A DNA stretch of 64,000 nt from Antedon mediterranea. Its lineage: Eukaryota; Animalia; Echinodermata. Shown one piece after another: positions 1-64,000 of the stretch. The notes beneath the pieces were generated by a model that made no database searches, was not told the origin of the DNA, and was given only the letters and a program-made list of their open reading frames with translations. A program made the translations under genes and the position numbers. Location of the stretch: positions 952,101 through 1,016,100 of the forward strand of contig NC_092677.1 in the NCBI RefSeq assembly GCF_964355755.1. The letters are read 5' to 3'. The first letter of the stretch is position 1. Every line of letters starts with the position of its first letter.

Positions 1-217
1 GTGGGCGTTATCACATTTGTGGGCGATGATCGTTTTCACATTTGTGGGCGCTGTTTTCACATTTGTGGTTGATGCGTTTTCACATTTGTGGTTGTTTTCA
101 CATTTGTGGGTGATGCGTTTTCACATTTGTGGTTGTTTTCACATTTGTGGGTGATGCGTTTTCACATTTGTGGTTGTTTTCACATTTGTGGGCATTTTCA
201 CATTTGTGGGTTCAACA
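1..217. repeat. End of a TIR element with subterminal tandem array (TTTTCACATTTGTGG units), terminus ...GGGTTCAACA
   Basis: Repeated ttttcacatttgtgg units; the reverse complement of the same array and terminus starts at 24019. Confidence 0.75.
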
Positions 218-485
218 TACCGTCACATCAATTGCTAATTTGACCTGTATTAGGCTTAAATTTGCAAAAATGTTTAGTCTGGTATTTTGAAGAAACACTT
301 CACAACACAATATCCAGATAGGCAAAAGAAAGAAGAAAAAAATTCAACATTTCATATTTTTTACGATTTATTTAAAAAATGTGTTTACTAGAAATGTTCG
401 CGCTTGTTCTGAAATCATATGTAGGCCTACATCCCAAATACGTTGTTAAAATATGGTCCTCGGTCAAGTTCTCCTTTAATTAATT

Positions 486-765
486 GAGAACAGTATTAAA
501 CTGGATCGTACATTAATGTTATTGTATATTAAGTTTATCCTATTCTTTATCAGTGTGTTCAAGTATACCAAAATGACTATAGTCGAGAACAGTGTTAAAC
601 GGAATCGTACATTGATGTTATTTGTTGTATAATATATTGTTAAGTTTATCCTATTCTTTATCACTGTGCTCAAGTATACCAAAATGACTATAGTTGAGAA
701 CATTGTTAAACTGGATCGTAGCCTAAATTAATGTTATTTGTTGTATATTGTTATGTTTATCCTTT
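486..765. repeat. Degenerate tandem repeat, ~100-110 bp unit, ~2.5 copies
   Basis: gagaacagt.ttaaac.ggatcgta...aagtataccaaaatgactatagt recurs at ~486, ~585 and ~696. Confidence 0.8.
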
Positions 766-1095
766 GCTTTACTGTGCTTTGATTTGGTTGCCCCGCCCCC
801 ATATGCTGCCTACTAAATTAGGATTCCCTAGCTTTTCTATAAAAATTGAAGTACCCACAATGCACGTTATACGGAAGTCATAGTCTTGTAAAATACAGAC
901 ACAATAGTTTTTATCGTATTGTTTTTATTTAAATATCAGTAAGATTGTCTTGTAATTGTAAATAACTAAAATGAGCGAATGTATACAAGTGTTCATAAAT
1001 TATGGAAAGCCAAACCCGCCAAAAATACATAATACATACCATCCACCAATAATTAATTCGTACAAAATTCAAACCATCCAATATTATCTCATGCA

Positions 1096-3211
1096 CAGGC
1101 CCGTATGCAGCATTTATAATGGGGGGGGGTGCGAGCGAAGCGAGCAACAATGGCTGGGGGCCAGGGGGCCGCCAAGGGCCCCCGGTCAGGGTCCAGGGGC
1201 CGAAGGCCCTGAAAAAATTGGCGTTATTTGACATTCTAAAGACTGATGTAAGACTCTCTGTTGTGGCTTGGGCTAGTTGAACGATGGACACCAGAACTTA
1301 ACGCTTTCATGATGAGGCCAACTCAGCAGGGGTGGCGCCAGGATCTTCCCGACGCGGGGGCTACATTCCCCGACGAGGGGGCTATGCGAGCGAAGCGAGC
1401 ATCACTAGGCTGAGGGCCAGGGGCCGCCAAGGGCTCCCGGTAGGGGTCCAGGGGGCGAAGCCCCCGGAAGCAACGCGTTCTAGCGTCATTTGAGGTCTTT
1501 TTAATCAGATTTAGGGTAGCCATTTTTTCCATTTTTTATAATGCATAAATAAAATACTGCGTGCAAAAAAACGATGCGCGATGACTGTTTCAATCCATAT
1601 TTTTCAATTTAAAAAATAAAAGTTCAAAGAAAATTTAGAAAAATAGAGTTGGAGGTCCCGGAAATTGGACTTATTATACCTCAAAACATGAAAAAAAATA
1701 TATAAGTCCCTATCATGGGTTGTGACTGAGCTAAGAAATGTTAGATAGAGATGTTAGGTCCCGGAAAATGTACTTCTTGTTCTTCGAAATATGACCAGCT
1801 TTATTGTTGGGGCTGAGCTAAGAAAATGTTTAAAACTAGAGCTGCAGGTCTTCAAAAAATTGCATTTTATACTTTGGAAACATCAGGCCTAGAGGCTTAA
1901 AAAACGCAAGCGTAGACCTTTTTCAGTCGGGGAAAAAGGTTTATTCCTCTCAGGTGTATGCATGCGTACCATCTGGACTTCCGAGTGGTGAGAAATTCAT
2001 GACATACAGGATATTGAAAATGTAATAACTATAGCTATAATGTTGGCTAAGCGAAAATGGCATGTTTTTTTGTTTAGTAATGGATGAAAAATTTATTTTA
2101 GATGCCCCACGGTACAGAAGGTTACTTGTAAATTAAAAAATTGGTGAACAAACGAACAATTAACATAATTCGTTTTTGCTGTAGTGTAGCGTACGTCGAC
2201 GCAGTACACGACGTAACCGTCGGTAAACTTCGCCTGGAAAATAACACATTACACATTTTGGTTCCTGGATGAAACTTGATATCACGCGTCTCGACCCAAC
2301 GTTGAACGATTCGTACAAAGGGATACCGCCAGACAAGTGCGTACCTAGCTATTGTTTAGTAGTAAGTTAGATCGCTGGCAATAATGAATGCATAATAAAT
2401 AAAGTGCATAATATCACTCTGACGTACTCTCACGGTCAATGAAACGTCGCGGTTTTCTAGGCGCTGAAGCTAGCTACGAAGTGAACGCGAACGCTTTTTA
2501 CTGTATATTATATTCCCCGACAAAAAGTACACGTGTTCCCTTCGGTAACCGTCGGATGAAACTTGATATCACGCGTCTCGACCCAACGTTGAACGATTCG
2601 TACAAAGGGATACCGCCAGACAAGTGCGTACCTAGCTAATGTTTAGTAGTAAGTTAGATCGCTGGCAATAATGAATGCATAAAAGTGCATATTAGCCCTC
2701 TGACGTACTCTCACGGTCAATGGAACGTCGTGGTTTTCTAGGCGCTGAAGCTATATGAAGTGAACGCGAACGGGGCTAGGCTCCCCGACGACGCTGTCTG
2801 AGTTGGCCTTCCCTTGTTTAGGCGCCGTATTCGATAGTGTCTGTATTTCCAGACACGTCTTTACCGCCGGTTAAGTTGTCTGTATTTCTCCAGCAAACAC
2901 TTTACCGCGTACCGCGTACATGAAGCGCTAAGATATTGCTTGTCGTCACATGATCGACTGCGCATGTTTTACATCGAGTTTGTAGTCAGTTCAGATTCCG
3001 TAATTTAATTACCGGTATTTTTTCATTTTATATTAGCATATTTTTGTTTGTATACCATTGATAATGTAAATTTTGTATATATATAATGATATTGTCTTTA
3101 GTTAAACAAGACAAGAAAAAATACCAACCGAGGAAATAGTGGACCTTTTGGGACTTGGGGGGGGGGGGTGCGTCTGCACCCAACGCACCCCCCCCCCTGG
3201 ATACGGGCCTG
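1096..3211. mobile_element. Non-autonomous hAT-like element with 5-bp TSD (hAT5-like)
   Basis: TIR CAGGCCCGTAT / ATACGGGCCTG; TSD ATGCA at 1091-1095 and 3212-3216; the empty site is preserved in the opposite arm of the host element near 8000. Confidence 0.75.
2266..2772. repeat. Direct repeat of ~220 bp, two copies
   Basis: ggatgaaacttgatatcacgcgtctcgacccaacg...gaagtgaacgcgaacg at ~2267 and ~2554. Confidence 0.85.
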
Positions 3212-4036
3212 ATGCAGTTCAATGAAAACTTAAACCATTCACCTAGTATCTACACCATCCAATACAATGTGTGACCATCTACCACTAGCCCAAACGACAA
3301 TACGCCGAACAAACTACCCATAACACAAACCATCTAAAGAATGTTGAGCCCAGGCAGCAATAATTGAATTAATCTAACGTTAATACAAGTATATATTAGC
3401 CAACTCATTTATCAACATTTCATGTAGTTCATGAACATTTCAAACAAAGCATCTTAGTTATAGTTCATCGAATTCTAATTCTAATACATTGCCTGTTTTA
3501 TACACCGTTCGTCTGTTCAACAGTTTAAACAACTGTTTTGCACACGATACGCCCGTTCGTGAGTTCAAACATTCAGTACCGAACACCTCCCCCCCCCCAA
3601 TATAAAATCGGCGCCAACAGTTACAATTTAACAATAAAAAAAAAACTACCGTTTTAAAACTTGTCGAGTGGAATATCTACACTTTACATGCGTAAATGCG
3701 AATGATGTACAAAACTGATGTATGGAAAGTATGAAAATTAAAAAATAGTATATCAATTGATATATACGTAAACGGAGCCAAAAGCTAACGTTTGAAAAGT
3801 TGTCGAATGAAATGTTATCACATGAAATCACGAACAAGCGAACGGTGTGTAATACTGGCCAATCGAAAGTAGGTGATTGAAATGCAACCACTTTAACTCA
3901 AGAAAATACGTTCGGTGCGAAAAATCGCCGTTTGGGAAGTCGATGCTTCAAATATCATGGTTTGAAATCACGAACAAGCGAACGGTGTGTAATACTGGCC
4001 AATCAAAAGTAAGTGATTGAAATGCAACCACTTTAA

Positions 4037-7000
4037 TAGTAGAGCAGTTAATGACATGAGCTGTGCATTTTATTACCAAAGCATGAAACTTGGCACAAAG
4101 TTTCTTTGATGTATATAGATTCAAAATATCGGAAGGTGCCAAGTGTCCAACGTCCGGTATGGCGGCCATCTTGATTTCAAAATGGCCACCATAAAAACAA
4201 AAAATGTTCATATCTTGGCAACTATACACATTAGAGACTTAATTCTGGTCTCAAATTGTTCACAAACTATATATTTCTATTTGCTCTAATGAAAAGTTTC
4301 GTCCAAAAATGACCGGAAATGACGTTTCTTACAGTTTGACCTTTGACCTCGTATTTGTATATCTCTGTAACTACTGGTCATTTTCAATCGATTTTGGTGT
4401 CATTTGTTCAGAATAAATACATTTATATTTGTAGTAATGAAACATTTTCACATAAAATGACCGGAAATACAATTTATAACCTTTGACATTAATTTATTGA
4501 TTTTTAATTATGTGAATATACTGTAGGTGGTTTTTGTTGGTCTAAAGTGCACCTAATTTTGAACTTTAACCTGATAGGCGTAATTATATTAAATGATTAA
4601 TGGACTTAAATTGTATATAGTACATAAAATTGGTAAACATTGTGCTTGGTGGTACCATTAGTTCAATGATGTTGGCACCTTCTGATTCGCTAAAAGTTTT
4701 AATAGTTTGACAGAGGAAATAACATACATGTTATTGAATACCGTAAAACCTCGAAAAGGTGATAGTATGAGCTTCTTTTCGAGACAGACTGTATTTGATT
4801 GTCAAATGAATATAGTATGATGATCGTGTTTATATCAATATATTATTAATGACCTTACAAAGAACCCTTTCTATTTCAACAATTAAGCCATAGTTATTCT
4901 ACAATTTATTGTTTTCCAAGTGGTAGGCCTATTTTGATTGCATCTTATTTTTGTATGCTTCCTCGTTTAATATGGTCCTAACCCTCCTTTGTCTGTAGAT
5001 GATCTTATACCCCATTCTTTGTCTGTGGATGGTCTTTACCCGCTTCTGTGTCTGTTGATGGTATTATTACACCCCTTTCTTTATGTGTTTATGGTCTTAC
5101 ACCCATTTCTTTGTCTGTAGATGGTCTTACACCCCTTCTTTGTCTGTGGATGGTCTTATACCCCCTTCTGTGTCTGTTGATGGTATTATTACACCCCTTT
5201 CTTTATGTGTGGATGGTCTTACACCCATTTCTTTGTCTGTAGATGGTATTACACCTCTTTCTTTGTCTGTTGATGGTATTAAACCCCTTTCTTTGTGTGT
5301 GGATGGTCTATACCCCTGTCTTTGTCTGTAGATGGTCTTATAATCCCTTCTTTGTATGTGGATGGTCTTACTTACACCCCTTCTTTGTCTGTGGGTGGTC
5401 TTACATCCCCTTCTTTGTCTGTGGATGGTCCGATGGTCCTACACCTCCTTTTTTGTCTGTGAATGGTCTTATACCCCTTCTTTGTCTGTAAGTGGTCCTA
5501 TACCCCTTTCTTTGTCAGTGGACGGTTCTACACCCCCTTCTTTGTCTGTGGATGGTCTTACACCCCTTTCTTTTTCTGTGGACGGTCTTATACCCCCTAG
5601 GCTGTGCCTGTGGGTGATCTTATACCCCCTTCTTTGTCTGTTGATGGTATTACACCCCTTTCTTTGTCCGTTGATGGTATTACACCCCTTTTTTGTATGT
5701 GGATGGTCTTATACACCCCTTTCTTTGTGTATGGCTGGTCTTGCACTCCTTTAATTTGTCTGTAAGTGGTCCTATACCCCTCTCTTTGTCAGTGGTGGAT
5801 GGTCTTACACCCCCTTCTTTGTCTGTGGACGGTTCTACACCCCCTTCTTTGTCTGTGGATGGTCTTACACCCCTTTCTTTTTCTGTGGACGGTTTTATAC
5901 CCCTTCTGTGCCTGTGGGTGATCTTATACCCCCTTCTTTGTCTGTTGATGGTATTACACCCCTTTTTTGTATGTGGATGGTCTTATACACCCCTTTTTGT
6001 ATGGATGGTCTTGCACTCCTTTAATTTGTCTGTGGATGGTCTTATTTCTTTGTCTGTGGATGGTCTTATACCCCCTTCTTTGTCTGTGGATGGTCTTATA
6101 TCCCCTTCTTTGTCTGTGGATGGTCTTCTCCCCTTCTTTGTCTGTGGATGGTCCTACACCCCCTTCTTTGTCTGTGGATGGTCCTACACCCCTTATTTGT
6201 CTGGGGATGGTCTTATACCCTCTTCTTTGTCTGTAAGTGGTCCTATACCCCTTTCTTTGTCAGTGGATGGTCTTGCACCCCCTTCTTTGTCTGTGGACGG
6301 TCCTACGCCCCCTTCTTTGTCTATGGATGGTCCTATACCCCTTTTTTGTCAGTGGATGGTCTTATACCCCCTTCTTTGTCTGTGGACGGTCCTACATCCC
6401 CTTCTTTGTCTTTAGATGGCCTTACACCCCTTTCTTTGTCTGTGGATGGTCTTATATCTCCTTCTTTGTGTGTGGATGGTCTTACACCCCCTTCTTTGTC
6501 TGTGGATGGTCTTACACCCCCTTTTTTGTCTGTGGATGGTTTTATACCCTCTTCTTTGTATGTTTCTTTGTCTGTGGATGGTCTTACACCCCCTTCTTTG
6601 TCTGGACCCACTACTTTGATTGATTAAATTAGACATTGTTTCTTGTATGATTAGGAAACCAAGACCTTTAAAGTGAAAGTCCACAGGTGGATGCCTAAAC
6701 AGGTCTTGTACAGAACAGTATATTGTAGGTCCATGTCACTAATTTGAGGATTACTTGAATAATTATATTGAGATGTCTTTTACGAATTGATTTAGTTCGG
6801 ATTTTGCTAAAAAATCAATGACTAGAGAAAATCGAGGAAAAGGATTCAGATGAAAGGTTTACAGCAAAGGCCCATTACCATAAAAACGGAGTACATTTTT
6901 TAGATGCAACGAAAAAACGATTGACACATCACAGTTTAGCAAACATGTCGGCATAGATGAGCTCAGTGATCTGTCATACTTTATGCCTATCCTATCACAT

Positions 7001-7576
7001 CAAAAGTTAAAAATTCAGAATAATAATTCCGTGTCATTTATTTCGGTAAAAAAATTAGGTGCATTTATACCAATTTAACCACATACAGTATGTTCACATA
7101 ATTATATATGTATTGTCAAAGGTTATAAATTGTATTTCCAGTCATTTTATGTGAAAATGTTTCATTACTATAAATATAAATGTCTTTATTTTGAACAAAA
7201 TGACACCAAAATCGATTGAAAATGATCAGTAGTTACTGAGATATACAGATAAGAGGTCAAAGGTCAAACTGGAAGAAACGTCATTTCCGGTCATTTTTGG
7301 ACGAAACTTTTCATTAGAGCAAATAGAAATATGTGGTTTGTGAACAATTTAACACCAGAATCAAGTCTCTACTGTTTATAGTTGCCAAGATATGAACACT
7401 TTTTGTTTTTATGGTGGCCATTTTGAAATCAAGATGGCCGCCATACCGGACGTTGGACACTTGGCACCCCCCGATATTTTGAATCTATATACATCAAAGA
7501 AACTCTGTGGAAAGTTTCATGTTTTGGTAATAAAGTGCACAACTTGGCTATTTTTATGGCGTTAACTGCTCTACTA
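4037..7576. mobile_element. Non-autonomous Academ-like transposon with ~470-bp TIRs
   Basis: Termini TAGTAGAGCAGTTAA...TTAACTGCTCTACTA; 3-bp TSD TAA (4034-4036, 7577-7579); the uninterrupted site is visible in the neighbouring 140-bp tandem unit near 3890. Confidence 0.8.
4970..6610. repeat. Minisatellite, ~30-bp unit (TCTTTGTCTGTGGATGGTCTTACACCCCCT), about 50 copies
   Basis: Directly visible tandem array; it explains the repetitive ORFs in several frames. Confidence 0.95.
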
Positions 7577-8749
7577 TAACTCAAGAAAATACGTTCGGTG
7601 CGAAAAATCGCTGTTTGGAAAGTCGATGCTTCAAATATCATGGTTTGAACTCACGGCGAACGGGCGTATCGTGTGCAAAACAGTTGTTTAAACTGTTGAA
7701 CAGACAGACGAACGGTGTATAAAACAGGCAATGTATTAGAATTAGAATTCGATGAACTATAATTAAGATGCTTTGTTTGAAATGTTCATGAACAACATGA
7801 AATGTTGATAAATGAGTTGGCTAATATATACTTGTATTAACGTTAGATTAATTCAATTATTGCTGCCTGGGCTCAACATTCTTTAGATGGTTTGTGTTAT
7901 GGGTAGTTTGTTCGGCGTACTGTCGTTTGGGCTAGTGGTAGATGGTCACACATTGTATTGGATGGTGTAGATACTAGGTGAATGGTTTAAGTTTTCATTG
8001 AACTGCATGAGATAATATTGGATGGTTTGAATTTTGTACGAATTAATTATTGGTGGATGGTATGTATTATGTATTTTTGGTGGGTTTGGCTTTCCATAAT
8101 AAATGTCACTACTGTTTAGTATTAATACATTTTGGATTAGAACATTTTTACCAGAAAGGTAGAAAAAACATAAAACCTTTGAGAATTCTCAACCAGCCAG
8201 AATGGTATAGATAATATAGCTCAGATAATAGGATAGCACAAACGAAAATGGTGTTTTCTTTGCTTAACCCACAAACAACATCAAACTTCTAATTGTTTAT
8301 TTTTATTATACAAAGATCAAAATTAATGTGATGTTTTCATACTGTTGTTGGATCTTTTTAATTGTCAACACATTTATTTTTGGCGTGACATCGACCGTGT
8401 GTAAATAACATTGATAGTATATGGGGTAACGTACCGTAAGGGCCCCATGGATATTTTTCTTTGATATACCTTAGCAATAATTAACTCACAGGCTTATAAT
8501 TAATATTAATTAATATTATCATAACATTACATAAGTATGGCCTAAAAGCCTCTATTATTTCATTAATGGTGAATGAACGAAACATTTTGAAGGTTATAAC
8601 AATGATTAGGCCTATAATTCCTCTCGTTGATAATATCCAGTTTAGTCTTGAGTTCATCTCGACTCAAAACTAAACTAAACATGGAAATGTCATTGACTCG
8701 GTTGCTTTGAAGGTCTAAAACAATATCGGAATTATCTATAGGCTCTCTC

Positions 8750-9470
8750 ACGTATACCTTTAACAATTTTGCGTTTATTATAATATTGCTCTACTTATAC
8801 TATTGTAATATTGTTTGGACTAATAATTACAAGGCATCTATAGAAATACTTATTATTTTACAAAAAAAGGCCATTATATACGGGCTTTGTTCACATCGTC
8901 TTTCTCATACTTCCCTGTTTTTTCCGAACACCAGTTTCTAAAATTAGTTGATATCAATCTATTTCAACGAATGTCTTTTATTTATGACTCTTTAATAGCT
9001 GTTTCTCCCTTATCTCATCTTTTTAAATTTAATCACGAGTACATAATTATAATACTCGTATTGCCCAAGAACTTAATTCACCCAAACCAAGACTTACTGC
9101 CTTCAAAAATTCAATCAGATATACTGGTCCCATGAATTGAAATAAAACCCCTTTACAAATCAAACATTTGGCCCAAATTTTTTATTTAATAAAAAACTTT
9201 CTCTCCTTGTCTCTAAATATTAATGTTTCCCCCCTGGTGGTGTGTGTGTGTACTGTATATGGATGTCTTGTTGTACTCGTGCTTGTTTTGTACCTTTGTG
9301 TTTGTGTTCTGTCTTCATTTATTGTCATATTATATTTTTCCCCTGTACGTATTACTCTTCCACATCACAGGCTTGCCTTTCGTGGAGTGCCATCTTTCTT
9401 TTTATATTTTGTTGTATTATTATAAGGTTTATTTGTTGTTAATAAATAAGAAAAAAAAAAGAAGAAAAAA
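8750..9470 (+). mobile_element. Degraded 3' fragment of a CR1/L2-group LINE with A-rich tail
   Basis: Broken frame reading YLYYCNIVW...LQKKAI resembles the RT C-terminal region at 63100; aataaa plus A-rich tail at ~9440-9470. Confidence 0.55.
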
Positions 9471-10609
9471 GTGTAATAATTTTATGAAATATAAAATATA
9501 AGAGTAAATGATTTGTTTTTTTGTTGTTGTTCAAATATATATTTGAAATTTAATACTACCTACCTTATATAAGTACCTTATTAATTTATATTATTGTAAT
9601 TGTTTATACAAGAAAGAAAATAAATGTTTACGTTGAAGTTGAACTTGATAGTTTTTTTCAATAACAAATCAGTGAACAATTGATGTAATTGATTAATAAG
9701 CTAACTATAGAAGGAAAACTGAATCCAAATCCCCATCCTCGAAACAATTTATTTAAATACCCGATAGCCCCTACGTACAGTATATTAAATAGAGAATTTT
9801 CTTTTTTCTTTTTCTTTCATTTATTTGGCATCTCAATAAATAACATTAAAAATACATCAATAATATATATAATTCATACTATATCTTACACTAAATGTGT
9901 ACTAAGCCTACTGATTCTTAAACAAACAAAATTGATAATAAATCATTATTTCTTAAATTAATAAATAGAATATCAATTTAAAAAAAATCATTTAAAATAC
10001 GAAAGAACAATAATTAAAACTGTTATGCAAAAACTCGAGCTGCGTTTTGTTTAAGAAATATTTCTTGTTAATCCTTACACTCCTCTGACGTTCACAACAA
10101 GCGTATGATATGTATTTTGCAATATGAACAATTTCATAAAAAAAACTTTAATTGATTTTTAGAAGTTAGAGACTAGAAATAAAAAAAAAATTGTATTTTG
10201 ACTTATCATACTATAGAGGGGGTATAACAACTTTTTTAAAACACCTATTTCCTTGTCGACTAATAGTCAGTAGACTGTATAATATTAGACTTAAAGGCCT
10301 ACTGTGCATGATATTATGTGGTTCGCACATGTGTACTTCTCATGTGTACTTCTCAATCCATTAAACGTACATTAGTGATCAAAATGTTAAACGGAAACCA
10401 AGGATTTATTGCTTTAATTGGTTTAACTTCAACAGGTAGGTCTTGCTTAATCTTCCAATCATAATAGTTTATTGGGATTTTTATGGAATTAAACATGTTT
10501 TACTAGTTCAATCAATAAGCGGTCATTTTGCCCAACTAAGTTGACCAATCACAATTTTGACCAATCACAGTTTTACGTTCGTTGCGTCGGTCCTTGCCAA
10601 CCTAACCAT

Positions 10610-13145
10610 AAATCATGGTTAGAAACTTTTCGATTTAGTAAATAAACTTTACATCGCTCCAAATCATCAGTCCTTCCTTCGTCTGTCAGATGAAGCTCTT
10701 GCTGAAATATTTTCTTTGTTTTTTATAAATAAAATTAAATCAATTCTTGATTCACTAGAAAATGAAAATACTGCAGAAGTTACAACTGCTTCTGATAAAT
10801 GTACTATATCTTATGATTTAACTAGGTCCATACAGTTTTCTCAGTTCGAACCTGCAAGCGAGGAGGAAATTTTAAATATTGTCAAAAATTTTCCCTCAAA
10901 ATCGTGTGCACTTGACCCGGTACCAACTTCACTGATAAAGAAATGTACTTCTGCATTTATTCCATTAATCACACATATTGTAAATATGTTTCTTGAAAGT
11001 GGTTCTTTCCCAGAGTCTCTTAAAGTCACTCATGTTCGACCCACATTGAAAAAAATAGGTCTAGATCCCGAGATCCTGAAAAACTACAGACCTATCTCGA
11101 ATATTAGTTTTTTTAGGAAAAATAATTGAGAAGGTTGTTTCTAAACGGATTTTGTCGCATGTACAAAACCATAACCTACTTGATCCGTATCAATCTGCCT
11201 ACAAAGTGCATCATAGTACTGGAACGGCATTACTTCGTGTAATTAACGATATCCTACGTGCGATGGATGATGGAAAGTTAACTGCTCTAGTATAATTATA
11301 TTTAAGTGCAGCATTTGATACGGTTGACCATTCTGTGTTGTTAAATAGACTCAGTACTTATATTGGTATTGAAGGAAATGCACTTGATTGGTGTCGGTCA
11401 TATTTGGAAAAACGACCTCAACACGTATGTATTGGTGATGCTATCTCAAAAGCTTCTTTTTAAAATTTTCGGTACCACAAGGATCTGTTCTTGGGCCGCA
11501 ATGGTTCACAATTTATTTACATCCGATACGGGATATCATTAGTAAATATGATCTGTACTATCATGTTTACGCTGATGATACTCAGCTTTATATTTCTTTT
11601 AAACCTACAATGACACACAGTGACATTTCTTTGGAATTGCTCTAACATTGTATCTATGAATTGATGAAAAACAACTTTCTTAAATTAAACGATGAAAAAA
11701 CAGAATATATTCTCTTTGGATCAAAGCAGCAGTTAAAACAAGGCCATATAGATGGCTGCAGTCGCGTGCTCATTAGTGTTTACCGACCGACCGACCAACC
11801 TACCAACTGACCGAAATTACTTGTTTAAACATGTTTAAAAATGTTGAAATGTTTAAAAACATTTATATTTTTTTAATTTACACGTGCGTAGCCTGTCACT
11901 TTTGACGTGCTCGTATAACGTAATTTCAAGTTAAAAAGTAAGTCAAGAAAACAGAAATCGGGCAAAAAGAGTGCGCAATAACATTTTAACGCACTCATGG
12001 CAATTTTGTAAACGTTTAAAATTGCCTGAAACGTACTCTTATTTCATCGAAAATAAATTTTGAAAATTTTAAGCGCGCGTACGCATGCGTTACATGCGCT
12101 ACGCACGTAATTGTATTGCCATATGATGATTTATGCCCGAAATTTATGAGTACCAAATTTTATTTAATTGTGATTCATGGTTGTGAAGATATGATTACAA
12201 ACGTGATTTCGTTAAATCGTGCGTACACCGAGTAATTTTTTATTGCGCACCGTGAAAACATAACCACATCGATTCCTGGTTATAAGGAATATCTACTGTG
12301 AAAAATTGACTTAGCTAGATTAAACTGATATCAAGATAAGGTCAGAAAGCGATAAAACGCATAGTGATACCGGACCGACAGACAGACCGACAGACAGACC
12401 GACCGACCGACATAGTGAACTATATAGTCGCGTCCACACGACTAAAAACTGACACCAAGTTTTATTTACATTGGTGAAACCCAAATAGACCCGGCTAGGC
12501 AGGTTAGAAATCTTGGGGTTGAAATGGATGCGGGTATGACTATGATTCCTCATATCTCAAAAACTATTTCTACGTCGTCTTTTCACTTACGAAACATCCG
12601 AAGGATTCGCAAGTTTATTAATGAGGCAGCAGCTAAACAACTTGTTCATGCTTTTGTCACTTCACGACTGGATATGGGAAACTCATTGGTACATGGGCTA
12701 CCACAAAAACAACTCCACAGGCTTCAGCTGATCCAAAATACAGCGGCACGAGTTTTTAAAAAATTACCAAGATTATGGACACATGGCTTCCTGTTAGGTA
12801 CCGCATTGTTTTTAAAATATTACTCGTTGTTTTTAAGTCTATAAATGGCATGGCTCTTGAATATTATTTCTGACATGCTGAGGCTGTAGGCCTATGTTTA
12901 CGAACGTAATATGCGTTCTAGTGATACGCTGCTTCTACATCAGCCAAGTCTCACCACTCATAGGGAAATAGAGCGTTAGTGCTCCTGTATGGAATGCTCT
13001 ATCGAGCTCTATAAGATTTTGCAAAACAGTTGATACGTTAAAAAAATTATTAAAAACACATTTATTCATTAAGGCATATGGAAATCATGAGGTATAGTTT
13101 TTCCTGGCCATCATTATCTTTGGGGTGCCTCTGTCTTGGTTGTTG
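10610..13145 (+). mobile_element. 5'-truncated, frameshifted L2-like LINE (reverse transcriptase region)
   Basis: KSCALDPVP, NYRPISN, QSAY..HST, LSAAFDTVDH, VPQGSVLGP, YADD (tac gct gat gat ~11568), LVHAFVTSRLD, LQLIQNTAAR; several frameshifts. Confidence 0.9.
11738..12445. mobile_element. Helentron-associated (HINE/DINE-1-like) non-autonomous element inserted in the LINE
   Basis: Inserted in an A run with no clear TSD; GACA/GACC microsatellite; AGTCGCGT near both ends; terminal hairpin agtcgcgtccacacgact; LINE frame resumes (SKQQLK|KLTPSFIYIG). Confidence 0.65.
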
Positions 13146-13150
13146 TCTCT

Positions 13151-13295
13151 TGTTATATATTGTGCTCTGGGAATGAATGATTACACTAAGTATTTCACTA
13201 AGAAATCAGACCATGTGCTAATGTTCAGCCATCTTGTAGAACTCCTTTATTAGTCTCCAATCCAGTCGTTAAATTGCTAATATGAATATATTACA
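13151..13295 (-). repeat. 3' LTR (145 bp)
   Basis: Identical by eye to 23490-23818 once the MITE is removed. Confidence 0.95.
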
Positions 13296-13471
13296 TTACT
13301 TCCTTCTTTTAAAATTGAGTCAAGTGATACAGGTATTGGTTTTGTAAAATACAGTATTAATTATAGTATGGCTATCTAATATAACATTCTAAAACTAAGT
13401 AACAATAAACATAATGCATATAACAAAAACAAGATCTTCTATATTTAAATTAACTATATAATGATTACATC

Positions 13472-16400
13472 TTATTTCCCTTTTCCTTTCTCTCTGTTTA
13501 CATCAGATGTGGTATCCAACATCATGTGAGTAGGATGTATTATTTTAACCAATCGTCCTATTTTAACTTCATACTTTCTTGGACCTAATACCTTTATTAC
13601 TATGCCATTTAGCCATTTATCTTGTCCTTTACCTTGTGTTCTCATGTTTTTCACTTTTACTTTGTCTGACACTGAAAAGATTCTTTCTGATTGTGTTTTA
13701 GGATCTTTATGTAGTTTTTGGCTATATTGTTTACATTCTATTCGTTCTGCTAAACTAGGATTTACTAATGACAGTCTTGTTCTTAAATTTCTTTTCAGAA
13801 ATAATTCAGATGGTGTACACTTAGTAGTTGTATGAGGTGTCATTCTGTATCTGAATAAAAAGTTAGCTAGTCTAACTTTGATATTATCTTTTTTGCCTTC
13901 ATCACTTGTTTTGTTAACGCCTCTTTAATTACTCTAACCGATCTTTCGGCAGCCCCATTTGTGGGTGCATGATAAACAGGTGAAAACGTTAATGCAATAC
14001 CATTATTTTGGCAAAATATTTTAAAGTCTGTACTTGCAAACTGAGGACCGTTATCACAAACAATTTCCTCGGGTAAACCGAAACGTGCAAATATTAGTTT
14101 TAGTTCCTCAATGGTTCTAGTACTAGTGGTTGTTTTCATATGAACTACCTCTAACCACTTTGAGTGACTATCAATTAACACTAAGAAATTATCTTTATCC
14201 TTCTCACAAAAATCAATGTGAATTCTCTGGAATGGTCTGGCCATTTCCAAGGAATAAGTGGTGTGGTAGGTAAACTACTCCTAACACTTTGGCATGGATT
14301 ACAACTCTTAACCATATTCTCAATATCTAGATCAAGCTTAGGCCACCACAGGTATGATCGGGCAATTGCCTTCATCTGGCAAATTCCAGGGTGTTCCCAA
14401 TGTAATTCTGTTAGCATTTTATCTCGTAATTCAGTAGGAATAATAACTCTAGGACCCCATAATAGGCAATTTCCAACACATGTTAGCTCAAGCTTTCTCT
14501 GTACAAATGGTTTCAAACTATTATTTTCACTTAGAAGTTTACCTGCAGCCTCATTAGGCCATCCTTGCTTTACATAATTAAGTACCTTACTTAAAGTTTC
14601 ATCTTTAATAGTCTTTCGTTCAATTTCATCTGCTTTGATTGGAAAGTCTTCATCAATACTGATACTGTAGATCGCATGTTCAAGTTGTTGGGTTTCTTCT
14701 TTATGCGGTAAGCGCGATAATGCGTCTGCCACTGCGTTATCCTCTGAACGTATGTATTCTATTTCGTAGTTGTATTCGTTAAGTAGTAACGCCCACCGTT
14801 GGATTCTACTAGCTGCCACTACCGACACCTCGGTGGTTGGACCTAGTATCTTAGTTAATGGTTTGTGGTCCGTACGAATCATAAATTTTCGACCTATGAG
14901 ATACTTGTTAAAGCGCTTGATTCCATAAATAATTGATAACGCTTCCTTCTCGAGCTGTGCATAACCTTGTTCACTCTTTGTTAGCGTTCGCGATGCGTAA
15001 TGAATGGGTCTCTCTGTATTATCATCCATTATGTGCGAAATAACAGCACCTATGCCATAAGGACTAGCATCAGTACACAAAATTAATGGTCGCTTTACAT
15101 CATAATGTGTTAAATACAAATCTGAAGTTAGTTGTTTCTTACACCAGTCAAATGCGTTTTGGTGATCCGCTGTCCATTCCCACTCTACGTCATCTTTCAA
15201 CAGTGTATTTAATGGTTTCAATACTGTAGATAAGTTCTGTAAGAATTTCGAATAGAACTGCACCATCCCTAGGAAGGATCTTAGTTGTTTGGTGTTTTGT
15301 GGCTGCGGAGCCTCTTTAATCGGTTTGATTTTGCTATCAACCGGAGATATACCATGTTTGTCGACTCGCAATCCCAAATACACTACTTCGCTTTCCAAAA
15401 ATTTGCACTTGGAAGTTTTTAGTTTTACATTGTTGTCTTTGAAACGTTTAAATACAGTCTCTAATACTCTTAAGTTCTCGGCTTCGGTTTTCGTATGGAT
15501 CAAAACATCATCTTGATTGCATAAGCAACATTCAATCCCTGTTAACATCTTATCCATTTGTTTTTGGAACAGCTTTGATGCAGGTTTAATTCCATACGGC
15601 AGTTTGTTAAACGAATACAGACCTTTGTGTGTGTTTATAGTTACAAACTCTTTACTCTCTTCGTCAATATTCAACTGTGTGTACGCATGTGATAAGTCAA
15701 GCTTTGTAAATACACGTTTTCCTGAAAGTTCAGAGTACAAATCATCAGCACTGGGTAAGCTGTATTCTTCATCTGTTACATGTTGGTTTATGGTAACACT
15801 ATAGTCCCCACAAATTCTAACAGTACCGTCGGATTTAGGAACCACTACTATAGGTGATGCCCAATTTGATTTTTCTACTTTCGTTAGTACATGTTCATTT
15901 TCTAATCTAACCAACTCTCTTTCTACTTTAGATTTCATTGCATATGGTACAAATCTAGCTTTACAATATATGGGTTGAACATTTTGTTTCATGTTAATAT
16001 GAACTTTTTCTCCTGTAATACCTTTCTTATTAGACTCAAACAATTGTGCATGTTCTTTTAACACTGCCTGTAACTGAGAATTATCTCACAAATTTACACC
16101 TTTATCTTTTTGCAGACTATTTACATTTCTGGAATTTAAGTTTTGGGTTATTTTTGACCAGTCTAGTTTAACCACATTAAGCCAATCTACACCAAGTAAA
16201 GTCGGTTTAGCTTTATAGTCAGCTACGTTAGCACTCAGATAGTGTATGACATTTTGTTTGTCAACAACTTTACACTTAATTTTTCCAATTAACTTAAGTT
16301 TCTCACCACTGTATGTTCTAAGAGGAATAACATCTGGGTCAATTTTAATAATGACTAAAATATTTGTTGTAGGTATCAATAGACATTATAGTATCATCAG

Positions 16401-16680
16401 CTTGAGTATCAATTAGCATTTCAAGATTAACATCATTTACGTTTAAAATGGTTTTGAAATGACTTCTATCTATCTTATTATTACTTAATACAAACATTGA
16501 ATGATCACTGTCGCTATCATCTGAGAACCCTCGTTCTGTTTGATTGACACGTCTAGCTCGTGCTCGTGTACTTCCTGTTTGATTACCGCGTCTTCTATTA
16601 CCACCGCGTGAACCTTGGTCGTTATATCTCTGGTTGTTTCTACCACGTGAAGAATTTCCCTTGTGTGTACTCTTTGAATA
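13472..16680 (-). pseudogene. Gypsy gag C-terminus and pol (protease, RT, RNase H, integrase), with frameshifts and a stop
   Basis: LIDTQA (protease), WASPIVVVPK..VRICGDY, KLDLSHAY, NQDD, TDASPYGIGAV, EKEAL, TDHKPL, HWEHPG..C..C, RIHIDF, DNGPQF, NGAAER. Confidence 0.92.
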
Positions 16681-19600
16681 TAGTCTGGTAGTTGAACCAA
16701 CAATATAGGCCCTACCCGGAAGAAAATGGTACAAAGCAAATTTTTTTACATCATTAGAAGCGCAATTTTATGGAGAACAACATATCCAAAATCGACAAAA
16801 ATCCAGCTTGGGGAAAACATTTTAGTTACGTTTTTCTACTGCCTCCTCTACGGGCCTAGTAATTAACACAGGGACCTGAAATGCATTGCCAGCCTTATCT
16901 AGCACAGTCAGTGACTAGGCCTAGGGCCTAGGCCTACCTAGGCTAGGAGTGTCAAGTAGCAATTAGTTTTACTCAAATTATTTACTATATTGTACATTGC
17001 CTAAAATGTCTACAAATATTAATAAAATGATTATTTGTTTACCAATCTTCAAACATTTTGTGTTCAGGTTTGTAGTTATAGCCTACTTACAAAGTTAAAA
17101 TAAGAAATCTGATTTACCACACACAATCATCACACACACACAGTGTAAATCTGTGACCTTTATTTAACCTAAGGGCATTGCCTAGCTAGCAATGTAAGCT
17201 TAATTCTGATTGGTGTATTTAGTATTTTGTATGCAAACTTCATCTATTAGGCCAATCAAAAAAGTTAATATACATTTAGGTTTTTTAAATTATTCATTTT
17301 CTGAAAAACTTTTTTGAGCATGGTTTTTTATGTTAGTTAGGATGTTTTCGGTATTAAACAAAATCTTATGAATAATATTATTTATTAATATCTAATTAGC
17401 AGTTTAAGTTATATATTTTATATATATAATTTGTGTAAAATGTCTAGTTAAGCTACATTTAGATATTGGTAGAGCCTAAAAGATCAGACACATCATAGGT
17501 CTACAGCAGTGAGAATAATTTTTGATATCAATACAAAAGTCAAAGATGGAAAATATTAATGTCTATAACAACTTTAATGAAGACCATTGTGTGATATGTA
17601 CACTTGGCTTTGAGTATGATGTTGTGCCAGTCAATGTAACAAGAAAGGAAATTCTCACCATGATTGAGTTCAGTAAAAAACGTGGACATTTAGATTTGTT
17701 AAATTATTTAACTGAATGTGCCAAGTCCACACCAATTGGTAAAGTATTAGTTCATAAGAAATGTCGTGGAAAATTTACAAATGAAAGAGTTCCAGTTTGG
17801 CGTGATGAAGAATGTGAGGATGATGTTTCAAGTGTGAAAAGGCTACGATCTAATGATTTACCATTCAACTGGAAGAGAGATTGTTTTTTGTGCGGGAAAT
17901 CCACCACAGTTGATACTAGGCATCCAAATAGAACACCACGTGTACATATTGTTACAACATTACCGATTCGTGGTAGACTTTTGGAGAAATGCGCAGCACG
18001 AGCAGACTCTTGGGCTTCTGAAATTGAAAAGCGTCTGCATGGATGTATAGATCTAGTTGCAGCAGAAGCTGTTTATCATCATGATTGTTTTTCACGTTAT
18101 ATGCTAAAGAAAGAGCTCTCATCAAAGACGATGTAAAAAAGCAGCAAGGAAGGCATGAACACCAAGAAATGCTGCAATGTTTTGAAAAACTGTGCCAGTG
18201 GCTGGAATTAGACGCTGGTGCAGAACTCTACAGTCTTACAGAATTACACACAAAGATGAGAGAGTTAGCTGAAGAGTCTATAATATACTCAGTTAAAAGA
18301 CTAAAACAAAAGCTAGAAGAACGTTACAAACAATTTATTTTCTTTGCGGAGGTTGAAGGACGTGGGAATATTGTTTGTTTCAAAAACATGGCAAAGTACA
18401 TACTTAATGAGAAATGGTACTCGGAGAGAAAACAAAACATTGAAGATGAATCAGAGCGAATTGTATGTGCTGCAGCAAATATCTTACGAGCAGAAATAAG
18501 AGAAAGTAAATACAACACTGAATCATATCCCATGAATGAAGACATCGGCAATATTGAACGAGGCAAAATCTGGATACCCCGTCAATTACAAACTTTTTTG
18601 AAATATTTGATTCCATCAGAACTGAAGCAGAACACCATCGGTCATACTATTGTGCAGGCAGCCCGTCCAAGAACGGTTATAACCCCAACTTTATTTGGAT
18701 TAGGTGTGGAGATGGATCATGTATTTGGATCGAAATGGCTAATAAATGAACTTTCAAGATTAGGATTCTCAATTAGTTCTGATGAGGTAACCAGATATAA
18801 GCAATCTGTAATTCAAAGTGAATCAATGGAAAACCTACTTTCAGAATACTTTCCTGGAACATTCACGCAATGGGTTGGTGATAATGTTGGTGATAATGTT
18901 GACCATAACGTAGCGACACTAGATGGACAAGGGACATTTCATGGTATGGGCATCATAGCTGTGTCAACCCCAAGCAGTGGAAGATTACTTACATCAAAGT
19001 CACGACAAATATGTAGACAAAATCGGATGAAAGTAAATGACTTGACCAATAACAAGGGTGTGCCAATATACCAGTTCAACGGTGTACAGAAACAAGGACT
19101 GGCTTCAATCACATTTAAACCTCTTCTTCATTTACAAACTCCATATACATTGCCACCAGAACTTTATTCTAACTTACTCTGGCATTCTGGATGGATGTTC
19201 ACCAACGCAACAAAGCCGAGACCGAATTGGTCGGGATTTATGCAAACTTTGTTTTCTACAAATTCCACAGCAAAATCCGAGGTGCTGATGTTACCAATTA
19301 TTGACTTAAATCCCACAGATGAGACGTGCATATATTCAACTTTGTTATACATAGAAAATCAAGCACGGGCATTACACATACAGACCCCATGTATAACGTT
19401 CGACCAACCGCTGTGGCTTAAAGCTGTTGACATCATTCAGTCTAAATCTATGAAAATAGTTTGTAGGCTAGGAGGTTTTCACCTCATGATGAGCTTTTTG
19501 GGATCGATGATGAAGGACTCTGGATTAGAAGAAGCTATGGAAAAAGTATATGGCTCTAATGCTGTTCTCCACATTATGTCTGGGAAAGCCGTTTCCAGGG

Positions 19601-22600
19601 CATTACGCGGACATTTCCTGGTTGAGGCAGCATTAGTGAATATACTAATGCAGACCGTTTTGAAATCCAACTCTGGATACCCACTGCAGGAAGTTGAGGA
19701 GATAGAAACTGATGAGATATATGACCTACCATTCACTTCTCATGATGCCAATATCCAAAATGATGACAGTAATGTTGAATATAATGTAAATGTTGACATT
19801 CAAGATGATGATGAATTAGGAAATGAAGAATCAATTCAATCAACTATTGATATTGATGAAGTAATGCCAACTGACGGAAAAGTAACCATCGATGATGTTG
19901 AAAAGCTACGTGTATTGTATACTGGCATAATGGATAAGGTAATACCTATTGGCGAATCTGCTGATTCATATGAGTTGATGAAGTTAGACGAAGCTATGAG
20001 AAAATTTAAAGATGAACTTGCTGAATCAAGGACAGCAAAGCTATGGTTGCAATATATAGAGTATGTTGAAATACTCAAGCTATTTATCCGATCGGAAAGA
20101 ACTGGAAACTGGAACTTGCATCTTGTAGCAGTGGGCAAGATGATGAATTTATTTGCTGCAACTGGTCATATTAACTATGCAAAAAGTTCCCGACTGTACC
20201 TTCAATTAATGTTAGAATTACCCAATGAATATCCTTGGCTTCATCAATGCTTTGCTGAGCATGGATGTCATACTGTTCGCAGATCTGATAGATTTTGGGC
20301 AGGTATATGGACTGACCTGACTATAGAACAAGTAATAATGAGATCCATAAAGAGCAGAGGAGGACTAACAAGAGGTAGAGGCATGACTGAAACTGCTCAC
20401 TTGCAATGGATATACAGCATGCACAAATGTGCTGGGGTGCATGATGCCATGACAACAATGACCAAATTGAAGCATAGGACAAGTGAGCAACATATTGAAA
20501 TGAGTACCTCACGACGAAATCGGGATTATAAAGACCTTCTGAGTATCCAGGAGTGGTTCACTCACCATCAGCCCTTTAATTCAAATGTACACACATTAAG
20601 ATCATTGTCATCTGGATTAATTTCAACTGATGGTGATGGTATAAATTGTGACAGAACTGAGGAAATAGGACAGAGAATTCTTAAAAAATTAGATAATGTG
20701 GTTGTAGTAGAGGCATCGATTAAACGTAGCGAGCAAGTGCATTCTTTAGATCACCTGCAACCAGGAATCAAATTGGATAAGCAGACAGTTCACATCAATC
20801 CAACAGTACTCTTCACTCGATTGATAGCAATAGTGCAAAGAGAGGAGGACATGACCTCATATTTTAAATATGAACTTACAACTGTTCCAACTTCTCTCTT
20901 TAAGGACAATTTCATGAGGAAACCAAACAAGGCACAACTAGGAAATGTACTTATAAAAGATACACAATCACTTACACGAAACCAACATACAATGTATGTT
21001 TTAGATGGAGGAGCTCTTGTACACAGATTTAAATGGGCAAAAGGGGCAACATATAAAGATATAGCCATGCAGTATGGAGATGCGTAAAAAATGTGGAGAT
21101 TCATGCATTGTGTTCGATGGGTATGAAAAGGGACCATCAATAAAAGACCATGAGCATCAAAGGCGTGTTGGAAGAACATCCGCCGATATTCAACTGAATG
21201 AATTAATGCAAGCACATCGTAATCAGCACATATTTCTATCGAACGAGAAAAATAAATGTCAATTCATTGAATTGTTAAGCTGCTACCTCAAAAAAGATGG
21301 GCATGTAGTTCATACAAGTACCGGAGATGCTGATACAATGATTGTTTCATTTGCTCTAGAGTACGCACGGCAAGGGCAAACTGTTGATGTGGTAGCCGAT
21401 GACACAGACGTGCTTGTGTTGCTGATGTACCACTTTAACCCAACTATGGCAGATATATACTTCCATTCTGAAGCGAAACAGTCATATAATAAAGAACTAA
21501 AGTTGTGGAAAATTCTTGATCTTGTCAAGAATACTGGCAATGATGTAACATCACATTTGTTATTCGCTCATGCTTGGAGTGGCTGCGATACAACATCTGC
21601 CATATTTGGCCAAGGAAAAACTAGTCTTCTGAAGAAAATCCGTAGTTCCAAGGAATTACAACAGTTATCTAAGTCAATTAGTGATGAGAGTGCAACAGTA
21701 GAAGATATTGGAAAAGCTGGACTTGAAGTATTCAAAATAATCTACGGTGGCAAAAACTGTGAATCTTTAAACAACTTACGGTATGTGAAATTTATGGAAA
21801 TGATAGCATCAAAATCGTCTATTGAGCCTCAAAAACTTCCACCTACAGAGAGAGCAGCATATTTCCATAGCCTGCGGGTACATTTACAGATACTTGTGTG
21901 GTCAAAACTAAATACTGACTTGGACCCTTTACAATGGGGTTGGAAATGCGAAGGAACCCATCTAACTCCAATCATGACAGATTCTGCTGCAGCACCAGAC
22001 ACATTACTAAAGTTTGTTCGTTGCAAGTGCAAATTATCATCCAACAACCCATGTGGTACAAATTTATGTTCATGTCGTAAAAATGGACTGAAATGCGTAA
22101 CATCATGTGGAGATTGCAGAGGGGACAGTTGTAAAAATTCAGAGGAATTGGTTGTTGATGAATCAGATGAAGACTAGTAAAAAAGAATGGTATGGCCTAA
22201 TTTTATAATTAAGTCGATTTTATTACAAAATGTTCCATCTTCCATCTAAATTGTTTATGGTTTCAAAATGATCTCTTTAATGTCGTTTATTTTAAAAACT
22301 TGTCATTAGTATGAATAGAAATGTTCACTTTACGAACAATTTAAGACAAATTTTAAATTTGTACACCCAGTATTTATTGAGATATCGAAATATGAGGTCA
22401 AAGGTCAAGATGTCAAGAAATAAACTTTCCCGCCATTTTTTGTTGTCATAAGAGCAAATAGAAATATGTACATAACAAACAATTAGAGACCAAATTAAAG
22501 ACTCTGCAGTTAGCGGTTTCCAAGATACGATCATAATGACTGTAAGAGTGGTTTTTTAAGTAAATTGACAAAATAAAAGTAAAACGCGTCTAAAAAATTT

Positions 22601-22722
22601 TCCCCAAGTTGGATTTTTGTCGATTTTGGATATGTTATTCTCCATAAAATTGCGCTTCCAACGATGTAAAAATTTGCTTTGTACCATTTTTTTCCCGGTT
22701 CAACCCTTCAACTACCAGACTA
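16681..22722 (+). mobile_element. Academ (AcademX-type) DNA transposon, full length
   Basis: TIR TAGTCTGGTAGTTGAA...TTCAACTACCAGACTA extending ~150 bp; 3-bp TSD ATA (16678-16680, 22723-22725); splits gag at AAQCY|SKSTH. Confidence 0.92.
17546..22177 (+). pseudogene. Academ transposase with XPG/PIN-like nuclease region and Cys-rich C-terminus, split into three ORFs by two frameshifts
   Basis: DLVAAEAVYHHDC; DNVDHN..TLDGQGTFHGMGII; TFDQPLW; RLGGFH; FAATGHINYA; DLTIEQ; LDGGAL; IVFDGY; DADT; DDTDVLVLL; HAWSGCDTTS; CKCK..C..CSC..C..C..C. Confidence 0.88.
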
Positions 22723-22725
22723 ATA

Positions 22726-23434
22726 ACACTGTGCTGCGTAATGTCCTACTCTTGAACAACGATAGCATATTCTATTGCTAGCTGGACACTGTGAAGCGGT
22801 ATGGCCTGGTGTAGAACCACACTTATTACATTGCTTCGATTGAGTTATTTTATTAACTGAATGATCTGCCTTAGTCTCGCCACTACGACTAGGCATACTA
22901 CTACTAGTATTATCACCGTTCTCCATTTCATTAGATTGTTTAGTTGTTAGTTCATTTGTCCTACCATGTAGAAGTAACTCATCTAATGTACATCCACCCG
23001 TTTTCAAACCAAATTTTCTTAGCTTAGAATCTGTTGTCGATTGAATAATATGTGATTTAATCTCTCCACTAATATCATGGAAATCACACTTATGAGCTTG
23101 TTCACGTAGTCTAATGTGATACACGTCAATGCTCTCACCTTTTTTTTTGCTGTAACTTTCTAAATTTCGATCTTTTAAATTCACTGTTCGATGATGGTAA
23201 GAAGTAATTTTTCAAAGCTTCTTTTGCCTGTACGTATGTCGTACCTTTATTTGGTAGCATTTCAAATGTGTTAAAGTTACCTGGGCCAATGAAGTGTAGC
23301 AGTAGTGCTCTCTTCCTTACGTCAACAGTCACGTTCGCCGCCCCTAAGTAGTTATCAAACCTGGCGATCCACCATCTCGCCCATTCTTGTATGGTTGGAT
23401 CAAAATACTCCACCGATATGTCAAATTTAGACAT
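22726..23434 (-). pseudogene. Gypsy gag N-terminal part with two CCHC knuckles, frameshifted
   Basis: Mag-type start (W..W..RF..Y), CNKCGSTPGHTASQC and CYRCSRVGHYAAQC; frameshift near the T run at ~23140-23148. Confidence 0.88.
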
Positions 23435-23489
23435 TATTGCTTACTTATAATATTCACGGAGTTCACTTATCCACAATTCTCGTCGCCAA

Positions 23490-23818
23490 TGTTATATATT
23501 GTGCTCTGGGAATGAATGATTACACTAAGTATTTCACTAAGAAATCAGACCATGTGCTAATGTTCAGCCATCTTGTAGAACTCCTTTATTAAGGGTCTTT
23601 CACACCTGTTCCGGCACGGTTCCGGTCCGGCGAATCGAACATCAATGTTTCGTTTTCACGCGGCTATGCGCCAATCGATATGCGCGTAGCCGCGTGAAAA
23701 CGAAACATTGGCGTTCGATTGGATTTTCCGGCGCCGGACCGGAACCGTGCCGGAACAGGTGTGAAAGACCCTTTAGTCTCCAATCCAGTCGTTAAATTGC
23801 TAATATGAATATATTACA
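23490..23818 (-). repeat. 5' LTR containing a MITE
   Basis: Matches 13151-13295; adjacent PBS is complementary to the 3' end of tRNA-Ser(GCU). Confidence 0.92.
23592..23772. mobile_element. PIF/Harbinger-type MITE, 181 bp, almost fully palindromic
   Basis: TIR AGGGTCTTTCACACCTGTTCCGGCACGGTTCCGGTCCGGCG; TSD TTA; absent from the other LTR. Confidence 0.9.
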
Positions 23819-23823
23819 TCTCT

Positions 23824-24018
23824 GAGCACCCGGTCGCTTGTGGCAAGGCAAATGTGTATCCTGCTCTTTTGTTTGGTCACCTAGGTAGGGGTCCGGGACC
23901 GCGACAGAACGAGAACGGATGGGGACCCTCCAAAGAAATTGCATTTTATTTGTCAGGAATTTGTATGATTTGTATTTTATTTTTTAAATGCGCCCTGAGT
24001 ACTTTTGAGTGGTATGTG
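23824..24018 (+). mobile_element. Probable continuation of the L2-like LINE 3' UTR beyond the Gypsy insertion
   Basis: Joins 13145 across the TSD; ends in taaatgcgccctgag..., resembling an L2 3' tail. Confidence 0.5.
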
Positions 24019-24300
24019 TGTTGAACCCACAAATGTGAAAACGCCCACAAATGTGGAAATAACCACAAATGTGAAAATAACCACAAATGTGAAAACGTAT
24101 CACCCACAAATGTGAAAACAACCACAAAATGTGAAGACGCATCACCCACAAATGTGAAAAAAAACCACAAATGTAAAAAACGCATCACCCTCAAATGTGA
24201 AAACAGCGCCCAGAAATGTGAAAACAACCATCGCCCACAAAATGTGATAACGCCCACAAATGTTTTAAAAAAGAGAGACTTTTTCGCCCACAAATGTAAA
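24019..24300. repeat. End of a TGT-terminated TIR element with CCACAAATGTGAAAA tandem array
   Basis: Reverse complement of 1-217; partner end not found. Confidence 0.75.
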
Positions 24301-25424
24301 AAAAAAATCATATCAAATTTATTGCTAGGCCCAAACAATTTTGATCGAGTTAATGTTAATGTATTTATATACATTGTATTGAGTTGTTCCAACACTTGTG
24401 TGTTCACGATACGTCTGTTAGGGTCGTTGTTAACGCGTTGGATTATTACCATTTTGCTGCTCGTGCGCGCGATATTTGCATTGTGAACTCGTTGGTTTAA
24501 TGTACGTAATAGTTCAAGACAATATTGTTATTTGCTGCGCGCGTGCACGATACTTTTAGTACAGTCACATATGTAAGGAAAACTAGCTCCAGCTCGATAT
24601 TTGTGCCAAGATAGATTTTATTGACTAACTTTGTTATTCTTGTGTTGCTGAATTAAAAAAAGTTAGGTGCCATTTTTTTCGACCACTCCTTCAGCCGCTA
24701 TTTTGTATTTCAAAATGGCCGACATTCCACACTGAACTTTGTCATCCACAAGGGTCATCCATAAAGGTCAAACGGTCAACATTTTAATTTTCTCAAATAC
24801 TTTACTGTTTGGTATCGTAGGATAGCTTTTTTTAAAATTCTGAATACAGTTTTACTAATATCTATTCGATTTTCCTTTGTTTATTGTCATAATTTTCCAA
24901 TATGTAAATAAATTGTTTTTAAATGTACAATGAAAAATGTCTCCTTCGTATTAAGATAAATACGGTTTTTCTTATTGGTTTTACAATTCATTCAAATGTT
25001 GGTAACATTCATCTGGTTATAATAACAATTTCAGTGCGTGAAAATACTTTAGTATAAGTTAAGTTTAACTATCAAGATCCTCGATATGCCCGGTTTTCGC
25101 ATTGCAAGTAAAAAACAAGATCAAACAACCATTTGCTTTGCAGGTAAATTAGTTGCGACGCAAACATGTTGTTTGATCTTGGAGGTAAAGTCATTGATTT
25201 TAGTACCTTTTATTCGAGCAAGTTCATACAACTACTACAGCAGAAACGTAACTTTGAAAAGTAATCTAGATTTGTCTTATCTGCTAGTTAATGTAGTTTT
25301 ATTTATATCCAGTGCAGTGGTGTCTATGTTTCCTGCCAATAGCGTGGTTGCATGTTGTAAGCCTATATATATATATATAAAAAAATCAAGATCAAATAAG
25401 TTAAAACTGCCTCAATATAGATTT

Positions 25425-25468
25425 ATTTAAACGACATGTTTCGGGCATAGCCCATCATCAGGTGAAGA
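25425..25468 (-). ncRNA. Minimal type I hammerhead ribozyme motif (inverted copy)
   Basis: gacatgtttcgggcatagcccatcatcag is the reverse complement of the core at 25616-25644. Confidence 0.72.
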
Positions 25469-25607
25469 GAATTGTAACAAAGGGTAACATATATAAGTCA
25501 CAAAATTACATAATAAAACAAATCAGCCAATCAAAGATGTTAACAAACAAAAGGCATAGTTATAAAGGCACGCCTCCAAAAGCTATGTGTTACCCTTTGT
25601 TACAATT

Positions 25608-25652
25608 CTTTTCACCTGATGATGGGCTATGCCCGAAACATGTCGTTAAAAT
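25608..25652 (+). ncRNA. Minimal type I hammerhead ribozyme motif
   Basis: CTGATGA (25616-25622), stem II GGGC-TAT-GCCC, GAAA, palindromic ACATGT followed by C. Confidence 0.75.
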
Positions 25653-25724
25653 AAATCTATATTGAGGCAGTTTTAACTTATTTGATCTTGATTTTTTTCT
25701 ATATCCTGCCTATGCAGCTCTTTG

Positions 25725-25763
<39 letters not shown>

Positions 25764-25890
25764 TACTACAATATAATACATTACAATTATAATATATTAC
25801 GTGAATAAAAATACGATAAGATGAGGGCGTATCAATTTGATCTCTGTTGCGCGTGTGTACAACTGAGGACTAGTGCTGTTCCGCCGTACC

Positions 25891-26056
25891 TAGTCTGGGT
25901 TCCAGACGGACTTTTGTCTGAATATTAGTAAAAAGATAAATATTTTGGCACATATGGCGTTTCATACGTATACTACTTGATTTTGGATACAAAAATCGCG
26001 GTCGAAATAAATCAAATAAATAAAAAAAAAGATAATACAGACTTGGGGCAAGTCTA
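25891..26056. mobile_element. 166-bp non-autonomous AcademH-like element
   Basis: TAG...CTA termini with short hairpins; 9-bp TSD CGCCGTACC (25882-25890, 26057-26065); empty site in the second tandem copy at ~26421. Confidence 0.75.
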
Positions 26057-26120
26057 CGCCGTACCACGCCGAGAATGTTAAAGAGTCGCTATCCAATCGA
26101 GTTTGAACAATACCATGAAA

Positions 26121-26192
26121 GCCCCAGTGGTCTAATGGTTAGGGCAACTGCATATCAAGCAAGCGGTCCAAGTTCGAGTCTCGGTTGGGGCG
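26121..26192 (+). tRNA. Degenerate tRNA-like copy (anticodon ATC)
   Basis: Same as 26485-26556 with mismatches in the anticodon and T stems. Confidence 0.4.
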
Positions 26193-26484
26193 ACTTTTTC
26201 TCATTCTCACAGATTTCCTCATCTTTATCGTTTCAAATTAATTAATTAAATTTCAGTATATCACCGGGCGGTTTCGAATTAATGTTCATTGCCTAATGTG
26301 TTTATATATATAAAAGTATCTCTTCGGAGATCCCGCCTCGTGAATAAAAATACTGAAAGATGAGGGCGTATCAATTTGATCTCTGGTGCGCGTGCGTACA
26401 ACTGAGGACTAGTGCTGTTCCGCCGTACCACGCCGAGAATGTTAAAGAGTCGCTATCCAATCGAGTTTGAACAATACCATGAAA

Positions 26485-26556
26485 GCCCCAGTGGTCTAAT
26501 GGTTAGGACATCTGCATATCAAGCAGGCGGTCCGAGTTCGAGTCTCGGTTGGGGCG
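26485..26556 (+). tRNA. tRNA-like cloverleaf with anticodon ATC (Asp-like), repeat-borne
   Basis: 72 nt; acceptor GCCCCAG/TTGGGGC, D stem GTCT/GGAC, anticodon stem TCTGC/GCAGG with loop ATATCAA, T arm CCGAG-TTCGAGT-CTCGG; TTTTT just downstream. Confidence 0.55.
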
Positions 26557-27847
26557 ACTTTTTCTCATTCTCACAGATGTCCTCATCTTTATCGTTTCAA
26601 ATTAATTAATTAAATTTCAGTATATCACCGGGCGGTTTCGAATTAATGTTCATTGCCTAATGTGTTTATATATATATATATATAAATTAATTTATGTACA
26701 CATTCTTATATTATATATATTGCATATTTGTGTGACCATGAAGACAGGATAGAAAACAGCTCACATATACTGTGTATAATTAGTCGAATAATCTTCCACC
26801 GTTTCAGATGATAACATAATTTATTGAATATACAATTAAATCGGTGGCATATGCTATTCATAAGAATACAAATACGAACAACAAACAGATACAATGGGAT
26901 CATGCCCGAGAACAATAAAATAAAAATAATAATTCAAAACGCACCGATGACTGAAAGCCGATTCCATCCTACCGGTGTGTGGTCGAAGCCGGTCGCACTT
27001 CGCTCTTAAAAAAAAAACCACTGAATTTTTTATAAATAGGCCTATAACTGAGAAATGCAGTAAAAGTAACAAAATTAAATACACATTTATAAAAGGGAAT
27101 TCAATAACTGAAATCGTTACATACACATTTATAAGGTGTCTGTAGTTGTAGAGTGTTAAAAGATGTCGTTTTTTCTCAAACTAATTTGAATATTGCTGGA
27201 AAGCGGATATTGTTTCCAACAAATATAGTTTGATTAATTATTCTATGTGACTTTTAATAATAACAACGTAGTTTGGATTTATATTGCGATAATCACAAAC
27301 CATACGTAAAAATCAAAGGGAACTTTTAGACGTTAAAAACACCGTAATTCGTTTCTTTACCATATCGATTGGTAGTTTGTAAAGGTAGTTGATATGGGGT
27401 TAAAAGGCATTCGCCTAAACTTTCCCATTATAACTAAACTAAACTAAAAGGCAGGGTGTGTGACCGAAACGGCCGCCGACTGAAACGGCCGCCAACATTT
27501 TCTATGGGACGCCAATACCGCCGCAGGCAGCAGTAGAACACTGACTTTTCTTTATTTCGTGTAAACTTTTTTTGAGGAAAACTAATTGATTAAATTTTTT
27601 TTTTAAACTTCTTAAGACTTTTTCACTGTATAATAATATCAAATGCAAACATTCTGCTTGCTGCACTTCATCTGACGTTCAAAGAGACAGGCATGCCAAT
27701 TAACATTGGCATTGTGCACAGATGACTTTATATTGTGTGGTACCCGCTTTGACAAAAATAACACTGTTATACAAATTATTTTGAACGCTACGCAAATGAT
27801 ACCATGACCCGTAGCATTTTCTTTTTCCGAAAAACAGAAATTTAGAC

Positions 27848-27868
27848 CATGGAGGTTATACCTCCATG
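27848..27868. mobile_element. 21-bp palindromic P-like remnant
   Basis: CATGGAGGTTATACCTCCATG flanked by 7-bp direct repeat TTTAGAC. Confidence 0.6.
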
Positions 27869-27930
27869 TTTAGACTACTAAAAATAAAATAGATTTAGAA
27901 TTTAAAAAGCTATCCAACGAAACAAAACAA

Positions 27931-29001
27931 TACGGTGGCCTATAAGTGTCACGGCAACTTTCAAAAAATATCACGGCAATTTTTTCAAAAAAAGCCACGG
28001 CAATTTGAAAAAAACCACGGCAATTTGAAAAAAGCCACATCAAATTAAAAATAAAACATCACAGCAAATTAAAAATAAAACATCGCGGCAATTTAACAAA
28101 AATACCATGGCAACTTAAAAATTAAACATCTCGGCAAATTAGTATTGAAACACCACGGCAAATTAATAATGAAACACCACGGCAAATTACAGAATGCCAC
28201 GGCGGAAGTGAGTTACCACGGCGGAAGTGAAACCTTTGGAATCTTCGATTTTTTCTGAGGTAAGTAATTATTTGTGCATCCCATTGATGTAAGTATTATA
28301 TTAATTTATTTAAATACAGCAGTTTACGTGTTTATTGCACTCTTCTTGAACTTTCTAGGCCGGGCTAGACCATAGGCCTTATTACAAGGTAGGCCTAGAC
28401 CCTATAACATTCTACAATGTTTTAATATATTTACAGTAATCTGTTTTTTATATAACAAGTTTTTTTTACAGTAGACCTACCTACTACTGTAGGCCTTAGG
28501 CTAGTAGTAGGCATAGCTAGGCCTAGTGCAATAAACACGTAAATGCTGCAGTTAAATAAATTAATATAATAATATTTACTTCAATGCAAAAATAATTACT
28601 TACCTCAGAAAAAAATCGAAGATTCCAAAGGTTTCACTTCCGCCGTGGTAACTCACTTCCGCCGTGACATTCTGTAATTTACCGTGGTGTTTCATTACTA
28701 ATTTGCCGTGGTGTTTCAATACTAATTTGCCGTGGTGTTTCATTTTTAAGTTGCCGTGGTATTTTTGTTAAATTGTCGCGATGTTTTATTTTTAATTTGC
28801 CGTGGTGTTTAATTTTTAAGTTGCCATGGTATTTTTGTTAAATTGTCGCGATGTTTTATTTTTAATTTGCCGTGATGTTTTATTTTTAATTTGCCGTGGC
28901 TTTTTTCAAATTGCCGTGGCTTTTTTCAAATTGCCGTGGCTTTTTTTGAAAGTTGCCGTGATATTTTTTGAAAGTTGCCGTGACACTTATAGGCCACCGT
29001 A
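27931..29001. mobile_element. IS3EU-like foldback element with subterminal CCACGGCAA arrays
   Basis: Termini TACGGTGGCC...GGCCACCGTA; 6-bp TSD AAACAA; arms ~400-470 bp. Confidence 0.8.
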
Positions 29002-29382
29002 AAACAAAGATGTGATTTTATAACAGTATATTTCACCTTTATTCACGGACTATATAGTTATTTTGATTTTAAATAACTCGGAAACTTGACATTGAAGTTA
29101 AGTGTAATCCAGTACCGTACTTATATTCAGTATTACTGTAAGATAATATTATATAATATAATATAAAATATAATATAAAACATATAAATTACTATGTAAC
29201 TATGCGTTTATTGATATGGGTGTAATGGAATAAAATGATCAGTATTACATTTCCTTTCCAATGATACCATGGATGACCAACTTTAGTGTGGACCGTCGGC
29301 CATTTTAAAATAGAAATTGCGGCTGAAAGAGTGGTTGAAAAAAATGGCACCTAACTTTTTTGGATTCAGCATCTCAAGAATA

Positions 29383-29755
29383 GTGAGTCATATGGCCGAG
29401 CGGTTAAGGCAGGGACGCCGTTTACCAACAACAACATCGGCAAGGGTTCGAGGCCGACTCGCTCCTAGTTCTGGTGGTGGAACAAGTCTTCTCGGATAAG
29501 GACTATAAACCGTAGGTCCAGTGTACACAGTTATAACCTGTGTGTACTTTAAAGAAACCCAGTTCATTATTTGAAAAAGAGTAGGCGGTTACCCCGGTGA
29601 ACTGGTTCACACAATAGCCCCTGTATCAGGGGGATTACCACCTATCTGATAGGACAGTGATTATATATTATCTGATAGGACAGTGATTAATTCACTATTG
29701 GTAATCCTTGGCCACATTGCCTAAAGACATAAAATAATAAATAAAATAAATAATA
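29383..29755 (+). mobile_element. tRNA-derived SINE with Deu/Nin-like core
   Basis: A box TGGCCGAGCGG, B box GGTTCGAGGCC, core ctcggataaggactataaaccgtaggtcc...aaagagtagg..ttaccccggtg, A/TAA-rich tail; interrupts a TIR arm. Confidence 0.8.
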
Positions 29756-30104
29756 ACAAAATTAGCTAAAAGAAAATCTATTTTGGCACAAATATCGAGC
29801 TGGAAGACATAATAACCCGTACTATTAAGGTCAAGGCCATATTATATCATTGTTACTTGTAGTGTGTAGTTGTTAACTCGTTGGCTTACTATTATGTACG
29901 TAGCCTATAGTTCCAAGTCGATGTTCGATTGCGCGCGCACACGATACTATAGCGCTTTCAACTTGCTAGCTATCTCTACGTCAGCAACCGATAATGGTAT
30001 ATCCTTTGACTATTCTCGTTGTTTCTGTGTTGTTGTATGCCAAATAAGGATTTTCACCAATGTACATAGCATGCAATTTATTTAACAAAAACTTTTCAAG
30101 ATAG

Positions 30105-30165
30105 TCACTTGTATCATTTGTATTTATTTATATAGTTATCACATCGTATTATTTATTCTACTCAG
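30105..30165 (+). CDS. Candidate signal-peptide exon of Ig receptor gene 1
   Basis: SLVSFVFIYIVITSYYLFYS with phase-1 CAG|GTACAA donor compatible with the V exon; no in-frame ATG (preceded by ATAG). Confidence 0.35.
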
Positions 30166-32219
30166 GTACAAAACATATCTCGAAATTGTTAACAATTTTG
30201 ACAATAAAGTTATCTTGTATCTTGTATCTTGTAAGAATTTTTATCATGTATTGTAATATTACAATTCCTATAATGTTTAGTCCATTAGTAATTAGTTTCA
30301 CTCTATCATTTCGATTATTTAGATAAATTCTTCATAAGTTCCGTATTTTTTGGACACCAATTATACTTTCTGCAGCGATTTTCTTAAGTATGGCTATACA
30401 GGTCTGATCATCTCTAAAAAAAGCTTTTCCCTGTTGGTATTTGATAAGCCTTCAGAAAAAAACTGGTTTCACTACACTATGTTCTCTGTTTACTGTTTGC
30501 CCGTTCATCGTGTTGATTACGTCACCGGCTGCCGGTGCAGCACTTACTCTTTACATTCCTTTGTTAGTCCCGTTTCTATGGGCTTTTGTAGCCATTGTTT
30601 GGCTTTCACCGGGCTTTAGACTCCTAGACGTGAACGATATACAAACAAACTGGTTTTTTTCTAATATTTCTTTGAGATAGAACTTACACCTTAACAAGAC
30701 TTGATTTAACTTGACTTATTCACTGTGTTAACTTAGAAATCAATCGAGATTAAAACGTCAAATTTTACCTATATTTCAGGAGCTGTAAAAAGCTATACCT
30801 TGGTGAAGTAAAATCACAGCGACCTTATTATAAATACTGTAGTTAATTTACATTTACATTTCAATCTACACAATAATTATGAAAATAGCATGCTAAAACA
30901 ATGTATAGCATACATTTTCTTTGTTCCCGCATGCGCATCGAGGCCTTGCTCGTTAACACTTATATGGCGAATCTATATATAAATTATGGTTAATTCTGAC
31001 ATAGGCGAGCACAATGCAAAAACTTCGGTACAAATCTCCGCCTTGGATACCTACCTTATCTATCTGAGATGTACCGCGAAACGTAGATTTGATAACATTA
31101 GTGTTCACAGCGACGCTATTGTTCCATATTTCTATCTTAGGAAGATGTTATAAAGAGTTTTTTAACACAATTTATGATTTCAACATTAGATTTTCATCTC
31201 AATTTCAATTCTTCCCGGTCAAAGTAATTTCCGGGTTTAAGATAAGTTCACCTAGCAACAACCTGGTTTCAAATATTTTCTCTCTTTTATACACAAGGGA
31301 GCAGTTAAAATAATAGATTTGACCCTAAAGGTGATTGGAAACAGGCACTTTCCATCAGTCAATACAGTGTCCCTTTGGAAGACGACAAAAAAACCCAGAT
31401 ATATTTGGCCATTAATCATAGCCATTTCAGTTTTTTGTTTATTTTAAAACATACCGCGCGTGTGTGAAGGTACAGTAGTTAAATAATAGGAATTATAATG
31501 CAAATTAATAAAGATCAAATTAAATATACACCATAAAGAATCAGAATATATTGTGGGGAATAGTATTATAAAATTACATAGGGAGATTTGATGATAAGAC
31601 ATTTTTCGAGTGAAATCCCGATAGCTGAGTTTTATTGAGTAAGCTTGCAAGAATAACTGTAGGCTATCTTCCTGTGTCCCGTTAGGACCGAGATGTCTGC
31701 CCATGTTGCAAGCCGTAATGTCTTCTTTCTTGGGCCCACTCTGTCACGGCAGTTAGTTTCAAAAGATGATTAAATTAAATAATGTATTAATAATTATTAG
31801 GATGGTATTCATTTGAATAAACGCCTCTCCAATAAAACATCACTTTGAATAATAACCCCCCCCCCCCCACCCCAACCCAACTATCTAATAAACGTCCATC
31901 CACATATTTATAACAACACAATTATACTATTTGTAGTAGAATTCACCGCACTGTTATTTACAATTTACCAAGCATTTGTTATTCTTTTTTAGCACTTTTC
32001 ATATCTATTAGAGGATTTCATTTGATTATAAATGTTACCATATTATTAAAACTACAAAATTTAACATATATCCCTCGAATAAGCACCTCCCTCAAATGAC
32101 CTCCGCCTCCCCAAAGGGCCCTACCAAACAATAAAAACTGTACTTTAAAATGTCATTAATCATCTAAAACACTGTGAAACAAAGTAGTTTAGTTTTACGA
32201 ATGTCAAGCATTTTCAATA

Positions 32220-32320
32220 ATGGTAACCGACAGAAAACGTATAAGGAGAACATTATCATTCCGAGAACCATCGTCTACACTTCCTAGAGGGGGAGCAAGC
32301 GAAGCGAGCTCACCCTCTAG
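32220..32320 (+). mobile_element. Helitron 3'-end fragment
   Basis: Hairpin ctagagggggagc...gctcaccctCTAG|T; 5' limit approximate. Confidence 0.5.
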
Positions 32321-32536
32321 TAATAATAATAATAAGCTTTATTTATTCACGGATACTTAACTCAACTGAAAGTTGTTTTTCAGTAAGTCCGTGCTCAAAA
32401 GAAAACACCAACAAAAACAAATGTAAAAAGATCATAATTACTACTAAAACAGATAATAAAAATAAGTATCTTCATTCTTTATATAAATGATAAGCTCATT
32501 TTGATGAATGAATTAAATTATTCTAATTTGTCCTAG

Positions 32537-32887
32537 TTTTATTTAGTACATGCACTGGTGTGACTGTAACTATTGATATCTTGGGAGATGTGATTGAAGG
32601 TTCTGAAACGAGAATGATATGTAACTACAATCCTACAAGTGGTGGGACTATTATCATAACATGGAGTAATGTCACAGGAGGGGCATCTGAATCTATAGCA
32701 ACAACTGTTGTGGGTGTATCTAAAGATGTGCAGCCTGCCTACAGTGCTATCTTTAGTCTTGATCCAAATGATGATAGAGCTCTTGTGATTGCTAACACTT
32801 TACGTAGTTACAGTGGTGATTACGAATGTGATGTTGTTATTACTGGTGTATCTTCTGGCAAGGATGATGTTACTCTGAATGTTATAT
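32537..32887 (+). CDS. Ig receptor gene 1, V-type Ig exon
   Basis: tcctag| acceptor, T|gtaagt donor, phase 1/1; MICNY..ITW..ALVI..SGDYECDV..VTLNV. Confidence 0.9.
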
Positions 32888-33270
32888 GTAAGTTATTTTG
32901 AAGAGCAAATAACTTAACTGTAGAGTACGTAGGCAAGTTATACAATTATTGATTATTAATGTATGATGTCAAAAGTTTTAAATAATAATTAAAACTATAA
33001 TTTAATTTGTCACTTTGACGAATTATAGGTGATCATTGTGATAAGATAATTTTACTGATATTTAATTTGTTTTTTATATGTTTAATTATGAGCCCAAAAC
33101 GATGATGTATTTCAATTGATTGTGGCTATTAATGCGTAATGACTTATGATGTTATTTACTTGATATTTGAGCATGCTATTTAGTTCCACACTAAATATTA
33201 TCTTTAATACTAATGTGTATGGGGTAGAACCGTTATGTAATCATTTGAGTATCTCAGTCTTGACTTACAG

Positions 33271-33519
33271 ATATAGAGGACCCAGTATTAAGTTTGACTA
33301 CACCTGTGAATGAGGGTGATCACGTAGCATTGTCATGTGATGTTGTTTCCAAACCAAACGCCCTGTTCACTTTTAAGAAGGATGTATCCATTTTACAGCA
33401 AGGAGGCTTGTCTACTTACACCTTCACTGCGGATCGGGACGATCAAGGGAGTTATACGTGTGAGACAAGTAACAGTGCTGGTACTAAAGCTACTGCTGGT
33501 CAGGTTCTAGAGGTGTTTT
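33271..33519 (+). CDS. Ig receptor gene 1, second Ig (I/C2-type) exon
   Basis: ttacag| and |gtaagt, phase 1/1; VNEGDHVALSC..SKP..DQGSYTCETSNSAG. Confidence 0.9.
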
Positions 33520-33614
33520 GTAAGTATGTACTATATCATTCAAATTTAACTAAATTCCTAAAGAATCATTTCTGCATTAAACTTTAAATTCAAATTTAAA
33601 TATAATCTATAATT

Positions 33615-33760
33615 TATCATAGTATGGAGTAATGTCACAGATGGAGCTTCCGATGTAATAGCAATAACTATTGTGGGTGTATCTAAAACGTGCAGGCTTC
33701 CTATATTGATATCTTTAGTCTTGATCCAAATGATGACAGAGTTCTTGTGATTAATACATT
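33615..33760 (+). pseudogene. Intronic diverged partial copy of the V exon
   Basis: WSNVTDGASDVIAITIVGVSK/VQASYIDIFSLDPNDDRVLVI versus WSNVTGGASESIATTVVGVSKDVQPAYSAIFSLDPNDDRALVI; one frameshift; no evident splice sites. Confidence 0.85.
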
Positions 33761-34076
33761 TAATTTTTTTTTAAATATGTTAAAATATGAGAGCAAAACG
33801 CGTATTTCATCCAATGACCTGGCTGCATTTGGTAATTTTCACAATCAGTGTTGTAACTGTTGTACTGTCAAGTCCAACATTTCAAATGAAGTGTACAGTA
33901 TAACAATACTTTTGCAGTAGGCCTATTAAAATCATGGAACTAAATATGAAATTGTAAAAATGTAACTTTTTGGGACTTAATACTTTAGTAGTTTATGTAC
34001 TCATGTCATATCCATGGTAAAACAGCCTGTTGAGAAAAAAAAACATTTTTGTTGTAAACAAAGATAATTGACAAAA

Positions 34077-35398
34077 CTAGATGGTACGCTCGCTTCGCTC
34101 GCGTACCATCTAGGTCGTGCCCACAGATGGTTCTCGAATACACAGTAATTTCAGCGTAACAAAACTGGCGATTTCAAATGTACGTACCGCAGGACTATAG
34201 GCCTATACATTGTCGTTTAGAGAAACGAATAAATAGACACGATGATTTATGTAGTCAACTAAAATTAGCACCCTGGGAATTACTTCCGAAGGAGAAACTT
34301 ATCACAAAATTAGTCCAAGTTTTTGATTTGAACTCATTTAAAGAAACCCAATTTGTGTTTTGTATGTAACATTAGGGTTGAGGGATGGGAAAGCGGATAG
34401 GTACAAAGAGGAACAATTTTTAAATATATTCTTTATCCACTCAGTAACGAAATATTTTTTTCATGTTTTATAGGCCTATAAATAATATACCTCTAAATAC
34501 AGTAAAACATTTGCGATTTAATACTTTTTTTATTTTATTTATTTATTTATTTATTTTAAATATTCATTGTACACTAATTTTCCCCGTGTATGGCAAGAGA
34601 TTCCTAATTATATTAGAGAACATTCTTTATTTAGTTTAGTTAAAACTGTCACTGTCATAATCGATTGAAATATTAAAGTACCATGTCACGATACACCACT
34701 ACGACGTTTATATTTGGTAATTATTAATTAATACAAACGTTGAGAAAGAACTGTCAGTATAAAGTTTATTTGTATATAATAATGTGTTTATATATCTAAC
34801 AGTAGAGCCTATCCACAATCTCGCAAGTTTATTCTCTAAGGGCCCATATATTTACCTACCGTATGTGTTAAACCAAGGGCTCATAAATTTACCTACAGTA
34901 CTTGTGTTAAACCAAACTCTGGCAGACTGAGAGATTGGGATGTTCCATTCATCGCAAATCAATAGATTTGTATAATCGTATATTAAATCTATCAAAATAG
35001 TATTTTTTAAAGAAAATCGGCCTGTCTTCAACATTATGATGGTGTACTCTAGCTGTTCAACCGGTTTTCAGCTATTAAAAACAATTATCGTAGGAGGAGA
35101 TAGGAAAATGCGAAGCCTCCTCGCATTTTTGTGGCGGGTATTTTTCAAGACGGACATCCATTATACAGTGTATACCACGGTCGGAAAACACCCCTATTTG
35201 GGGCAAATCTTGGAACCTAAATTCGTTTTAACCGTCAATAACTTATTATCTAACTTAATTTAATTAGTAAACAGGGTTACATCAGGTGGTTAAAATCAGT
35301 ACCGAAAGTACGAACCAACTTTATATACCATCGAGTAAAAATTCTAGAAGTAAGGCGCGATTTACCGAATTTTGCCCTTACGTAAATTTATATATAGA
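34077..35398 (-). mobile_element. Non-autonomous Helitron (intronic)
   Basis: On the - strand A|TC...hairpin-CTAG|T; reverse-complement match to both ends of 43555-49552. Confidence 0.85.
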
Positions 35399-35951
35399 TA
35401 TCTGCAATGAATTTACCCAAAAATCATTTTTGGGGTTGGTTGACAAGGTACTTAATTAAGTGATTTGTATACATTATTTTTATTGGCAAATTTGAAATTT
35501 GAAAGACATTTTTTTAATAGAGAGTAATCTAAATCAATCCCATTGCATGATTGCACCTTAAAAATATACAAGTTTTAAAAGAATTCACAAATTATTTACC
35601 AAGTTGAACATTTTATATGTTGGTGTTTCGGAGGTTACGGTTAACAATTGTACTTGTTTCAGAGGTTACACTTACTGTTTACAATATAAAAAAAACATTT
35701 TGTGATGCAAAATTTTGGTCCAATATTTCACTATTACACTAACACTAACCTACTGTCCGTATGGTAATCGCATTAAATGATTTAGGAACCTAATTATTAT
35801 TGTATCAAGTGGCAAGTAATACATAATACTATGAAACACATTAAACATTTTATATTGAATTGAGCATTCCCTCAAAGAACAAATAACTACATTTTAACAA
35901 CTAGCAATGTCAATTGCAAAACAACTTTTAAATGGTGTAAATTATAGGTTA

Positions 35952-36340
35952 CTAGATGGTTCTCGAATACACAGTAATTTCAACATAAAAAAGCTGGCAA
36001 TTTCAAATGTACGTACTGCTGGACTATTACATGTCGTTTGCAGGAACGAATAAATAGACACAGTGATTTATATAGTCAACTAAAATTAGCACCCTGGGAA
36101 TTATTTCCGAAGAGAAATTGTCAGAAAACGAGTCAACATTTTTTAGTTAAATTTAAACAAACCCAATTTGTGTTTTGTATGTAACATTGGGGTTGAGGTA
36201 TGGTGACAAATATATTCTTTATAAAAAATACAGTTCCTTCATAATAAAGTAATTTACTTTCTATGGACCAGAGTTTCCGAAATAAAAGATTGAATGAATG
36301 AATGAATGTATATACCATCGAGTATAAAGTCTAGAAGTCT
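35952..36340 (-). mobile_element. Internally deleted copy of the same Helitron family
   Basis: ctagatggttctcgaatacacagtaatttc...gtaacattggggttgagg matches 34125-34385. Confidence 0.75.
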
Positions 36341-36632
36341 AGTGTGATGCAATGTATCGGATGTGATACAATATTTCTTGATATTTTATATATGTCTTAT
36401 TCCTTGTCTGTGTTTTCTTGTTCACAGTTCAGTTAAATGATATTGAATGTATTTTGTTTTACAACAATAAAGAAACTGAAATATACAGGAAAAAACTTTG
36501 TAATGTTGTAGAATTTTAATTGTTATTAGTTGCACATGGTGAATTTAAAATTGCATCATGAGATGATATATATTTTCGTGAACATTGTAAATTAGTAAAA
36601 TAAGAAATAATAAAAATTGTGTCATCTTACAG

Positions 36633-36899
36633 ATTTTTCAAGTGGTAATGTGGTTAAGATTGATGTCAATAATAAAACCGTTGCTCATAATGTGATCATC
36701 ACATGCGATGGTACTGTAGATGGCAATTCAGTTCCTGATATAAACCTCTATAGCGATAACACTATTATTGAAACACAGACGACATTACCACTAATATACA
36801 CCATACCTACTGTGTCAAAGAATGACAGCGGAATGTACAGATGTGAAGCAAATAACAGTGTTGGAAATGTAACAAGTAGAACAATAACACTTAATTATT
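36633..36899 (+). CDS. Ig receptor gene 1, third Ig exon
   Basis: ttacag| and |gtaagt, phase 1/1; VIITC..DGNSVP..DSGMYRCEANNSVG; several N-x-S/T sites. Confidence 0.9.
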
Positions 36900-37345
36900 G
36901 TAAGTACTATAATAAATATCTCCATGAGTATACCAATTAAAATATAACCATTAAACTGTTTGTTTTCTTAAGTTTATTGAATATTATTATTTTGTGTTTT
37001 ATTTTAGGCCCTATATTGTTATATTCATTGTATTCATTTTTATTCATCGTCAAACACAGTAGAATATAGTAGATAGTTTGAAATTATTTTCGTTTGTTAA
37101 AAGTTAAACATTCAAATAAAAATAATTTTGTTTAAAGGGTCACTATGAAAAAGTATAATACTACTCTAAACACATATAATCATCTATTTGTTTCGAGATA
37201 ATGTTAAAATTAGAAATTAAGTAGAATTGAAATTGAATGTTACGTTAAATATGGAATTATATCCAATATACACAGTTTTTAATACAAAATATCGTGTACT
37301 GAAAAGATTTAAAGACATAAGTAAAAATAAAGCCATTGTTTTCAG

Positions 37346-37600
37346 ATAAACCAATATTTGAACAATATATATATACTGTTGGACACGGTGAGAAATATGT
37401 TATCACAGCTGATGTTAACGCTAACCCTCAAGAGGTATCTTATGTTTGGAGCAGTGATGGTGTTAATGATACAGATATTAATCCTGCAACATTCACATTC
37501 ATTGCGTCATCAGTGGAAGACAACACAATTTATGAAATATCACTAATTGCTACTAATCTTATTGGATCAACTTCCAAGACAATGTGGATCGCAGTCTCAG
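37346..37600 (+). CDS. Ig receptor gene 1, Cys-less Ig-like membrane-proximal exon
   Basis: tttcag| and CAG|gt, phase 1/1; YKP..ITADVNANP..YVW..IATNLIGS. Confidence 0.8.
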
Positions 37601-38353
37601 GTTGTTACTCCAACCAACATTTTTTTTAAATGTATGCATTTCCTTTCAACAAACACGTAAAAAAGTTCCGCCGAAATTTTGGCAACAAACAAATTGTCAT
37701 ACAATTACATCATCATCATAAAAGATAAAAGAAAAGCATCAACGACCATTATGTGCATTTGATAGAACACGAATGTGTTTGTTTTAACTTACAGATAGGA
37801 CATATCTGTATTTGTTTACCAATGTTTTAGTCTGGTAATTTAGCCAATAGGTTTTTAAGTATTAAATACTTAAATTAATTATTAATTCTTAAATTGCATT
37901 TATGCTTTTTATTCTTCAAAGTCAACAAACAGCATTTGTTTATAACAGATGCGGAAAATGTCATAAGGATCTATCAAACAAGTCAATAATAATCCATGCG
38001 ATTTGTGAGCAATAAGCTCAGTGATGTTTCATATCATTTGGTAACATGCCCACGTCCACATAGAAACACTTCATGATATTTAAATTATTTTAGTGTGAGT
38101 GTCGTAGAACAGTATTAAAACCTTATTTTAATGATATTTACTGTGTCACAAGTCCAACACTAAATATTAACTGAACAACCCTCTAAACTAAATAATCCAT
38201 AGCAATTGTCTGTAGACATAAGTCCGTACGAGATTCGATTGAATAAACCTACAGTATTCAAATACCAACTGAAAATAACTTATTTTGACACTAATTGGTA
38301 TAGTTCATTTGTACTGATACCATTTATATGTAACTTTTTACGTTACTTTTCAG

Positions 38354-38475
38354 AGAAAACAGTTGAACCGCGTAATATCAATACAGGGCTGATAATTGGA
38401 ATGCTCTTTGTTGGCATCTTCATTGGTGCCGTAGGATTGTATATTGGACAAATTATTCACAATAAGATAAGGAAG
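38354..38475 (+). CDS. Ig receptor gene 1, transmembrane exon
   Basis: EKTVEPRNINTGLIIGMLFVGIFIGAVGLYIGQIIHNKIRK; phase 1/0. Confidence 0.88.
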
Positions 38476-38738
38476 GTTAGTTAGATTTGTAATTCTAAAA
38501 CTTGCAAAACTAGTGACAATATTCGAATGCTTGAGTATCTCCAACAATATAGCAAGTAAATACGTAGAATGCTGATTATTGTTGTTCAATTTACACAGGG
38601 AAGGGGTGAGAATAAAGAAAAATTATTTCCACTTTTAATATTTAACTTTCACAAAATTATCCTTTAAGTAAAATAAATCAAATTAAACGACATTTATTAT
38701 GACCAGAATACTATTATATTACTGTAATTTATACTTAG

Positions 38739-38783
38739 AAGTCACTGTCAGAAAAACAAGAAACAGACAAAAGGAAACAAGAA
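38739..38783 (+). CDS. Ig receptor gene 1, short cytoplasmic exon
   Basis: cttag|KSLSEKQETDKRKQE|gtaagt; homologous exon at 53467-53508. Confidence 0.75.
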
Positions 38784-39051
38784 GTAAGTATTGATCTGTA
38801 AAGACGATCAACAAAACGAGTCAAATGACAGGATATATCACACTCATTACTTAAAGAATAAACTAAACTAAAGTGATTTGGTCTAATTTGACTCCCGATT
38901 AAACGTACTGTTAAACTCTCTGGTTTAAATTAATGTATTATTTTTAGTGTATTGGAGGTATGCACTCTCGCTTTGTAGTTTTTAGTGTATTGCACTTTAT
39001 TTATTGCCATACAGAACAATACTTTTGTAATTTTAATTTGCTTTCTGACAG

Positions 39052-39180
39052 ACATACATGGATTATGTAGGAGAAAGTGGTGGAGAAAACCAAACATATC
39101 AAGACTTACAACACAGAGTAGAAGAGTCAGCTTATGTTAATGTTAAGGCTGGGAATAAGAATAAGAAAGGGAAAGTGTGA
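39052..39180 (+). CDS. Ig receptor gene 1, last exon with tyrosine motifs
   Basis: gacag|TYMDYVGESGGENQTYQDLQHRVEESAYVNVKAGNKNKKGKV-stop; strongly similar to 53673-53807. Confidence 0.85.
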   Translation, partial: TYMDYVGESGGENQTYQDLQHRVEESAYVNVKAGNKNKKGKV

Positions 39181-40730
39181 ACAAATTAATAATTTAAATA
39201 AAAAGCAAGGAAAAACATGCGTCATTAATGCTTGAAACAAGTACACGGTTTAAAGGAAGAGTATCGATCTACACCAAACAGGATGTGTACAGTTAAATAT
39301 AATTAGATTAGAGAGAAATTTAAGAAAATTGTGACTATATATTATCATTCAAACTTCGCTATAGGCCTACAACGTAAATATTTATCTATATATTTTATTC
39401 TAAGCCTGGCCTACTATCTTTTAATTACCAAACAATTTAAACTAACACCAATATAGTTTAATTTGAGCAGACCAACGGTAATTTTATCTGAATGTGTGTA
39501 ATAATTTATTAAGTTTACATTTACAGGCCTGTATATTGTTAGCAGATTAATAAATATCTTAACACTTTTTATTCTACGATTGAGCTGAATTTCGATTTCC
39601 ATCGTGTTAAGTTGAGGTCTATTTTCATGTAGTAGTGAATGCCCATGACAACCCCTTACTGACCCTCTGATGTTTCCAGTTTTTTAGTTTAGTAATTATA
39701 TAAACTTATATTGGCATTACAACATTGTATACGATTAACGAATTAAAAAAGGAATATCTCTATATACAGCATTTATAATATTTTTGTCATAGTTTTGCGA
39801 TGGTTTAAAATACATATACATGACATCTAATTTACAAAAAGGCTGACTACCTTAAAAAGAATTTCAATTATGCTCTTTTAAAACTAAGAAAACTAATTAA
39901 AATATCATATTTGTGCTTTGTAATCATGGTGCAATGAGTTTCCATTGCCATTTTGTATCAGGTATGGTAGAACATTACGTTAATCCGTCACTATTTCACA
40001 AATGGTGGCGTCAACAAAAGCGTGAAAAAGAGGCTCAAACAACATTTTCTGCTAACATCCCGATTAACCAGCAGTTATTAATACGTACTAGTGTCAATAA
40101 CTGAAGTCGACAACCAAAACATTATAGACTACTTAGATATGTACTACAAATAATGTATTGTACTTAGTAGGATATTAACTTACTATTAGGAATTAGGCCT
40201 ACGCCACCGTTGATCTCATTCTCATCGCTTTTTCTGATGACTCCAAATTTAATTGTTCGTGAACCATACGTGATGTTAATCAAGCAAATTCGCTTTAGAT
40301 AAAGAATAAACAAATAAAAAATTGAGTACAGTTGATTCAATTTAAATAGAACATTAGTTTTACTCATGACTATAATAACTCGCGATTACGATGTTTCACA
40401 GTACCTTTCTATTGCATTCACGTTTCGTTTTTCATTAATAATAGTGGGTAGCGCTTTAGCAGTCATACAAACAGTAAGGTTTATATTTTTGTTGGATTTC
40501 GTGTTAGATTACACATTGCATCAAACTGCTTTTATAATTAGATTATTAATTATAATTGATTCAAGCACAGACTTTATGATACAATTCAGTAGAGGCCAAT
40601 AGTTTGATCATTTAAGGCGGGATTCTGAAGGTACTGATTACTATCCGTTATATATTTAAGGTTTTTTATTAGTATTTGTCGAATTATTCGAATACACAAA
40701 TTATAATTACAATTATGTCAATTGTAACCT

Positions 40731-43298
40731 TACTCTAGTAGCTAGATCAACTTTCGTATGCACTTTGAGGTCCAGAGAATTTGACTTCAGAAATTGGTTT
40801 AGGATGGTCAAACAATCATTATTGGCTTGGTTACACATTTTGAAAATGTGGCGAAAGGTCAAAAGGTCAGGGTGAAAGGTTATCAAACTAAACACCAATA
40901 AGTCCTTAAATCTCGACAACCACTGGTTAAAGCGAGGTAATTTTGGTCTCAAACTGATCAGAAGGTATACATTTATATTCAGTCTAATGGGACATTTTAG
41001 TCAAAAATGACCAGAAATACCATTTCTGACCTTTGACCCACACCTCAGAGCATGTATGTATCTCCGTAACTACTGATTGTAGACACTTGAATTTGGTCTT
41101 AAATTGTTTGAAATAAACATTTTGTTATTTGTTGCACATTTTTAAAAATGTTACAAAAGGTCAAAGGGTCAGGGTAAAGGGTTATATGAACAAATATAAA
41201 TAGATAGTTGTATCTCGGCAACCACTCGTCACAGCAAGTCAATTTTAGTCTCAAAATGTTCAGAAGGCATGCTTTCATATTCAATCTAATGGGACATTTT
41301 AGTAAAATTTAGTCAGAAATGCCATTTCTGACCTTTGACCCACATATCATGGCATCTTCATATCTCTGTAAGTACTGATCGTAGAAACTTAAATTTGGTA
41401 TCAAATTGTTCGAAATATACATATTTACATTCATTTTAATACTGTAGAACATGTGATTAAAAGATGAACAGAAATACTATTACTAATGTTTCAAACAAAA
41501 AACAAATCTCTACATAACTTATCCAGTAATGTTATGCCATAACTGATACTTTAAATTCTGTACCTTTTTCTAGTGGTATTGATAATAAATCTCCAGAAAC
41601 ATATATTGTTTTATTATCTACACTGGGAACAGACGTGTATAATATACACCGACAAAACTTCATATTATGTACCGGTATAAGTTTTGTCGGTAACATTAAA
41701 AAATATTATGCAACAGTGTTACGGAATAAAGACAATGAATTGGTCTATTATAGTTGTCTCTGATACCTTTTATTACATGATTGTACTTGCACCAGGATAG
41801 AATGAGGTTTAATCCAGTTATTATTCTTATTATATTAATTAATTTTTTTTTAATCTGGGGTGTATTTATTTGATTATACATGTTACCATTATTACACCCA
41901 AACAAAATAAACGCCTTCTTTGAATGGATGCCCGGGCCTTTTATTCGGCTATGGTAAGTTACTTCTAGCATTCTTAACTGTTGAGCTCGAGTATTAATTC
42001 GAATTAAAACCCGCTTTGAATAAAAGCCTCCCTCAAATAAACGCCACCATTCCCTCCAATAGAACATCATGTGGAATAAACGCTCCGCCACATGCATTTA
42101 CAAAATAATTGTATTACAACACATTTCATTAACTACCATAATCTACAATTTAACAAGCATTTTGACATAATTTTATTAACTACAATAATCTACAATTTAC
42201 CAAGCATTTTTTTCACTTTTTGATATTAATTGTGCTGTATTTTTTTTACATCTAGGTGGTATTTATTTCATTATACATGTTACCATATTATACTCCAAAT
42301 AAAGATGCCTCCCCTCCCCCTAAAAACCCTTTTGAACAATAAATGCCCGGGGTGTTTAATCGGATACACATGGCAAGTTACTTCTAGCATTCTGAAAAGA
42401 ACTGTTGAGCTTGACGTTTATATCAAAATTGTTGTCGTGGACAGCAATAACTAGTACTTGAAATTGAAACAATTTAAAGTATCAGTTATTGCATAACTTT
42501 ACTGTCTAAGGATAAGTTGTGTAGAGATATGTTTTTTGTTTTAAACATTAGTAATAGTATTTTCTGTTCATCTTTTAACCACATTTTCTATTACAATGAA
42601 TGTAAATATGTATATTTCGAACAATTTGATACCAAATTTAAGTTTCTACGACCAGTACTTACAGAGATATGAAGATGCCCTGGTATGTGGGTCAAAGGTC
42701 AGAAATGGCATTTCTGATCATTTTGTACTAAGATGCCCCATTAGACGGAATATAAATGCATGCCTTTTGAACATTTTGAGACCAAAATTGACTTGCTGCA
42801 ACCAGTGGTTGCCGAGATACAAGTACCTCTATTTATTTTTCATATAACCCTTGACCTTGACCCTTTGACCTTTTGTAACATTTTTCAAAATGTGTAACAA
42901 ATAACAAAATATATATTTCGAACAATTTAAAACCAAATTCAAGTGTCTATGACCAGTAGTTACGGAGATAAATACATGCCCTGGGTTGTGGGTCAAAGGT
43001 CAGAAATGTCATTTCCGGTCATTTTTAACTAAAATGTCCCATTAGACTGAATATAAATGTATATCTTCTGATCATTTTGAGACCAAAATTACTTCGATGT
43101 GACCAGTGGTTGTTGAGATTTAAGGACATATTGGTGTTTGGTCTTATGACCTTTCACCCTGACCTTTTGACCTTTTGCCACGTTTTTAAAATGTGTAACC
43201 AAGCCAAAAATGATTGTTTGACCACCCTAAACCAATTTCTGAAATCAAATTCTCTGGACCTCAAAGTGCATACGAAAGTTGATCTAGCTACTAGAGTA
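40731..43298. mobile_element. Non-autonomous long-TIR element (~820-bp arms), Academ-like
   Basis: TACTCTAGTAGCTAGATCAAC...GTTGATCTAGCTACTAGAGTA; arms share tgacctttgacc and catttccggtcatttt motifs with 4037-7576; flanks cct/ctt (imperfect). Confidence 0.7.
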
Positions 43299-43554
43299 CT
43301 TGTGGTATCATGACAGTAGGAGGCCTATATTCCAATGTACGTAAATGGTGTTTACACTGAACGATAAGTACAAACTTTTAATTCAGTCCGTGTACACATT
43401 GTAATAGTTTTACTAAATGAAATATAATGTTTAGCTCCATGATGAGGATCTGTTTAAAGATGCTGTATGCTAAAATGAATAAAATTAACCACATTCTGTA
43501 TCGCAAATATGCTTAATCGGCTTTGTTAGTGTATGTGATTGCATTGGTATTTAA

Positions 43555-46500
43555 TCTATATATAAATTTACGTAAGGGCAAAATTCGGTAAATCGCGCGT
43601 TATTTCTAGAATGTTTACTTGATGGTATATAAAGTTGGTTCGTACTTTCGGTACTGATTTTAACCGCCTGATGTAACCCTGTTTACTAATTAAATTGAGT
43701 TCGATAATTAGTTATTGACGATTAAAACGAATTTAGGTTCAACGATTTGCCCCAAATAGGGGTGTTTTTCGATCGTGGTATACACTGTCTAATGGATGTC
43801 CGTCTTGAAAAATACCCGCAGACGATAATACGAGGATGCTTCGCATTTTCCTATCTCCTCCTACGATAATTGTTTTTAGTGGCTGAAAACCGGTTGAACA
43901 GCTCGAGTACAGCATCATAATGTTGAAGACAGGCCGATTTTCTTTAAAAAATACTATTTTGATAGATTTAATATACTTTTATACAAATGTATTGATTTGC
44001 GATGAATGGAACATTCCAATCTCTGTTCCACAATTGTCTATTCCCTCAGGCGTCGTAAAGGCAAGTACTGTATACTGATAACAGAAATTCGATCCATTTT
44101 TTTTTTCAATCTGTGCTGCAGAGGTTGGATATAAATTTTTTTTAAACGGATAAAGAGCTAGCGTTTTAACTCGCCGAATATTATGTATAAATCTTTATTA
44201 TTGCAGTTAAACCACCCACATCATCACCCTTCCCTCACTGGCATGAGTAGCGTTGTAAAACCAGTAGAGGATAGGCCTACGGTACATCACATGCCCTAAA
44301 CGCAGAACAACTTTGGTGGGTAGGGTAGGAACCAACTTAAGTATGAAACAATTGAAAACCATTAGGCCTACTAATTAAGTCGAGTTAGATAATTTAATAT
44401 TTATTGACGATTAAATCGAATTTATGATTTTCCCCGAATAGAGGTGGTTTTCACAAATTGTTTTACATTATATAAACATATACACGTCGTAGTGACGTAT
44501 CGTTACATGTACTATACTATTTCAATCGACTAGGACGGTGATAGTTTCAACAAAGTATTACATCGCAATGTTTTACTGTGTTTAGTGGTATATTATTTGT
44601 AAAACATGAAAACAATTAATATTTCGTTACTACATGGATAAACTAATTAAATTGAGTTCGATAATTAGTTATTTACGATTAAAACGAATTTAGGTTCAAC
44701 GATTTGCCCCAAATAGGGGTGTTTTTCGATCGCGGTATACACTGTCTAATGGATGTTCGTCTTGAAAAATACCCGCAGACAATAATACGAGGATGCTTCG
44801 CATTTTCCTATCTCCTCCTACGATAACTGTTTTTAATGGCTGAAAACCGGTTGAACAGCTCGAGTACAGCATCATAATGTTGAAGACAGGCCGATTTTTA
44901 AAAAAAAATACTATTTTGATAGATTTAATATACGTTTATACAAATGTATTGATTTGCGATGAATGGAACATTCCAATCTCTGTTCCACAAGTGTCTATTC
45001 CCTCAGGCGTCGTAAAGTCAAGTACTGTATACTCATAACAGAAATTCGATCCATTTTTTTTTCAACCAACCCAACCATTTCAATCTGTGCTGCAGAGGTT
45101 GGATATACATTTTTTTAAACAGATAATGAGCTAGCGCTTTCACTCGCCGTATATTATGTACACATCTTTATTATTGCAGTTAAACCACCCACATCACAAC
45201 CCTTCCCTCACTGGCATGAGTAGCGTTGTAAACCCAGTAGAGGATGGGCCTACGGTACATCACATGCCCTAACTAAACGCAGAACAACTTTGGAGGGTAG
45301 GGTAGGAACCAACTTAAGTATGAATTGGCTCTAAGAAACAATTGAAAACCATTATGCCTACTAATTAAGTTGAGTTAGATAATTTAATATTTATTGACCA
45401 TTAAATCGAATTTATGATTTTTCCCGAATAGAGGTGGTTTTCACAAATTGTTTAAAATTATATAAACATATACACGTCGTAGTGATGTATCGTTACATGT
45501 ACTATACTATTTCAATCGACGGTGATAGTTTCAACAAAGTATTAAATCGCAATGTTTTACTGTGTATAGTGGTATATTATTTATAATAATAATAATAATT
45601 TATTAGGAAATGACACCTTTGCATCGGTGGCACACACAGAAGTGGTGCATCCAATTTAACATAATACATCAAAACAATACATTATATGACGGATACAGGT
45701 TCCTAAACTGTTTGCAAAAATATAAAAGAAAAATCATTACCAACATGGTAATATAGGTACTGTATTAAATTGTCCTACAGTATCATAGGTTTGAGTTGAT
45801 AAAGAGGTATATCAAAATAAACATAAAATATAATAAAGAGTTTACATTACAAACCATTGTGTTTCAACATCAGGTACTGATGACCTATAGTTGTTATCAC
45901 AGGTGTATACTATTTACAAATCTAAATACAAATATATAAAAGCAACAATACAAAAGAAAAACAATCTATATATTGGGAGATTTAAGTTCTGACCGTTTCT
46001 CCCATGCAGCTCTTGTGTATTGTTTACAAAACAAATCAAAAAAGGTCTCAGATTCTTTACAAATCGCGATAGAATCTCCACCTAAAATATACTGTAATTT
46101 ATCATCAGCAGTTGCTGTTGTGTAACGATTCCATGTGTCATAATCATTACAGAGTACAAGATTATTTTGTAGATTGGATAATTCTTTCATTCTAATATTA
46201 TCAAATGCTTTACAGCTTAATAAAAAATGTTTAATGTCTTCGATTTCGCCATTCCCACATAAAGTACAAAGACCGGACACATCATTGGACCATTTATAAG
46301 TTTTACAATCTAAAGGTAGAGTGTTAGATCTTAATTTAAATTTCAGACTTGTCTCATAAAAATGTGTTTTATCAAGTAAATATTTTTCTAAATTAGGGAA
46401 AGGTTTCAATTTTGAGTATAAATTTAATGAGGTTTTTTGCATTATATTATTTGACCACTCTGATTTATATGATTCTGACAAACATCGCTCGACATTGCTA

Positions 46501-49500
46501 ACTGAGAAAGGAACAAGAGTTAAACTATCATTATCAAAAACATTGTTGTAAAAGCCTATATCTGTACATTTTTCAAATATGTCAACACAACTACTAAGAA
46601 ATTTATATTTTAAACGATCAAAGTCACATTTCAATTGTAGCATAGAATTAAGTACAATATTAGGCCACCTGTGGTCATCCATAGTTATAAAACGATTAAA
46701 TAATTTAACTCTGGACAGTTTGTGTAGAAACCCACCCAAGGTCACCATAGAGTGCCTCTTTTGGAGTATACCGTGGAGCTTTGAGAAGAAAGCGGGCCAT
46801 TTGCAATTGCACTTTCTCTAGGTCTTCGTTATCCTTCTTGGATTTATTATACCAAATGCTACAAGCATAATTTATTGAAGGAATTGCAATGGTTTTCCAC
46901 AGTATGTTTCCATAGTACACCCGGTTAAAGTCATCAAGGTTAGCTATGATACCTTTGATATAAGCTATAAGCCGGTTGCCCTTTTGGATAACATGTTCAT
47001 AATGTGAATGTTCACTCATGTTTGAGGAAATATAGACCCCTAAATATTTATAACTATTTACTTCTTTTATCGATTTTTCACCTAATTTCCACTCTTTATC
47101 TTTATTTATGCGTTTTCCAACAACCATGACATTTGATTTTTCATGATTAAAACCAAGTTTCCATTCTTTGGCGAATATATTGGCAATTTCTAACATTTCA
47201 GTCATTTCCCTTTCATTATTAGCAATCAATATAACATCATCAGCCCAGAAGAGCCCTCCCATCCAGACACCATTCATTCTTACCCCAAAGTTGCTTTCAC
47301 GAAGAAGTTTAACAAATTCATTAATAATATAGAAAATAAAATTGGTGAGAGTACACACCCTTGTTTTACTCCTTTGTGGATATTAAACTCATTAGTCATG
47401 CTTTCCCCCACTTTTACTTTTGCTTTAACATTGTCATATAGTGAGCTTATTATTTTCCAAATTTTCCCTCTAACTCCCGTATCCCAGGCACATTTTAGGA
47501 GACCATCACGCCATACACTATCAAATGCTTTTCGGAAGTCCAGGAAAGCTAGATGTGTAGTTTTACCTTCAATTGAACGACAAGATAAAATGCTTTTCAA
47601 TGTAAAGATGTGATCTTCACAACGGTGATAGGCTCTAAAGCCTCCCTGGACTTCCGAAAGTACATTTTCTTTTTCAACAAAGCAAGATATATACATTGAG
47701 ATTACTCTATTAAATATTTTGGAAACACAAGATGTTAATGAGATGCCTCTATAATTATTTAGGTCTTTACGATCTCCTTTTTTAAATATTGGTACAACGA
47801 TACTCATATTCCACTCACTTGGAATTGTTTCTAATTTGATAATTTTATTAAATAAGCAAACGAGTGATGCCGCTAAAGCGTCTCCACCATTTTTTAAAAG
47901 CTCATTGGTTATTCCATCAACTCCCGGAGCTTTATTATTTTTAGCGATTGCAAGTGCCTCAATGATTATATCAAGGTCTATATTAATGTCACATAGTAAA
48001 TTTTCGTCATCGTTATTATTACCTAATGTATTAGAACGCATCTCATCAACCGCCCGCTTCGTTAAATAAGTAAAACAATCATAATCGTTATTAGCCTTAC
48101 CTAAGTTCTCCCAATACTTTTTAACAAAATAAAGTATTTTTCCTTTATCACAAGTAGTTTCATCTGATTCTGGGATTTTTACACAATTAATGCCTGATTT
48201 ACTATGTTTGTCATTAGACCCTTTTAATATGTTCCAAAAGTCCCTACAGGATGGTCCTCCTTTATTAGCAATCTCTACCGATTTATTTACCCTAGTTTCA
48301 GTAATTTTCTTAGATATAACTTTTTTGGCATGTATCCTTTTTTCTTGATAATATTGCCACAGATTATCTGTGTGAGCACAATTGGGATCTAATTTAACTG
48401 AGCGTCTATGAGCACGAGCAGCCTCTCTTCGTTCTGCTATTGCTTTTTGAACTTCATTATCAAACCAATGTTTACGTTTTTTACTTAATTTCTTAATACC
48501 AATACCATCCTTAGCTGAAGAAACAACAATAGATTTCCAGGATTCCCACAAGTTATCAACATTATTAAAGCCATCAGCATTCCAGTTGGAAAAGTTGTTT
48601 TCAATATTTTCTTGATACTTAATAAAATCCTGAATACCTGCAGTATTCCATACATGATTAGCATAAGAATGATGATTGACAGAAGTGATTAGGGTAGTAT
48701 CTAATTCTAACAAAAGGCTATTGTGATCACTTCCTGTGCCTAGCTTTCTGTCTTCATCAACAATGAACTTTACTACATTATTCAACATATTTTGAGAACA
48801 AAGTATGTAATCAATGGTGCTTTTCTGATTACCCTTGCACCAAGTAACCACCCCTTCACATAAAGGACTACAGTTTAAAATAAACATATTTGAATCATCC
48901 TTAAATTGTAGTAAGCGCTTACCATTACTATTAACCTGTGGATCACCATTAGCAATTTCATGACCAATTCTACCATTAAAGTCCCCCATTATCAGAATGA
49001 GAGGCTCATGATTTTCTGCATTATTTTCTAATTGGATAACTTCTGATAATAATTGATTAGTCAATTCATCTGATTTCTCACTGTCAACTCCATTAACAGG
49101 ATAATATACTACCGATATATACACTGGTGTGTTTGAATCAAAACACACTTTTACCCAAATTTGTAAAACATGAAAACAATTAATATTTCGTTACTAAATG
49201 GATAAAGAATATAATTTAAAAATTGTTCTTCTTTGCACCCATCCTCTTCCCCATCCCTCAACCCTAATGTTACATACAAAACACAAATTAAGTTTGTTTA
49301 AATTTGACTTAAACAATGTGTCTCAGTTTGTGACAAGTTTCTCTTTCGGAAGTAATTCCCAGGGTGCTAATTTTAGTTGAGTACATAAATCACAGTGTCT
49401 ATTTATTCGTTCCTGTAAATGACATGTATTATTGTCCTGCGGTACGTACATTTGAAATCGCCAGTTCTTTAACGCTGAAATTATTATGTATTCGAGAACC

Positions 49501-49552
49501 ATCTGTGGGCACGACCTAGATGGTACGCGAGCGAAGCGAGCGTACCATCTAG
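43555..49552 (+). mobile_element. Non-autonomous Helitron with internal ~950-bp tandem duplication and a LINE insertion
   Basis: A|TCTATATA start; tagatggtacgc...gcgtaccatCTAG|T end; ~43685-44640 repeated at ~44641-45582. Confidence 0.85.
45583..49160 (-). mobile_element. 5'-truncated LINE (APE endonuclease, RT, C-terminal CCHC) with (ATT)n tail, RTEX-like
   Basis: MGDFNGRIG, TIDYIL, SDH, KAPGVDGI, NYRGISL, DFRKAFD, QGCVLSP, WADD, YKYLG, CTLC..EDIKHFLLSC; two frameshifts; empty site visible at ~44595. Confidence 0.9.
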
Positions 49553-49597
49553 TAATTATAATTATTTTAAAGATAAACTGTTTATTCCAGATTTGCA

Positions 49598-52500
49598 ATG
49601 GCAATATGCAGACTTACAATGATTTTCTTTATTATTCAATATGTGATTGTAAGTACAAAATACATTTTTCCCCATATAAAGATCCAACAACCAAATTTAT
49701 GTAGGCTACTAATATGTTATTATGTTTGATTATCAAATAACAAATAAAACTTTAAATATTGTTTGGACAATTCGTTATGGGACACACATTTTATAAAATA
49801 GCTGGATAGCTTATAGTATGTTGTAAACTTCAGTCAAGTGAAGATTTGATCCAATTTTTAAAATTTATAAATAAAAATGTGTACAATTAACAATTTCAAT
49901 TTTCAATATATTAACAATAATTTAAATGTTGTGTATTCTATTACAGTTATAAATAGTCAAACAGTATCAGTTACTGTACAAAATGCTACTGTTATATTAA
50001 ATGAAGATGCTGTTATCACATGTGATTACCCACTCAGTTCTACAAGAACACTGACTGCTTTCTGCTTTGTCACAATTCAAATGGAGATCAGTTAAACTTT
50101 CTTGTTACAGTGCTCTAACAAATCCAAATGGTAGATACATAGTTAATACCTCACAAAATGGTACAGCTACTCTCACCATTGCCAACACAGTGTTGTCTGA
50201 TGATGATGGATACTATCTATGTAATGTTCTTGATTCATTTGGTGAAAATGGTGAACATTTTGGAAAACTAAATGTTCAATGTAAGTATTTACTGTTACTC
50301 TCTAATGATTTTTAGCATTATGTTATAGATAACCTAATTTTGGAATTCATTTCATCTCTAATACTGTCTTACAGATATTGATGACGTTATTATTGATATC
50401 AATTCACCTACTAATCCCTTATTCACAATGACGTGTTCTGGAAATGGTAATCCTGTTCCTAAATTAAATCTGTATCACGACGAGACTACTATAGTAACTG
50501 GTACACTAACAATGCTAAGATACACACAAAGTAAAATAACGGAAGATGACAATGGAAACTAAATTGTATAGCTAGTAGTACCGCTGGACAAAAGGAAAGT
50601 GAATTGATAGAACTACAATACTGTTAGTAAACATGTTATTATTAATATCTTATCCAAGGTGAAACGTGCAGATGATCTAAACACTGCTTTTAAGTATCTG
50701 TGTATGAAGAAGCATTGCTGCCTTCGCATAGTTAGTAATTTTAATATTATACAAGTCCTCTTAGTTTGTTTACAAAAGAACCGTCATCACTCATGGAGGA
50801 AATATATAGATATCTATATATTTCCTCCATGCATCAAAGTTCTGAGAAAGGTCCTAAAACAAAAACAAATAGATCGATACTATACTGCTTGATGCATGAT
50901 GTATTCGTTATGATAAACTTTTTATCTTCTTTAGATAAACCTGTTTTTGATTCCCTTATGAATAAAACAGCCTCTTCTAAGAAAAGTTATTTTTGAGATT
51001 GAAAACCTATCATACAACCCCAATGACGTCATCTACAAATGGACAACTGATGACCAATAGCATTGGATCCACGATAGACTCTTCGACAGTCACAGTTCAA
51101 AGTAAGTTATGATGTTTGAATCATTGGCTTATATTGTTGTATTTTTAGAGATTTTTTTCCCCCATATTTTTATTGTAATACAAACATTATTAACTGTGTG
51201 CTATTGCTTTTGTACCGTCATAAAAAAAAATAAATAAAAAATAACGTAAAATGCAGGGCCCCAATGGAAACCAGTTTTTAACTGTTTGGGCTACCCTGGG
51301 TAAATAAATGTAAATAAATAAATAATAAATAAATATCATACATATTACTATCATACATATTAATCATAACGTTCTTTTAGTTCAATACCCGTACGCAAAT
51401 ACAGATGTATTTATAGTGATCAGAAACATAATATGATAGTGATTAAAGCGATTCATGGGTATTATTATTTTGAATCAAATATGCCTCATTTCTGAGTTAC
51501 CACACACTTTATCTAGTTTGTTGTTGGCTTATTGTATTTTTATGTTTGAGTCACAGCCGATCCACTTAAAGGGGGGTTCCGGGTTTAAAATGAATAGTAA
51601 AAAATGTAAAATATATTATTTGTTTGTCTCTTGAACGGTAAAAGTTTCAATTTATATAAGCGCCCAGTGAAGCAGAACGAAGGCTGTGAAATGAGGCCAG
51701 ATTACAAGTGCAGCTACGGCAAAATCACACTGTGGTTACAGAATTCGAAATTCGTGAAATGGTCAATCTTCCGACGACTCGTTATCAATAACCATATCAA
51801 TTACTTTTGTAAAATTATACTTATCTGATGTAATTTTAGTCGGTCTTCCCATTTATAAAATCAATTTTCTATGAAAATCCATCAAAACAGTGAAAAATTA
51901 GATAAGTTTGCACTTTACGTTTGCCGATTTTCGCACTGACTTAGGGAAAGCCTTCAAAATCAATGAAGCGTAACGTATACATTCCTGCTGAGCGAGGAGA
52001 GCGAGACGACGATACACGTGCTCTCTCTGCCCATGCCTGGCATCGTCACGTGATAAGCAGATACAGTATACAATACCAAACTGGTCGGGTCGAGTATACC
52101 CCGTCTATATCACAACATGAACGATGTACAGTATTTGATTGAAGGTCGACTCAACCTACCGGAATGGTATAGATAATATAGCTCGAATGAGAGAGTTGGA
52201 ATATTTGTAAACATAAGTACAGTATTGCTAATTTTAACAAGTGTAGCCTATAGTAAAAGGCCTGGTAGTATCAATTCGCATAGGGTCTACTACACTAGCT
52301 AGCTCAATTTTTAACTGGGCCGGATCGGCTAGGCTAGGCTAGGTCTCCTTCCTACTACCGGTCTACTTGCTTGATGCAGTATACGATTTTTTGGAGAGTA
52401 AACTAGGCCTACTTATTAGACCATACGTGCGGACGGCGATCGGACCTTGTTTTGCCTCAATATTTACAGCCGATTTTTGTAGAACGTTTTAGGTTTAGAT

Positions 52501-53807
52501 TGTTTAGGAGTTTGGTTGATAGGATGGGTTTGGAATCCACTGAGTTTTGTTATTTATGGGCCAATCGTTTAGTAATAGGCTAGCTAGGCCCATGAATGAT
52601 GGCCATCGTGGCATGGAATCCCTAGTCAGAAATGGCTCTCACCCCGGCATGAATAAAATGATTTAGTCTAGGCCTAGCCTAGTACGTGAAGCCGATATAC
52701 GATCTGTTACTATTAATTCGAGGTATAAAAATAGTATAATTTATGACTCCGTAATCTGTACTAAATTTTGTATTTCATTAAATGTCAAATAAATATATGC
52801 TACTGTTATTATTACACTTTAGGCCTAGCTTCTTAGCAAATCTACAAAAAATGTATTTCACAATGATCGGGTGGTCGTCGTTTGACAGAGGAGAGAGAAC
52901 ACAACGTACAAGCTTGACGTCGCGAGTTTGGAATCCACTGATGACGTGATTTTGTGAATATCTCATGAATATTAATGAGCTTCCCTAAGCTGCTGAAAAA
53001 CAGACTTTCCATGAATTTACCCTAAAATGTATATGAAATTTAATTTTTTTAATTTCTCGTTATTACTTCTTCATTCTGACATGTCTATATTGTTATAATA
53101 TTTTTTATTTAATAAATAAACGATATTTAAAAGCAATTTTAAACCCAGAATCCCCCTTTAAACCCTGCGAATGTGAAGAAACAATCGGAGAAACAGGCAA
53201 CAACAGTACAGGTTTAGTCATTGGAATGTTCTTCGTTGGAATATTCCTTGGTGCCCTTGGATTGTCTATTGGATTGTTTATGTATACAAAGACAACGCAG
53301 GTTTGACATCGATAGTTTTTAATTGTAAAATTGAATCTACTGCATAATGGTTTAAAGATTAAAGTCATTTGAGCAAAATCAAACTTTAACATAATATTAT
53401 ATAAAGTTGTAACTTTTCTAAAAGGAAATAAAGTACAGTAATAACACTCTTGACATTTGTATCTAGAAGCAAACAACTAACAAGGAAAAAACGGAAAAGA
53501 AACAAGATGTAAGCATTCGCATTTCATTTATTTTTAAACAATTTTGTCAATTACTTAGAAATTTGAAAATAAAGGCGCCATTCTTTGTTATTCTATCTTT
53601 TATATTTAATGTAATATTTGGTGTACTTTAAAATTCTAACTAACTTTGTTGAATTGACTTATGTTGTCACAGACTTATATGGAATACAAGGTTGATAGAC
53701 CTACTGATGGGGAAAACCAGACCTATAAAGATTTTCAACATAAAGTAGAGGAATCAGCTTATGTTAATGTTAAGACTGGGAATAGGAATAAGGGTTTGAA
53801 AGCGTAA
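49598..53807 (+). pseudogene. Ig receptor gene 2, pseudogenised paralogue of gene 1
   Basis: Exons: possible leader 49598-49648 (MAICRLTMIFFIIQYVI, phase mismatch), V 49947-50280 (frameshift), Ig 50375-50622 (frameshift), Ig-like 50935-51101 (stops), TM 51557-51569 plus 53162-53300 (split by transposon), 53467-53508, 53673-53807. Confidence 0.85.
51570..53157. mobile_element. Non-autonomous Kolobok-like transposon inside the TM exon of gene 2
   Basis: TTAA TSD (51566-51569, 53158-53161); TIR AGGGGGGTTCCGGGTTTAAAAT / ATTTTAAACCCAGAATCCCCCT; removal restores DPLKPCECEE. Confidence 0.85.
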
Positions 53808-53829
53808 ACTAAGAAGAGAATATATGGAC

Positions 53830-54490
53830 AAAGATGGAACATTACGGATGATGTGATGCCACGAGGAAGTCTAGGGTGTGGGGAGTATATCTTAAATAAA
53901 GAATAGAAGCACATTATGTAATTGAGTATTTTGAATGGATAAGGTGAGATGATCCATGCAGGATATAAGTATAGCCCCGTTTATGTAGATATTTAGGCCT
54001 AGTAAACATTGTGTTGTTAAAATGGTAAAATGGTGGGTTATAAGTGGGTAAAACCCAAAGACGAGTAGCCTACTACGGGTGCGTAAGAACATAAATTAAC
54101 ACGATTGAAGCTTGGTAAAAGCAATGGGAATTAAAGATATAAAAAAAAGTATTCAATTCATTCCTAAATGTATAACCAGGAGATGGTTTAATACTATGAA
54201 TATTGAATGGCGTATGCAAAGATTCATGCTCGTTAAGCTTGACTTGATGTATTTCAAACTCAGGTTTAGGGATTAAAATAAGATATCGATAAGCCAGTAT
54301 TGTTTAATATTATAGACTTGAATGCGGAAACAAAAATAAACGAAAAGGAAAGCAGATAGATAACATCGAGAATATAGTTTCTCCATGAGTGTATTTTATG
54401 AATCATAAGTACATTTAATGAACCATGGAGGTGAATAAAAGTTAAAATAACAATGGTTGGCTTTATCGTTAGTTACTTCCCTTAAGGGAC
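53830..54490 (-). mobile_element. Possible highly degraded LINE RT fragment
   Basis: Weak remnants such as YPAW on the - strand; no continuous frame. Confidence 0.3.
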
Positions 54491-56289
54491 AATCTAAATA
54501 TTGTGCTTAGGCCTAATGTGAAAAAAAATATTAGACCTAATCCATGTGACGGAAAATAAATGAATACAATTTATTCATTTAATCTCTGTCACAAGCGTAT
54601 CAGCATTTTATTTACTAAATCTGTATGATAATTCGAGTATAATATAAACAAATAAATGTAATTTGTCATTACATTATACCCAGTCTATAGTATTATAGGT
54701 CTAGTTACGGTAGCGAGTCAGAGTCATATCAAAGAAGAATTTCCATAACATAGACTATTGCCTATGGGATAATCGAAACAACAGGGTAGAACAACCATTC
54801 GTGTCTGAGTATGCTGCTAACGCCAAGAAGGCAAATGTATTCATTCATTTTTGTAAAAAATTGGAAAATGAGGGGGAGGAGATTAACAGTGATGTGTCCT
54901 TAGTAAAGGAGATAAGAGGAAGGTTTATCATTCTATGATACACGAAGGTATTATTGTACGTTTCATTACTGACGACAGCATCAATAATGCAAATACACTG
55001 CATTATCGACATTATAGCTTGAACATATTATCTTATATTACCAATTAAGTGTCTGAACAATTATATCAATACAATCCTACCTCAAACTACCACTAAGTAC
55101 TGCATGGAAACGCACTTCTCTTGAACATCATTTCTAGCCATAGCCATTCTACAATACATAACGACGAAACAAGATAATAATTATCAATAAGTAATATAAT
55201 TGCACTCAAGCGAACACTGAAACTATACTTTAAACTGTAATTTCAACAAATATTGTAAAAAAAACTACTTTAAACGCCTACCTGTGCTTCAGAACCCATC
55301 ACATCCTTTGCTAACAAAACGTATAGTAAGCAAACGACGAGACAAACAAAAACACAAGCGTCTGTTATCACCTGTATGCAAATGACGTGACATACCGTAA
55401 TACAAGAGAAGCAGTTTTAAGCTTTAACCATCTATTGGAAACGTCACAATCTGTTTCACAGTAAAATACACAACAAACATGTATACGAACGAACTGATAC
55501 GAATAAAAGAAGCAATATACCAATTATTAATAAATGAAACTAAAGAGTTGATAATTATTTATCATTTATTTATACATATTTTTTTAATTATCTGGTTTGC
55601 CAACATAATTTCTCATAATCAAACTGCATTAACTTTCCTATAGATATTGGTAAAGAGGGTACTATACAACAAGATATAAAGTGTTATACCATACATCGGA
55701 TAATAGAAGAGAATGATATTATAAATCGAGAACCTTTGAGACTTTTAATGCGTTTTGATACACAGGGAAGGAAATTGGCTGAAATGGTTCAACGGCAGGG
55801 CAACGAAAAACTGTAAAATTGTTTTAAAAGGAAGAAAAAAAAAAACCCTGAGTTGACAGTTTGAAACGCGTTGTTAAAAAAGGGGAAAGAATAAATACAA
55901 ACTTTATATCCTGAATTTAAAAATCACTAAAAATACAGTACTTCTATTTAGTAATTTGCTGTTGTATTATTTGTGTTTAACAACAATTTGAGCTTCACAC
56001 ATCATAGACAAAGGTGCACCAGGGTTTCCTGATTGTAGATACAAAATACAATCAGTTGCTTGTTGGTTTTATGATTATATATAGTTTGATATTGTTATGT
56101 TTACAGTACAGTGAATATATTACACAATACACTACAAATAATTTTATACTTCCTTGTAGGGATGAACTAAATATTTCGGATAAATTTATCGAACAAGAAA
56201 ATATTCATTTTATTTCCCCCTTGGAATAAACATTTACCTATACATTTAATGTAGATGTACATGGTATAAGGAAGTTCGATTTGTTATAA

Positions 56290-56313
56290 CATGGACATAT
56301 AGATAGGTCCATG
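56290..56313. mobile_element. 24-bp P-like remnant
   Basis: CATGGAC...GTCCATG flanked by GTTATAA / GTTATAG. Confidence 0.5.
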
Positions 56314-56788
56314 GTTATAGCATGATTAACTCAGCATATAGATGCAGGCCTAATAATAAGTTTTGTTCTAAAATGTACACAATCATTATTATACAAACAC
56401 ATATACGAATAATACTGCAAAACAACGCAATGATATACAATCCGTTTATTATAAAAATAACTGTATTTTAACCCAATAACCGCGTACACAATATCGCATA
56501 TTTACGTGAATTTTGAATTAGTAAAAAATACTCTAATAAACTATGTGTGTAGACGAGGTAATGTTTACTGCAGTATATCTCACTGTTGTATGAATAATGT
56601 GTTACTGTAACTTTGAATGTGTTTTTAACTTTCAATATTTATTTAATTATGTACACAGTAACACGATGTTCTTGATAATGGTATTTAGTCAGTCATTCTA
56701 CACAGTTGACACTGAATGTAATTTGTATACCCTTTTTAAAGAATCTACTGATGAGTGAAAACTATATCTTATATTTACTCTGTTAGAC

Positions 56789-56851
56789 CATGGATTAATG
56801 AATATTCATTAATCATGAACTGATGCATATCCTTCTATTCATTAATCTATG
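56789..56851. mobile_element. 63-bp P-like miniature element
   Basis: CATGGATTAATGAATA...TATTCATTAATCTATG; 7-bp TSD GTTAGAC. Confidence 0.65.
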
Positions 56852-57599
56852 GTTAGACCATGAAAATAGCCGCGTTTCAGTATTACTATTCTATTAATAA
56901 ACTAACTGTTATTACATGATGGTAAAATATATTCAATGATAGTTATGCAAAATAAGTAATATTTATTAAAATATTAACATTTACTTGGCTGAAAGCAGTT
57001 TGCATTAGAAAACTTTATATTATCAATACTTATTCAAATATAATAGTTTATTTCAATACCCATCAAAACCATAAGTTAAAAAACAAATTTTGAACAAAAT
57101 GTAAAGCAGATGTAAATGAGCAGTGTTACTGTATTATATTTGATGCTTTGAATTACAGTAGGCCTACTGCTAAACACACATATTATTACAATAAGAGTCC
57201 ACAAACTTTATATAATATGTTAGCTGTCAGGGGTATTGCACAGTTACACATTAATTGATGTTATGTCCAAACACTACCAATGTGGCTGTAGTATTATTTT
57301 ATGTCAACTTGGACTAAAAAATACACACAAACTGCTGTCATAATAAATAATTATCATTAAAACTAAATATGTTCAACTACCACATATATTTCATATTTAA
57401 AAGTACAATGTTGAAATTAAAATAAATTTGCTAAACTTTCAATTAATACAACTACTGCATACTGTAGCTACAGTACATTCAGACTGTGGAATGTACTTGA
57501 TAATTGCATATAAAACTTTTACCGATATAAAAGAGCGGAAAACATAGGAGAGACGAAAGCTGTAACAGACCATGATTGCCAAAGAGTGTTTCGCCAACT

Positions 57600-58345
57600 C
57601 TAACTGACAATCATACACATTTTTCACAACAAATATAAAATATATTATAAAAATATATATTCTGCATAATAATATTGTATAAACTACCAGATATATAAAT
57701 ATATTGTTTTTAAACGCAAGATATAAAAATACATTTTGAGCAATATAAAACACAAGATATAAAATACATTTTGAGCAATATAAAACACCAGATATAAAAT
57801 ACATTTTGAGCAATATAAAACACCAGATAAAACAAATATATACTATGAACAATTTTTAAATTGCATAGTTGAAGTTGTATAAGATTATAAAAATATGTAT
57901 TACTTGAATTAAACTATTGAAGTTATTAGCTGAAGTTAACTATAACTGACAATCATACAAATTTTTCACAGCAAATATAAAATATATTGTTTTTAAACGC
58001 AAGATATAAAAATACATTTTGAGCAATATAAAACACCAGATACAAAAATATATACTATGAACAATATAACAATATTTAAATTGCATAGTTGAAGTTGTAT
58101 AAGATTATAAAAATATGTATTAGGCCTACTTGAATCACACTATTAAAACATTACCTTTAAAAAAAACATACCACACTATCTTTTCATGGTTATGATCACA
58201 CATTGTGGTTTTTTAATAAACTGTAAACTTCTAAATAATATAAAAATATTTAAATTGCATAGTTGAAGTTGTATAAGATTATAAAAATATGTATTAGCCC
58301 TACTTGAATCAAACTATTGAAGTTATTAGCTGAAGTTATTAAAGT
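57600..58345. repeat. Compound AT-rich tandem repeat
   Basis: ~35-bp unit gatataaaatacattttgagcaatataaaacacca; three copies of tttaaattgcatagttgaagttgtataagattataaaaatatgtatta. Confidence 0.85.
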
Positions 58346-58369
58346 TATTATATGATTAATCATTTGAAT

Positions 58370-60154
58370 CTTCTTCTTTTGTATGATTACAATTTGAAGT
58401 TTAAACCAGGGGAAGATAACCAAAATGCTGATGCATTGAGTAGAGTACCTGTAGTTGAAATACCTAAAGACCCTCCTATACCAGGAGACATAATTATGTT
58501 GCTAGAAAAAATTAACAATTCACCAATCAAGAGTAAAGATGTTGTATTATGGACTCGTAGAGATCCTACATTAAGTAAAGTATATAAGTATGTGCAAATG
58601 GGATGGAAAGATAATGTGGGAAATGACTCTGATTTGTTACCATATTATAGGAGAAAGAATGAACTAAGTACAGAGAATGGTATAGTTCTTTGGGGTGCAC
58701 GTATTGTTATGCCAAGTGCAGGAAGGGAAACAATGTTGAAAAAATTACATGAAGGACATCCAGGGATTGCGAGAATGAAAGCAGTTGCACGCACATATGT
58801 TTGGTGGCCGAATATGGATAGTCAAATTGAGGAGACTGTAAAAGCTTGTACGCAATGCCAGTGTCATAAGAACTTGCCCGCAGCTGCACCGCTAAATTCG
58901 TGGCCATAGCCAGAAAAAGCATGGTCCAGGATTCACATTGACTATGCCGGTCCATTCATGAACAAAATGATTTTAGTGGTAGTGGATGCACATTCTAGTG
59001 CAGTAGCGATGGACACGAGCACTTCTCAAGCAACGATAGCAAAGTTAAGAAACATATTTGCGACTTTTGGAATCCCTGAACTGTTAGTTTCAGATAATGG
59101 ATCGAATTTTACAAGTGAGGAATTTGCAGAATTTCTCAAGCGTAACGGTATAAAACATGTTCGAACCGCACCTTATCACCCTGCGTCAAATGGACAAGCG
59201 GAACGTGCTGTAGAGACTGTAAAAGAAGGACTTAGAAAAATGGAGACTGGAAACATAGAGACAAAACTTGCTAGATTTTTATTTAACTACCGAAATACAC
59301 CCCATACAACTACAGGAGAAACACCAGCCAAGCTTATGTTCGGAAGACCCATTAAAACTCATCTACATTTGTTAATGCCAAATATTGGAGTCCAAGTGAG
59401 AAAGGGGCAGGCAGAGCAAAAACAGCGACATGATTCAAAAGCGAAAGAGCGAGTATTTAGTGTGTCAGAGAACATTTTTGTACGAGACATCGTGAAAGGT
59501 GTATGGCTACCGGGTGTAATAACAGAACAATCGGGTCCGGTTTCATATCATTTAAAGTTAAACGATGGCAGAGTTTTTAAAAGGCACGTAGACCACATTC
59601 GCAAACGAACAGATGAACCAAAGGAAAACGAGCGAGACGACGTTTTATCATATCCTTTTAGTTTGAGCAATACTAACCATGAGACAGCGAACAACGCACC
59701 TCCGATCGTAAGGCGCTCACATCGAGCAAGACATCCTCCAGACAGATACCAATAGATACATTCAGTGAGATCAGTTGTGTTTAAACATTGTTAAAGTAGT
59801 TGTTAGATAGTAGTTGATGTTTACTTGTTATTTTTTTTGGTTTAAAGGAAAAGGAAAGAGGCAATTGTTAAAGAGAAAGTAGTTAAGAGTTGTTTAAAGA
59901 TAGGTTAAGGATACACTACATTGTTATGTTTTCTTATCTAAGAAGGAAGGGATGTCATATACTGTACATTACTTGAACTGTAATTGTAACCGATTGTAAT
60001 GGTCTAACGCCCTCTATATACATAGTGTTGTGGAGAATGAATAAAGCCCCGGATGCGGGGAAGATGGAGAACGACTAAACCTCGACTCACGTGTGTTTAC
60101 TTGTTGTGCTTTTATTGTTCGGATATTTACCTTAAATGGTGTTAGTACACAACA
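58370..60154 (+). mobile_element. 3' part of a second Mag-like Gypsy element (RNase H end, integrase, PPT, 3' LTR 59953-60154)
   Basis: NADALSR, LHEGHPG..C..C, in-frame stop at 58907-58909 before RIHIDYAGP, SDNGSNF, SNGQAER; aagaaggaaggga then TGT...ACA. Confidence 0.9.
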
Positions 60155-61068
60155 GTTTTGTTTTTTTTTTATATAAAGAAAATTTAATTATCTATCAAAT
60201 AAGACTATTTTCAAATTATTATGGCTAAAACTTAATTAGATACAGGCAAAAAAGTGTATTTTTACTTCAGAGCCATATATATATGGCTCTGTTTTACTTG
60301 TGTGAACAGCGCCCTCAATCGTCATTTTTCCCAAAAAATACCACATTTTTATGTGGTTTCATAAACTTAGCTGGTTGTAACTTTTTAAAAGATTTGTTGT
60401 CAGTGACGTGTAACTTACATACACCTTCTACCATATACTAAGTAAGTTTCTGAGATAAAATGAAAACAATATTTGTATAGCTTGATAGTTTTCCTGAGGT
60501 TATTACATGGTGCATGCTAAAAAAGATTTTGAGTTTGTGCTAAAAATCCATCTTTTTGGTCCAGTACAAACAATCTTGTACAGTCATTCTTACACAAACA
60601 GCTTATTTTATTGGAAAGATAATCATAATATCTATCCAATAAAATATGAATTTTGTGTATTAATATCTGCTAGATTGCTTTTATTAAACCAAAAAGATGG
60701 ACTTTTAGCTCAAAATTAAAATATTTTTTTTGGTGTGTATCATGTAATAACCTTAACAAAAATATCAAGCTATCGGAATATTTTTCTCAATTTTTTTCAG
60801 AAACTGACCTAGTACGTTATAAAAGTGGTATGTAAATTACAGGTTACTGTAAAAAGTCTTTAAAACAAAGTAATAACCTGTTAAGTTCAGGAAACCAAAT
60901 AAAAATGTGGTATTTTTTGGGAAAAAATGAAGATTGAGGGCGCTGTTCACACAAGTAAAAATACACTTTTTTGCGTGTATCTAATTAAGTTTTAGCCATA
61001 ATAATTTGAAAATAGTCTTATTTGATAGATAATTAAATTTTCTTTATATATAAAAAAAAAAAACAACT
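60155..61068. mobile_element. Foldback element with ~380-bp arms
   Basis: atataaagaaaatttaattatctatc...aacagcgccctcaatc is the reverse complement of 60930-61050; left end abuts the LTR. Confidence 0.75.
60268..60291. mobile_element. 24-bp perfect palindrome with 8-bp TSD (P-like remnant)
   Basis: CAGAGCCATATATATATGGCTCTG flanked by TTTTACTT; the opposite foldback arm (~60948-60968) has the empty site. Confidence 0.75.
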
Positions 61069-61209
61069 TTATATTAAATACATACCATTCTGATAAATTC
61101 ATGTGAAGTGCTTAAAATCAGCAAATATAACACATTTTAATATTATAACAAATGCTAGTGATGTTAATAAATTACAAAGTTAGTGATCATAAATAGGGAC
61201 CTCAGAGGT

Positions 61210-62235
61210 GGGTGTCACGAAACCTAAGACCACGAAAGCTAAGACCCCCTAAGACCGAAGATCACGAAAGCTAAGACCCAATACCTAAGATTACAAATTC
61301 TAAGATATACTACAGCTTAAAAACAATACTTGTTTATCCATACATAATTTTAAACACAGTAGGTTTCATTTATTACCATAAATATAATTAAATACTACCG
61401 CAAAACATAGATAAACTCACATTATTTTCGCCCGTTGAGTAAATGTATATTTTTTTCTTTACAACAAACAAACTTGACGGGTTGTTTGTTGGTATATATT
61501 TACTCCATTGTGTTGGTTCAGAGGATGTTTTTCTTACGCACCTGCCTTTCTTGTATTTTGACTCCAAATTTGTTGACTAACTTTATCCTGAATACCACAC
61601 TTTAAAATTAGGATTTATAAGTACTTTCAGACGGAGAAACACATAAAAACAAATAAATAAATCCTTTAAATTGATGATTTTACAGACATGTTTCTTTGTA
61701 TACTGTAACTGTAATGGAGCGCCAAAAGAGCAACAATAATAGTACAAGTATAAAAACAGAAAGAAAACGAAACAAATCATGATTTTTAAATTAAAATTGA
61801 TTTGCCAGTATTTATTTCTTCATGATTTCATGATTATACTATTATCATTACAATTTTAATTTTACATTGTTCCATCCACACTGTAGATGGACTCCACAGA
61901 GTTTTCAGCCCTCTATATAATTTTTGCTCTTTTGACGTTCCATAGAAACAAAAACATTGAACATGGTAGGCCTACTGCCACTGTACTGTAGGCTAGTCAT
62001 GCGAAATTCGCAAACAGTTTGTGTGCGAGAAAAACGTCTGTAAAATCATGAATTTAAAAATGTATTTGTTACTTTTTATGTGATTCTTTTTCATAAAAGT
62101 GCCAATTCTAAGGTGTGGTATTCAGAATAAATGTTGGGAGTTAAAATACAAGGCAGGTGCGAAAGATAAATATTTGTAATCTTAGGTCTGGGGGGGGGGG
62201 TCTTAGCTTTCGTGGTCTTAGGTTTCGTGACACCC
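61210..62235. mobile_element. MuDR/Mutator-like non-autonomous element
   Basis: TIR GGGTGTCACGAAACCTAAGACCACGAAAGCTAAGACC; 10-bp TSD CCTCAGAGGT (61200-61209, 62236-62245). Confidence 0.75.
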
Positions 62236-62841
62236 CCTCAGAGGTCCCTTAAAAGTTCCCTTAACTTGGTTGTGCTGACGATTCTGTATGTGTGCGAGTA
62301 CTATGCCTACTTGTAGATGGCCCCAGTGTAGGCTAGGTAGAGACTGTTGGTCTGCCCACTGTTTTGTGGAAGATGGCTTCCCATTTCGTTGTATTAATAG
62401 AAATTAGCCCCATTCTAGTAGGCTAGGTAGAGGTGCTAGGGCCGCTGTTGGTCTGCCCAGTAACCAGCCTAGAGGATGCATATGCCTCAATACAGACAGG
62501 TTTAGGCCTACACAGAATGTTGGTTTGTTAGTAGGCTAAACCTATTTTTCTTAATCCTCATACAAATTAGTCTGGGTTTAATATTCATTTACTTGTTTTT
62601 GTTTTGACTGCCATTTTCTTTTTATTGATCATCATCGTCCATACACTTTTTTCTTCATCCTCCCCGTCCCCCCAACCCCTTACTCTTTTTTTAAAATATG
62701 CAAATTAGTTTTAGAGAGGAAAGTGATTGGACCATAGGGGAATTAAATCCTCTGTTATTGGACAATGGGACAACTCATGAATATTTATGATTATTTTTAC
62801 CCTTAAGTTTTACCCTTACATTAAGTGTTTTCCTTAGGTAA

Positions 62842-63738
62842 GTGAATGTCAGCAAAACTAATTACGTTGTTTTTAGAACTAGCCAAAAGAACTTTGACAA
62901 AAACCAGTTTAAAATAAAAATGAATAATGTGTTATTACATAGAAAAGAAAATGTGACATTTCTAGGTGTAATGTTAAACGAAAATCTTAACTGGAAACAT
63001 CACATACAGCTTATTAGGAAAAAAATGTCTAGGGCAATTGGTATACTTTTAAAAGTAAGAGAATTCTTTCCTCATAAAGTCCGTATTAGTCTTTATAACA
63101 CCTTAGTATTACCTCACCTTCAGTATGGTAACTTAATATGGGGAAATACATACAAGAGCACGTTAGAAGTAATACTAAAACTCCAAAAGAGAGCTGTAAA
63201 ATGCATTACCTTCTCTAAATCCAGACAAGCCTCAGAGCCACTGTTTAAGAAACTAAAAATATTAAACGTTTATGATATTTACAAAGTAAACGTCATAGGA
63301 TTTATGGCAAACGTAAAATTCAATGAATTACCACATCACATTTTAAATATTTTTAATTACTGTGACAGTATTAGGCCTACTCATAACCTCAGAACAGAAA
63401 CTGAATTCGAAATTCCCTTCACAAGACTAACTTGCAGTCAACAGTTTATACACATATATGGACCAAAATTGTGGAAAGAATTCACTTGTAATGGTGGTAA
63501 TAAACCGGTTATCTTAAAGAAACAAAATAAATGTATAAAAAAACAGGTTAAAAAATACTTTTTATCACTATATGCTGATTAACAACACCTTTGTTTATTT
63601 AAGTTCTATATACTTGTTCTTATGTAAAAGGGTCCTACAAAAAAACGAAGCTATAGCTTTTTTATGCAGGATCCCTGTTCTCAGTTGTACTGTAATTATG
63701 ATGTACTGTAATTGATGACTAAATAAATGTGGAATAAA
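62842..63738 (+). mobile_element. 5'-truncated CR1/L2-group (Crack/Daphne-like) LINE, RT C-terminus and 3' UTR
   Basis: NVSKTNYVVF, FLGVMLNENLNWKHHI, LYNTLVLPHLQYGNLIWG, LQKRAVK, GPKLW; aataaa at the end. Confidence 0.85.
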
Positions 63739-63867
63739 ATCCCTTAACTCAATTGTGAATACCCCTTAAGTGTTTCTCTTTGTTAAGGGAATTCTTAAAT
63801 TTTAAGGGTAAGTATTTCCCTTAGCCTAAGTGAGATTGGTGAATACGGCCATCTGGACTATAATAGA

Positions 63868-63936
63868 GATATCTTAGTTTTAAACTAAGATATCTTCGAT
63901 ATCTTAGTTTTAAACTAAGATATCTTCGATATCTTT
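63868..63936. repeat. 30-bp tandem repeat of a palindromic unit
   Basis: gatatcttagttttaaactaagatatcttc twice plus a partial copy. Confidence 0.8.
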
Positions 63937-64000
63937 TTTTCCGAATAAATGACAGCTTGGCGCGCCATACGCGACTCATAATACTATCTCTTTGATGTGA

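Follow-up and report, generated by a model that had tools for sequence, protein, structure and literature searches.

A crinoid family of single-pass immunoglobulin receptors with shuffled ectodomains and tyrosine-bearing tails in Antedon mediterranea

Comparison with described receptor systems

Echinoderm immunity has mainly been described through the expanded TLR, NLR, SRCR and Sp185/333 families. Among vertebrates, CEACAM and SIRP are paired receptors with tail motifs of their own, and the CEACAM N domain has no intradomain disulfide. In the portions of the sources drawn on here, the V domains of Hydractinia Alr are described as lacking the Cys-Trp pin, with a membrane-proximal domain that is Fn3-like and tails diverging more than the ectodomains (10.1101/2022.03.04.482883), while fish NITR and DICP are reported to activate through a charged transmembrane (TM) residue and an adaptor (10.1101/2021.06.11.448072).

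The window analysed here, i.e., the whole stretch of 64,000 nucleotides of Antedon mediterranea (contig NC_092677.1), harbors two genes, A and B, whose pattern a sequence-only reading had likened to that of Alr, NITR and DICP. The likeness holds for the exon-per-domain layout, the presence of a pseudogene and the shuffling of domains, and does not extend to most of the features tested for membership in the three systems.

According to the part of the Alr description considered, the two systems share clustered single-pass genes of the immunoglobulin superfamily (IgSF), a V domain followed by an I-type one, a membrane-proximal Ig-like fold, one exon per domain, pseudogenes, exon shuffling, and ITAM or ITIM tails (10.1101/2022.03.04.482883). 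However, compared with Alr as described there, the crinoid V domains keep the Cys-Trp pin (cysteine pair in 18/18 aligned V domains, C-strand Trp in 15/18), the proximal domain shows weak PKD similarity, and the tails of the A/B class are highly conserved (mean family identity of 71% for the last exon vs. 42% for V; Ig 39%, PKD-like 49%, TM 64%). Beside this conserved class, a second, unrelated tail class exists. The shared domains, including a non-canonical membrane-proximal sandwich, and the shared exon layout, pseudogenes, shuffling and tails would suit an Alr-like self-recognition, in which V domains of two cells bind when they carry the same variant, self is reported by the inhibitory members, and activating ones drive rejection or gamete and tissue discrimination; nevertheless, this appears improbable, since the pin is retained, the tails are the most conserved part of the proteins, and feather stars are solitary animals. 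An allorecognition role has no direct support.

The FcoR proteins of Botryllus are, like these, IgSF receptors of an invertebrate deuterostome with V and C2 domains; in the excerpts considered, they carry ITIM or hemITAM tails that can swap and differ in having a sushi domain, long tails and a pairing with fester genes in the histocompatibility locus, whereas the activating-type motif of the crinoid proteins is a two-tyrosine unit (PMC12065747). No sushi match, as expected for the FcoR order V-sushi-C2-C2-TM, was found in the 14 proteins scanned or in nine exons of the window.

Vertebrate paired receptors (CEACAM1/CEACAM3 and SIRP; FcR-like and Siglec-11/16, PMC2413239, PMC5701461) resemble the family in their related ectodomains with opposing tails, shuffling, gene conversion, birth and death, and an ITIM followed by an ITSM. 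Orthology with them was not found, and CEA, FcRL5 and titin score alike on the family profile. RefSeq applies the label "CEACAM-like"; both V cysteines are present and the CEA match is generic. The PKD-like domain, the optional EGF stalk and the YxxY/YxN tail are not known from the CEACAM, FcR-like, Siglec-11/16 and SIRP families.

Fish NITR and DICP are likewise described, in the part of the source considered, as forming clusters of diversified V-type receptors, some inhibitory and some activating (10.1101/2021.06.11.448072). Unlike theirs, the TM segments of genes A and B are uncharged, and the signalling motif sits in the tail; of the 11 family TM segments compared, three have a Glu close to the cytoplasmic end. 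Each Ig domain of gene A has two cysteines vs. six in the NITR I domain, and the J motif FGxG is absent at the G strand of the 18 V domains; the four conserved D1/D2 cysteines that the same partial account gives for DICP were not found beyond the plain pair pattern (10.1101/2021.06.11.448072). By description, sea urchin V-C1-TM genes are also invertebrate V-type transmembrane receptors, with V-C1 ectodomains and no mention of tail motifs in the portion considered (PMC3308324), whereas a search for a C1 domain in gene A gave no match. The oyster CgIgIT2, again by partial description, is a multi-Ig transmembrane receptor with an ITAM that responds to bacteria (PMC11999971).

The crinoid family belongs to none of the Alr, NITR, DICP, FcoR and CEACAM families, Alr being set apart by description. 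Searches for crinoid immunoglobulins with ITAM or ITIM, and for the family in the wider echinoderm literature, found no report, most subscription journals lying outside the coverage.

Structure and organization of genes A and B

The features of the window are as follows (positions of the window, strand in brackets):

10384..10435 (+): putative leader exon of the RefSeq model XP_071958607.1, 22 kb upstream, with retroelements between
32537..32887 (+): gene A, last part of the signal peptide followed by a V-type Ig domain; cysteines spaced by 69 residues, Trp at +14
33271..33519 (+): gene A, I/C2-type Ig domain, P0012-type, 72/82 identical
33614..33752 (+): intron 2 of gene A, partial and frameshifted duplicate of the V exon, 84% over 140 nt
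36633..36899 (+): gene A, second I/C2-type Ig domain, P0002-type, 75% identical
37346..37600 (+): gene A, Ig-like beta-sandwich without cysteine, weak PKD similarity
38354..38475 (+): gene A, short stalk, then an uncharged TM helix containing three GxxxG motifs
38739..38783 (+): gene A, charged cytoplasmic juxtamembrane spacer; junctions identical in RefSeq XP_071958608.1
39052..39180 (+): gene A, last exon with the stop; carries four tyrosines, in a YxxY and a subsequent ITAM-like YQDL-x8-YVNV
45969..49190 (-): LINE-type retrotransposon between the two genes; endonuclease, RT, zf-RVT
49947..50280 (+): gene B, V exon, frameshifted; V class of P0017/P0008
50375..50622 (+): gene B, Ig exon with frameshift and stop
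50935..51101 (+): gene B, remnant of PKD-like exon with internal deletion
51557..51569 (+): gene B, 5' piece of TM exon; P0018 continues across
51570..53161 (no strand): 1.6-kb non-autonomous DNA element, TTAA-flanked, with terminal inverted repeats, splitting the TM exon of gene B
53162..53300 (+): gene B, remainder of TM exon, 43/48 identical to P0018
53467..53508 (+): gene B, cytoplasmic spacer exon
53673..53807 (+): gene B, last exon; YKDF-x8-YVNV

Gene A (32537-39180) consists of seven exons with AG/GT ends and phases 1-1-1-1-0-0, forming one open frame of 471 codons that encodes, in order, a V domain, two Ig domains, a cysteine-free Ig/PKD-like sandwich, a TM segment and a four-tyrosine tail; an additional stalk exon, sought after the PKD-like exon and before the TM exon, was not found. 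The V domain shows the V-set hallmarks in its cysteine spacing, its Trp and the motif YSGDYEC (with Asp replaced). Taken alone, the V exon stays under the Pfam V-set cut-off (E 9.7e-5), which is passed by the stored proteins P0011, P0002 and P0005; the predicted V homodimer scores 0.26 vs. a mark of 0.32 and carries no weight in the argument. For the fourth exon, Pfam gives weak PKD and no Fn3, and the predicted model (pLDDT 80) has its best structure matches in I-set Ig, bacterial Ig-like and AAVR PKD domains, tied at Z 7-8.8, with one titin Fn3 chain at 7.2. A Pfam scan of the last exons of both genes returned no family match, ITAM included.

Gene B (49947-53807) is a three-domain pseudogene on the same strand, with the exon order and phases of gene A and three ectodomain exons instead of four, in agreement with the sequence-only reading. 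Its V (334 nt), Ig (248 nt) and third (167 nt) exons are out of phase, and its frameshifts, its deletion and the transposon within the TM exon confirm that this copy is dead. The surroundings are indeed rich in transposons, LINE and LTR-retroelement domains lying on the flanks of both genes. The V exons are barely alignable, as had been stated (27% protein identity, nucleotide z 4.8), whereas the TM and last exons are close, the quoted peptides lying in the latter at 39052 and 53673 (64% and 67% protein identity; nucleotide identity of the last exon 85% over 88 nt, z 17.9).

The claim that the other copy is intact stands for the reading frame alone, since neither a start codon nor a leader exon has supporting evidence and RefSeq splits gene A into two A. 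mediterranea proteins, XP_071958607.1 and XP_071958608.1, both encoded by the window letter for letter. The second RefSeq junction is out of frame, its donor (33523) lying 4 nt downstream of the in-frame one (33519), which is a full GTAAGT match and the stronger of the two. The leader exon of the RefSeq model is unlike the leader seen in RNA-like contigs; tblastn with the signal peptides of paralogues and lists of ATG-GT candidates disclosed no convincing leader, and a 20-nt pattern taken from a loose end of run X9 gave 0 matches at three or fewer mismatches.

Family members, domain shuffling and tails

Ten A. mediterranea proteins (two of which represent gene A) and two of Anneissia japonica belong to the family by name, several of the RefSeq members being 5'-truncated. 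Thus, more than two copies exist, with at least eight further A. mediterranea proteins, counted from protein collections and not from genomic DNA. The PKD-like or the TM-tail profile was passed by 40 of the 108 stored proteins, one of which is a non-family Ig-repeat protein with a marginal score. The 58 long hits are generic Ig repeats lacking the tail, with PKD-like scores of at most 33 bits vs. at least 42 in the family, and none is a conserved orthologue with the A/B tail; a one-to-one match to a conserved adhesion molecule was not found. Structural atlas look-alikes of the PKD-TM-tail part (allergin-1, CD22-like and FcRL1, at 0.91 with fewer than 170 shared features) and of P0037 (generic IgSF) are leads only, and folding P0002 in full from seven sequences gave a model too poor for use (pLDDT 39).

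Domains have been shuffled among members, giving mosaic proteins, and gene A probably arose by recombination, its V-Ig front being of the P0012 type and its back of the P0002/P0004 type. Its identity with P0012 is 81/110 in V and 72/82 in Ig, vs. 30/79 in the PKD-like domain and 13/33 in the last exon (AU p 1.8e-6, the groups of the test having been picked after viewing a tree). Within V, the two differ at 12 of the 14 FG-loop positions and at 17 of the 96 others, in a comparison of one pair over a region selected post hoc. The data support the view that crinoids possess a family of single-pass Ig receptors evolving by birth and death, represented in the window by an open-framed copy (gene A) and a dead one (gene B). 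What had been surmised to be an undescribed invertebrate Ig receptor cluster is, therefore, upheld as a birth-and-death family (further proteins, pseudogene, shuffled domains, V-Ig splicing), its immune role being a prediction.

An ITAM-like core, Yxx[LIF]-x-YxN, occurs in 21 of the 40 profile-passing proteins, with a spacer of 8 in 19 of them and of 9 in two, after a linker of variable length (8 to 14); such a tyrosine pair arises in 69/20000 shuffles of the gene A tail. YxN is the most invariant element of the tail, and the unit is repeated four times in P0014 and twice in P0020. The strict ITAM consensus (Yxx[I/L]-x6-9-Yxx[I/L]) is fitted by P0006 and P0015 only (2/21); most cores end in YxNV, and that of gene A, ending in YVNV, is ITAM-like. 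The second half of the gene A core also fits the ITIM consensus and, given the rarity of strict ITAMs, an activating sign of the A-class tails is a prediction.

The relatives with an ITIM+ITSM tail are a gain beyond the first reading and would strengthen its immune side. P0037, a clean signal-V-Ig-PKD-stalk-TM-tail protein, shares 84% of 213 ectodomain residues with the strict-ITAM protein P0015, vs. 8/23 in TM and 11/58 in the tail; the two thus display the related ectodomains and opposing predicted tails of paired receptors, in a pairing seen across stored proteins, the inhibitory P0037 and P0043 being predicted models not assigned to Antedon. The inhibitory tail of P0043 is homologous (E 3e-13) but is joined to a different PKD-like lineage (AU p 0.010, the groups again having been picked after viewing a tree), which groups with Antedon P0002 (98/94). 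P0043 also bears an Ig domain after the TM, suggesting a fused model. The P0037-type tail recurs partly in P0022, whose tail is a hybrid, and in P0060.

Chimeric annotation within a tandem array could account for part of the mosaic domains. In its strongest form, this would leave the family real and make pairing and mosaicism largely artefacts, gene A being two neighbouring fragments, the front of the P0012 type and the back of the P0002 type, instead of a single gene. The RefSeq split, the broken V duplicate and repeats in intron 2 of gene A, the truncated members and the fused look of P0043 are in keeping with it, as is the fact that, among the loose ends listed at the Ig exon, none matches the third exon of gene A. 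We regard it as a remote explanation all the same, the in-frame donor at 33519 being stronger than that of RefSeq, P0037 being clean in layout and the inhibitory tail recurring in other proteins.

The reading that we prefer, with a probability of roughly 0.6, is that a family with shuffled outer domains and swapped tails provides paired activating and inhibitory immune-type sensors, a function predicted from sequence. Ligand recognition would fall to the N-terminal V domain, whose FG and neighbouring loops would contact a variable microbial or cell-surface partner, and the uncharged, GxxxG-rich TM might cluster receptors without an adaptor chain. Once phosphorylated by a Src-type kinase, the YxxL-x8-YxN pair of the A/B class, with its fixed spacing, may recruit a tandem-SH2 kinase of the Syk/Shark type, with YxN serving as a site for a Grb2-type adaptor, and so signal activation; SHP-type phosphatases recruited by the ITIM+ITSM class would counteract this.

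Only tentatively, the family might be a complete paired-receptor system of the crinoids' own, in which a V-Ig-PKD kit is recombined and exchange of TM and tail exons yields, in one genome, either ITAM-like tails with a Grb2 site (sometimes multiplied in a CD3-zeta-like way) or ITIM+ITSM tails, by which coelomocytes would weigh self against non-self. If true, it would be the first such paired system in echinoderms and would place an NK-style balance of signals at the base of the deuterostomes. Opposing tyrosine tails on common ectodomains would add to the earliest-branching echinoderm class an activating-vs-inhibitory layer already known in vertebrates, Botryllus and Hydractinia. The family lends itself to direct testing through its named RefSeq genes, its short and conserved tail, and its matched pair of proteins.

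Transcription and sequence variation

Runs X8 and X9, which have no RNA or tissue record, were treated as RNA-like, since cover follows the exons and a GT..AG joint is present. This joint (32887-33271) was found in two contigs of X8 and three of X9, and in none of X1 or X5, in a read test covering the V-Ig part of gene A. V-Ig splicing is thus seen in close copies of gene A, mostly paralogues; since most RNA-like contigs are less than 95% alike to it (57/68 in X8, 48/66 in X9), transcription of the gene A copy itself is not demonstrated. The expectation of spliced transcripts is, therefore, borne out for the family and not for this gene.

An excess of non-synonymous change specific to V is absent among the 29 exon differences listed (six non-synonymous and six synonymous in V, 11 and six in the Ig exon), which come from contigs mixing alleles and paralogues. 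This absence would also suit lineage-specific adhesion or guidance receptors (nectin-, CEACAM1- or PECAM-like) acting in nerve, arm regeneration or development, whose tyrosines would lead to growth and cytoskeletal pathways via Grb2 and SHP2, the expansion reflecting the instability of a transposon-rich array and not pressure from pathogens. Nectin-4 is the best solved-structure match of the gene A V domain (E 0.004), the profile matches are generic adhesion proteins, and the invariance of YxN points the same way. Such a role seems unlikely, however, as the 58 long hits include no conserved orthologue bearing this tail, and paired immune receptors, the reading preferred here, typically show this combination of rapid turnover, pseudogenes, mosaic domains and opposite tails joined to closely related ectodomains (84% identical in this case).

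In X1, the summed contig depth over V (about 1050-2000 in most bins vs. 132-162 for exact-match contigs), which is not a copy number, hints at several close V copies.

Structure of genes A and B and splicing in RNA-like contigs

The seven exons of gene A, all with AG/GT ends, are joined in phases 1-1-1-1-0-0 into a single open frame of 471 codons:

32537-32887, + strand, gene A exon 1
33271-33519, + strand, gene A exon 2
36633-36899, + strand, gene A exon 3
37346-37600, + strand, gene A exon 4
38354-38475, + strand, gene A exon 5
38739-38783, + strand, gene A exon 6
39052-39180, + strand, gene A exon 7

Pfam recognized in these exons a V-set domain (E 9.7e-5), two Ig domains and a weak PKD-like one (E 0.034). 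This fourth domain is predicted to form a beta-sandwich (pLDDT 80), whose fold is about as close to I-set as to bacterial Ig-like or PKD domains; the Pfam PKD cut-off is narrowly passed in two of the collected relatives, P0009 and P0022.

RefSeq divides gene A (Antedon mediterranea) between two models. XP_071958608.1 corresponds to its final 205 residues, with four identical junctions, and XP_071958607.1 joins a leader exon at 10384-10435 to the V and first Ig exons. The RefSeq donor after the first Ig exon (a 5/6 match) lies 4 nt downstream of the donor at 33519 (a full GTAAGT match) and leads out of frame. The sequence-only reading had called gene A intact: its reading frame is indeed open, but as a gene it is only putatively intact, since no convincing leader exon was found and RefSeq disagrees on the second junction.

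Gene B has the layout of gene A but three ectodomain exons (334, 248 and 167 nt), all three out of phase. A 1.6-kb TTAA-flanked element with terminal inverted repeats is inserted in its TM exon, whose pieces total 152 nt, in the phase of the gene A TM exon. The two genes are most alike in the last exon (67% identity) and in TM (64%) and least so in V (27%), and the earlier description of them (exon phases, layout, divergence gradient, one copy dead) stands. A LINE lies between the two genes and LTR-retroelement domains flank both sides. Two relatives of gene B are unbroken, P0018 (90% identical across TM and tail) and P0017 (complete V-Ig-PKD-TM-tail order), suggesting that gene B either died recently or is intact elsewhere.

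Spliced transcripts were looked for over 32400-34000. The contigs of the RNA-like runs X8 and X9 cover both the V and the first Ig exon, leaving several intron bins empty, and the GT..AG joint 32887-33271 is present in two X8 and three X9 contigs; it is absent from the DNA-like runs X1 and X5, though all 30 bins are covered there. Since most aligned contigs are less than 95% alike (57/68 in X8 and 48/66 in X9), they derive mainly from close paralogues or from another species' copies. Five X9 contigs extend, ahead of the V exon, into a loose end whose hand translation runs in frame from ENFTVVLSLA into LFSTCTG of gene A; this end, which has no match within the 64-kb window, is a putative leader exon. 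One X8 joint connects the end of the Ig exon with that exon's own start and is a transcript carrying two such Ig exons. In X1, exact-match contigs are accompanied by contigs that carry 16-17 differences in V and by gapped intron variants, so that several close copies are likely to exist.

A family with mosaic ectodomains

Family members made up 6 of the 9 candidates retrieved with the tail, 8/259 with the C-terminal half of the relative P0002, and 2/1041 with the gene A V exon; one further protein was added from a sequence cluster. The named family comprises ten A. mediterranea proteins, two of which are the models of gene A, and two of Anneissia japonica; the eight other A. mediterranea proteins, counted from protein collections, bear out the expectation of more than two copies. 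A search with the relative P0001 without word filter returned 100 proteins (96 of them new), and 40 of the 108 collected proteins passed the PKD-like or the TM-tail profile. Another 58 long matches were excluded from the family; they are without the tail and score at most 33 bits on the PKD-like profile, versus at least 42 in 30 family members. Four proteins (P0054, P0070, P0051 and P0095) carry family ectodomains on further, unrelated TM/tail types, some without clear motifs.

One-to-one orthology to a conserved adhesion molecule was looked for and not found. CEA, FcRL5 and titin score alike on the family profile, hence the RefSeq names "CEACAM-like" and "roundabout-like" are generic; that these proteins form an adhesion or guidance receptor family is considered unlikely.

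The V domains share a cysteine pair in 18/18 cases (64-72 residues apart) and a tryptophan in 15/18, and their class differs between genes A and B. The number of Ig domains varies among members, some of which also have EGF domains or repeat the V-Ig unit once. Mean identity is 42% in V, 39% in Ig, 49% in the PKD-like domain, 64% in TM and 71% in the last exon.

The domains appear to be mosaic between members. P0002 and P0005 are 91% identical in V, 31% in Ig and 37% in the PKD-like domain. The front of gene A is nearest to P0012 (81/110 in V, 72/82 in Ig), while its back shares only 30/79 (PKD-like) and 13/33 (last exon) with P0012 and is nearest to P0002 and P0004; the AU test on this mismatch gave p 1.8e-6 (28 rows, with the group chosen after the tree was seen). 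Between gene A and P0012, 12 of the 14 FG-loop positions differ versus 17/96 in the rest of V, in a single pair and a region picked after viewing. Among the sites listed, V has 6 non-synonymous and 6 synonymous differences (12 sites) and Ig 11 and 6 (17 sites), which would speak against V-specific selection. Gene A intron 2 (34076-35399) shares repeat families, at 87-94% identity, with the stretch upstream of the gene B V exon (43554-49553), where they are inverted; these are possible substrates for domain-mosaic recombination.

Transmembrane segments, tails and proposed receptor pairing

Two or three GxxxG motifs occur in 11/11 TM segments, with no mid-membrane charge. A Yxx[LIF]-x-YxN core is present in 21 of the 40 proteins, with a spacer of 8 in 19 and of 9 in 2, and is separated from the previous tyrosine by a variable gap of 8 to 14. 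Tandem-SH2 docking requires a fixed tyrosine spacing, and Grb2 prefers YxN. Only 2 of the 21 cores fit the strict ITAM consensus and SAYVNV of gene A also matches that of ITIM, so that the sign of the signal is only inferred. The ITAM-like unit is repeated four times in P0014 and twice in P0020.

Two predicted proteins, P0037 and P0043, have a distinct tail class with an ITIM followed by an ITSM. The ectodomain of P0037 is 84% identical over 213 residues to that of the ITAM-tailed P0015, versus 8/23 in TM and 11/58 in the tail; the TM of P0015 resembles Anneissia proteins. The P0043 tail is homologous to that of P0037 (E 3e-13), and its PKD-like domain belongs to another lineage (AU p 0.010). 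Shuffled sequence yields both motifs in 78 and 19 of 20000 trials. In P0022, the first half of an ITIM+ITSM-type tail is followed by a last exon of the ITAM-like type. The gene model of P0043 is possibly a fusion. An annotation artefact lying behind the pairing, and likewise behind the unity of gene A, is judged improbable.

The best reading of genes A and B and their relatives is a paired immune-type receptor family, to which we assign, from sequence, a probability of about 0.6. The V domain would bind a ligand and the TM would cluster receptors; the tail tyrosines might then be phosphorylated, the A/B tail docking Syk/Shark and Grb2 and the ITIM+ITSM tail docking SHP. The activating-inhibitory pairing thus proposed is open to testing.

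The family would work like the vertebrate paired receptors, including CEACAM and SIRP. It would also work like four other systems: Hydractinia Alr (10.1101/2022.03.04.482883), whose pinless V was not found in the family; Botryllus FcoR (PMC12065747), whose sushi domain was not found; and fish NITR and DICP (10.1101/2021.06.11.448072), the family lacking the six cysteines and J motif of the former, the extra cysteines of the latter, and in its TM the charged residue of their activating forms. A self-recognition system of the Alr kind is a rather remote alternative to paired receptors. V-C1 transmembrane genes are reported in sea urchin (review, PMC3308324), an ITAM receptor in oyster (PMC11999971) and Syk in invertebrates generally (PMC5978004). 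The literature covered, with subscription journals mostly outside its scope, contained nothing joining crinoids with ITAM or ITIM and nothing on this family. The family is real and represents a familiar kind of receptor system in a variant that is new at the family level.

Other elements in the window

A 6-kb element at 16714-22699, with terminal inverted repeats 89% identical over 124 nt, has three ORFs (205, 1000 and 370 aa), the third with a cysteine-rich end; none matches Pfam at E 0.001, and the element probably belongs to a class of DNA transposons outside Pfam. It interrupts an LTR retroelement (13151-23819, - strand) with zinc knuckle, RT, RNase H and integrase zinc domain and identical 102-nt end repeats. 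In the minisatellite at 4982-6563, a 30-nt unit is repeated about 52 times, giving long open frames on both strands. Two tandem 260-nt repeats (26057-26683) both contain a tRNA-like match, scoring 57.9 and 38 bits, and are likely tRNA-derived SINEs. Long imperfect inverted repeats at 27931-29001, 40731-43298 and 3209-8011 are foldback-like elements, whose arms are internally repeated (24-nt, 150-nt and 302-nt units). Downstream of gene B, what remains of another LTR retroelement, with an integrase, occupies 58343-59752.
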